A stretch of 45,329 nt of DNA, taken from a virus. The notes under the pieces are model-generated. The model was given only the letters and a program-made list of their open reading frames with translations, was not told where the DNA came from and did not search any database. The translations under genes and the position numbers were made by a program. Shown here one piece after another: positions 1 to 45,329 of this stretch; the stretch's first letter is position 1; each line of letters starts with the position of its first letter. The stretch lies in the IMG/VR virus record IMGVR_UViG_3300022542_000430; one strand, given 5' to 3'.

Positions 1-141
1 TACCTTTAATGGCATTTTAAACCCTTCAAAGAATCCTATCTTTATAGATTGCAACCAAATTCAAATCCCACTTGAAAGAAAGCAGGGGAATGATTGGTTA
101 CTGGAAAGTGCTGAAAGTATTAGTTATAGGTTTTTGGCTGA
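1..141. repeat. Terminal direct repeat identical to 45189..45329 (141 bp); contig-end overlap of a circularly closed or permuted phage genome
   Basis: Both ends read by eye and match base for base; an ORF runs in frame through the junction. Confidence 0.9.
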
Positions 142-1570
142 TTCTAGCTATAATGATAGAGGTAGCATTTCGGATTCGGATTATGTAAGAGTGCCGTATA
201 TTATCAATTATATTCCAGATGGTATGCAATTGCTGTTTTTAGCAATATCAACCTTTATGCTAACTAAGGAATTAGTTGAGAGTGTAAAGTCTATTGCTAC
301 ACAGGTTGTTGACTTGGTGAAACAAGTAGTTCCGAACGTGGGTACAAGTGTTGGACTAGGTGCAGGGGTTGTTACTTCGTGGAGTATAGGGCAGGTAGTA
401 GGTGCTATAATCAATCTAGCTGTTACCGTAGCTTATGCCGTTGGTATGATAGTAGGATTAGTGGAGCTCACAAAACAAATAATAGAACAACTAGCTCCTG
501 TTAAGCGTTTCCATTTAGGAATGAGCATAAAAAGCTTAGTAGTCAAATCTTGTGAATACTTAGGACTAGAATACAAAAGCACTTTGCTTGATGCCTTAGA
601 TACGAGTGCTGAAAGTTGGACTATTATCCCTAAAAAGTTTCACAAAGGGGGCATACCTCCAACTGGATTGTTATTTGCAGAATTTAAAGAGACAGGAGTA
701 CCTGACAGTGGTGATGGTATAGATAACTTTGGCCAACTTTTAGGAGTATTAAAGCGTACCTTCAATGCTGATTTTATTATTGAAAATGATGTTTTTCAGT
801 TTGAGCGGTGGGATTATTGGAAGGACAAAGGAACTTATACAATACCAAGCACTTTTATTGACCAGGACAATTATAGAAACCCACACAAAAAGAATACTGA
901 TAGCCTAAAATCTAATTATGTTATAGGCTGGGAAACTGACATAGAGGATAAAAATACACTCGACAATAAAAACGGCTTAGTTTACCAAGTAATTACCACA
1001 CAAAAAGCAATAGCTAATCCCGACTTATCCACATTAAAAGGATTAGAAAACGTGAACGTTCCTTTTAGTATGGCAGTTAGAAAAGATAAATTAACAGCTA
1101 TCGAGGAGGTTCTAAAGGTATTCTTACAGGCTGCTGATTTCCTAAGTGGACAACTAGACCAACCTAATAGTTTTGCTGCTCAATTTAGCGCAAGGATAGG
1201 AAGTATGCACCTGTCAAGTCACAAAACAACCAAGCCTAAGATGGTTGTAATGGCAGGAGCGACACTTGCAAAGAACCAACGGCAAATAATGGCAGCGAGT
1301 AAGTTATGGTCAGATTATCACTATATCAATAGTTTTGTTACTCAATCAGATGGCAGCAATAACCAACAGTTTATATACGAAGAACAGAAAATACCTTTTT
1401 GCTTTGAAAATTTCGTATCTTTGGGAGGTAACCCGTACCAAAACACAGAAAATGGCGAAAGTGCGAAGATAAAAGAAATAGTTTGGAATTACGAAGCTAA
1501 CACAGCGACTATATCCTATAATGTATTTAGGGTTTATGATGATAATTTAAAAGAAACATTCTTAGACTAA
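1..1570 (+). CDS. 3-prime part of a tail-associated protein that starts at ATG 44953 and wraps through the end overlap (~601 aa on the circular map)
   Basis: Track ORF 134..1570 begins at TTG only because the window starts here. The frame is open from 44953 to 45329 (=141) and on to TAA 1568-1570. It follows the tape measure gene and has a Gly/Ala/Val-rich hydrophobic segment. Confidence 0.7.
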   Translation, partial: TFNGILNPSKNPIFIDCNQIQIPLERKQGNDWLLESAESISYRFLADSSYNDRGSISDSDYVRVPYIINYIPDGMQLLFLAISTFMLTKELVESVKSIATQVVDLVKQVVPNVGTSVGLGAGVVTSWSIGQVVGAIINLAVTVAYAVGMIVGLVELTKQIIEQLAPVKRFHLGMSIKSLVVKSCEYLGLEYKSTLLDALDTSAESWTIIPKKFHKGGIPPTGLLFAEFKETGVPDSGDGIDNFGQLLGVLKRTFNADFIIENDVFQFERWDYWKDKGTYTIPSTFIDQDNYRNPHKKNTDSLKSNYVIGWETDIEDKNTLDNKNGLVYQVITTQKAIANPDLSTLKGLENVNVPFSMAVRKDKLTAIEEVLKVFLQAADFLSGQLDQPNSFAAQFSARIGSMHLSSHKTTKPKMVVMAGATLAKNQRQIMAASKLWSDYHYINSFVTQSDGSNNQQFIYEEQKIPFCFENFVSLGGNPYQNTENGESAKIKEIVWNYEANTATISYNVFRVYDDNLKETFLD

Positions 1571-1857
1571 TGACCGAAGCAGAAAAGAAAGCAGCAGCGA
1601 TTAAGGAAGCGGAACGGGAACAGGAGATTATAGACAACCTAAAGAAGTCTTCAAAACTCCAAGTCCAAGCTAGAAAGGATTTAGATGCTGAAATAGAAAA
1701 AGGGAAACTAGCTATTAGTGAGTTAATAAAAACGATTCCTGTTCATCATCAAGGGGAAGCTAGAGTAATTGAGATGAAAGTTAATAAGCTATTAGCCGAA
1801 CTTAGAAGCGGTGCAGACGTAGAAGATATTACAAAGAAACTAAAAGCTTTAAAGTAA
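1570..1857 (+). CDS. hypothetical protein, Lys/Glu-rich coiled-coil, tail module
   Basis: ATGA start/stop overlap with upstream and TAATG overlap with downstream genes (translational coupling). Confidence 0.6.
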   Translation: MTEAEKKAAAIKEAEREQEIIDNLKKSSKLQVQARKDLDAEIEKGKLAISELIKTIPVHHQGEARVIEMKVNKLLAELRSGADVEDITKKLKALK

Positions 1858-4367
1858 TGGGCGTAAAGATATTAAAACAGGATTACATAACACCTTTTAA
1901 ACCTAGTTCAAAAACAACTTGGCAGCTAGGTAATACAGGGGATTGGCTCAAAGTCTCCTTAGAGTGCGAATTTTCCGTTGAGAAAGTTTTTACCAACACA
2001 GACAGCTTAACAATTGCGGATCCAAATACTTTGACTTTAAATAGTGGGAAGACTTGGAAAAGCTTTGGGTTTGATGTTGGGTTTACTTGTACTTTAGTTT
2101 ATTATTATACGGATTTAACAAGGCCAAACCCTACGCCCGTACAAAATACTATCTCTTTTACTGTTGAAAGTTTATTAGATAACGTTTTAACAGCAAAAAA
2201 TCCAAGCGGTGCGCCAATAACAACGTGGTCTTATTCTTATGGAGCGGTTGCTCCTATTGGAGTTGGAACTTATGAAATATCAAACGTTTATGTTTACGCT
2301 GATAAGCCAATGGAGGGGATTGAGCTTGAATATGGACAGATACAAAACTCATTAGGCCAAACAGGAACTACCCTAAGTCATTTAGATGGTACGACTACCA
2401 AAATGAGAATGAAAGATACACAACTTTTGACAGTTGGAACAGTTACAGAATTTACACACTACCTAGATTTTAAAAGCGGTATGAGTGTAGAGAAAGGAAC
2501 AGTTACTTTTTTAACTCAACAGGCACATAGATATATTTTCAGGCTTGAACTTATCTTTATGATAAGCACCTTTTACGAGTTTATAACGAACTATGAAGAT
2601 AATGTAGCGCCCGATTGGGTCAAAGCCGCTGCTGCTATAACAGACAGCTTTATAATTACAGGCTATCCAACATATAACAATCCTAATATAAAAGTCCAAA
2701 ACGACCCTAAACAAACATTTCAACTAGGCAATACAGGTTGGTTTGATGAAAACTTTAATCAATTACCAAATCTTTTTGAATTTACCCCCGTAGTGTATAA
2801 GAATTTGGCAGGAACTACGGTAAGCCAATTAGATTATGTGAACCCTATTGTTATGACTACAACAATAAGTGGGATTCAAAATTTAAGCGGTTTATCTACG
2901 TTTCAGTACGGATTCCAATGGGCTACTATTGATGAAGACACTTGGAAGAAAAACAACTATCCATATCATAAAAACACCAAGATTAGTACAGGAGGTAAAG
3001 CTGCTAGTTTAGGCGATGTTTTCAATTTAAGCTCCTTAACCTACGATGCTTACCCTGCTTTAAGAAGTGGGTATAGTCGCGATGGATTGAGCGGAATGGA
3101 TGTTTCAGATATTGTATTCTCACAAAACGCAACAGATAGTACGGCAGTAGATGTAAGTTTGACTTTTAGACCTTCAGCATTGTTCAGCCAAGAAATGGGA
3201 GAACTAAGTGAAGATGAAAGACAGTATATAATTTGGGTAAGCGTTGGAGATATAAGCCCTGCTACTAATTTAGGGGATAGAGTAAGCCTAAAAATAGAAC
3301 CACTTAATACATTAGACACCTTTAAAGAACCTATTGGAGAGTTCCCAGGACTAACGATAGGATTCTTAGACCATCCACAAGACGAAACCGACACACCAAG
3401 AGTTTTAAATAATTGGTATATTGAGGATGGATGTTTGGCAAAGGTTAATTTCACAGTTAATACTGCGGTTGGATCTACAATTCCAATAGTGGAGGCTATT
3501 AATTTTGGCGTATTAGTTAAGAGTTTAACGGATGGTAGTACTTACGAGCTAGACAGCACAAAGGTTGATTTAAGTAGCTATCCTGATGCTACGCAATATG
3601 ACTACGATGTTACTAGAGATTTTAAACTAGAGATAGGGAATAATAAGAACTTTTTAAAGGTTTTATATGATGCTGCTACAACGGTAGGAACTGAGATAGG
3701 TGCTATTGGTTGGTACGGGTTTAAGATGCGTTGGGAGGATTGGAAAGAAAGATTCCCTCATGCACCTATAGCGTTTTATAATAATACATTTAAGAAGAAC
3801 GGATTTAACCAAGATTGGTACGAGTACTTTAGTAATGCAGGGTATTCTTTACACTTCTTTGTAGATATGGACTGTGAGCTTGATGGCGATAAAGTTTCTT
3901 ATAGAAACCTAAAAGAAATTGCTTTAAACGATTACGATAGTAATAGTACAATAAGTACACAAATCAAGTACTACGCAGATAATAACGGGGTCAAAGGTGC
4001 TGCTATTAGTGGTGGGACTTACTTAGGTCTGCCATTAGGAATAATAATAAAAGGAGATTTTGTATGGCTTGATATTGAGTACACAAGCACAGGTACGCCG
4101 TGGACAGATCAAGCCGATGTAGATGCCAATTACTATGGAATTTCTGAAATTGAAGTGGAGAACGGAGGAGGAGAAAAAGACATAAGGCAACTGTCTAGTA
4201 TTTATTTGCCTGAGTTTGGGAATCCATTAATGCCATTACCATCTACCACCCTCGCAACAGTAACATTTAACGCTACAAACAAAATAACAGTAAGTTGCAG
4301 AATAGAAGCCAATAAATTAATAACCGCAGAAACTTATAAAGTGACTGGTAAAATAGGAGGTAAATAA
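1857..4367 (+). CDS. large distal tail / baseplate structural protein (836 aa)
   Basis: Long ORF in the tail module downstream of the tape measure gene; no specific motif recognised. Confidence 0.65.
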   Translation: MGVKILKQDYITPFKPSSKTTWQLGNTGDWLKVSLECEFSVEKVFTNTDSLTIADPNTLTLNSGKTWKSFGFDVGFTCTLVYYYTDLTRPNPTPVQNTISFTVESLLDNVLTAKNPSGAPITTWSYSYGAVAPIGVGTYEISNVYVYADKPMEGIELEYGQIQNSLGQTGTTLSHLDGTTTKMRMKDTQLLTVGTVTEFTHYLDFKSGMSVEKGTVTFLTQQAHRYIFRLELIFMISTFYEFITNYEDNVAPDWVKAAAAITDSFIITGYPTYNNPNIKVQNDPKQTFQLGNTGWFDENFNQLPNLFEFTPVVYKNLAGTTVSQLDYVNPIVMTTTISGIQNLSGLSTFQYGFQWATIDEDTWKKNNYPYHKNTKISTGGKAASLGDVFNLSSLTYDAYPALRSGYSRDGLSGMDVSDIVFSQNATDSTAVDVSLTFRPSALFSQEMGELSEDERQYIIWVSVGDISPATNLGDRVSLKIEPLNTLDTFKEPIGEFPGLTIGFLDHPQDETDTPRVLNNWYIEDGCLAKVNFTVNTAVGSTIPIVEAINFGVLVKSLTDGSTYELDSTKVDLSSYPDATQYDYDVTRDFKLEIGNNKNFLKVLYDAATTVGTEIGAIGWYGFKMRWEDWKERFPHAPIAFYNNTFKKNGFNQDWYEYFSNAGYSLHFFVDMDCELDGDKVSYRNLKEIALNDYDSNSTISTQIKYYADNNGVKGAAISGGTYLGLPLGIIIKGDFVWLDIEYTSTGTPWTDQADVDANYYGISEIEVENGGGEKDIRQLSSIYLPEFGNPLMPLPSTTLATVTFNATNKITVSCRIEANKLITAETYKVTGKIGGK

Positions 4368-5749
4368 TGGCTAGTTTACATATATACGACCTCAATAGTT
4401 GTGGTACACATCCTAGTATTTTAGGAGTGACAAGCGGAACTGTATTAAGTGCCTTTGACTTCGCTACTTTAGGGGCTTTGGTTTATTTAGGGGCTAACAG
4501 GGGTAGGCCTCCTATTGTTCCCGCAGAAACTTATACCCTTGATTATGTAGGAATAACTACTAATATGGCTACATGGGTTAGTATTTATGATTTACAAATT
4601 ACCGACTTAGTTAGTTGTGCAGACACGAACAAGGATAAGATGTACAAAATGGTTCAATGTGGAGAACCTAAGAACATTAGAGAGGTTCTTTTGACTTCGG
4701 CTCAAACTATAGGAGACGTTTTAGTATTTGGAGTTGAAGATACTGCCTGGATAGTACACGAATTAATAAGCACTTATGATGAAATTTTAACCATTACGGC
4801 TACTTATGCGAATTGTACCTTAGCAAATACATCACTATCAGCATCAGCGACACTAAGCGCAGAAGATGAAAGAACAATAGGTTACGCTGCTTTGGTTACA
4901 CCGATTAAGACTGACCCCGTAGATAGGGGATTCAATGATTGTTGCTTTAGTTTGAAGGTCTTAGCGGACTTGTCAGACGATGCAAGCTATAAGAATGATT
5001 TTACAAGCGTATTCTACCAAAGACAAACCCCTGCGGACACTATAAGCTATCAAATAATAAAGGTCGGAGGAGGTACGACTAATTTGTTAGATGGTACGCA
5101 TGGGGTTCTTTATGATTTTGCAGCTACGCATCATAATCCAGACTTAACCTATTTTAAAGTTGAGTGGAGGAAAATATATAATTTGCTAGGATTAGGCCAA
5201 TACACTATAAGAATGAATATAGTTGTCGGCGGTTTACCTTCTGTTGCCGTAGATAGTAACACTTTCAATTTAAAAGCGTTTAGTATAAATAACGCTGATG
5301 GTACAACTCGCTTTGATGGTTCTATGGATGGAAGGTTAGAAGAGATAAAAACCGACTTTAAGAACAGCGGATTTGAAACTAGTCTAAGAATTAGCGGTTA
5401 TTTTGGGAATAGAACCCCTAATATTGAGAAAGAAGATTTAGTCTATTCATCAAAAAAAGGGATAAGCTATTACAAGTCTCAAATAACTATGAAAAATGAT
5501 GATTCATTTAGTTATGAGGCTGAAAATATACCTGACTGTATTAGTAAACAATGGTTTGACTTTTTGATGTTCTCTAATGATATACAAATTAGTGACTACA
5601 ATAAAAATAACCATTCTTATGATTATGAATTATTCGACGTGGAATTGGACGAAATAAGCGAGCCGATATATCCACCACAAAACAGAGGTGTTACTATTCA
5701 GGCTAAATTTAAAAGAAGATCAAAGAATCAAATAAAAACTAACTGTTAA
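4367..5749 (+). CDS. tail / baseplate structural protein (460 aa)
   Basis: Coupled start (TAATG) to the upstream tail gene; position only. Confidence 0.6.
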   Translation: MASLHIYDLNSCGTHPSILGVTSGTVLSAFDFATLGALVYLGANRGRPPIVPAETYTLDYVGITTNMATWVSIYDLQITDLVSCADTNKDKMYKMVQCGEPKNIREVLLTSAQTIGDVLVFGVEDTAWIVHELISTYDEILTITATYANCTLANTSLSASATLSAEDERTIGYAALVTPIKTDPVDRGFNDCCFSLKVLADLSDDASYKNDFTSVFYQRQTPADTISYQIIKVGGGTTNLLDGTHGVLYDFAATHHNPDLTYFKVEWRKIYNLLGLGQYTIRMNIVVGGLPSVAVDSNTFNLKAFSINNADGTTRFDGSMDGRLEEIKTDFKNSGFETSLRISGYFGNRTPNIEKEDLVYSSKKGISYYKSQITMKNDDSFSYEAENIPDCISKQWFDFLMFSNDIQISDYNKNNHSYDYELFDVELDEISEPIYPPQNRGVTIQAKFKRRSKNQIKTNC

Positions 5750-5764
5750 TAAAAGAATATAACA

Positions 5765-6028
5765 ATGGCATTAAGAATAGGCTTAGTAGTGGGAACAGGA
5801 AGTGCAACGCTACAACACGGAACAGGATCAGTAAAAAATTATGCTTCCAACAACCTAAGATATGATATTAATGGGTTAACAATCAACTTCTATCAATTAC
5901 AACCTTATGTTTGGTTGGGTTCTGAAACTGTTACTTTATTGGAAAATGCTGCAGGAACAGCAATAGGTATTGAATCAGTTGTTAGAACTTACTTAGATGC
6001 TTTTGTAGGTGCTAGTAAATCATTATAA
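5765..6028 (+). CDS. hypothetical small protein in tail module
   Basis: 87-aa ORF, same strand, tight spacing. Confidence 0.5.
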   Translation: MALRIGLVVGTGSATLQHGTGSVKNYASNNLRYDINGLTINFYQLQPYVWLGSETVTLLENAAGTAIGIESVVRTYLDAFVGASKSL

Positions 6029-6030
6029 AT

Positions 6031-7533
6031 ATGCCAACTAAAGTATATCCAAGCGGTTCAAATGTCATCGTAGACCAAACAGGGCAACCACTCCTTACTA
6101 TCTTAAAGGAGAGGGCAAAGTATGTCATTATACAACCTACCGTATCAGTAGATGGAATTACCCCTCCTGTTGCATTTACTATTCAATTTATTGACATTTT
6201 TAATGGAGACATTAGGACTGAATCAATAGCGAATGTACAAGACAGTACAGGGGCTTCTTTTGCTAGTCAAATTTTACTAGAAAAATATTTGAGGTTTATT
6301 CCTCATACCTCAACTACACTTTTAGTTGAGCAGCCAACAGTACACACTAAGTACGCTGATTCAATGAGTGTTGATGCTTTTGGACGTGCTAGGGTTTCAA
6401 GTACAGGACAAAGGTTAGATGTGGAGTTTATATATAACAAGCAAGAAGAAATATTTGATGAGGTATTAATTGGAGCGGCAACAGTAACGCATAATGCCAA
6501 CTCTAGGGATTTGACACTAGCTATTAATAGTGCGGTAAATGCTGATAGTGCGGTGATGATGAGTTACCCCGTTCCTTATACTCCTGGGAACTCTCAGTTA
6601 GTGGCAATGACTGGAACAATAAATGAATCTTCTTTAATTGGTGGAGGTGTTGAAATATTTATGAGGTCTAATGTCACAGGTTCTGTTGTTGATACGGCAT
6701 ACTTGCAATCTGATTGGAATATTAATACGGTTGATAATGTTGAGTGGGACACGTCACAGATTTTTATAATGGACTTCCAGTCTTTAAAAGTTGGGCGTAT
6801 TCGTTTTGGACTAGATAGAGGAGGCGTTATTATTCCTGTTCATTCTATTAAAAATGATAACATAAGAAGTACGGGTTTTTGGCAGTTACCTACGTTACCT
6901 ATATCATGGAGAATATATAACGATGCTACCAATACATATTGTGAAGTCTGTTATGGTGACGAATCTAATGGTATAGGATTTAGGTATAAAATTACTGTTG
7001 ATGCTACTGCTCAATTACGGGCTATTTGTGCAACGGTAAAAAGTGAAGGCGGTAAAGATTTAGTTGATTTAACTGGATTCAATAGAACGGCACACATGGG
7101 ATCTAGTAGAGCCACTGTTGGTAATTCCTTGATCCCTATTATATCAATAAGGCCAAAAGCTACTTATAATTCTATTACTAGTAATGGTCTTGTAATCCCT
7201 ATATCTTTTTCAGTAGATAGTGATAATCCTATTCAGTTGATTGTGGTACATGATGGAGTATTAACGGGTGCAGCGTGGAATGACGTAGACACTACTGAAT
7301 CTATCCAAGAAATTGATATAACAGCAAGTTCTTTAGCTAATGGGCATGAAGTTTATTGTGATTATTTTGGTACTGGTAAGAATCAAAGTAACTCAGCAGG
7401 GGGAATTTTAGGAAAGACTTTGTTATGGGATAGAAAAGGAACAGAAACAGGTGTATTTACTATTTGTGCTATAAGAACAACTAATACCAGTGCAGATGTA
7501 TTAATTAGTATTAATTCAAAAGAAATAAGGTAG
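6031..7533 (+). CDS. putative tail fibre / receptor-binding protein (500 aa)
   Basis: Last large ORF of the tail module, Ser/Thr/Asn/Gly-rich; assignment by position only. Confidence 0.45.
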   Translation: MPTKVYPSGSNVIVDQTGQPLLTILKERAKYVIIQPTVSVDGITPPVAFTIQFIDIFNGDIRTESIANVQDSTGASFASQILLEKYLRFIPHTSTTLLVEQPTVHTKYADSMSVDAFGRARVSSTGQRLDVEFIYNKQEEIFDEVLIGAATVTHNANSRDLTLAINSAVNADSAVMMSYPVPYTPGNSQLVAMTGTINESSLIGGGVEIFMRSNVTGSVVDTAYLQSDWNINTVDNVEWDTSQIFIMDFQSLKVGRIRFGLDRGGVIIPVHSIKNDNIRSTGFWQLPTLPISWRIYNDATNTYCEVCYGDESNGIGFRYKITVDATAQLRAICATVKSEGGKDLVDLTGFNRTAHMGSSRATVGNSLIPIISIRPKATYNSITSNGLVIPISFSVDSDNPIQLIVVHDGVLTGAAWNDVDTTESIQEIDITASSLANGHEVYCDYFGTGKNQSNSAGGILGKTLLWDRKGTETGVFTICAIRTTNTSADVLISINSKEIR

Positions 7534-7534
7534 T

Positions 7535-7810
7535 ATGGCTAATATAGTAGTAGTTTCAACGACAAATACAATACAGGTAGATTTTGGGGCATATTCTACG
7601 GAATTAGAAGAAATTAAGGGAACATGGCACAAACAAGATATTGTATTATTGTTACGAGCTACGTTGGTTGAAATAGACATTCCACATGAAAAGAATTGGT
7701 TATTATCCCATAACGGAAGTGCAGGAACATTTCAAGTTGACTTAGTAGATGGTTTAGCCCCAACGAGTTTAGATGATTTATACACAAAAATACAGGCAAT
7801 AATACAATAA
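7535..7810 (+). CDS. hypothetical small protein (possible fibre accessory protein)
   Basis: 91-aa ORF 1 nt after the putative fibre gene. Confidence 0.5.
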   Translation: MANIVVVSTTNTIQVDFGAYSTELEEIKGTWHKQDIVLLLRATLVEIDIPHEKNWLLSHNGSAGTFQVDLVDGLAPTSLDDLYTKIQAIIQ

Positions 7811-7873
7811 ACCCTCACAACCCATGAGGGAATAACTAAAACCGCTTAAAGACGATGAGCGACATGAAAAACT

Positions 7874-8149
7874 ATGGAATTAATGCAAGAATGGTTGGTA
7901 ATATCGGCTTATGTAGCAATATGCGTAGCTATTGGAGACAGTTTATATTCAATGTACGTAAAGATAACATCAGCACCCCCCGTGACATTTTTTGAGTTCT
8001 TTTCTACATTTAGTAAAAGGATGGATGCTCAAGATGAAATAATAAAAGAGGAGTTTAAGAAAAACAAAATAAATAACATAGAAGCACATTTAAACGGATA
8101 TGACAGAATCAAACGTCTACTTGAGGACGACAAAGAGAAAGATAATTAA
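7874..8149 (+). CDS. small membrane protein, holin-like candidate
   Basis: N-terminal hydrophobic helix (WLVISAYVAICVAIG) followed by a highly charged C-terminus; sits at the end of the late operon. Confidence 0.4.
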   Translation: MELMQEWLVISAYVAICVAIGDSLYSMYVKITSAPPVTFFEFFSTFSKRMDAQDEIIKEEFKKNKINNIEAHLNGYDRIKRLLEDDKEKDN

Positions 8150-8324
8150 GGCGATTTGTTTGTCTATTTGTTTTTTAATAATCTTCAATAATCACTTTGG
8201 GGGTGAGAGTTACGGTATAATCAATATCTTGGCTTACATTTTTAATGATATTGATTTTTTAGAATTTATTAAAGGTGGGTCAGGTTTAGATCCTACTAAT
8301 TTTGTTAATAGTTTTATACAATAA
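8100..8324 (+). CDS. small membrane protein
   Basis: Hydrophobic segment AICLSICFLIIF; overlaps the previous ORF by 50 nt. Confidence 0.4.
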   Translation: MTESNVYLRTTKRKIIKAICLSICFLIIFNNHFGGESYGIINILAYIFNDIDFLEFIKGGSGLDPTNFVNSFIQ

Positions 8325-8329
8325 ATAAG

Positions 8330-8593
8330 ATGGGAATTAATTTAATTGAGATTGATGGCAATTCGGCTACTTTTGAAAATAGCGAAGGGTCTTTGGAAGG
8401 TAGTTTGACATGGAATGACCCCGTTGAGAATGGGGGTATTTGGGAGGTTACTTTTCAAGGAACAGATACTTTGAGCGACCCTATATCTACTCAGACTACA
8501 GAGATAGACCAATCTGAGACTATTAACCCTACAAAGGTTTTTTGGTGGATTGCGAACAAGTTAAAAGAGGTTCTTTGTCCAGAATGCGAATAA
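8330..8593 (+). CDS. hypothetical protein
   Basis: 87-aa ORF, last gene before the convergent terminator. Confidence 0.5.
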   Translation: MGINLIEIDGNSATFENSEGSLEGSLTWNDPVENGGIWEVTFQGTDTLSDPISTQTTEIDQSETINPTKVFWWIANKLKEVLCPECE

Positions 8594-8616
8594 ATTTGGC
8601 TTTGTATTATAGTTTA

Positions 8617-8650
8617 GCCCCTCAGTTGTCAAGTACTGAGGGGCTTTTTG
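8617..8650. terminator. bidirectional intrinsic terminator between convergent operons
   Basis: GCCCCTCAGT (8617-8626) pairs with ACTGAGGGGC (8635-8644), followed by TTTTT. Confidence 0.8.
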
Positions 8651-8661
8651 TGTTTAGAATC

Positions 8662-8946
8662 TTAGGCAAATTCAAATCGTAATTTATGGACTTCTTTAGG
8701 TATTTCAGACATAAAGACCTCAAACCCAACAGAATCATCCGTATTGTATTCGTGTTTGATTATTTCAGTTTCTAGTTTTTCTTCTAGCAAATAAGACTCC
8801 ACATACTCAGACCCAAAGAATTTAGCGGTCTCTTCTGGTAGTTTCTCAATTCCTGCATTCTCACAAGCTTCTAATACTGCCTTGTGTTTTTGGTAATCTT
8901 CATTGTTTTCTGAAATATATCCTTTTAGATAAATTGACATTCCCAT
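8662..8946 (-). CDS. hypothetical acidic protein
   Basis: 94-aa ORF, last gene of the leftward early operon. Confidence 0.55.
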   Translation of the reverse strand: MGMSIYLKGYISENNEDYQKHKAVLEACENAGIEKLPEETAKFFGSEYVESYLLEEKLETEIIKHEYNTDDSVGFEVFMSEIPKEVHKLRFEFA

Positions 8947-8967
8947 TTTTATTAAGTTTTTTATAAA

Positions 8968-9246
8968 TTATTTAATCAGTTTAATTATCAAAGGTCTGCT
9001 CAAAAATACATTCTTACCCTCCAACGTTTCAAAAACAGGAGATAATCTCAAATCCTTTTCAACCGTGTAGGCTCGTATTTTAAGCACCTTCTGTATTCCT
9101 TTCGCTTCGACTTCTACGGTTGCGCCTACTGGATAAGGAGCGTTATCCTTTATGAATTTATCTTTAGCAAATCGAATAGCTTTAGTTGATATTTCTATAT
9201 TCATGTTGTGGTGGGCTAGTTCTTGTATTAATTCCTGCTTAGTCAT
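8968..9246 (-). CDS. hypothetical protein
   Basis: 92-aa ORF; ATG preceded by the CTTGACT box variant. Confidence 0.55.
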   Translation of the reverse strand: MTKQELIQELAHHNMNIEISTKAIRFAKDKFIKDNAPYPVGATVEVEAKGIQKVLKIRAYTVEKDLRLSPVFETLEGKNVFLSRPLIIKLIK

Positions 9247-9247
9247 T

Positions 9248-9254
9248 AGTCAAG
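9248..9254 (-). promoter_or_regulatory. start-proximal box, variant CTTGACT
   Basis: Minus strand reads AAAACTTGACTAATG; 1 nt before ATG 9246. Confidence 0.4.
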
Positions 9255-9350
9255 TTTTAGAATTTACCCAACCCATAAACGCCAACAAAGACGAATATAG
9301 GCAGGGCTTTAAATTGTTTCGGGTGCAAAATTGCGCGTAGGTTTTAATGC

Positions 9351-9803
9351 TCATTTTAGGATACTTAAAAACAAAGTTTCAAATACTTTCTTATCGTTCT
9401 TTGCTGAAAGAAAATGATTTTCGGTTAAGTCTCCAATTGTATCGCTGTATTGGCAAATAGCTAAACCTAAGTGCATTTTTTGTTCCTCATATCCAAAGTG
9501 ATTTGTAAATACGTCTTCGTAGGTATCATAGTTGTTGATAGTTTCTTGCATATTGCTCTCTAAGGCAGTTTGCATTGACATTATTAAGTCATCTACATTA
9601 CTCTTTAGTTCCTTTATGTTTTTATCGTTAGATACATCATAATCTCCTACCTCGCATCTTCTTTCGTCTGGAACATCCACGTAAACCTCCAACCATTCAA
9701 ATTCGTTGTCAATGGCATCGATTTTATCGTTAAAATCTAAAGTAGTTAAGTATTCTGCTATACTGCAACCTAACCAAGCTTCAAATAGTGTTATTGGTGT
9801 CAT
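9351..9803 (-). CDS. hypothetical strongly acidic protein (150 aa)
   Basis: About 31 Asp/Glu versus about 12 Lys/Arg counted by eye; early operon. Confidence 0.6.
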   Translation of the reverse strand: MTPITLFEAWLGCSIAEYLTTLDFNDKIDAIDNEFEWLEVYVDVPDERRCEVGDYDVSNDKNIKELKSNVDDLIMSMQTALESNMQETINNYDTYEDVFTNHFGYEEQKMHLGLAICQYSDTIGDLTENHFLSAKNDKKVFETLFLSILK

Positions 9804-9806
9804 GTT

Positions 9807-10463
9807 TTATTTACGTTTAAAGAAAATATCTTGGTACAAAGACACAAACTCGAGCCAAGATTCAAAAATAGTGAGCGTGTAAAGGTTTCTGAATGATTCT
9901 AGTTTAAGCTTTTCTAATTCTGCTAAGTTGGTCATAAAAGCAGCTTCAAACAGGACAAAAGGCGAAGCTGTGTATTTTGTCATATAAAGCTTCTTATTTC
10001 TAACTCCTCTATTCTTTAAGCCCGTTGCTTTGGCGATGTTATTCAGGGCAATTTCAGCGAATAGCCGAGACTTTGAACCCTTGTTGATAAAAGCCCCTGT
10101 TCCATTCGCAGACTCAACACGGAACGCATCAGCGTGGAAGGACATACCAAAGCAAAGGCGGTCTTTATAGTTTTCATTATAAGCTTTCTTTTCTCTTATA
10201 ACCCTTCTATACATTGGCGTATCTTTGTGTTCTAGGCTTAGATTAGAAGAAGTGATGTCAATGCCCGTACTTTTAGCCAAACTACAAAGAATCCCCATTT
10301 TAGCTTCAATGCTTGTATTGAATGTATTCTCTCTTAGGCTACCATCTGTTGCCCGCTTGCCCTTTGTTTCCCAACCGTGACCGCTATCCAGTATCAAGTG
10401 CGTAGGTGTATGGATAAGGTGTTTATAGTGCTGTAAAGTTTTTGAAAAGTCTTTTAATTTCAT
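9807..10463 (-). CDS. N-acetylmuramoyl-L-alanine amidase (Amidase_3-type endolysin)
   Basis: Motifs LDSGHG, SFHADA, GTGAF, NRGV and EAAFMTN match the zinc amidase family 3 signature order. Confidence 0.8.
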   Translation of the reverse strand: MKLKDFSKTLQHYKHLIHTPTHLILDSGHGWETKGKRATDGSLRENTFNTSIEAKMGILCSLAKSTGIDITSSNLSLEHKDTPMYRRVIREKKAYNENYKDRLCFGMSFHADAFRVESANGTGAFINKGSKSRLFAEIALNNIAKATGLKNRGVRNKKLYMTKYTASPFVLFEAAFMTNLAELEKLKLESFRNLYTLTIFESWLEFVSLYQDIFFKRK

Positions 10464-10465
10464 TG

Positions 10466-11344
10466 TTAAAGTTTGTTAGCTTCTATAAGAATATAAGAGT
10501 TTACTTTAATTAGTAATTTTTCAATATTTGCCATAATTATATTACCTTCCTTTGTACTTAATTTAGGCTTTTTAAATTCAGACTTAATTACTTCTGCAAA
10601 TTGTAACAACTTTGCTTTGTCGGGTGCTGCTGCTGCTTTGGCCTTTTCAACTAATAGCAGTCTTTTTTCTTCTAGTCTGGCTTCTTCCTTTTTAGCAGCA
10701 GCCTTTTTTAATTTATCGTTCTCTGCTTGTAGTTTTTTACGTTCTTTTTCTTTGGCAATATCCTCTAGTCGTTTAGCTTCTATTCGATTTTCTTCTTCAA
10801 TCCGTTCTTGCTCTAATCTCAAAGCTTCCTTCTTTTCAGCTTCCTTTTTAGCTTCAAAAGTTTGTATTGTGCCAATTAAAAAGCTATTCCAAATAGAAAC
10901 ATCCATATCCCCAAGATTCAAAGGAATTACTTCTACTTCGTATTGTTCTAATTGTGATTCTCTCTCTATTTGAAGTTCTTTAATTTTCTCCTTTTCGATA
11001 TTCTCATAATATTTTTCAATAGTAGATAGCTTTTCCTCTATTCCTTGGGATGCCATTAATTGAGCGTTCTTCCAACCATCGACAAAACGTCCACCTTTCA
11101 AGTAAAAAGACTTCAATTCCTTATGTATTGCTGATGTTCCCGTTCGAACTTTTACATACTTTAATCTTAATGTTTTTGCTTGTTTACAAACGTCTTTAGT
11201 AAATGGTAGCTTTTGTAATTCGTTAAACTCCTTTTCTAAATTTACCATTTCTTCCAACATTGGCACAAACATCTTTGAAATATCTGCCGCTTTAGTTTCT
11301 TCTAATCCGTATTGTTCGTGGTCTACTTTAATTAAGTTACTCAT
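10466..11344 (-). CDS. hypothetical coiled-coil protein (292 aa) in recombination module
   Basis: Start reassigned to ATG 11344, because the track TTG at 11350 is part of the CTTGACA box; Lys/Glu/Ala-rich coiled-coil centre. Confidence 0.6.
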   Translation of the reverse strand: MSNLIKVDHEQYGLEETKAADISKMFVPMLEEMVNLEKEFNELQKLPFTKDVCKQAKTLRLKYVKVRTGTSAIHKELKSFYLKGGRFVDGWKNAQLMASQGIEEKLSTIEKYYENIEKEKIKELQIERESQLEQYEVEVIPLNLGDMDVSIWNSFLIGTIQTFEAKKEAEKKEALRLEQERIEEENRIEAKRLEDIAKEKERKKLQAENDKLKKAAAKKEEARLEEKRLLLVEKAKAAAAPDKAKLLQFAEVIKSEFKKPKLSTKEGNIIMANIEKLLIKVNSYILIEANKL

Positions 11345-11351
11345 TGTCAAG
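11345..11351 (-). promoter_or_regulatory. start-proximal CTTGACA box
   Basis: Minus strand reads AAAAAACTTGACAATG; 0 nt before ATG 11344. Confidence 0.55.
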
Positions 11352-11355
11352 TTTT

Positions 11356-11805
11356 TTAATGTTTATTATCGTGAGTTAAATTTTGTAATCTTTTTTTATC
11401 CTCCTTTTCAAAGCTTATTCTTTGTTGGCAAGCAGATAGAACTTTGTTTAATTGCCTTAATTGGAGACTAATTATGTAGCTCATTTTCTCCTCTTCAATT
11501 TCTATCCTTCTATTTTCCTCGTTTGCTAGTTCTGCTTTTTCTTCTGCTTTAGCTGCTGTGTCACCGTTGCCTATATGGTAGAGTTTTTTAATGCTGTGGT
11601 TGTGCTTTCGCTCAAAGTAAGCAGTTAGATAGGATGCTTTACAATCTCCTGTTATTTTGCCTATATTCGTACTTAATAGGCTAAGTTTATCTTGAAAATC
11701 AAGGAGCTGCAATATGCTTGCTTTGTCTGCATTCTTTTCGTACCAATCTAGTAAGACATTTACCATGCTTATAACCTCTAAGTCATTCTTATTTAGTTGT
11801 ATCAT
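11356..11805 (-). CDS. hypothetical protein
   Basis: 149-aa ORF in the leftward operon. Confidence 0.55.
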   Translation of the reverse strand: MIQLNKNDLEVISMVNVLLDWYEKNADKASILQLLDFQDKLSLLSTNIGKITGDCKASYLTAYFERKHNHSIKKLYHIGNGDTAAKAEEKAELANEENRRIEIEEEKMSYIISLQLRQLNKVLSACQQRISFEKEDKKRLQNLTHDNKH

Positions 11806-12067
11806 CCTTACTTTTATTTAACTCTTCGTAAGAAATAAGGCATTTGTCGTAAAGAACATCATCATAGGTAGCGGATCCAATAGCTATCCCCTCATTAATT
11901 TCAAACTCCAAAACCTCGTTATCCTCAAACTCTTTGAGTGTTAATGTGGTTTCTTGCTTCGGTTCTTCTGTTGATTCAATTAGGGGCTGGCTTATATTCT
12001 CGTTAAACCAAGATATATGTTTGACCCTGTTTAGTTCTGTTGAGCATTGCCCGTTAGGTAGTTTCAT
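11789..12067 (-). CDS. hypothetical protein
   Basis: 92-aa ORF; its start overlaps the erf stop codon by 1 nt. Confidence 0.5.
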   Translation of the reverse strand: MKLPNGQCSTELNRVKHISWFNENISQPLIESTEEPKQETTLTLKEFEDNEVLEFEINEGIAIGSATYDDVLYDKCLISYEELNKSKDDTTK

Positions 12068-12720
12068 TACTTCTTAATTTTAGCTTTGTTTAATGCAGTT
12101 ACTATTAAGGCTTTTTGTACGGGTGTTATTTTGTAGTTCTTTTCTACCCTTGCGATAGTCCATTTCTTTTCAATAGCCCAATCTATGACTTGATTAACTT
12201 TCCCCTCTATTAAAAAAGTTCTTTTATCAACTTTCTCCTTTTGTGGAGTAGCTATGCTTTCTGAATGTGTTATATCAGTATCGTCTATTTTCCCCACGGG
12301 AGTTAAAAACATATAAAGCAAACAGTTTTTAAGGGCGTATGTAGTTGCTTTCCCTGCTCCTTTATCTTGACTGTCTACTCCATGCCCGTAACCGCTTAAT
12401 TCAATAGATTCTCCGCTTTCGTGAAGTAATAAATACTTAGTCACAACCTCAGTTAAAATAGATTGTTTAGTCTTTTTCGCTTTTGGTGTTGCCTTACTCC
12501 ACGGGTCAGTTTCCTCCCATCTTGATAGTGTTGTTTTAGGCTCAATACTTATTGGGAGAATACAAAGTCCATTGTTAGCCATTGCCTTATTCATTACCTC
12601 CTTAACGTCTTGGTCTTTCGTGCCATCATAAGAACTATTACCAGTACCTACACGGCTGTTTTTCTCCATTCCTTTAACTTCCTTCATTACTGCTATAATC
12701 GCTGCTGCTATTTGTTTCAT
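12067..12720 (-). CDS. erf: Erf-family single-strand annealing protein
   Basis: N-terminal IAVMKEV..K...YDGTK..DV and C-terminal KGAGKATTYALKNCLLYMFL..GKIDDTD resemble P22 Erf (GATSSYARKYCLNGLFGIDD). Confidence 0.75.
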   Translation of the reverse strand: MKQIAAAIIAVMKEVKGMEKNSRVGTGNSSYDGTKDQDVKEVMNKAMANNGLCILPISIEPKTTLSRWEETDPWSKATPKAKKTKQSILTEVVTKYLLLHESGESIELSGYGHGVDSQDKGAGKATTYALKNCLLYMFLTPVGKIDDTDITHSESIATPQKEKVDKRTFLIEGKVNQVIDWAIEKKWTIARVEKNYKITPVQKALIVTALNKAKIKK

Positions 12721-12722
12721 TG

Positions 12723-12729
12723 TATCAAG
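12723..12729 (-). promoter_or_regulatory. start-proximal box, variant CTTGATA
   Basis: Minus strand reads TAAAACTTGATACAATG; 2 nt before ATG 12720. Confidence 0.4.
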
Positions 12730-12731
12730 TT

Positions 12732-13106
12732 TTAAAGGTGGAAAGTATTTTGTTCGTTTTGCATTCTTTTTTCAGCATCCCAGTCCGCTTGCCATGCAAA
12801 CTCCTGTTCTCTTTTGGTCAAAACAGGGGTTTCTTCTGTGGCTGTTGGAGGGTTGTTATCTAGGAGCTCAATTAAAGGGTCTTTAGCTTTTTTAGATTCT
12901 ACCTTATAGGTTATAGGGTAATTGTCAATTAATGTCATTATAGACGAATTAAAAAGGGCTTGATTAAAAGTCCTCTCGCTATAAGTATTTACTTGTTGAC
13001 GATTAACGATATGGATATAAACTTTTCCAAGCTTTTTGAATATATCCCCTGTTTGGTAAGAATAGGATTTTGTTTGTGTGTCGATGTGATACGTTGTTGT
13101 TTTCAT
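12732..13106 (-). CDS. hypothetical protein, first gene of leftward early operon
   Basis: 124-aa ORF next to the divergent control region. Confidence 0.55.
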   Translation of the reverse strand: MKTTTYHIDTQTKSYSYQTGDIFKKLGKVYIHIVNRQQVNTYSERTFNQALFNSSIMTLIDNYPITYKVESKKAKDPLIELLDNNPPTATEETPVLTKREQEFAWQADWDAEKRMQNEQNTFHL

Positions 13107-13142
13107 TTCAATTTCTTTAGTCGTTAATTAATTAGTGTGACA

Positions 13143-13150
13143 CAAATATA
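13143..13150 (-). promoter_or_regulatory. Bacteroidota-type -7 promoter box (TATATTTG) for the leftward early operon
   Basis: Reverse complement of CAAATATA is TATATTTG, a perfect TAnnTTTG; lies ~37 nt upstream of ATG 13106. Confidence 0.6.
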
Positions 13151-13177
13151 CAACGGGTTTCTTTAATTTCCTAATTA

Positions 13178-13221
13178 TTAGAAAGAAATTAGAAAGAAAT
13201 TAGAAAAAGATTGGAAAGTTA
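13178..13221. repeat. four phased 11-bp direct repeats (TTAGAAAGAAA x2, TTAGAAAAAGA, TTGGAAAGTTA) in the divergent control region; operator-like
   Basis: Read directly; one helical turn per repeat; located between the two divergent -7 boxes. Confidence 0.7.
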
Positions 13222-13232
13222 AAATATTATTG

Positions 13233-13240
13233 TATCTTTG
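13233..13240 (+). promoter_or_regulatory. Bacteroidota-type -7 promoter box (TATCTTTG) for the rightward early operon
   Basis: Perfect TAnnTTTG 29 nt upstream of ATG 13269; a TTGG lies 18 nt upstream as a possible -33 element. Confidence 0.6.
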
Positions 13241-13268
13241 AGTTATTGGATAACGAAATTAAAAACAA

Positions 13269-13577
13269 ATGAAACTAAAACAGCGAAAGCAAAAAGGCGT
13301 TTCAGCAGAAGCGTTGGAGTTTATAAAGTCGGAGTACTTATCTTTATTAGATAATTATGGTTTTACTGTTGTATCAGCGACAAGACAGGCATCTAATACC
13401 ATTAAAGGGATAACCGTAAGTGGAAAGACTTTAAGAAAGATTTTTGAAGGTGTCCACATTCACACCAAAACCGTAAAGAGTATTATTTTAGAACTTGGCG
13501 AGACTGTGAGCATTGAAAACGGGCTTATTTGTGTTGCTGAAAAAATAGAAAGCGATGAAGACTGTAATAATAATTAA
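13269..13577 (+). CDS. hypothetical protein, first gene of rightward early operon (possible regulator)
   Basis: 102-aa ORF immediately downstream of the promoter/operator region; no firm motif. Confidence 0.55.
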   Translation: MKLKQRKQKGVSAEALEFIKSEYLSLLDNYGFTVVSATRQASNTIKGITVSGKTLRKIFEGVHIHTKTVKSIILELGETVSIENGLICVAEKIESDEDCNNN

Positions 13578-13908
13578 AGGCTTAATAGCAGGGCTTAATG
13601 GCTCAGATGGACTAATGCAAGAACATTACCGTAAAGGAATAAAGAAAAAGAAAAAGTATCAGCAAATAATTAGAAGCCAAACAAAAAACAGGCACGAAGG
13701 GAAAGTGTCTATTACTTATATTGGTTATAAGTCCGTTCTAATGGATTGGGACAATTTTGCAGCTAGTTTTAAGTACTTAGGGGACTCGCTTGTTAAAACG
13801 AAGGTAATTATCGACGACAGCCCAAAAATAGTACGTCCGTTTATTATTCAGCAAATAAAATGTAAGAGAATTGACCAACGGGTTGAAATTATAATTGAAG
13901 ATATTTAA
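13555..13908 (+). CDS. rusA: RusA-like Holliday junction resolvase
   Basis: MDWDNFAASFKYLGDSLVKTKVIIDDSPKI matches the RusA catalytic pattern D.DN..K...D.L......DD. Confidence 0.6.
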   Translation: MKTVIIIKGLIAGLNGSDGLMQEHYRKGIKKKKKYQQIIRSQTKNRHEGKVSITYIGYKSVLMDWDNFAASFKYLGDSLVKTKVIIDDSPKIVRPFIIQQIKCKRIDQRVEIIIEDI

Positions 13909-13946
13909 AAATCCCAAAGCGGTAAAACTAATTATTAATAAAAAAA

Positions 13947-13953
13947 CTTGACA
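13947..13953 (+). promoter_or_regulatory. start-proximal CTTGACA box
   Basis: AAAAAACTTGACAAAATG; 2 nt before ATG 13956. Confidence 0.55.
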
Positions 13954-13955
13954 AA

Positions 13956-14120
13956 ATGGATATAAGCGAAAAAACAATGAAGGGAATGGAACTTCATGAA
14001 CAAGTTCAAATAACAACAAAGGGTAAATATCCAACTACCTTTTTCATAACAAGAACAATAGGCGGATGGATTTACGAATCATCAAACGAACCTGTTCAAT
14101 TCGTTTTCGTAAAAGAGTAA
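13956..14120 (+). CDS. hypothetical small protein (54 aa), absent from the ORF track
   Basis: Hand translation MDISEKTMKGMELHEQ...FVFVKE ending at TAA; preceded by the CTTGACA box in the standard register. Confidence 0.5.
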   Translation: MDISEKTMKGMELHEQVQITTKGKYPTTFFITRTIGGWIYESSNEPVQFVFVKE

Positions 14121-14155
14121 ACACCCACTTAAAAATTAATTTAACTAAATAAAAA

Positions 14156-14162
14156 CTTGACA
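14156..14162 (+). promoter_or_regulatory. start-proximal CTTGACA box
   Basis: AAAAACTTGACAAGATG; 2 nt before ATG 14165. Confidence 0.55.
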
Positions 14163-14164
14163 AG

Positions 14165-14635
14165 ATGAAAACAATATTCAGTAAAGAATACCTATTAGAG
14201 AATAAAGGATACTACGATAATGAAGATATAGAAAAAGGAATGCTTCATTTCAAAGAAAACAAAGAAATAACTTTGGAGCAGCTTTTTGAGTACCTACCGA
14301 TTAAAGACTTCTGTTGGTTGTTAGTCAGAAAGTGTGAATTAAGTTTATTACAAAAGCAATTCTTTAGTTTATCGTGTGCCGATTTTGTTCTGAAATTTTA
14401 CGAAGCTAAATACCCAAATGACATGAGGGTTAGAGAATGCAACAAAGCGACTAGAGATTATATAAATGGCGATATTAGCAAAGAAGAACTTTTAACTTAT
14501 GCCGCTTCTGCGGCTTCTGCGGCTTCTGCGGCTTCTGCGGCTTCTGCGGATTATGCGGCTTATGCGGATTCATTAGTAGAATTTAAAGAATCAGTAAGAG
14601 TCTTTGTTTTTGAAACCCTCAAAACTATAAAATAG
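14165..14635 (+). CDS. hypothetical protein with C-terminal (AAS)n / AAYA repeat
   Basis: 156-aa ORF; contains 8 tandem 9-bp units at 14501-14572. Confidence 0.6.
   Translation: MKTIFSKEYLLENKGYYDNEDIEKGMLHFKENKEITLEQLFEYLPIKDFCWLLVRKCELSLLQKQFFSLSCADFVLKFYEAKYPNDMRVRECNKATRDYINGDISKEELLTYAASAASAASAASAASADYAAYADSLVEFKESVRVFVFETLKTIK
14501..14572 (+). repeat. 8 x 9-bp tandem repeat (GCGGCTTCT and variants) inside the CDS
   Basis: Read directly; encodes AASAASAASAASAASADYAAYADS. Confidence 0.85.
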
Positions 14636-14636
14636 C

Positions 14637-14822
14637 ATGACCCCAATACAGAAAGCAGAAAAAACGATAAAACGCTTAAAATCTTTTGTAACAATCCAAA
14701 GCACCAAGATACGAAAGTATAAAACTAAGGTTGGAGGACTAATGCGAATTGTTGCTGAGAAGGATAAGGATATTTGTAAACTTGAAAAATACATTCAAAC
14801 CATCCACAATGAAAGCGATTGA
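14637..14822 (+). CDS. hypothetical small basic protein
   Basis: 61-aa ORF starting 2 nt after the previous stop. Confidence 0.5.
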   Translation: MTPIQKAEKTIKRLKSFVTIQSTKIRKYKTKVGGLMRIVAEKDKDICKLEKYIQTIHNESD

Positions 14823-15168
14823 TTTAACCAAGATAGCTTCTTACTTATTCAGGCAGCCCCCCAACCACAAACGCCAGGACTTGATGCACGAGATTTACGC
14901 TATCACTAAGGGATTGCACCCGAAGGATGAAGTAAAGATTGAGTTCAGCAAAGAGCTACAAGACTACCTAAAAAATACCAACGTGAAAGAGATAACAGAA
15001 ACCGCAGGGAAGTTATTCAAGATAGCCCAATTCTTAAAGAAGAACGACCACCAAAGCGAACTATCAAAGAAGATATTTAAAGCTGTTAAAAACGTTCCTA
15101 AGAGTAAAGATGTAACAGTTCCTTTAACTTTGAATGAGTTTTTAGTCATTGAGTCACTAGAAAATTAA
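14809..15168 (+). CDS. hypothetical protein
   Basis: Start moved to ATG 14809 (MKAIDLTK); the longer track ORF from 14749 would overlap the previous gene by 74 nt. Confidence 0.5.
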   Translation: MKAIDLTKIASYLFRQPPNHKRQDLMHEIYAITKGLHPKDEVKIEFSKELQDYLKNTNVKEITETAGKLFKIAQFLKKNDHQSELSKKIFKAVKNVPKSKDVTVPLTLNEFLVIESLEN

Positions 15169-15178
15169 AATAAAACAA

Positions 15179-15601
15179 ATGAAACTAAAAAAGCTAATAG
15201 AAGAATTTAAAAACGATGGGGTTTTATTTGATAAGCTTTACACTTTTGATGAGTTTTTCGAGCAGTTAGATGATTATGCTTTTGAAAGCGGAAATATAAA
15301 AAGAGCTTGGAATATTTTAACCAACTATAAGGATTCACTAAAAGAGTCTTTAACCTTGTCTATGTTTATAAAGGAAGATGTGAATCCTTTGTTATTTGAA
15401 GGGTTTAAAATAGAGATTCAAAACAAACAAAACACCATCATAAATAATGGTAATGTCGAGTTGTTTTTTATAAAAGTAAGAGAATGTGTAATAATAGGCT
15501 TTTGTTATTTAGACAAACCAAGCGGAGAATCTAAGCGACCTAAAACCCTGCACGATTTAGCAGAAGCCACAAAAGAAAACCCCTTAACCCTAGCCCAATG
15601 A
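15179..15601 (+). CDS. hypothetical protein
   Basis: 140-aa ORF. Confidence 0.55.
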   Translation: MKLKKLIEEFKNDGVLFDKLYTFDEFFEQLDDYAFESGNIKRAWNILTNYKDSLKESLTLSMFIKEDVNPLLFEGFKIEIQNKQNTIINNGNVELFFIKVRECVIIGFCYLDKPSGESKRPKTLHDLAEATKENPLTLAQ

Positions 15602-15681
15602 AACGACTTTTAACAATCCTATTACTAACCACCCTACTATTCACCGTTATTGGGTTATGGCGGTGGTGCGTGGGGGTCTAA
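15598..15681 (+). CDS. possible 27-aa hydrophobic micropeptide (MKRLLTILLLTTLLFTVIGLWRWCVGV)
   Basis: ATGA overlap with the upstream stop; a single TM-like helix; too short to be sure. Confidence 0.3.
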   Translation: MKRLLTILLLTTLLFTVIGLWRWCVGV

Positions 15682-15694
15682 AACAAAAAACAAG

Positions 15695-15958
15695 ATGAAA
15701 AAAGTAAATTCGTTATTAGAATCAGATGAAATGCAAAACCAATTTATAGGGTACAATCTACTAATAAGCCAATTTGGCATTTCAGAATACGATGCAAAAG
15801 GGCAATTAGCCGAAGCGAACCAAGACGAAGTATGCGATTTATGTTCTGATGAACATTTTGACGGAATTAGCACAAGTTCTGCAACATTTCTTTGTGAGGG
15901 TAGTAGGTGTCCTGAATCTGTGCAATTGTACTTTGAACATATGAACGATTCTCTTTAA
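15695..15958 (+). CDS. hypothetical Cys-rich protein (possible zinc finger)
   Basis: Start moved to ATG 15695 (MKKVNS; the track start is a TTG); has CDLC....C..SRC. Confidence 0.5.
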   Translation: MKKVNSLLESDEMQNQFIGYNLLISQFGISEYDAKGQLAEANQDEVCDLCSDEHFDGISTSSATFLCEGSRCPESVQLYFEHMNDSL

Positions 15959-16001
15959 CCCTGCCACAAACGGCACTTATAACTTATCAACAACTTTAAA
16001 A

Positions 16002-16008
16002 CTTGACA
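16002..16008 (+). promoter_or_regulatory. start-proximal CTTGACA box
   Basis: TAAAACTTGACAGAATG; 2 nt before ATG 16011. Confidence 0.55.
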
Positions 16009-16010
16009 GA

Positions 16011-16607
16011 ATGAAAGAAACATGGAAGCCAGTAAATCACAAAGGCAAAACGTACCTAAACTACAAGGTGTCAAATCTTGGTAACGTTTGGAAGATAAAA
16101 GATAACAAAATCCTTAAACCTGTTATCTTAAAAACTGGCGTACACTATTCCTATTTAGTAGAAGGGAAGAAAAACATTCCTATTCATTTGTTAGTTTGGC
16201 AGTCTTTCAAAGGTAAGATTAAGGAAGGGTTTTTAATCTCTCATAAAGATGGAGATAAGTATAATAATCGCCTGGAGAACTTAGAAAAGATTACACATAG
16301 ACAAAAGCAGTCTAAAGATAACGGGCTTCCTATTGGGGTACTACTCACTAAGTCGGGTACATTTAGATCAAGCATTCGACTAGGTAAAAAAAAGCTTCAT
16401 TTAGGTATTTATTTACGTGCTATCAATGCAGATAAGGCTTATGAGATAGCTTATAAATTAATCATAAGCGGAAAGTGTACCGATGAAATAAAGATTAAAG
16501 AAGCGGTCAATGTCTTGCGTAAAAAGATACGGCTCAAACCTTTGCTTGATGCAACTAGGAGACTAAGCACACAACCGAAGCCTAAACATATTATTTATAA
16601 TTGGTAG
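16011..16607 (+). CDS. HNH homing endonuclease (NUMOD4 + HNH_3 + AP2-like DNA-binding region)
   Basis: WKPV..YKVSNLGNVW (NUMOD4), HKDGDKYNNRLENLE (HNH), GVLLTKSGTFRSSIRLGKKKLHLGIY (AP2-like). Confidence 0.85.
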   Translation: MKETWKPVNHKGKTYLNYKVSNLGNVWKIKDNKILKPVILKTGVHYSYLVEGKKNIPIHLLVWQSFKGKIKEGFLISHKDGDKYNNRLENLEKITHRQKQSKDNGLPIGVLLTKSGTFRSSIRLGKKKLHLGIYLRAINADKAYEIAYKLIISGKCTDEIKIKEAVNVLRKKIRLKPLLDATRRLSTQPKPKHIIYNW

Positions 16608-16622
16608 CTATCTTAAATTAAG

Positions 16623-16646
16623 AAGGGCAAAAATGACCCCTTTTTT
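16623..16646 (+). terminator. weak intrinsic terminator after the HNH gene
   Basis: AAGGG (16623-16627) pairs with CCCTT (16638-16642); the T run extends to 16646. Confidence 0.4.
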
Positions 16647-16663
16647 CTGATAATATATAGAAA

Positions 16664-17026
16664 ATGAGAAATGCTGAACAAATAAAAGGGCTACTTGGTT
16701 CTAGTGAAAAATCAAACAACTTGCTAGGAATTTACTGGTGCTTCCATAATGGAATGTTTGCTGATGACATTATTGACTTTTTAAGAATAGATAATGAGCA
16801 TTGGGATATTGCCGAAATTGAAATAAAAGGGAATCTATTATTAGGGATTGACGTAATAGAGCAAAGGACATATGAAAGGTGTTTTTTTGATGTGCCACTA
16901 AGGAAAAGAATTGAGATGATAGGGTTAAAAACTATTATTTCTTTTGATGAGAATATGTTTCAATTAATAGAGTTCATTATTACTGAGGAAGGAAAAAGAT
17001 ATATCCAAATGAGCATTAAAAAGTAA
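16664..17026 (+). CDS. hypothetical protein
   Basis: 120-aa ORF. Confidence 0.55.
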   Translation: MRNAEQIKGLLGSSEKSNNLLGIYWCFHNGMFADDIIDFLRIDNEHWDIAEIEIKGNLLLGIDVIEQRTYERCFFDVPLRKRIEMIGLKTIISFDENMFQLIEFIITEEGKRYIQMSIKK

Positions 17027-17059
17027 CTGGTTATAACTGGTTATTTTTAGGATGTTTAA

Positions 17060-17242
17060 ATAATTATTCGTATATTGTGGAACGGCAGTAAGTAAGGTGA
17101 GATATACTTTCTGTTGAGTTACAAAAAACAAGACCAAAAAAATATAATTTCTAAAGATATTAAAGCTTTGGAGGTACTAGGATTACACGCAATTTCTTGT
17201 TTTAGTCGTGTTTCTCACCCTATACCTCCAAAGCTTTTTTTT
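17060..17242 (+). promoter_or_regulatory. leader element A: 27-nt conserved promoter-like box, ~150-nt structured leader and long terminator hairpin (candidate attenuator, antitermination site or sRNA)
   Basis: Box ATAATTATTCGTATATTGTGGAACGGC (17060-17086) is identical to 18214-18240. GGTGAGA 17096-17102 complements TCTCACC 17213-17219. The 15-bp stem 17162-17176/17223-17237 is followed by a T run to 17242. Confidence 0.6.
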
Positions 17243-17258
17243 GTTTAAAATTGAAATT

Positions 17259-17846
17259 ATGGATATTGAAAATTGTGCTTATTCATTTGAAGGAGAATAT
17301 TTCGACAAGAATAAAGAGTTTTGGGAATCTGACGACCTAGACCCTATTGATTCTTTTTTTATATCATCACTAAAGGTGTTTCACTATAGCGATACTTCGG
17401 AGTCGTGGCTTCCTTTTATTGCCTCCTATGAAGATGTTATATTCCTTCCTTCGTTTAATGGCGTTAAAGTAGGTGATGTATTTTTGTCGAGTCGGGTTGA
17501 ATGGATGGAAAGAGCAGACGATAAGCCTAATAATATTATATCTGTTTTTGATATTAAGAAAGAACTAAACTACACATATCTAGTTTTTGGAAACGACGAA
17601 ATAAGCCTATCTGTTGATATTAATCACATAGAGCGATACATAAAAGATATAGGAGCAAAATACATTTGCAACGCATTTGACGACAAACACCTAATGTATG
17701 ACAAGTGTTCATTTGAAAGAAATATGGTTGAAAAATCTCATTTAAAACGGTGTTTGCGGTACTACAAAGAAGGGTTTGAGGACTTATCACAGGAGAAACT
17801 AGAAAGAGAGATAGAAGAAGGATTACACGACATGCCATCTAACTAA
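17259..17846 (+). CDS. hypothetical protein (195 aa)
   Basis: Start moved to ATG 17259 (MDIENCAY); the track GTG start at 17208 lies inside the terminator hairpin. Confidence 0.6.
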   Translation: MDIENCAYSFEGEYFDKNKEFWESDDLDPIDSFFISSLKVFHYSDTSESWLPFIASYEDVIFLPSFNGVKVGDVFLSSRVEWMERADDKPNNIISVFDIKKELNYTYLVFGNDEISLSVDINHIERYIKDIGAKYICNAFDDKHLMYDKCSFERNMVEKSHLKRCLRYYKEGFEDLSQEKLEREIEEGLHDMPSN

Positions 17847-17870
17847 CCCACCGAAAAAAACAACGAAATT

Positions 17871-18200
17871 ATGAAAGAAGAAATTATAATTGATTTCATT
17901 TATTTAAGATACAAAGCGATGTACGGATTCCCTCAAGGTTATTGTGGGCAAATCGCAGAGGAGATACAAAAAACCATTGGAGGGGAATTAGTAGCAGGGT
18001 ATTTGGCTTTCCCTTCTCACAATAGGGAGCATTGGTGGTTGGATTTAGACAATAAGATAATAGACCCGATGTCTGTTGAATTACAAAAAACCGACCCACA
18101 TAGGCATATAGAGATACATAGAGATTTGTCAAGAAGGTACTGGATTAAAGGATTTAATAAACAAAAAAAGATAAAAGCAAACGAAGGAATGCCCTTCTAA
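17871..18200 (+). CDS. small transglutaminase-like / papain-fold cysteine peptidase-like protein (109 aa)
   Basis: GYCGQIA ... REHWWLDL ... IIDP follows the Cys / His-aromatic / Asp-Pro order of the transglutaminase-like core. Confidence 0.4.
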   Translation: MKEEIIIDFIYLRYKAMYGFPQGYCGQIAEEIQKTIGGELVAGYLAFPSHNREHWWLDLDNKIIDPMSVELQKTDPHRHIEIHRDLSRRYWIKGFNKQKKIKANEGMPF

Positions 18201-18213
18201 TTTTGCGGTCTGG

Positions 18214-18415
18214 ATAATTATTCGTATATTGTGGAACGGCGAAAGCCAAATGCTATTTAGAATGTGAGAGACTCTATGTAGTAAGTTTAAAAGAAACAAA
18301 CTAAAAATATAACTTCTTTTCAATATCAAATGGTATTGAAGAGAGTAGCACGTGCTTTATGTTTCTTTTGCACACTCTCAAACTTTTACGCTACTTTCTT
18401 CAATACCATTTTTTT
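18214..18415 (+). promoter_or_regulatory. leader element B: paralog of element A upstream of the replication initiator and helicase genes
   Basis: Same 27-nt box (18214-18240). GTGAGA 18264-18269 lies upstream and TGAGAG 18265-18270 complements CTCTCA 18375-18380. AAAAATATAACTTCT sits at 18303-18317. The 19-bp stem 18330-18348/18391-18409 is followed by a T run to 18415. Confidence 0.6.
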
Positions 18416-18431
18416 GTTTAATTTTAAACTT

Positions 18432-19262
18432 ATGAGAGGATTTGTAAAGTTACACAGGCAACTTATAGAATGGGAATGGTATCATGATATGAATGTAAAG
18501 GCTACTTTCTTGCATTTACTGCTTACTGTTAATTTTAAGGATAAGCGATGGAAAGGTATATTAATCAAGCGAGGGCAAATATTAACTAGCTTGCAGCACT
18601 TAGCCGATGCTATTGGTATATCAGTGCAAAAACTACGCACAGCACTACTAAAGCTAGAGGACACTAATGAAATAACAAGGGAAGCAACAAGCCTTTTTAC
18701 TATGATAACTGTCTGTAACTTCGACAGTTACCAAGATAAAGACCTTATGCAGCAACAAGCGGATAACAAACCATCAACAAGCGAGCAACAAGCGGATAAC
18801 AAACCATCAACAAGCGAGCAACAACTACTAGAGAATGTTAAGAATGAAGAGAAGGATAATAATGAAGAGAAAAAATACCCTTACATAGAGATTTTCCAAA
18901 AAATAAAAAACGGCGAATTAATCAGAGTAACACAATTAGATAAAAACTTTCACTTTGGCTTATTCCCTGATGATTGGTCTGAAAACTTCCAAAATGAAAT
19001 ACTTAGCTTTTGGCGTTACATGGAAAGTAAGAAATCAGATCGTTGGGGCGTAATTGGAACAATATCTAGTCAATTAAGCGCAATTAAAAGTTATTTACAA
19101 GATTACACCGAAAATGAGATAATAAGCGCATTTGGCGAAACCATAAGCAAAGGAAATGTTTCTTGGAATCCTCTTTGGACTAAAAACCGAGATAAAATCT
19201 CAAAAGCAAAAAACGGACACGTTCCCACTTTTTCATATAACAGCAAAATAAGCAACGCATGA
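18432..19262 (+). CDS. putative replication initiator / replisome organiser (N-terminal winged-helix domain)
   Basis: MRGFVKLHRQLIEWEWY...FLHLLL..N....W.G....RGQ.LTS...LA...G.S....R.AL..LE is typical of phage replication-protein N-termini. It lies immediately upstream of dnaB. Start moved from 18330 to ATG 18432. Confidence 0.6.
   Translation: MRGFVKLHRQLIEWEWYHDMNVKATFLHLLLTVNFKDKRWKGILIKRGQILTSLQHLADAIGISVQKLRTALLKLEDTNEITREATSLFTMITVCNFDSYQDKDLMQQQADNKPSTSEQQADNKPSTSEQQLLENVKNEEKDNNEEKKYPYIEIFQKIKNGELIRVTQLDKNFHFGLFPDDWSENFQNEILSFWRYMESKKSDRWGVIGTISSQLSAIKSYLQDYTENEIISAFGETISKGNVSWNPLWTKNRDKISKAKNGHVPTFSYNSKISNA
18752..18825 (+). repeat. 2.2 x 33-bp tandem repeat (GCAACAAGCGGATAACAAACCATCAACAAGCGA) inside the initiator gene; candidate origin iterons
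   Basis: Read directly; encodes QQADNKPSTSE twice. Confidence 0.8.
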
Positions 19263-20707
19263 ACCAAGAACTACCAAACGAACCAGAAGTTGAAGCAAGA
19301 TTGTTATCTGCAATAATTCAAAGCCCTGCAAGTATTTACAATTGCCTTAGCTTATTGAACGCTGAATGTTTTTATACTCAAAAATATAAGAACCTATGGG
19401 AATTAATAATTGAGCTACACAATAAAAAAGAATCATTTGATTTAGTTGGGATAGCATCAGGACTAAAAGATAAAAACCAATTAGAAGCTTTTGGAGGATT
19501 CGCAGGAGTTGCAGACTTTACAAGTAAATACTTTACTCACGATGTTACAGGAGCAAGTCGCATCCTTCACTCTAAGTTCATAAGAAGGAAAGCTATTGTA
19601 TCAAATTACGAACTAATCCGATTAGCTTTTGACCCAATGACCGACATAGAGACAGAAATATCAAAAGCACAAAACAAGCTAAATGAGGACATATCTAGTC
19701 ATATTGACATTACTAGCACCGCTCAAGATGTTTCAATGGATATAGCAAGGGAAATAAGTGATAATCTAGGGAAATACAAAGAAGTTACGGGCGTTCCAAC
19801 TGGCTTTGAAAGTTATGATAAAAGAATTAGCGGATTATCAACAGAAGGAGATATAATAATAATCGCAGGTCGTCCAGCGATGGGAAAAACAACTTTTGCT
19901 TTAAATATTGCTCAAAACGCACAAAAGATATTTGGGAACAATGGCGCATTCTTTAGCCTTGAAATGAGTAAAAGGCAGCTTTGTAGAATCCTTTTAGCCC
20001 AACAAACAGGTGTTTCTGCTGATAGTTTAAAGAAAAACAAAGTAACTGACATTGAAATAGAGCATATTTTCAACAAACTAGCAGAAGATCCAAAGGCAAA
20101 GCTATTTATAGACGATGAAAGCCCACAATTAAGCTACATTGTATCTAAAATCCATAAATTAAAGCGTGACGAAGATATACAATTTGTTGTTATCGACTAT
20201 ATGCAACTAATCGCTTGTGAAGCTAAGAACAACAGGGAAAAAGAAATAGAGCATATTTCAAGAACATTAAAGAGAGTATCAAAAGCACTTGAAATAGCCA
20301 TAATTCCACTTTGTCAACTAAGTAGAGCAGTTGAGAATAGAGGGGGTTCTAAAGTGCCTCAATTATCAGACTTAAGAGACTCAGGCTCTATTGAACAAGA
20401 TGCTTCTGTAGTTACTTTTATTTATAGACCAGAGTATTACGGAATAACACAAGATGAAGAAGGAAACAGCCTTGAAGGTGTTACCGTTTTGGTAACTAAA
20501 AAGAATAGATTTGGAGAGATAGGGAATGATTATTTATATTTTGATAAAGAAATGTCAGAGTTTTTTGATTATGACCACACAACAGGAAATAAAGTATCTG
20601 CTGATATGTATGATATGAGATTAGTAACAATGCAAAATATGAGAGTAGATACTGTTAGTAATTTTGCACAAAAAATAGAAGATGAAAACAAAACAGAGAA
20701 TTGGTAA
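19259..20707 (+). CDS. dnaB: replicative DNA helicase, DnaB family
   Basis: Walker A GRPAMGKTTFALNIAQ, VVIDYMQLI, LCQLSRAVENR, LSDLRDSGSIEQDASVV. Confidence 0.92.
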   Translation: MNQELPNEPEVEARLLSAIIQSPASIYNCLSLLNAECFYTQKYKNLWELIIELHNKKESFDLVGIASGLKDKNQLEAFGGFAGVADFTSKYFTHDVTGASRILHSKFIRRKAIVSNYELIRLAFDPMTDIETEISKAQNKLNEDISSHIDITSTAQDVSMDIAREISDNLGKYKEVTGVPTGFESYDKRISGLSTEGDIIIIAGRPAMGKTTFALNIAQNAQKIFGNNGAFFSLEMSKRQLCRILLAQQTGVSADSLKKNKVTDIEIEHIFNKLAEDPKAKLFIDDESPQLSYIVSKIHKLKRDEDIQFVVIDYMQLIACEAKNNREKEIEHISRTLKRVSKALEIAIIPLCQLSRAVENRGGSKVPQLSDLRDSGSIEQDASVVTFIYRPEYYGITQDEEGNSLEGVTVLVTKKNRFGEIGNDYLYFDKEMSEFFDYDHTTGNKVSADMYDMRLVTMQNMRVDTVSNFAQKIEDENKTENW

Positions 20708-20854
20708 AGTTGCAACAGTTGGAGATATAGCAAAACTATTTCTTCAAGAACTAAAAAAAGAGCATACAACCAAAAAGGCACCGACTACGAAGCAAAAGTA
20801 ATAGCACGGTACTCTAAACTAATAATATTAAAGTCATATTTAAACTAAAAAGCA

Positions 20855-21574
20855 ATGAATACTAAAGTCATTCACGGATGTTGCATGAAAGAATTAAAAT
20901 CTATACCTCAAGGGTCGGTAGATATGATTCTTTGTGATTTACCTTATGGATGCACAAATAACAAATGGGATAGTGTTTTACCTTTATCAATGCTTTGGTG
21001 TCAATATAAGCGAATTATAAAACCTGCAGGTATAATCGTGTTGTTTGGACAAGGAGTATTTAGTGCAACTCTAATGCTATCAAATAGAGAAATGTATAGA
21101 TATAGCTTAGTTTGGGAAAAATCAACACCAACAGGGTTTTTGAATGCTAATAAAATGCCTTTGAGAAGCCATGAGGATATTCTAGTATTTTACAATAAGT
21201 TACCAACTTATCACCCTCAAAAAACAACAGGACACAAAAGGAAAGTAAGTAAATCATCACACCAAAAGGGCAAATCTACTGACAGCTACAATAAATTTCA
21301 TGCAAGTAGCTACGACAGTACAGAACGATTTCCTAAGAGCGTTTTAAGATTCTCTACTGATAAGCAAAAGAGTGCTATCCATCCAACACAAAAGCCCGTT
21401 AAACTAATTGAGTACCTAATTAGGACTTATACAAATGAGGGTGACTTTATAGTTGATAATTGCGCAGGGAGTGGGACAACAGGAGAAGCTGCAGAAAATA
21501 CGAATAGAAAATATTTACTTATTGAAAAAGAAGAAAAATATTATAATGAAATTTTAAAAAGATTAAAGAAATGA
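20855..21574 (+). CDS. orphan site-specific DNA methyltransferase (N4-C/N6-A, beta-class motif order)
   Basis: Motif IV-like ILCDLPYG near the N-terminus and AdoMet motif I VDNCAGSGTTGEAA near the C-terminus; no adjacent restriction gene. Confidence 0.85.
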   Translation: MNTKVIHGCCMKELKSIPQGSVDMILCDLPYGCTNNKWDSVLPLSMLWCQYKRIIKPAGIIVLFGQGVFSATLMLSNREMYRYSLVWEKSTPTGFLNANKMPLRSHEDILVFYNKLPTYHPQKTTGHKRKVSKSSHQKGKSTDSYNKFHASSYDSTERFPKSVLRFSTDKQKSAIHPTQKPVKLIEYLIRTYTNEGDFIVDNCAGSGTTGEAAENTNRKYLLIEKEEKYYNEILKRLKK

Positions 21575-21846
21575 AAGTAAGAACAAAAATAGAAGTAACC
21601 GCCATCTACTCCAAAGAAGAAACGGCAGAAGTCAAAGAACTCATAAACCACATGAGTAATGCAAGATTCAAACACGTAATATCATCACTTGCAACAGAAA
21701 CCGAACAAGGAAACTACCGATACGCCAAACAATTTGACCACTTTAGCCTTGATATGCTAAAAAAAGCCTGCCAAACAACTAAGCTACAAAAGAACGGCTA
21801 TACCGTATTTCTAAAAAAGAAAGCTTCCGACTTCGTGCAAAAATAA
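21571..21846 (+). CDS. hypothetical protein
   Basis: 91-aa ORF with ATGA overlap to the methyltransferase gene; see the finding on the in-frame extension after its TAA. Confidence 0.55.
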   Translation: MKVRTKIEVTAIYSKEETAEVKELINHMSNARFKHVISSLATETEQGNYRYAKQFDHFSLDMLKKACQTTKLQKNGYTVFLKKKASDFVQK

Positions 21847-22063
21847 AAGCCGTTTAAAACAGAGGAATTAGCACGAGATTTTATAAAATCTTACAGGGAA
21901 ACACCGAAAAAGGGCGAAACGCTTGTTATTATGAAAGAACTACTCAGGGATAAGTAGAGAAGCCTACGAAGAGTGCCAAAATGCGAAATTGAATTAACGA
22001 GCTTTATGTCGTGAAAAGAATACACTTGAAGCGTAAAAATTACAAATTAAATAATTATTAAAA

Positions 22064-22070
22064 CTTGACA
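22064..22070 (+). promoter_or_regulatory. start-proximal CTTGACA box
   Basis: ATAATTATTAAAACTTGACAAAATG; 2 nt before ATG 22073. Confidence 0.55.
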
Positions 22071-22072
22071 AA

Positions 22073-22345
22073 ATGAAAATAAGCGTACCATTTACAGCCC
22101 TTCAATTAGTTGGAGATAGGACTAAAATTGAAATGAATTGCATTTGCGGACAACCGATAAAGCGAGAGGATATAGAACTCTTTGTAAGGACAAAGGGAAA
22201 CAATACAAGAACTAATCTATCCTTTGAATGCTCCAACTGCACCTATGTAACCGAGAACAGCGAATGGGGCGAAATTACAGACGACAAAGAAATAATTGAA
22301 TCAATATTTGATAACGTAGACCAAAACTTAAAAAACAATGTGTGA
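22073..22345 (+). CDS. hypothetical zinc-ribbon-like protein
   Basis: CICGQP ... CSNCTY cysteine pairs. Confidence 0.5.
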   Translation: MKISVPFTALQLVGDRTKIEMNCICGQPIKREDIELFVRTKGNNTRTNLSFECSNCTYVTENSEWGEITDDKEIIESIFDNVDQNLKNNV

Positions 22346-22952
22346 ATTTGAAGAACAAATGAAAAATGCTAATTTAAGAGAAGAATACGAAAAAGTATTA
22401 GCAGAAAAGAACGCTCAAAAATTGATAATCATAAAATACGAGGAATCACAGTCCAAAATACTATTGGAGAATACCGACCTAATATTAGATAATGAGAAGC
22501 TAAGAAAAGAATTAAGTATTGAGATTCAAGAACGGGAGAACTTGAAAAATGTGAATAAAAAACAGTACGACCTTATCAAAGAGCTAAATCAAAAGATAAT
22601 AGGGAAAAATGAAGAGATAAATGCATTAATTGGGGCGGGAACGGTACATGAAGAAGGGGTTGAGTTATATAAAAAAGATGTTGAAGATTATAAAGGAGAG
22701 ATTGAATCATTAAAAGAACACAACACAATACTAAAAGATTGCGACTATAGCCAAACAAAGAAAATAAGAGAACTGCAAAAGTGGGCGAAAATCAAGAACA
22801 AGGACAATGCAAGGCTTGAAAAGCTTTATACTTTAGGGTGGGAAATAGAAGCAAAAAAGAACAAGCTACTTATTAAACTCGACAAGCAGAAACACAAAAA
22901 CCGAAAACTAAAGAAGTTCAAGAAACTTTTAAAGCAGCTAAAAATAAATTAA
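22338..22952 (+). CDS. hypothetical coiled-coil protein
   Basis: 204 aa, Lys/Glu/Leu-rich with a heptad-like pattern. Confidence 0.55.
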   Translation: MCEFEEQMKNANLREEYEKVLAEKNAQKLIIIKYEESQSKILLENTDLILDNEKLRKELSIEIQERENLKNVNKKQYDLIKELNQKIIGKNEEINALIGAGTVHEEGVELYKKDVEDYKGEIESLKEHNTILKDCDYSQTKKIRELQKWAKIKNKDNARLEKLYTLGWEIEAKKNKLLIKLDKQKHKNRKLKKFKKLLKQLKIN

Positions 22953-22971
22953 TCGGAAATACCGAATAAAC

Positions 22972-23008
22972 AAACGCCCCTAATTCGTAAGAACAAGGGG
23001 CGTTTTCT
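22972..23008. terminator. bidirectional intrinsic terminator between convergent operons
   Basis: AAACGCCCCT (22972-22981) pairs with AGGGGCGTTT (22996-23005). Confidence 0.75.
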
Positions 23009-23015
23009 TAGCACA

Positions 23016-23219
23016 TTAATCTTCTTTCCACTCTTCTATTTGTTCTTTAGAGTCAGCTACAATTCCTGAAACGTCTCTAATTGTTGACTCTTGGCCTTTC
23101 TCGTTAATCAACTCAATAATTTTTAACATAATCAAAACCCCCTCTCTTTTTGCGTCTATACCTCCTAGCCTAAGTCCTAATTGTACTTCTTTTACATAAT
23201 CTTTGGTAATTTCTTTCAT
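23016..23219 (-). CDS. hypothetical protein
   Basis: 67-aa ORF, last gene of the leftward operon. Confidence 0.5.
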   Translation of the reverse strand: MKEITKDYVKEVQLGLRLGGIDAKREGVLIMLKIIELINEKGQESTIRDVSGIVADSKEQIEEWKED

Positions 23220-23229
23220 TTTTAATAAT

Positions 23230-23514
23230 TTAATTGTTATCTAATAAAGGAATAGTCCTATACTGCCGTTCCCCTTTCTCGTTATCGTAGTACTCAACCT
23301 CAGTAATAACCTCATAGTCCAGGAACGGGTCTTCTATACCGTGCAATTTACAAAGCTCAGTACGGAATAAAGCCCCATCATCGTAATCTAATTTTGGACA
23401 TTTTTTGTCTTGACATTTTTTGTCAATTACTCCTATCCTTTCCCAATTTGAATAAGCATCGTAGGCAAAGCAGAAGACCAAAAAAACTATCCATATCCAG
23501 TTAAATATTGTCAT
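23230..23514 (-). CDS. hypothetical membrane-anchored protein
   Basis: N-terminal helix IFNWIWIVFLVFCFAY; Cys-rich ectodomain. Confidence 0.55.
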   Translation of the reverse strand: MTIFNWIWIVFLVFCFAYDAYSNWERIGVIDKKCQDKKCPKLDYDDGALFRTELCKLHGIEDPFLDYEVITEVEYYDNEKGERQYRTIPLLDNN

Positions 23515-24698
23515 GATAATTTGTTTCTAATTTCAGTTAAATGGTCAATACGTTGCCTTGTGCTTTGACCTTTGATAAGTGTATTCATTTCCCCAAAGGT
23601 TTTGAGTACAAGACTGCCATTGACAGAACACCAAACCCTATCACGTTTCCGACCTTCGCCTTTCTCAATATCTCCTTCCTTCGTGTGTGCCGTAGCAAAA
23701 CCAATAGGCGCAGATGTCTCATTATCAATAACCTTTGGGTTACTTTGACCTTCGTCTTTAGCCTTAATCTTCGTTATAGCTTCTTTCTCTTTGTCTTTTT
23801 CTCCTTCCTGTAACCTCAATATTGACTCATTGTCTTCTACTTCGTCTCTTTCGTACTTTGCACACCAAGCATAAGAGGGGATAAAGACAGCCAAAAGAAC
23901 TAAGGTAAGTAAGGATAATCCAAATCCAAAAGAATCGCACCATGCACCAAATTCGGACTTCATAATCTTGTTTTCCTCCTTAGCTAAACCTATTGCATCT
24001 TTCTTATCTGCCATCAAAACAGCAAATACCTTTTCCTTTGCCGAAATTAGGCTATCTGTTCTTTGTTCCTTTTTCCTATGGGTTTTTGCTGCTGCACTTC
24101 TTATCCTAGGTGGGCAACCTTTGCAGTCAACTTTACTATGAACAATAAAAAAAGCAGCAGCAGAACTTGAGGCTTTGAATATATCCATGTTCCGAGCAGT
24201 AGTATCTTTATTGATAATATTGTCATTTCTTAGGACAACCATATCAATATTGTGATAGTCAGGTTGTGCAGCGAAAAACTCAACAGCGTAAGGGCTATAA
24301 AAGAAAGTCGAAGCAGCATAAAAGAACCCAAGAATAACAATTAAAGCATACAAAACAGGGCTTACAGATGTTTCATCATCGTACTTTTGCTCTGAAATAG
24401 ATTTATTAACCCAATTAAAAGCAAGTTCAAGCCCAATACTTAGGCATATAGCTAAAGGGATAGATAAATAAGGGCTATCTAACTTCTCTAGTGACCAATG
24501 CACAAATCCAGTACTAGCTAATAACGCACTGCAAAACTGACAGAAAACCCAAACAGCCGTAAGGATATAGAAAACCTTTTTAAGTCGCTGTATCTTTGTT
24601 TTTGGTTGGAATTTACGTTTTTTTGCTTCGTGCTTTTTTTTGTTTACTCGTAAAGTTGTCTCTTTATTTACATCGTGGTGTGAAATGTTATCGCTCAT
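23511..24698 (-). CDS. hypothetical polytopic membrane protein (395 aa)
   Basis: Basic N-terminus, about 4 hydrophobic helices and a charged C-terminal domain; preceded by the CTTGACA box. Confidence 0.65.
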   Translation of the reverse strand: MSDNISHHDVNKETTLRVNKKKHEAKKRKFQPKTKIQRLKKVFYILTAVWVFCQFCSALLASTGFVHWSLEKLDSPYLSIPLAICLSIGLELAFNWVNKSISEQKYDDETSVSPVLYALIVILGFFYAASTFFYSPYAVEFFAAQPDYHNIDMVVLRNDNIINKDTTARNMDIFKASSSAAAFFIVHSKVDCKGCPPRIRSAAAKTHRKKEQRTDSLISAKEKVFAVLMADKKDAIGLAKEENKIMKSEFGAWCDSFGFGLSLLTLVLLAVFIPSYAWCAKYERDEVEDNESILRLQEGEKDKEKEAITKIKAKDEGQSNPKVIDNETSAPIGFATAHTKEGDIEKGEGRKRDRVWCSVNGSLVLKTFGEMNTLIKGQSTRQRIDHLTEIRNKLS

Positions 24699-24700
24699 CT

Positions 24701-24707
24701 TGTCAAG
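24701..24707 (-). promoter_or_regulatory. start-proximal CTTGACA box
   Basis: Minus strand reads AAAAACTTGACAAGATG; 2 nt before ATG 24698. Confidence 0.55.
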
Positions 24708-24724
24708 TTTTTAAATTATTAACT

Positions 24725-24874
24725 TTAATCGTCTAAGGTTTCTGTATTTAATGGTCTTTCAAAAGTTGGCAACAAAAAAGAATATATAAAAGCAAAGGGC
24801 AGTACAATAACTAAAACAATAGGAAGCAAAATACCCATAGTAATAGCTAGAATCTTATATTGCATATCTTCCAT
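24725..24874 (-). CDS. small membrane protein (49 aa), absent from the ORF track
   Basis: Hand translation MEDMQYKILAITMGILLPIVLVIVLPFAFIYSFLLPTFERPLNTETLDD; preceded by the CTTGACA box. Confidence 0.5.
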   Translation of the reverse strand: MEDMQYKILAITMGILLPIVLVIVLPFAFIYSFLLPTFERPLNTETLDD

Positions 24875-24876
24875 TT

Positions 24877-24883
24877 TGTCAAG
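24877..24883 (-). promoter_or_regulatory. start-proximal CTTGACA box
   Basis: Minus strand reads ATAATAATTAAAAACTTGACAAAATG; 2 nt before ATG 24874. Confidence 0.55.
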
Positions 24884-24914
24884 TTTTTAATTATTATGAA
24901 TAGTACTGAGTAGT

Positions 24915-25139
24915 TTATTCCGTAGGTTTAAGCGTTATTGTAACTTCATTGTTTCCATCATCTTTCCAATCGTAATGTTTTTGAAAAACAAAAGTCTTTC
25001 CATGTAAATCATGAAGCCCTCTAAGCATATGAAAGCTATCTAAAATCCCCTTTAGGTCTAATAAAAACAAATCTACATTGTCAGGATTCGTGGCGTTTAC
25101 CATATCTGTAAATGTTTCAATCTTAAATTCTTTGTTCAT
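24915..25139 (-). CDS. hypothetical protein
   Basis: 74-aa ORF preceded by the CTTGACA box. Confidence 0.55.
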   Translation of the reverse strand: MNKEFKIETFTDMVNATNPDNVDLFLLDLKGILDSFHMLRGLHDLHGKTFVFQKHYDWKDDGNNEVTITLKPTE

Positions 25140-25141
25140 TT

Positions 25142-25148
25142 TGTCAAG
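25142..25148 (-). promoter_or_regulatory. start-proximal CTTGACA box overlapping the upstream gene's TGA stop
   Basis: Minus strand reads AAAAACTTGACAAAATG; 2 nt before ATG 25139; the TGA of gene 25144..25425 lies inside the box. Confidence 0.55.
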
Positions 25149-25425
25149 TTTTTGTATTAGGTAAAAACGTTAATTGCTTCATGTACCCACGATAAAGGCA
25201 GTTGTGTAAGTAGTATACTTCTTTTCTCGTTAGTTTTAATTCTGTTTTTATTTTAATTAGTTTTTCTTCTTTTTTATGGACAGTTATTAAAATAACACTC
25301 TTGAATTTAAAGATAATTAGGTCAGTAGTATCAGCTAAAGATAATGTGATGCTAATATCCTCATAGTTTCTTAATATGTCAAGCCCTAACTCTGTAACCT
25401 CTTTTGATTTTATTCTCCAAAACAT
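25144..25425 (-). CDS. hypothetical protein, first gene of leftward operon
   Basis: Start moved to ATG 25425 (MFWRIKS); the track TTG at 25437 belongs to the CTTGACA box. Confidence 0.55.
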   Translation of the reverse strand: MFWRIKSKEVTELGLDILRNYEDISITLSLADTTDLIIFKFKSVILITVHKKEEKLIKIKTELKLTRKEVYYLHNCLYRGYMKQLTFLPNTKT

Positions 25426-25431
25426 ATTTTT

Positions 25432-32292: not shown

Positions 32293-32940
32293 ATGGCATA
32301 CGTATTATCAGCAACCGTATTAGTAGCAGGAACAGAAGCACAGGCAGCCGCATTATTGGCAGCCTATAAGCATTTGGACTCATTATCTACGCCTGTTACG
32401 GAAGCTACAATAAGAGCAGATTTAGAGACAAGTCAAGTACAGCCATTCACAAATGATGGTTGGACTAATTTTGTACGTCAAATGTCTAATTTACCTTTAG
32501 ATGATAGTTCCCTTACTGCTGCACAAGCAAGTATAGTGAATACATTTAGAGCGGTTGTGTCTCCTGACCCTGCATTGGATTGTTGTGGTTTAATCCATCC
32601 AACAACCTTTACGGCTACGGCACTAAAGAGAACAGGAACAGGAGGAACGTATGAGCATCAGCTAACTATTAAAATAGCAGACAATACAGATTGTGATATA
32701 GTTTACTGTTCTCCATTAATAACCCCAACAGGGGGCGCACCTACTTTAACTTCATTAAATCCCCCAACTTGTACTTTTTTAAAGTGTGAGGGTGGCTTTA
32801 GGTTGTATAGAAATTACTGGCTAACGTTTGGAAGTAATCCAACAGGTGGCGTTTACGATGTAAAACTAGACTTTTACGATGCTGATAGTGTTATAATACT
32901 TCCTGCTGTTACGATATTAGGAAGTTTAACAATGCCTTAG
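32293..32940 (+). CDS. hypothetical Cys-rich protein (215 aa), visibly more GC-rich than its neighbours
   Basis: Ala/Thr/Pro/Cys-rich ORF between the tRNA-like island and the portal gene. Confidence 0.6.
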   Translation: MAYVLSATVLVAGTEAQAAALLAAYKHLDSLSTPVTEATIRADLETSQVQPFTNDGWTNFVRQMSNLPLDDSSLTAAQASIVNTFRAVVSPDPALDCCGLIHPTTFTATALKRTGTGGTYEHQLTIKIADNTDCDIVYCSPLITPTGGAPTLTSLNPPTCTFLKCEGGFRLYRNYWLTFGSNPTGGVYDVKLDFYDADSVIILPAVTILGSLTMP

Positions 32941-33027
32941 AATAAAGAAAAAGTTATTTAGATATGAATATTTAGCCGAAAAAAGCAACTGAAACTAAAT
33001 TAATTTATAATCTAAAAATAAGACGTT

Positions 33028-33666
33028 ATGGGATGCAAATGTCCAATACCAACGGTAATGCCAACAGTAGATCCTACTGTATGTGAGTTTGACATCAAAG
33101 AAGTATGGAGGTTGTGGCCTGTTAGGTCAGGAGAAGTTATTTGGGATTTAGTAGGGCCATTAGGGGCTGCAAATGTTCCTGCTGCAATTATAGGTGATGT
33201 TGTTGAAGATTCGGCAGGATGGACCACATTAAGAGCAGCGGTTGATAGCACTAAAGTTCTTATTCTTCCAAACTTCGCTAGTGACGTAACATTAGCACCA
33301 GGTGCTGAACAGTCAACAATTAGGTTAAGCAACAGAAAAAAACACCAAGGATTAGACCCTTCTGAGTTTGTTGCTTTCTACGAAGGATTAACAGCGGCAC
33401 AAGAGGCAGGAATAAGTGATTTAAAATGTGAGGATGTAGAGGTGTTTATGATAATGTACGATAAAGGCATAATTGGTCAAACTGATAATGTAGCAACGCC
33501 TACGACCTTTAAGGGTATATCCCTAGCAAGTGCGATGGTTTTATTTGGACGTGGGATTACAGGCTTTAACGAAAGTGATAAGAATCAATTAAACTTTCAA
33601 TTACCCGCTGATTGGTCACACACAATGCATAAAATTACGCCTAATTTTAATACTTTAACATTCTAA
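33028..33666 (+). CDS. hypothetical protein (212 aa), possibly structural
   Basis: ORF between terL and the portal gene; no motif recognised. Confidence 0.6.
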   Translation: MGCKCPIPTVMPTVDPTVCEFDIKEVWRLWPVRSGEVIWDLVGPLGAANVPAAIIGDVVEDSAGWTTLRAAVDSTKVLILPNFASDVTLAPGAEQSTIRLSNRKKHQGLDPSEFVAFYEGLTAAQEAGISDLKCEDVEVFMIMYDKGIIGQTDNVATPTTFKGISLASAMVLFGRGITGFNESDKNQLNFQLPADWSHTMHKITPNFNTLTF

Positions 33667-33667
33667 A

Positions 33668-33898
33668 ATGGATAGTATAGTAAGGTTGAAAAACAGAAAA
33701 ACGGGGGAAGATAAAGGCATAACTTTTGAACACGCCCAGAATATACTAAGAATAGACAAATACAATGACTTTGAAATTGCAGATAAAAAGAAATTCCAAT
33801 TCATAAACAATGAACTTATCAAGCGACCAAGCCCTAAAGTTAGCAAAAGAGCCGCCAAACCGAAGGGAGATAATCAAGGGGGAGAAGTATCAGAGTAG
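33668..33898 (+). CDS. hypothetical basic protein
   Basis: 76-aa ORF overlapping the putative portal start by 89 nt. Confidence 0.45.
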   Translation: MDSIVRLKNRKTGEDKGITFEHAQNILRIDKYNDFEIADKKKFQFINNELIKRPSPKVSKRAAKPKGDNQGGEVSE

Positions 33899-35588
33899 GC
33901 TAAGGCTTTGGACTGTGCCGTATGATAGGGAGTCAATTTCTAATCAATCAGCATGGAATGAGTTGTTGAACGGGTTAGAGGGTAAATTAAGTGCAGATAA
34001 GTATTCTGCGATTATGAAATACCCTGTTTATCCGTTACCTATTGTGAATATCAGTAACGATATAGCATTGGACTTGTATAAGGTTTTTGATGCTCGTAAC
34101 TCTGTATTTAGTGTTGATTATCCACACGATAGATTCAAGGAGGTAGGCGATGTTATGCTTACTGATATGAATGTTAGAGGGTGGATTGAAAAGGTTGGTA
34201 AGGAAGTATTAAAGTGCGCACCTAATACCGTTGTTATCCTTGATAAAGACGACAAAGGCGACATTCTTTTATTAAACGTTCCTAATGAAAAAGTCTTAGG
34301 GTACAAGTTTAATAAGAAAGGGGAATTTGATGTTATTGTTTTTGAGCATTCAAGTGGTAAAGATGCAAACGGTAATGCTTGGCAAAAGATAGGAGTTTAT
34401 GATTCTGAGAATTACAGGGTTATATTAAAGGATTCAACAGGCGGTTACTCTATAGATTTAGAGGTAACTCATACCTTAGGTAGTTGTCCTGCAAAGTTCT
34501 TTTATAATAAGCCTTTGATTAACGAGCAGGAGTTTAATAGGTCTATTCCTTTTAGTTCAGTTCGTGGGAATATGGAGCAATGGACAATTTTTGACCTGTT
34601 CCAATATTATCAAAAGCACTTTGCTAGTTTCCAAGTGGTACAGTATGCTGATTCGGGGTGTGATAATGATGGCTGCAATGATGGTACTATTTACATTGAC
34701 CCTGTTATGAATAATGACAATGTAGTTACAAAAGCAGGGTATAATACAGAATGTTCAACTTGTGCAAAAAATGCACTAGTTGCTCCTGGTACTGCACTGG
34801 GAATTGTCGTTGGAACAGATAAAGACGATCAAGACACAAGAGGGGTGTTTTCTTTTATCGCACCAGAAATGGAACCACTTAAATACATAGACGATTCACA
34901 GCGAGCGATTGAAAGCAACATAAAGGAAAACACAGTAGGCTATTCAGATTCAATTACAAGCGATGCAATAAACGAAACGCAAGTAAAGGCCTTAGTCGAA
35001 AGCAGAAAGAAACCTTTACTAGATATTAAGCAGTATCTAGAAGAGTTACATAAATGGATCATAGAAAGTTCTTTTAAACTGGTTTATGATGTTGATGTAA
35101 AGTCGAATGCGAATTATGGTACTGAATGGTTTATACTTAGTGTAGATGATTTACTAAATATAATCAAATCTGCAAAAGAAGCAGGGGCGCAAAGTACTTA
35201 TATTGAGCAATTAAATAGACAGGTAATAGAAACGGAGTACAAAGGTAATCCCAATCTATCTAAGAGAATGCTTATAGCTGCCGATTTAGAGCCTAATGCT
35301 TTTGATTCACAGCAAGAGTCAAGGGATAAGTTCAAAGAAGGTATGATGTCACGTGAGGACTATTATATAAAGTCTAATTTTACGGACTTGTTAGCACAGT
35401 TCGAACGAGACAACGGAAGTATAGTTATGTTTGGTAGTGACTTAGATTATAGCAAAAAGATAGAAAGAATAAAAGAGAATTTAACATTTTATACAAGTAA
35501 AAAACTAGAAGAAGATGGGCAAAAAAGCGACAATAACCCCCAACAAACTGACACAAGCAATACAGGAGTTGAAGGGAATCGTAACTAA
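33810..35588 (+). CDS. putative portal protein (592 aa)
   Basis: Size and position (first large gene after terL, upstream of scaffold and capsid); no motif-level proof. Confidence 0.55.
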   Translation: MNLSSDQALKLAKEPPNRREIIKGEKYQSRLRLWTVPYDRESISNQSAWNELLNGLEGKLSADKYSAIMKYPVYPLPIVNISNDIALDLYKVFDARNSVFSVDYPHDRFKEVGDVMLTDMNVRGWIEKVGKEVLKCAPNTVVILDKDDKGDILLLNVPNEKVLGYKFNKKGEFDVIVFEHSSGKDANGNAWQKIGVYDSENYRVILKDSTGGYSIDLEVTHTLGSCPAKFFYNKPLINEQEFNRSIPFSSVRGNMEQWTIFDLFQYYQKHFASFQVVQYADSGCDNDGCNDGTIYIDPVMNNDNVVTKAGYNTECSTCAKNALVAPGTALGIVVGTDKDDQDTRGVFSFIAPEMEPLKYIDDSQRAIESNIKENTVGYSDSITSDAINETQVKALVESRKKPLLDIKQYLEELHKWIIESSFKLVYDVDVKSNANYGTEWFILSVDDLLNIIKSAKEAGAQSTYIEQLNRQVIETEYKGNPNLSKRMLIAADLEPNAFDSQQESRDKFKEGMMSREDYYIKSNFTDLLAQFERDNGSIVMFGSDLDYSKKIERIKENLTFYTSKKLEEDGQKSDNNPQQTDTSNTGVEGNRN

Positions 35589-35970
35589 TGAAATAGACTT
35601 TCTTATTAACGAAGGAGAGGCTATGGAGTTTGTTTATATAGGTATCAAAACAAAAGATTCTCCAGATGGAATGAGCAAAATACACGGTTCAACTAAACTT
35701 TTTGCTCCTGTAGATATGAATGCTAGGATGGTGAAAGACATTCCTTTATTTAAAGGGTTGTTTAATGGTATGTATAACAAAGTAATTATGTTACATGATC
35801 CATCACTACCTGCAACACCTCTAAAGAAGGAAGAAAAGAAAGCTAAAGGGTTAAGCCCAACGCATAAAGCTAAGGTTAAAGAAATGATAGAGGAAGGGAA
35901 AGGTACAATACAGATAGCAGAAGCTTTAAATGTATCTACAGAAAGAATAGAAGCATATTTAGGATTATAA
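35515..35970 (+). CDS. hypothetical protein with C-terminal HTH-like segment
   Basis: GTIQIAEALNVSTERIEAYL resembles a helix-turn-helix; the true start may be downstream because of a 74-nt overlap with the portal gene. Confidence 0.45.
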   Translation: MGKKATITPNKLTQAIQELKGIVTNEIDFLINEGEAMEFVYIGIKTKDSPDGMSKIHGSTKLFAPVDMNARMVKDIPLFKGLFNGMYNKVIMLHDPSLPATPLKKEEKKAKGLSPTHKAKVKEMIEEGKGTIQIAEALNVSTERIEAYLGL

Positions 35971-35998
35971 ACATTTAACTAAAATAACATAGGGAGTT

Positions 35999-36883
35999 AT
36001 GGGAAACGAAGAAGCAATAGAAGGAGTAAAAGAGGTATCAGTATCGGATCAAATAGATAAGCTTAAAGATACACCAGAGTTCGCAGCAATTTTAAATCAA
36101 CACGGTAAGGCATACCATGAATTAAAAGCGGATGAAACTGCAGCATCATTTATGGGTAAAGCTTATAACAATGTAGACGTTGCATATATGGACGAATTAG
36201 GACTAACAGAGAAGCCAAAAGGGAAAACGGCTGACATAGTTAGGCAAATCGCCAAAGAAAATAAAGCCTTAAAAGCCAAGTTGGAAGCGGCAAAACCTAA
36301 AGAGGACACGCAGAACGCAGAAAAAGAGAAGTTGCACAATTCTCAATTATCAGCAATGCAGTTGCAGATAGAGGAATTACAGAAAGTAAATCAAACCTTA
36401 GAGGTGGCAGGGAAACACCAAAAGGCTAAAAATAGTTTAGCTAGTGGATTAATCGGAGTAGAGTTTAACCCTAATTTAGGAACAAACCTACTAGATGAAA
36501 CTAAAGCAAACAGAATAAATAATGCTGTTCAAAACTCTAAGGAGATTGATGGTAAAATTGTTTTCTATAAGAATGATGGAGATCCTTATACTAATTTAAA
36601 CGGCTTACCTATGAGTGCAGAAGAGGTAGGACATGAATTATTTAAGGATATTCTATTTGTTAAGAAAGCAGGAGGAGGAGCAAACAATGAGGATAAACCA
36701 ACTATTAAGGGTGATATAGTTGTTTTACAAAATCCTCAAAATTTTAATACATTTGTAGAGTTCAATACTGAATTTGCAAAGGCCATGCGAGCAAAAGGGC
36801 TGACTCGTAAGGATGATAAATATTATGAACTTCAAAGGGCAACAATGAACCACTATAAACTAAGCGGTTTACCTTCGGAGTAA
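35999..36883 (+). CDS. putative scaffolding protein
   Basis: 294 aa with a charged coiled-coil centre, immediately upstream of the capsid gene; GGGAG lies 3 nt before the ATG. Confidence 0.55.
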   Translation: MGNEEAIEGVKEVSVSDQIDKLKDTPEFAAILNQHGKAYHELKADETAASFMGKAYNNVDVAYMDELGLTEKPKGKTADIVRQIAKENKALKAKLEAAKPKEDTQNAEKEKLHNSQLSAMQLQIEELQKVNQTLEVAGKHQKAKNSLASGLIGVEFNPNLGTNLLDETKANRINNAVQNSKEIDGKIVFYKNDGDPYTNLNGLPMSAEEVGHELFKDILFVKKAGGGANNEDKPTIKGDIVVLQNPQNFNTFVEFNTEFAKAMRAKGLTRKDDKYYELQRATMNHYKLSGLPSE

Positions 36884-36895
36884 AACACAATTACA

Positions 36896-37963
36896 ATGGC
36901 TACTACAGCAACGAATTTAGACAATATAAAAGTAAGATACCCGTCAATGATTGACAAATATGATAATCGTTTAGGTGATTATGGTTTGTTAAGAAAAGCG
37001 AATGAATATAGTAACAGCTCTATGGGAATTGTTACAAGTGATTTAAAAGCAAAAGCAATGAACTCTTGGGGTCGTACTCTCGACATTCCAACAATGGCAC
37101 CAAATGGAGGTACTTTGACTTCTGGCCTTGTTTGTACTCCTGGGGATACTGTTGCAATTAGTTCTTTTGTAAATGTTACATGGGTGTCAGTTTCAGGCAG
37201 TTGGTTTATGGAACCTTCTTTGAATGACCAAAATGAGATTAATTACTTGCAAATGTGGTTGAATCATTACCACGCTACAATGGACTTAATTTACAATAGT
37301 GTAGATTCTACTATTAATACAGGTTTAGTTGCTGCTTTAGCAATTCAAGCTGAATATAGTTCTTCTTATATTGGTGCAGGTAAATATGGAGCTTTAACGG
37401 CAAACCGTATTGATGCATCTTTGGCGCAACGTCCAATGTTTTTGAATGACTTAACATCTATTCAAAAAGCTGATGATATTTTTGGCCGTCAGGATATTAT
37501 AGGATCTACTAATATGGAGTCTATTATTAGAGACTTAGGAGCGCAAGGTGCAGGGAATGATACAAACGATGCTTATCAATTAGGTTTGTTTGACTTCTCA
37601 TTCACTAATAACGTAGCGGTGGGTGCTGCTTCGGATGCTACAGGGTTTGTAGTTCCTAAAGGTGCTTTTGGTATCGTTTACCGTAATCATCCTGATTGTG
37701 CTGCTGGTCGTTCTACTACTAGTGGAAAACAATACAGTACAGTTTTTGATCCTGTTTTTGGAACTAATTTAGATGTAACATTCCAATCTCTTTGCGCTGA
37801 TAACAATGTAAAAAGTGCGAACGCTTTAGATGTTGCAGTAGTTAGAGAGATTCACCAAGTAAATGTAAATTTTGGTATCATAACACCTTCTAATTCTTTT
37901 GGAGTAGGTGCGTCAGATGCAAAAGGTGGTGTTATTCGTGCTTTTAATTTCCAGACAGCATAA
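36896..37963 (+). CDS. putative major capsid protein
   Basis: 355 aa; follows the scaffold-like gene and is followed by a strong hairpin. Confidence 0.6.
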   Translation: MATTATNLDNIKVRYPSMIDKYDNRLGDYGLLRKANEYSNSSMGIVTSDLKAKAMNSWGRTLDIPTMAPNGGTLTSGLVCTPGDTVAISSFVNVTWVSVSGSWFMEPSLNDQNEINYLQMWLNHYHATMDLIYNSVDSTINTGLVAALAIQAEYSSSYIGAGKYGALTANRIDASLAQRPMFLNDLTSIQKADDIFGRQDIIGSTNMESIIRDLGAQGAGNDTNDAYQLGLFDFSFTNNVAVGAASDATGFVVPKGAFGIVYRNHPDCAAGRSTTSGKQYSTVFDPVFGTNLDVTFQSLCADNNVKSANALDVAVVREIHQVNVNFGIITPSNSFGVGASDAKGGVIRAFNFQTA

Positions 37964-37989
37964 AAGAGGCTTTTTCTGGTTAAATATTC

Positions 37990-38021
37990 GAGGGGTTGCG
38001 CTACGGTTGCGCCCCTCATTT
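37990..38021 (+). terminator. hairpin/terminator after the capsid gene
   Basis: GAGGGG (37990-37995) pairs with CCCCTC (38012-38017), followed by ATTT. Confidence 0.55.
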
Positions 38022-38032
38022 AAAATATAACA

Positions 38033-39217
38033 ATGGCATACGACAATTCACTTATTACAGAGCTTAGGGATGTTGTAGGATGGGATGATTACCAAGATAC
38101 GGGGCAAATTGCTTCACTTGGCGCACCATACAATACAACGGATAGTGGCCAGTACTTCCAACAGTTCAATAGTGCGGTTAGGCTTGATAATATATTAGCT
38201 TGCTTACCTGTTCATTCTACGTTGGCAGATATAGATAAACTAAAGGCTTATCTTACTAAGACTGAAACTACTGCAATAAATGGCGTGTTAAATGACATTG
38301 AAGTAAAGAAGCAAATAGGGAATCAAGGACAGGATTTAATTAGTAGTAAAATTATCTTTAATGTAGGGCATAAAGTATCTACACAAACTAATCAATCATA
38401 CTTTTGTGGTGTTATGTTTGAGGTTAAGGATAGCGTAGGAATTAGGGCAACTATTAACAGAATAGGAATGTACCTAACTGCTGCTGTTACTGATTTAGAT
38501 CTTTATTTATTCCACTCTAGTAAGGAAGCGGTAGTACAGCAATTTGCATTTACAAGTGCTATCACTAATTCTTTTGCGTGGAATGAGATTGAGCGAGTGT
38601 TGGATTTTGATGATGGCGTAAATAGTGGAGGCTGCTTTTATCTTGGGTATTATCAGGATGATTTGGCAACGGCCACAACTGCTGCAATTAGCTACAATGC
38701 TATGAACTTTACAGATGGATATTGTGGTTCGTGTGGTTCTGTTAGTGCTACTGATTCAAACGCTTACAAGGCTATTAGAGATAAGGTAATAATGCAAGGG
38801 TTTTATGTTCCTTCTGCTAGTTTACCAGCAAGTAAAACAGAACGATTTGACAATGATGTTGTAATCAAAACGAATACGAATAATTGGGGGCTTAACTTCC
38901 ATGTATCGGTAGCTTGTAATTTAACATCATTCTGGAAGGCCAACAAACTGACACTAAAAAAAGTGATTGGTTTAAGTGTGGCTATTCAGGTGCTTAGTGA
39001 TATGAAAGCTAGCAATGAAATAAACAACGTATCTGAGCATTTAAAAGTCATGATTATTCGAGACTTAGAAGGGGCAAGCGATACAGGACTAAAGCCTCTT
39101 TGGTTGCTTCGTAAAATGGCTATCAATGCTTTAGTTTTAGATGAAGGCAGTATAGGGAAGGATTGCCTACCATGTGCAAGGAAACCTAAAACTAATTACG
39201 GGGCTATTGGACGTTAA
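38033..39217 (+). CDS. structural protein (394 aa), function unassigned
   Basis: Large ORF between the capsid and tail genes. Confidence 0.55.
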   Translation: MAYDNSLITELRDVVGWDDYQDTGQIASLGAPYNTTDSGQYFQQFNSAVRLDNILACLPVHSTLADIDKLKAYLTKTETTAINGVLNDIEVKKQIGNQGQDLISSKIIFNVGHKVSTQTNQSYFCGVMFEVKDSVGIRATINRIGMYLTAAVTDLDLYLFHSSKEAVVQQFAFTSAITNSFAWNEIERVLDFDDGVNSGGCFYLGYYQDDLATATTAAISYNAMNFTDGYCGSCGSVSATDSNAYKAIRDKVIMQGFYVPSASLPASKTERFDNDVVIKTNTNNWGLNFHVSVACNLTSFWKANKLTLKKVIGLSVAIQVLSDMKASNEINNVSEHLKVMIIRDLEGASDTGLKPLWLLRKMAINALVLDEGSIGKDCLPCARKPKTNYGAIGR

Positions 39218-39232
39218 ACTAAAAGTATAGTT

Positions 39233-39676
39233 ATGGGATTGAACCAATCATTTAAAAGAATGTTGCGAGACTTAGAAAAGTCTATTAATCCATCTATCAA
39301 AAAAGCGGTTAATGATAATAACCAAGTATTAGAAGTTCAACAAACACAAGGGCAATTTGATAAGGGTAAGGATTCTTTAAACATTAGTTTTATTCCTAGC
39401 TATGCAGACAGTACAAGGCGATACAAGAAAGCGAACGGACAGCCAACGAATAGAGTTACTTTGAAAGATTCGGGGGATTTGTACAGAAACCTAGCAGTAA
39501 AAGGAACGGCTACTCAAATTGTTATTGCTCCAAATGTTGAACACTTTGGCTTTTTAGTTGACCACTACAAGAACAATCAGATACTAGGTATTCAACCTAA
39601 AGCAATGGAGGACTTTACGGATAAGTATATTTGTAAAGAGATAGTAGAAAACTTTAATAAGATAATTAGTAAATGA
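39233..39676 (+). CDS. hypothetical head-tail joining region protein
   Basis: 147 aa; position only. Confidence 0.45.
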   Translation: MGLNQSFKRMLRDLEKSINPSIKKAVNDNNQVLEVQQTQGQFDKGKDSLNISFIPSYADSTRRYKKANGQPTNRVTLKDSGDLYRNLAVKGTATQIVIAPNVEHFGFLVDHYKNNQILGIQPKAMEDFTDKYICKEIVENFNKIISK

Positions 39677-41046
39677 GTACACAAAACCCAACTATACCAA
39701 CAGCTACTAATCTAAAGGGAATAGATGCAACCATCTACGATATACAAACAAGCTTAGATTTGTCTTTATCGTGGCTTACTAATGGGATGGGTAGAGCTTA
39801 CAAGCTTACAAAGGTTAAAGGTAAAGATTCAACTGTTTTTCTTCCAGAGGTCTTTCTTGCAGGGAATCACTCTAAATACTTTCCAGCCACTCCCGACAAT
39901 GACAAAAAAGGTCAATCAATTTTTGTATTAGGGAATGAAACTTATCTTAATTATAGAGTTGGAAGGTATGGCCAAAAGGATTATGAACTATCTATAATCT
40001 TTAGTATCAACTTAAAGCTAATAGACCCTACACTCCTACTTACCGAAGATTTTGCAAGACATCAAATAATGGAAGCTGAAGAAGCTTTGACACGTGGACT
40101 ACTTGGTAAAGCTTATAGGCTAGTTATAGATAATTGTGTAACTGAATTTGATGATGTTTATAGTGGGTTTGATGTGTCTAAAGAACAAGGTGCTAGTTTA
40201 GTTCCTATGTCTTATTTTAGGTTTAATTGCACGGTAACACTAGACGAAGACTGTCAAGGTGTTTCTTTAGATAGATGCGGTGCTATACTTCAAAATTTAA
40301 GCCAGTCAGATATATGTAGTTGTATTATTCCTAGTTTAGACTTTAGCGAATCGGGCGAGGATAAAGATTGTTTGAGTCCACAGCAGATTGCAGACATTAC
40401 TAATAGCATGGGGTTTTGTTCTACTAGATACGCAGGTAGCGATGGTTATACAGACTTGTATGATTTAAGCGTAGGGGATAAGTCAATCTCTGCATGGATT
40501 AATATAGGGTTTTTGCAGTCTCAATATTTATGCGCTAGCCTAAGGACAGGGAGTCATGGGCTTACTATTTTCCTAAACTCAGACGGGACTATTGGTATCG
40601 GTTGGACTGCCGCAGCTAATGTGGTTAGAACTAATATTATAGATGCTTTAGTCTCTAATACATGGGTGAATGTAATTTCTACATTTAAAAACACCACAGG
40701 TACTATTTACATAAATGGAGTTTCAAAAAAGACTGGTAGTCTTGGAGGCGTTGAACAAGCGGCATTAAGTCGGTTAAAAATAGGCAGTAGATGGTCAGGA
40801 ACAAATACAGGGAGTATACAGCCCTTTGTTGGAGGTGTTCGCAATTTCGCAATATTCGATAAAGAATTAACTTCTGCGGAGGCTACTGCTGTTTTTGATT
40901 TAGGATTAACTACAGAAGACTACTCTTCCATAAGCAACATAAAAAACCATTACATCTTAAAGACTCTAAACCCCATAGATGAAGAGGGTTTAAATAATGG
41001 GGTTTCTGTAAATCAAAAGGTAGAAGATATTTTGTGTGAGCTATAG
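39673..41046 (+). CDS. structural protein with C-terminal LamG / concanavalin-A-like lectin domain (possibly the tail tube with a decoration domain)
   Basis: C-terminal pattern ISAWINIGF..GLTIFLNSDGTIGIGW..WVNVISTFKNTTGTIYINGV..LKIGSRWSG..FVGGVRNFAIFDKELTSAEA is typical of Laminin_G_3 domains. Confidence 0.6.
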   Translation: MSTQNPTIPTATNLKGIDATIYDIQTSLDLSLSWLTNGMGRAYKLTKVKGKDSTVFLPEVFLAGNHSKYFPATPDNDKKGQSIFVLGNETYLNYRVGRYGQKDYELSIIFSINLKLIDPTLLLTEDFARHQIMEAEEALTRGLLGKAYRLVIDNCVTEFDDVYSGFDVSKEQGASLVPMSYFRFNCTVTLDEDCQGVSLDRCGAILQNLSQSDICSCIIPSLDFSESGEDKDCLSPQQIADITNSMGFCSTRYAGSDGYTDLYDLSVGDKSISAWINIGFLQSQYLCASLRTGSHGLTIFLNSDGTIGIGWTAAANVVRTNIIDALVSNTWVNVISTFKNTTGTIYINGVSKKTGSLGGVEQAALSRLKIGSRWSGTNTGSIQPFVGGVRNFAIFDKELTSAEATAVFDLGLTTEDYSSISNIKNHYILKTLNPIDEEGLNNGVSVNQKVEDILCEL

Positions 41047-41057
41047 CCAATTGAACT

Positions 41058-41378
41058 ATGAAAGAATTAATATTTGAGTTTGGGGTTTTCTATTTTATGG
41101 TTTGGTGGGTAATGTCTATTCTTTACACGGACAGCGTAAGGATTCATGCACGACTTGAAACCTTTAGTGATTGGATAGGTGCAACTACTAAAAATGGTTG
41201 GTTCTTCCGAGAACTAGGAGCTTGTAAGTTTTGCATAGAAAGCCATACAGCTACTTTAATAGCAATAGGGTATTACTCTTATTTGGATTATTATTTACTA
41301 AGTCCTGAGTGGTACATCTTAATTTGGGGCTTCTTCTTCGCTTCAATTAATTCATGGTTAAGAACATTTTTACAATAA
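41058..41378 (+). CDS. small integral membrane protein with a CxxC motif
   Basis: Three hydrophobic helices; ACKFCIESH; an unusual location inside the tail module. Confidence 0.5.
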   Translation: MKELIFEFGVFYFMVWWVMSILYTDSVRIHARLETFSDWIGATTKNGWFFRELGACKFCIESHTATLIAIGYYSYLDYYLLSPEWYILIWGFFFASINSWLRTFLQ

Positions 41379-41380
41379 AA

Positions 41381-41387
41381 CTTGATA
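41381..41387 (+). promoter_or_regulatory. start-proximal box, variant CTTGATA
   Basis: TAAAACTTGATAGATG; 1 nt before ATG 41389; the only copy in the late region. Confidence 0.35.
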
Positions 41388-41388
41388 G

Positions 41389-41877
41389 ATGCACGTAGTC
41401 AAATTTAAGCAACCAAAAGCAAAGCAAAAGAAAAAGTTATTAGATAGGATTAAGCATTTCTTTAAGCATCCTTTAGAGTCTTTTTATACTCATAGCGTGG
41501 TGTTTTATGATAGTGCTGAAACCCTACCATATAGGCGTTATCACAAGTTTAATAAGTTCTTTATGATAGCTAGTGAGGTGGGTTGTTCTGTTGGGGATTA
41601 CGATAAGAGAATGCAAAGGGCAATTAGTTATGTGAATACTAAAGACTTTAAATCAGCAGGAAAAGAACTAACGAATCAACGGCAATGCGTACATCATGCT
41701 TTAGAAGAATACAGCCCTAAAGGGATGGCTTTAGCTGTTACGGTTTACAGTATTAATGGGGCCGTTTGTGATAAGTACCAAGACGATGATTTAAACTTGA
41801 TACTAGATAAGCTTGATGAAATAGGCTTTACTAAGTTAATGGCAGATACTGCGATTGAAACGGTAAAAAAAAAATAG
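41389..41877 (+). CDS. tail assembly chaperone (gpG-like), zero-frame product
   Basis: Penultimate ORF before the tape measure gene; ends ...ETVKKK* on an A10 run. Confidence 0.6.
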   Translation: MHVVKFKQPKAKQKKKLLDRIKHFFKHPLESFYTHSVVFYDSAETLPYRRYHKFNKFFMIASEVGCSVGDYDKRMQRAISYVNTKDFKSAGKELTNQRQCVHHALEEYSPKGMALAVTVYSINGAVCDKYQDDDLNLILDKLDEIGFTKLMADTAIETVKKK

Positions 41878-42203
41878 AATTTGAATTAGAAACCTATCAT
41901 GCGTCACATTTTAGGGGGAATATGAGTTATAACCTAGCAAGAATTAGGAGGAGTGATTCAATTTTTGATAGAATACTAGGCACGGCAGACGAAGCGGATA
42001 CTTTAGAGTTTGAGAATGAAATGATGCGTTTGTCTATTCCTCAAAATTGGAATGTATTTATCAAGGGCAATGCTGAATTGAAAATGAGTAACGGGTTTGA
42101 AGAGTTTATGTTCCTTGTCTCTGAACATACAAATGAGGACTTAGATAAGATTTCTTTATTAAGGTTTTACAACCTGTTAGATTATATTAAAAGTAAGCAA
42201 TAA
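41389..42203 (+). CDS. tail assembly chaperone -1 frameshift fusion product (gpGT-like, ~271 aa)
   Basis: A -1 slip in the A run 41865-41874 enters the frame of ORF 41922..42203, which hand translation shows is open from 41865 (KKKIEFELETYHASHFRGNM...). Confidence 0.5.
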
Positions 42204-42215
42204 ATTTTTTTTACA

Positions 42216-45329: not shown

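Follow-up and report, generated by a model that had tools for sequence, protein, structure and literature searches.

Elements A and B in the phage genome

In the window, by which we mean the whole stretch of viral DNA analysed here (45,329 nt), the stop codon of the ORF 16664..17026 is separated from the ATG at 17259 by a gap (17027-17258) that houses element A. A second copy of this element, B (18214-18431), precedes a DnaD-like replication gene, and the parts of both are collected in Table 1. The sequence-only reading of this DNA had claimed that the gap is not random spacer, and this claim holds: all the features that it listed are present where it had placed them, including GGTGAGA, AAAAATATAATTTCT (17138-17152), TCTCACC and the T-run to 17242; there is the second copy, and the element belongs to a family of 16. 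The second complement, the segment X, the inner hairpin P2 and the family status go beyond that reading.

Table 1. Positions of the parts of elements A and B and of the genes behind B
Feature	Position	Strand	Remark
A, 27-nt box ATAATTATTCGTATATTGTGGAACGGC	17060-17086	+	base for base the same as the copy at 18214-18240; spans the -7 region and the predicted first transcribed bases
A, -7-like element TATATTGT	17071-17078	+	differs from the Bacteroidota TAnnTTTG by one missing T
A, outer leader strand GGUGAGA	17096-17102	+	partner is UCUCACC, 17213-17219
A, inner leader strand AAAACAAGA	17125-17133	+	partner 17195-17203 in the P2 loop; 9-nt Watson-Crick run at -37 from P1
A, A-rich tract AAAAAAATATA	17136-17146	+	between the inner strand and segment X
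A, segment X AUUUCUAAAG	17147-17156	+	degenerate, G-U-rich mimic of the P1 3' arm; pairs with 17166-17175 (P1 5' arm) in a putative antiterminator hairpin
A, P1 5' arm of the terminator hairpin	17162-17176	+	pairs with 17223-17237
A, inner hairpin P2	17185-17211	+	ACACG 17185-17189 with CGUGU 17207-17211; minimum-energy fold
A, P2 loop (17 nt), contains UCUUGUUUU (DNA TCTTGTTTT)	17195-17203	+	partner of the inner leader strand
A, UCUCACC	17213-17219	+	starts 1 nt past P2, ends 3 nt short of the P1 3' arm
A, P1 3' arm (17223-17237) and U-run (17235-17242)	17223-17242	+	candidate intrinsic terminator
A, spacer of ~16-17 nt and ATG (17259) of the 195-aa ORFan	17243-17261	+	from the U-run to the start codon
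B, 5' flank: small terminator-like hairpin (18183-18197), then -33 TTTG (18202-18205)	18183-18205	+	hairpin at the end of the preceding gene
B, 27-nt box, same as in A	18214-18240	+	-7-like TATATTGT at 18225-18232
B, outer leader strand UGAGAG	18265-18270	+	partner CUCUCA, 18375-18380
B, inner leader strand AAAAGAAACA	18289-18298	+	partner UGUUUCUUUU, 18360-18369, in the P2 loop
B, segment X (CUUCUUUUCAAUA region)	18312-18325	+	mimic of the P1 3' arm; partner is the P1 5' arm, 18334-18346
B, candidate terminator P1 (18328-18349 with 18390-18411)	18328-18418	+	22 pairs, one G-U workable on the + strand only; z = -4.2
B, inner hairpin P2	18352-18373	+	GUGC 18352-18355 with GCAC 18370-18373
B, U-run	to ~18415	+	3' of P1
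DnaD-like replication initiator/helicase loader gene after B	18432-19262	+	11-nt iterons at 18751-18816
DnaB	19259-20707		follows the DnaD-like gene

As had been claimed, the 27-nt box recurs base for base; its 19-nt core, allowing up to 3 mismatches, was found at two sites only (A and B), against 0 expected from 100 shuffles. The box is the sole sequence conserved between the two elements, the rest of which has diverged. A looser descriptor scan revealed no third copy in the window, and stems of at least 7 pairs gave matches at chance level. The region is 100% identical in two independent assemblies (Logan SRR7716470 and JGI 3300022539), and therefore the element is not an assembly artefact. 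The search for homologues of the ORFan that follows A returned 0 among 5.8 billion proteins. Its start lies within a two-mismatch variant (17247-17261) of the start-codon motif AAACTTGACAnnATG, which is recurrent in this phage.

Regarding the promoter, the box contains TATATTGTG; the leftward early promoter is CACAAATATA at 13141-13150 (minus-strand TATATTTGTG), and the window's own early promoters read TATCTTTG at 13233-13240 and TATATTTG on the minus strand. A perfect TAnnTTTG is present at the same place in homologous elements, as in L004 (TATATTTG and TATCTTTG), L005 (TATCTTTG) and phi18:3 (TACATTTG). Bacteroides promoters carry a -33 TTTG ~19-21 nt upstream of the -7 element. A TTTG was found 19 nt upstream of the -7 element of B, and only TTAG/TTTA occurs at the equivalent -33 place in A. 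Judged from these motifs, the promoter of the cassette appears to be host-type, that is, sigma-A-type with a Bacteroidota -7 element, and the start site of A is predicted at ~17082-17087, within AACGGC. Since the -7 element departs from the consensus, the promoter of A and B may be weak or activator-dependent.

The 15-bp perfect hairpin described in the gap could be confirmed, and the hairpins are clearly more than chance: on the + strand of the window, no hairpin other than those of A (15 bp and 8 T) and B (22 bp and 7 T) combines 15 or more pairs with an interior of 25-75 nt and a T-run behind it. A and B thus have the stable hairpin containing G+C and the U-run directly behind it that mark an intrinsic terminator, and a U-rich tail was found in all 16 members of the family. 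The interior of P1 measures 20-59 nt across members, which is atypically large for an intrinsic terminator. From its sequence, P1 with the U-run would be a strong intrinsic terminator, and the RNA terminated at A is predicted to be ~158 nt long; the discrete ~160-nt RNA that the first reading had considered may be this product. The ~15 nt left before the ATG are too short for another promoter. Furthermore, G-U wobbles are present in the P1 of B, L4_2 and L031, and three of them in the 21-bp leader/loop helix of L047. These would be A-C mismatches on the opposite strand, which places the RNA on the + strand.

Relatives of the elements

The family comprises 16 elements with one layout: A, B, two in each of L004 and L005, one in each of L012, L013, L017, L018, L019, L031, L039, L047 and L050, and one in Cellulophaga phage phi18:3. 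The element of phi18:3 is located at about 3064-3194 of NC_021794.1 (complement), between gp008 and gp007. In each member, a Bacteroidota -7 box comes first, then the leader, a long hairpin with a U-run behind it, and finally the start codon. A further example (L104) was found in a Bacteroidales genome bin, the other relatives being metagenomic phages and the cultured phi18:3. All members have an ORF on the same strand downstream of them, and the distance from U-run to ATG is 10-25 nt in 14 of the 16. The stem sequences of P1 are unrelated among the copies and its pairing is preserved; conservation of the pairing in homologous phages, on which the first reading had made its proposal depend, was thus found in stems that differ in sequence. 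AAAATAWWA-like tracts precede P1 in about 10 of the 16 members. The leaders that were compared share their architecture and no conserved sequence core, and in a MAFFT alignment of the members the P1 arms, unrelated in sequence, were not placed in register. A descriptor scan gave 13 matches on the gene strand and 0 on the opposite strand, with 6 in reversed controls over two strands. Since the 16 members were gathered by eye from loci picked via one protein family, some selection bias is possible.

B and most other members precede a replication initiator gene. Non-replication genes can also be found behind the elements, namely the ORFan after A and a SNF2-methylase in L004. The closest DnaD-like relative (L003, 78% identity) lacks the cassette altogether, and in Vibrio, Dulem and gut phages, whose DnaD-like relatives fall outside the group, the corresponding gaps measure 13-52 nt, with no space for a leader. 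Concerning sequences shared at the level of the box, L005 carries an analogous repeat of ~55 nt, AACGGCAGTA is common to A and L004, and the two elements of L004 have no box in common. In L004, duplicated gene starts and a remnant hairpin arm adjoining an element were also observed.

The element had been described as matching no known RNA family, and the search of Rfam 15 agreed: no match was obtained, the whole window yielding only tRNA matches at gathering score. In the region 16950-18500, hits up to E <= 10 were generic long-hairpin noise far below the cut-offs, and twelve member loci returned nothing. INPHARED contained no nucleotide relative. The exact box is absent from IMG/VR, where a protein-based scan was also empty and a degenerate box pattern matched the L004 contig and, by chance, coding sequences only.

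Pairing between the leader and the terminator interior

Two nested complements connect the leader of A with the interior of its terminator hairpin, an outer one (GGUGAGA/UCUCACC) and an inner one (AAAACAAGA/TCTTGTTTT). The outer complement, already pointed out in the first reading, is present and is significant jointly with the second one, but not alone: for this 7-nt pair the leader-loop duplex energy gave z = -0.6 against mononucleotide shuffles, and the duplex-energy test with such shuffles was not significant for A or B alone (z about -0.5). This test was replaced by cognate/non-cognate and dinucleotide-shuffle tests. Against dinucleotide shuffles, the nested two-part complement reached p = 0.005 in A and p = 0.010 in B, and the same test gave 0.012 for L4_1, 0.003 for L5_1, 0.0005 for L5_2, 0.0025 for L039 and 0.0005 for L012; per-element values over the eight two-part members ranged from 0.0005 to 0.04.

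When each loop was compared with its own and with foreign leaders, the longest leader-loop Watson-Crick run was 6-12 nt in cognate pairs versus 5.89 +/- 1.04 nt in 240 non-cognate pairs (Mann-Whitney p = 3.6e-8). The own leader ranked first for 12 of the 16 loops, that of A included. In addition, 10 members have the inner strand at one and the same place, about -37 from P1, and complements outside A/U occur in L012 (GAACCAG and ATACAGTATG), L017 (GTGCTTCACT), L047 (21 bp) and L039 (12 bp). The leader-to-loop pairing covaries over the 16 elements, and the covariation speaks for selection on the alternative structure that it would form.

A further pairing involves segment X, whose duplex with the P1 5' arm has -9.6 kcal/mol in A (cognate rank 1 of 16, z = -3.2) and -11.7 kcal/mol in B (rank 1 of 16, z = -2.9). 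Its cognate specificity is clear in A, B and L5_2 (z = -2.9 to -3.9), weaker in L4_1, L5_1, L018 and L050, and weak when all 16 members are taken together (p = 0.03). The minimum-energy folds of the nascent prefix show a nested structure, here called AT, which in A and B includes the X/P1 5' arm duplex; it competes with the terminator fold, T. For A the computed energies are -27.0 (AT) vs -38.5 kcal/mol (T), with a direct-path barrier of ~22, and for B they are -38.5 vs -48.1 kcal/mol, with a barrier of ~15. Averaged over the leader/loop helices, pair probabilities in the nascent prefix are 0.5-1.0 for 13 of 14 members, falling to 0.0 for 12 of 14 in the full-length nested ensemble; even at equilibrium, a weak P1 loses to the leader/loop helix of L047 (21 bp) and to that of L017 (10 bp). 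Computation shows the parts of the element, the covariation among them, the strand that carries the RNA and both of the competing folds. In nested-structure models the alternative structure would exclude the terminator and could form first, but the leader/loop pairing fits a static pseudoknot that coexists with P1 equally well, which software of this kind does not tell from a switch.

Two other ideas were evaluated and abandoned. In the first, an insulator would let AT form only in locally initiated transcripts; adding 150 nt of upstream RNA left the AT probabilities largely unchanged. The other was that the leader controls translation by base-pairing to the U-run and the start region; across the members taken together, such pairing showed no cognate specificity (p = 0.13). 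Only B has a strong duplex of this kind (TAAGTTTAAA, 18282-18291, with TTTAAACTTA, 18422-18431).

Possible mechanisms and their meaning

We consider it about an even call that A and B are bistable transcription attenuators within a modular promoter-leader-terminator cassette of Bacteroidota phages. In such a cassette, a promoter of the host sigma-A type would feed a structured leader of ~75-90 nt, which leads into a strong intrinsic terminator whose end lies ~15 nt ahead of the start codon. Its leader RNA would adopt two mutually exclusive nested folds, AT and T. AT would be built solely from RNA already transcribed when the terminator's 3' arm is still to come, with helices of two leader segments on the future terminator interior and of X on the P1 5' arm; T, the predicted thermodynamic ground state, would consist of the 15-22-bp P1 and of P2, followed by the U-run. 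AT could be finished before the P1 3' arm emerges, and would mask the part of the 5' arm that the 3' arm meets first. Because it would precede the 3' arm and mask the 5' arm, formation of AT would lead to read-through into the downstream gene; if AT were prevented or resolved in time, transcription would terminate and an RNA of ~160-180 nt would be released. Since read-through would depend on AT, the cassette would gate the gene module behind it (DnaD-like/DnaB in the case of B, the ORFan module in that of A). We infer the start site, the termination, the partition of the folds during transcription and the direction of the regulation. As trigger, an RNA-binding protein of phage or host acting on the conserved A-rich/X segment, factors that affect polymerase speed or pausing, or an RNA acting in trans may be considered.

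The first reading had named several candidate mechanisms. An attenuator with conditional termination is favoured, since the leader-loop pairing covaries and the nested alternative fold precedes and excludes the terminator. A ligand riboswitch finds no support, since the leaders share no aptamer core and match no Rfam family, and neither does a put/nut-like element: no conserved boxA/boxB-like motif was found, nor any N, Q or NusG-like protein in the 24 early-region ORFs searched, which are mostly ORFans.

The same helices could instead be part of a static pseudoknot, in which they coexist with P1 and P2 without any switching and the ~160-180-nt RNA is a stable sRNA with a function in trans, or a stabilising 5' structure of the mRNA. 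We regard this as unlikely. The strands do follow one another as in an H-type pseudoknot (leader strand, P1 5' arm, loop strand, P1 3' arm), the small GC-rich hairpin P2 displays the loop strand in a kissing-loop-like manner, the unit has its own putative promoter and terminator, and linkers of ~27 nt together with loops of 25-59 nt probably make the geometry feasible. However, such a fold leaves segment X of A, B and L5_2 without a role, the fixed short distance to a same-strand start codon is unusual for free-standing sRNA genes, no conserved sequence is available for a common trans-acting seed, and in L047 and L017 the leader/loop helix outcompetes P1. A chance succession of a plain promoter and a plain terminator, with incidental or compositional complementarity in a cassette that is mainly a recombination or module boundary, is very unlikely in our opinion. 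It would agree with the failure of A and B in the mononucleotide-shuffle test, with inner complements that are A-rich versus U-rich in both elements, and with the facultative nature of the cassette, missing in L003. For PeSL cassettes, which occur in T4-like phages, a role in homologous recombination has been suggested (PMC4122927), and identical boxes and tails could serve it here as well; the duplicated gene starts and remnant arm of L004 also fit this reading. Against this, the cognate and dinucleotide-shuffle tests control for composition and are still significant, the complements outside A/U and the constant position of the inner strand are left over, and the stems are kept by compensatory change, not by sequence identity.

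Processive antitermination driven by a factor (lambda Q at PR'-tR', N-nut, HK022 put, or NusG paralogues such as the Bacteroides UpxY) is another alternative, distinctly unlikely in our judgement, where the promoter would yield a short terminated RNA until a phage factor, loaded at the conserved box or leader, makes the polymerase resistant to the terminator; the pairing of the RNA would be secondary. In lambda PR'-tR', a promoter and then a terminator lie ahead of the genes. The cassettes have the same order, with a strong candidate terminator within ~160-190 nt that would have to be overcome for expression of the genes behind it, and two copies per genome of conserved structure, as in the systems of lambda (including 6S RNA) and HK022; moreover, A and B have diverged everywhere except in the box, which they share base for base, and the ~55-nt repeat of L005 and the AACGGCAGTA of A and L004 point in the same direction. 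On the other hand, no conserved qut/nut/boxB-like motif was detected, and none of the 24 ORFs of the early region that were searched, most of them ORFans, gave a Q, N, NusG/KOW or sigma-like match (PHROGs was used for 23 and Pfam for 20). The E. coli ops-like non-template hairpin is GCGGTAGC. The Bacteroides opsX core is YGCGNAGCR (PMC11685472), which the leader start AACGGCAGTA mismatches, and a KOW/NGN protein was not found in the early ORFs searched. Such a factor would also leave the cognate-specific covariation of leader and interior unexplained, and the two elements of L004 have no box in common; in put/nut RNAs the terminator lies outside the covarying structure, whereas in the cassette it is part of it. 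In plasmids pT181, pIP501 and pAMbeta1, a segment of the 5' leader that pre-empts a downstream terminator is the logic of control. Attenuation by a countertranscript as in these plasmids, with a cis antisense RNA that binds the leader strands, frees the terminator and shuts off the replication gene, seems hardly credible here. The resemblance to pT181 and pIP501 includes a leader before a rep gene (B and most members), a pre-emptor that would block a terminator near the start codon, and complements on hairpin loops; a cis antisense RNA would also explain the free divergence of the paired sequences, and the minus strand of the A-rich tract, TTATATTTTT, resembles a -7 element. Yet a perfect minus-strand TAnnTTTG in the linker is present only in L013, the others having at least one mismatch or a wrong spacing, so that a convincing antisense promoter is lacking; the sequence upstream of the box yielded no minus-strand terminator, and the ORFan of A and the SNF2-methylase of L004 are not replication genes. 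In addition, the pre-emptor of pT181 pairs with the 5' arm of the terminator, whereas the leader of the cassette pairs mainly with the loop interior, in a phage and not in a plasmid.

Among other known systems, the bistable attenuator proposed here resembles classical attenuators and riboswitch platforms (trp, pyr, T-box, TRAP, PyrR) in having a promoter-proximal leader, exclusive antiterminator and terminator folds and a decision that would be taken co-transcriptionally. It differs in that no leader peptide, conserved aptamer, protein-binding repeat or Rfam match is present, and in that its antiterminator would be formed by the leader on the terminator interior, plus a mimic of the 3' arm in some members, and not by simple sharing of the 5' arm. 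In the CI RNA of P4 (seqA/seqB/seqC) and c4 of P1/P7, intramolecular complementarity in a phage leader likewise governs premature termination; these RNAs, however, are processed trans-acting immunity factors with conserved sequences, whereas the partners in the cassette are unique to each copy and match no c4/CI family in Rfam. The PeSL cassettes of T4-like phages (PMC2839356, PMC4122927) are also small boundary cassettes, present or absent in close relatives and with conserved flanks that could allow modules to be shuffled, but their stem-loop lies immediately upstream of an early promoter, with SD and start codon behind it, whereas here promoter, leader, a much larger hairpin that pairs with the leader, and start codon follow one another. 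A 5' leader that pairs with the interior of a terminator hairpin would be a geometry unlike that of textbook attenuators.

In a broader and more speculative sense, which we put forward only tentatively, these elements may represent an unrecognised class of phage riboregulators: portable modules whose own folding pathway, or a dedicated phage factor, would decide on transcription of the module behind and so set the timing from early to replication functions; or else sources of abundant ~160-180-nt RNAs whose 5' end would dock in the terminator loop and which could function in trans, as a decoy or a nuclease-resistant RNA. To our knowledge, almost nothing is known on the timing of gene expression in phages of Bacteroidota, either of marine Flavobacteriia or of gut Bacteroidales, and we know of no catalogued structured regulatory RNA of this kind for them. 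If true, a covarying bistable leader before replication and early modules would be a concrete handle on the regulation of these phages, for which Cellulophaga baltica #18 and its phage phi18:3 are a cultured pair that carries an example. A recombinant RNA polymerase of B. fragilis is described in PMC11685472. It might also provide a compact and portable terminator switch for synthetic biology in Bacteroidota.

Genome context and the two elements of the window

At about 45 kb, the window appears to represent a whole phage genome; its G+C content is 33-38% and its promoters are of the Bacteroidota type (TAnnTTTG). Its sole cultured relative is Cellulophaga phage phi18:3, and no close relative was found in INPHARED or IMG/VR. 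The leftward genes include those for an ERF recombinase and an amidase, and the rightward early/replication operon contains a RusA-like protein, an HNH endonuclease, element A, a 195-aa ORFan, a 109-aa ORF, element B, a DnaD-like initiator, DnaB and a DNA methylase.

A sequence-only reading had described element A in the gap upstream of the 195-aa ORF as a promoter-like box, a leader and a terminator hairpin whose T-run ends 17 nt before the ATG. All these parts were found in place (Table), as were the exact second copy of the box and the leftward early promoter cited for comparison. The 27-nt box has only these two sites in the window at up to 3 mismatches, with 0 expected. Element B follows the same plan (box, ~90-nt leader, A-rich tract, hairpin, U-run, ATG), and A and B are the only hairpins of such size in the window with a T-run following. 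They have in common the box and the tail TTTTTTTGTTTAA; the rest has diverged, the pairing in the stems being preserved by compensatory change. Since this region is 100% identical between two independent public assemblies, an assembly artefact is ruled out. In B only, a leader segment is perfectly complementary to the nucleotides immediately before the ATG, a pairing that could hide the start region in one conformer; it is not general over the family (p = 0.13).

Other signals were observed in the genome. The divergent early promoter region holds, between its two -7 boxes (leftward and rightward), three to four tandem copies of a candidate operator or iteron site, and an Imm5-like ORF contains about nine tandem copies of a 9-nt repeat encoding a three-residue repeat. 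Directly after the HNH gene there are a small hairpin and a T-run, so that this homing-endonuclease-like gene appears to have a terminator of its own. ARAGORN called only a tRNA-Cys; a second tRNA-like Rfam match (36.7 bits) was not called. The 11-nt iteron-like direct repeats inside the DnaD-like gene, both in the window and in the related contig L004, probably mark an origin of replication situated in the initiator gene itself, an arrangement seen in lambda O and SPP1 gene 38. In addition, the motif AAACTTGACAnnATG falls precisely on the start codon in seven or more genes of the early region, with cases on either strand; at up to 2 mismatches it has 13 matches against 2.6 expected, a number reached in none of 100 shuffles. 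It does not resemble a Shine-Dalgarno sequence, and the tail of element A matches it with 2 mismatches. This motif could serve as a signal for translation initiation specific to the phage, or as an operator of translation; inspection by eye of a few gene starts in L004 and L005 did not reveal it.

Features of the window (A, B) and of related contigs (L004, L005, L012, L039)
Feature	Sequence or size	Position
Divergent early promoter region		~13.1-13.27 kb
Leftward promoter	CACAAATATA (TATATTTGTG on minus strand)	13141-13150
Tandem copies between -7 boxes	AGAAAGAAATT	13169-13223
Start-codon motif, +	AAACTTGACAnnATG	13944-13958, 14153-14167, 15999-16013, 22061-22075
Start-codon motif, -	AAACTTGACAnnATG	24696-24710, 24872-24886, 25137-25151
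Repeat in Imm5-like ORF (14165-14635)	CTTCTGCGG	14487-14576
Hairpin and T-run after HNH gene (16011-16607)		16623-16650
Gap containing A	232 nt	17027-17258
Box, A and B	27 nt	17060-17086, 18214-18240
A outer pair	GGUGAGA/UCUCACC	17096-17102 with 17213-17219
A inner pair	AAAACAAGA/UCUUGUUUU	17125-17133 with 17195-17203
A-rich tract end, A	AAAAATATAATTTCT	17138-17152
A segment X and partner	AUUUCUAAAG/CUUUGGAGGU	17147-17156 with 17166-17175
A hairpin P1	15 bp, perfect	17162-17176 with 17223-17237
A T-run end; ATG		17242; 17259
Element B		18214-18431
B outer pair	UGAGAG/CUCUCA	
B inner pair	AAAAGAAACA/UGUUUCUUUU	
B leader and pre-ATG complement	TAAGTTTAAA/TTTAAACTTA	18282-18291 with 18422-18431
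B segment X and partner		18312-18325 with 18334-18346
B hairpin P1	22 bp, then seven U	18328-18349 with 18390-18411
ATG of DnaD-like gene		18432
Iteron-like repeats, window; L004	11 nt	18751-18816; 8341-8384
tRNA-like Rfam match		25779-25852
tRNA-Cys		26884-26955
L4_1 outer pair	UUAGGAAC/GUUCCUAA	
L5_2 outer pair	GUAGGAAG/CUUCCUAC	
L039; L012 inner pairs	12 bp; 10 bp	
L004 element 2, complementary segments (loop, leader, 9-nt copy; positions in ascending order)	TCGATGTGT, ACACATCAA, ACACATCGA	3179-3187, 3234-3242, 3298-3306
L004 duplicated gene start	92 nt	5569-5660, 7148-7239
L004 segment listed with duplication and hairpin-arm remnant		5548-5565
L005 repeated box	~55 nt	37-90, 1147-1205

A family of cassettes with cognate pairing

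Homologous elements were sought on contigs encoding DnaD-like relatives. Two were found in L004 (a 45.9-kb phage contig, 52% protein identity), two in L005, one immediately before the DnaD-like gene in each of L012, L013, L017, L018, L019, L031, L039, L047 and L050, one in a Bacteroidales genome bin (L104) and one in phi18:3, upstream of gp007/gp006. Each member combines a -7-like box (one T short of TAnnTTTG in A and B, perfect elsewhere) with a leader, a hairpin whose interior measures 20-59 nt, a U-rich tail and, shortly after, a same-strand start codon. The sequence-only reading had not recognised the element as a described RNA family, and no member has a match in Rfam 15. The downstream genes are mutually unrelated (an ORFan after A; a SNF2-methylase and a 182-aa ORF in L004), and the closest DnaD-like relative, in L003 (78% identity), is without the cassette, with 12 nt between the preceding stop and its ATG. 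The cassette is hence a facultative module.

L004 has a gene-start duplication (98% identity) beside a hairpin-arm remnant, which suggests recombination at cassettes. In its second element, the loop TCGATGTGT has two complements: the leader ACACATCAA and, immediately ahead of the start codon, a 9-nt copy, ACACATCGA. In L005, the near-identical box common to both elements runs past the -7 element on the upstream side and covers the stop codon and final codons of the gene before it, in the manner of a recombination sequence at a module boundary.

In every element the leader is complementary to the interior of its own terminator hairpin (P1). A uniform comparison of all leaders with all interiors was decisive: the longest Watson-Crick run came to 6-12 nt in the 16 cognate pairs versus 5.89 +/- 1.04 in the 240 non-cognate ones, and the cognate leader ranked first for 12 of the 16 interiors (p = 3.6e-8). 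In the window subgroup the complement is two-part and nested, exceeding dinucleotide shuffles of the leader in A (p = 0.005), in B (p = 0.010) and in the other six two-part members (p = 0.0005-0.04). The GGTGAGA/TCTCACC pairing of the sequence-only reading is one of the two complements in A, the 7-mer alone being within chance. A small GC-rich hairpin inside P1 (P2) presents the inner 3' strand in its loop, and the inner leader strand lies ~37 nt upstream of P1 in ten members. It should be noted that G-U wobbles occur in P1 of B, L031 and the second L004 element, as well as in the leader/loop helix of L047 (21 bp), and are compatible with the + strand only; the structure is thus RNA or + strand single-stranded nucleic acid.

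Competing folds and the proposed mode of control

When only the RNA made before the P1 3' arm was folded, the outer and inner helices enclosed a third hairpin, in which the segment just 5' of P1 (X) pairs with the P1 5' arm. X imitates the P1 3' arm in degenerate, G-U-rich form, a mimicry that is an antiterminator signature; in A, B and the second L005 element its pairing is cognate-specific (z = -2.9 to -3.9), but it is weak family-wide (p = 0.03). The leader/loop helices had pair probabilities of 0.5-1.0 in this prefix in 13 of 14 members, and in the full-length nested ensemble they were lost in 12 of 14, with P1 replacing them. The alternative and terminator folds reach -27.0 and -38.5 kcal/mol in A (direct-path barrier ~22), and -38.5 and -48.1 kcal/mol in B (~15). 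Because X occupies the part of the 5' arm met first by the 3' arm, the alternative fold, once formed, would keep the terminator from closing until after the U-run.

The cognate test and the shuffles contradict a reading in which an ordinary promoter and terminator show incidental complementarity. Instead of a switch, the RNA might form a static pseudoknot or be a small RNA in its own right, which we consider unlikely: nested folding cannot judge pseudoknots, but neither X nor the constant position ahead of start codons would be accounted for. Among the mechanisms listed in the sequence-only reading the attenuator is best supported, whereas for put/nut-like antitermination no conserved motif was found, nor a protein among the 24 early-region ORFs searched, most of which are ORFans. 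Antitermination of the Q, N or NusG type could act in addition, as the identical 27-nt box of A and B and the L005 repeat hint at a DNA-level site; however, these ORFs revealed no such protein, no such motif was found, and the leader/interior covariation would be left unexplained. Counter-transcript control of the downstream gene, which fits the replication-gene context but is without a conserved antisense promoter, seems very improbable.

In the best supported interpretation, A and B are copies of a portable promoter-leader-terminator cassette that houses a bistable transcription attenuator. Read-through would take place whenever the early-forming antiterminator fold holds; if this fold were prevented, termination would release an RNA of ~160-180 nt. 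As the ~15 nt ahead of each ATG leave no room for another promoter, expression of the downstream genes would require read-through. If a protein acts as the trigger, its most plausible target is the single-stranded conserved A-rich/X segment; polymerase kinetics or a trans RNA are alternative candidates. The cassettes resemble the PeSL cassettes of T4-like phages as mobile regulatory modules, although the order of their parts is the opposite. Attenuators as a kind are already known; this family of cassettes is uncatalogued to date, and its switch would gate the gene module downstream.

Follow-up and report, generated by a model that had tools for sequence, protein, structure and literature searches.

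The window, by which we mean the whole 45,329-nt stretch of phage DNA that was analysed, carries a structured leader, element B (18214-18431, + strand), directly ahead of the genes for a DnaD-like replication initiator and a DnaB helicase. We read B as a promoter-proximal transcription attenuator in which a terminator and an antiterminator fold exclude each other and are clamped by pairing between upstream boxes and antiboxes in the terminator hairpin, and put the probability of this reading at roughly 55%. B would then gate, and perhaps time, the replication genes through a kind of control in which RNA pairing decides termination ahead of them. The feature is genuine and not a product of chance, and the structured leaders of the wider group to which it belongs are apparently undescribed.

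The genome is that of a complete phage of ~45.2 kb with a 141-bp terminal repeat, and its DNA bears only weak similarity to Cellulophaga and Riemerella phages. Its genes, among them those for terminase, portal, endolysin, Erf and RusA, are of the kind typical for siphovirus-like phages that infect Flavobacteriia. Element B lies in a co-directional early/replication block on the + strand (13269-22952), between a 109-aa ORF (17871-18200) and the 276-aa DnaD-like helicase loader/initiator (18432-19262, +), which was identified by matches to PHROG profiles. The DnaB helicase gene (19259-20707, +) follows directly, in agreement with the original prediction that B adjoins initiator and DnaB genes. 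A DNA methylase gene comes after DnaB, and a gene for an HNH endonuclease is found nearby. The same phage, with identical copies of B and of its upstream paralog, element A, was assembled in two other samples; since the element sequences are identical, these samples provide no microdiversity.

An ATG at 18330, inside the hairpin of B, opens a frame that runs without interruption, and in frame, into the DnaD-like gene. It was ruled out as the start because the PHROG DnaD-like profiles align from residue 1 at ATG 18432, and the database gene call and the homologs begin there as well. Judged by its protein family, the DnaD-like gene thus truly starts at ATG 18432, and the hairpin is non-coding.

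Several short segments follow one another along B. At the predicted 5' end of the transcript, which would be a leader of ~180 nt, the MFE fold contains a small GNRA-capped hairpin, GGC-GAAA-GCC (18238-18247), that is missing from A. Next comes the P1 hairpin (18251-18283), whose loop carries box1, GUGAGAG (18264-18270), and then box2, AAAAGAAACA (18289-18298), which forms 10 bp with part of the apical loop (18360-18369). The A-rich motif AAAAATATAACTTCT (18303-18317), read directly from the DNA, overlaps an antiterminator strand (18312-18327) that pairs with 18332-18346 of the terminator 5' arm. Both folding and an inverted-repeat search delimit the two terminator arms (18328-18349 and 18390-18411). 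Enclosed by them are the inner stem P3 (18352-18373; GUGC at 18352-18355 folds with GCAC at 18370-18373), the apical loop (18356-18369) with antibox2, UGUUUCUUUU (18360-18369), and antibox1, CUCUCA (18375-18380), in the 3' internal loop of the hairpin. The tail TTTTTTTGTTTAA (18409-18421), a U7 run with GUUUAA after it, is common to A and to one relative (L003a). All of these features are on the + strand.

The start codon of the DnaD-like gene is overlapped by a second box1 copy, UGAGAG (18433-18438, within 18432-18438, +). This hexamer has six copies on the + strand of the 45 kb, two of them in the B region (at 18265 in the P1 loop and at 18433, over codons 1-3 of the initiator gene). CTCTCA has only three copies on the + strand, one of which is in the B hairpin, so placed that antibox1 is complementary to UGAGAG both at 18265-18270 and at 18433-18438. 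The sequence landmarks of the original prediction, namely the 27-nt box, GTGAGA at 18264-18269, AAAAATATAACTTCT, CTCTCA, TTTTTTTGTTTAA and the ATG at 18432, are all present where it had placed them. New with respect to it are the pairing of box2 with the apical loop, which is the stronger of the two box pairings, the antiterminator hairpin, the UGAGAG on the initiator start codon and the wider group of relatives described below.

Element A (17060-17258, +; ATG at 17259) is a paralog of B, as proposed: the parts have the same order, and the terminator stems differ in sequence yet keep their structure. Its 27-nt box (17060-17086) is followed by P1 (17083-17116) with box1, GGUGAGA (17096-17102), and by box2, AAAACAAGA (17125-17133), which is complementary to antibox2, UCUUGUUUU (17195-17203). 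The antiterminator strand (17147-17156) pairs with 17166-17175. The terminator arms lie at 17162-17176 and 17223-17237, P3 is formed by 17186-17189 with 17207-17210, antibox1 is UCUCACC (17213-17219), and a U8 run ends the hairpin; all parts are on the + strand. The P1 stems of B and A differ in sequence and the P1 loop is conserved. The protein encoded downstream of A has no homologs besides identical copies, so orthologous A elements could not be collected.

Homologs of the initiator gene led to four contigs (L001-L004). Although these carry its closest relatives, none has an element directly upstream of the initiator gene. L002, L003 and L004 instead encode five elements of the same design before other, unrelated genes. 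Together with A and B, these make up a long class defined in this analysis (n = 7: A, B, L002a/b, L003a/b and L004a) by a P1-loop box complementary to the 3' internal loop, a second box complementary to the apical loop, a terminator hairpin that spans 60 nt or more, and a U-run with an ATG no more than 25 nt away. A and B have each of these parts. The parts follow one another as predicted promoter, P1 with box1 in its loop, box2 and a linker rich in A and U. Next comes the terminator hairpin, 60 nt or longer and with a GC stem inside it, and after the U-run there is an ATG at a distance of 7-25 nt. The relatives likewise have box1 in the P1 loop, and they carry a canonical TAnnTTTG; the box and antibox sequences differ in each element. 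A MAFFT alignment of the seven elements was too poor for a covariance model. The proteins downstream of different elements are mutually unrelated, and the element is thus a portable cassette.

A second, short class is compact (~105 nt), has more than 25 members and stands at the head of a DnaD-like operon. An alignment query fetched 80 viral and 79 genome loci, and single-protein scans of viral contigs with the DnaD-like protein and DnaB found nothing. The 5' part of the short class consists of TAnnTTTG, a 5-bp P1 with a 14-nt loop and the conserved linker AAAGGAAUUAUU. The terminator comprises P2 (11 bp), an internal loop UGAA/GGAU, P3 (4 bp), a 10-nt apical loop and a U-run. A covariance model of P1, linker and P2/P3 (R1), built from 12 members, gave 25 matches at E < 0.001. 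Among them are members in MAGs of Flavobacterium, Chitinophagaceae and Flavobacteriales and one in a prophage of an isolate, Sphingobacterium psychroaquaticum DSM 22418. A cultured phage, Cellulophaga phi18:3, carries a member as well (43.5 bits, E = 5e-7, filters off), at a site where nothing is annotated. In NC_021794.1 this member occupies about 3067-3175 on the minus strand. It was found by the covariance model only, and blastn of the elements against deposited phage genomes returned nothing. The element is missing from the Flavobacteriaceae prophages that encode DnaD-like proteins (Winogradskyella, Psychroserpens). Searched with R1, the window gave 18.3 bits for A (E = 9.9) and no match for B, against 39-110 bits for true members; A and B share the short-class design and not its sequence family.

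A third, GC-rich class occurs on Bacteroides-type contigs. Its upstream boxes are long and pair inside a three-way terminator hairpin, and the AUG that follows is overlapped by a further copy of the box. L177 and L002a have this three-part layout of upstream box, antibox and box at the AUG too. Members of the long, short and GC-rich classes alike have an upstream box whose sequence complements that of loops in the terminator hairpin.

The covariation is overwhelming. Among 25 short-class sequences, 97.3% of the cells in P1, P2, P3 and the L1:L3 kissing helix are paired, compared with 66.8% in column shuffles. None of 500 shuffles reached the observed value, and 31-47% of cells pair when the partners are slid against each other. 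The kissing helix, which is outside model R1, is 97% paired, and six of its eight pairs have changed on both sides. Short-class P2 has frequent G.U pairs, so the structure is strand-specific, i.e. RNA.

These results bear on the possibility that the elements are passive punctuation or a mobile cassette, serving as an operon boundary, a recombination joint, a DNA-level origin or cruciform, or a coding extension from ATG 18330. Such a reading would account for elements that precede unrelated genes in different phages, for the tail TTTTTTTGTTTAAAAT...ATG that A, B and L003a have in common, for the nearby HNH gene and for the open, in-frame stretch after ATG 18330. The T4 PeSL cassettes offer a module-shuffling comparison for the recombination joint. 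We nevertheless consider it very improbable. Compensatory changes in four helices imply selection on an RNA fold, and the frequent G.U pairs point to RNA and not duplex DNA. Furthermore, a gene-end boundary would have promoter and terminator in the opposite order, ATG 18432 is where the protein family begins, and iteron-like 11-nt repeats are found elsewhere (18751-18816, +), inside the DnaD-like gene.

The attenuator reading requires a promoter at the upstream end of the leader, where the 27-nt box ATAATTATTCGTATATTGTGGAACGGC (18214-18240, +) was read directly. It has exactly two copies in the window (17060-17086 and 18214-18240), and none would be expected by chance even with three mismatches. 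The claimed identity of the box in A and B therefore holds at 27/27 positions. Outside the box, A and B are ~64% identical, a rate at which 27/27 identity has a probability of ~6e-6; this points either to extra constraint on the box or to gene conversion. The box is composed of ATAATTATT, a -7-like motif TATATTGT (18225-18232) and AACGGC, the predicted first transcribed bases.

Bacteroidota sigma-A promoters have the -7 consensus TAnnTTTG, with a -33 TTTG ~19 nt upstream. The TTTG reported 19 nt upstream is present in B (18202-18205, +, ahead of TATATTG at 18225), but A has only TTTA, with a 21-nt spacer. The proposal that the box is a promoter fits the relatives. They carry the canonical TAnnTTTG at this place (CGTATATTTGGGGTAACGGCAGTA at the same position in L002b), and TAnnTTTG is found at a fixed distance and position in 25/25 short-class members, where AATTATT precedes the -7 motif as well. 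The motif in the window, however, matches only 6/8 positions of the consensus in both A and B, and A is without the -33 TTTG. Canonical promoters are rare in this phage, and in view of this and the imperfect -7 motif the box of the window could be something other than a host-sigma promoter. A scanner for sigma-70-type promoters and terminators was uninformative for this organism. Exact and degenerate pattern scans for the box in viral contigs returned only the L002 contig and L016, whose look-alike box was rejected as a relative because it lacks the architecture. The same kind of scan in a metagenome collection, in which the window's own contig is absent, gave chance matches only.

The strict identity of the box, compared with ~64% elsewhere, could also reflect protein-dependent processive antitermination of the lambda Q/N type. 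The box would load a phage factor, and A and B would be switched on together as one temporal class. Like qut, the box spans the promoter and the first transcribed bases, and its suboptimal -7 motif is conserved in both copies. The succession of promoter, short RNA, strong terminator and genes corresponds to the PR'-tR' layout (PMC7547250). This seems improbable to us, as it leaves both the covarying box:antibox pairs and the antiterminator strand unexplained, and the multi-element relatives L002, L003 and L145 do not have identical boxes within a genome. Among the early genes searched with PHROGs/Pfam, many of which match no family at all, no Q-, N- or sigma-like protein was recognised, nor an integrase or repressor.

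The second part of the attenuator is a long hairpin. The 19-bp stem described for B (18330-18348 with 18391-18409) is confirmed and in fact extends to 22 bp (18328-18349 with 18390-18411; 95% complementary). No other inverted repeat in the 45-kb genome is as long as the hairpins of A and B, whose fold z-scores are -3.7 (A) and -5.6 (B) relative to dinucleotide shuffles. Both have the stem and U-tract of an intrinsic terminator (22 bp and U7 in B, 15-19 bp and U8 in A) ~20 nt before the start codon, and across the elements the terminator is always 7-25 nt before a start codon on the same strand. From these features, hairpin and U-run would be expected to terminate transcription. A simple terminator scanner missed the hairpins of A and B because of their unusually large loop (~40 nt). 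The tail motif TTTTTTTGTTTAA is, by itself, not enriched when mismatches are allowed.

Transcripts that are cut before the 3' arm are predicted to adopt another fold. Their MFE structure, in A, B and all other long-class elements, is box2:antibox2 enclosing an antiterminator hairpin, which in B has 15 bp including two G.U pairs (18312-18327 with 18332-18346). The antiterminator strand copies the terminator 3' arm in weakened form, C-to-U changes having replaced G-C by G.U pairs. It pairs with its own arm at -9.6 (A) and -10.4 kcal/mol (B), compared with a non-cognate mean of ~-3, and both elements rank 0 of 19; p values against shuffles are 0.012 (A) and 0.004 (B). In the short class, antiterminator-like pairing amounts to 4 bp only and is not significant. 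The A-rich motif, taken in the original prediction as conserved at the sequence level, does retain AAAAATATAA(C/T)TTCT, but its 3' half is the antiterminator strand and not a mere sequence signal.

The pairings between boxes and antiboxes form the third part. The GTGAGA/TCTCA complementarity noticed earlier is real, and it covaries in relatives (UUAGGAAC/GUUCCUAA, GUAGGAAG/CUUCCUAC, UGGACGU/GCGUCCA and GUGAGAC/GUCUCAC). The box1:antibox1 pairing ranks 0 in 5/7 long-class elements. Box2 and antibox2 differ in sequence between A and B, and each element keeps its own complementarity. The pairing of B box2 with the apical loop is part of the MFE structure in transcripts cut before the 3' arm, and it ranks 1 of 23 when cognate and non-cognate partners are compared. 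An alignment-free test yields the same picture: essentially every one of the 24 apical loops pairs best with the upstream region of its own element, or with one of the same specificity (A, -9.0 vs a mean of -5.5 kcal/mol; B, -9.2 vs -5.4). The bipartite complementarity between upstream region and hairpin interior has the same topology in 5/5 elements, and the inner 4-bp GC stem (P3) covaries among elements. The A/U-rich box2 pairings are weak (-7 to -8 kcal/mol) and individually marginal against shuffles (p = 0.07 to 0.15).

The antiboxes are situated in loops, clear of the terminator stem. Box:antibox pairing could form a pseudoknot or kissing complex alongside the terminator, instead of competing with it. 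The duplex of B with its downstream start-codon copy ranks 2 of 24, and that of A, which has no downstream copy, ranks 17 of 24. A start-codon target is no general feature, reaching significance neither in A nor in most members of the short class.

Twelve box/antibox specificities occur among the 25 short-class members. When close pairs are compared, the variable columns of the kissing helix diverge at 0.167 per site, about twice the rate of the other helices (0.082), with 0.114 for unpaired columns. This hints at, but does not prove, selection for new specificities. In the genome of the window, the box2 pairs of A and B are orthogonal, and box1 is shared.

Such a pattern would also fit A and B being primarily stand-alone small RNA genes that act in trans through their loops, with the downstream genes relying on other means of expression and readthrough into them incidental. 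A promoter, two or three hairpins and a Rho-independent terminator are the architecture of a bacterial sRNA gene, and the boxes and antiboxes are exposed in loops in the manner of antisense RNAs. To this may be added the twelve specificities, the fast-changing kissing columns and the orthogonality of two box2 pairs in one genome. The antibox matches the next AUG region in the GC-rich class, L177 and L002a, and UGAGAG sits on the start codon of B. There is a precedent in the terminated short RNA of PR'-tR', which acts as the sRNA StxS (PMC7547250). We regard this explanation as unlikely. With the terminator 7-25 nt before the start codon, there is no space for another promoter, so downstream expression must cross the terminator. 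Moreover, A and B have a cognate antiterminator strand, the intramolecular pairing would compete with action in trans, and no external target was identified. The data, on the other hand, fit a trans-acting role of the small RNA just as well as one purely in cis.

For the attenuator reading, we envisage the following course of events. A Bacteroidota-type promoter within the 27-nt box would start RNA synthesis near 18236. While the leader is being made, 18312-18327 would pair with the terminator 5' arm to form the antiterminator. Two long-range pairings may clamp this fold: box2 would bind the apical loop, and box1, displayed by P1, would bind the 3' internal loop. With the clamp in place, polymerase would read into the DnaD-like and DnaB genes. 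If it fails, the more stable terminator would form, and the 22-bp hairpin and U7 run could stop polymerase ~17 nt before the initiator AUG, releasing an RNA of ~180 nt. We infer that the released RNA probably also pairs in trans with nascent leaders, providing feedback or immunity, because boxes and antiboxes lie in loops and change together between relatives and because box2 is orthogonal within one genome. The released B RNA may, in addition, pair with the initiator start codon.

A broader interpretation, which we put forward tentatively and hold to be possible rather than probable, is that a modular RNA device, so far undescribed, is common to Bacteroidota phages and prophages (Flavobacteriia, Sphingobacteriia, Chitinophagia and Bacteroidia). 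In this device, loops of a promoter-proximal terminator hairpin may be matched to a 5' box and in some cases also to the start codon that follows. It would be an RNA-only, self-addressed replication switch with an exchangeable address of 6-10 nt. As a code for immunity, incompatibility or copy control, it would be analogous to P4 CI, P1 c4 and plasmid antisense RNAs but of separate evolutionary origin. Bacteroidota are major players in the ocean and the gut and, to our knowledge, almost nothing is known about the timing of gene expression in their phages. If the leaders work in the way we propose, they would be the first RNA-based gate of replication genes in this phylum. They would also bring a simple base-pairing code that is evidently re-programmable, one scaffold carrying no fewer than 12 natural specificities. 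Direct tests of heteroimmunity and of competition among related phages would become possible, and orthogonal terminator switches would be at hand for genetic engineering in Bacteroidota. Furthermore, the leader-embedded antisense logic of P4 and P1 would have arisen more than once. Experiments are feasible, as there are members in the cultured phage phi18:3 and in the prophage of the isolate S. psychroaquaticum DSM 22418.

Known RNA families provide no match. A search of the window and ten related loci with Rfam 15, which includes C4 antisense RNA, IsrK/SeqA, riboswitches and leaders, returned tRNAs only, the best sub-threshold matches being hairpin look-alikes (E > 0.2). Full-text literature searches turned up no account of such elements from phages of Bacteroidota. 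In their logic, the elements resemble riboswitches, T-boxes and leader attenuators, in which mutually exclusive antiterminator and terminator share the 5' arm, the terminator being the more stable and the antiterminator the earlier to form. They differ in having no ligand pocket, tRNA-specifier logic or leader peptide; the sensor would be the variable pairing boxes.

The plasmids pT181, pIP501 and pAMbeta1 use countertranscript-driven attenuation of rep genes. The pT181-type systems likewise have a terminator directly before the initiator gene, pre-emptive pairing with the 5' arm that decides readthrough, and kissing recognition. Their regulator is made from the opposite strand, whereas the partner in the present elements is part of the same sense RNA, and no conserved antisense promoter was seen in them. 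The lambdoid PR'-6S/StxS-tR' region is similar in that a promoter and a strong terminator within ~200 nt gate a block of genes and yield a short RNA by-product capable of acting as an sRNA (PMC7547250). It differs in controlling late genes through the Q protein and a DNA/pause site, without covarying intramolecular box:antibox pairs.

The immI operon of P1/P7 is laid out as a1b1 - a'b' - a2b2, with two-part loop complementarity to targets up- and downstream, the downstream one on a translation start. The c4 RNA blocks translation, and termination follows through Rho. It is needed for full repression of ant (PMC8198154). The three-part layout of the GC-rich class, L177, L002a and possibly B is reminiscent of c4. 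Unlike c4, which is released by RNase P, the present antibox hairpin is itself the intrinsic terminator; A has no downstream copy, and there is no Rfam C4 match. Neither A nor B has an evident tRNA-like fold, and their 3' end is predicted to arise by termination.

In P4, a satellite phage whose immunity involves CI RNA with seqA, seqB and seqC, specificity likewise covaries between relatives. By base-pairing with seqA and seqC of the replication-operon leader, CI RNA brings about premature termination (PMC4825925). The likeness extends to an untranslated leader before the element's own replication genes and to a structured RNA that pairs with this same leader. The P4 system is proteobacterial, and its CI RNA is made by processing of the leader rather than by an antibox-carrying intrinsic terminator. 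Pairing promotes termination in P4, whereas it might act in either direction in the present elements, which have no sequence or Rfam similarity to it. What sets them apart from the P4, c4, plasmid and lambdoid systems together is that they belong to another host phylum, that no similarity in sequence or by Rfam was detected, that the antibox lies inside an intrinsic terminator and not in a processed RNA, and that both pairing partners are on the sense strand.

Besides the two predicted structured RNA leaders, elements A and B, the window contains direct repeats and promoter-like sequences. An exact 141-bp direct repeat occupies both termini (1-141 and 45189-45329), and the window is a complete genome that is either circularly closed or terminally redundant.

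Both elements have repeats as neighbors. Directly downstream of element B, within the gene encoding the DnaD-like helicase loader, six iteron-like 11-nt units (AGCAACAAGCG / GATAACAAACC / ATCAACAAGCG) are arranged in tandem at 18751-18816 and probably mark the replication origin. Just 5' of the element A box, TAACTGGTTA occurs twice in tandem (17024-17043). Each copy is an imperfect palindrome. The sequence occurs nowhere else in the genome in exact form, and the pair has no counterpart upstream of element B. The tandem pair looks like an operator.

At least eight early genes carry AAAAC-TTGACA-(A/G)(A/G)-ATG directly at their start codons (13948, 14157, 16003 and 22065 on the plus strand; 25437, 25147, 24882 and 24706 on the minus strand). 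The motif may act as a phage-specific signal for initiating translation, or it may be bound by a regulator. The sole intergenic match in the window to the canonical Bacteroidota promoter, TTTG-N19-TAACTTTG at 25462-25492, adjoins two tRNA genes (25779-25852 and 26884-26954) on their upstream side.

The window encodes other repeats. Near the 3' end of a 156-aa ORF with a weak Imm5-like match in Pfam, the 9-nt unit CTTCTGCGG is repeated in about eight tandem copies (14487-14576). The 874-aa gene is followed at 44843-44931 by GC-rich 23-nt repeats (ATTAGGCCCCGTTGGCCAATACGC / ATTGGGCCCGTTGGCCCAC) that include GGCC-N-GGCC palindromes and contrast with the AT-rich genome, in which elements A and B have a GC content of about 30%.

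A near-copy of the element A/B box, CGTATATTGGTGGAACGGCAG, lies 3' of a TTTG in the viral contig L016, but the region (3880-4100) is without the leader and terminator architecture of the elements, and the genes that follow are on the opposite strand. The near-copy represents either a similar promoter or a chance match.

Analogous leaders occur in related viruses and prophages. Cellulophaga phage phi18:3, which is in culture, carries an unannotated element of the short class on the minus strand (L236 1139-1247, corresponding to about 3067-3175 of NC_021794.1). It is located between gp008 and gp007, upstream of gp006, which encodes a DnaD-like loader, and its loop GUCAGAAG is matched by the box CUUCUGAC.

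A GC-richer class was found in Bacteroides-type viral contigs and one Sphingobacterium prophage, with elements at 5440-5650 and 5790-5990 in L145, about 6390-6600 in L128, about 6400-6610 in L144, about 6400-6600 in L152 and 3600-3850 in L177. Here, the interior of the terminator hairpin pairs with a long upstream box, and a second box copy overlaps the AUG of the next gene, a layout exemplified by L177 (GCGAACAUAACAAAGC / GCUUUGUUAUGUUUCGC / AUGCGAAACAUAAC). This arrangement of box, hairpin interior and box copy at the AUG resembles the leader-embedded antisense RNA systems of P1 c4 or P4.
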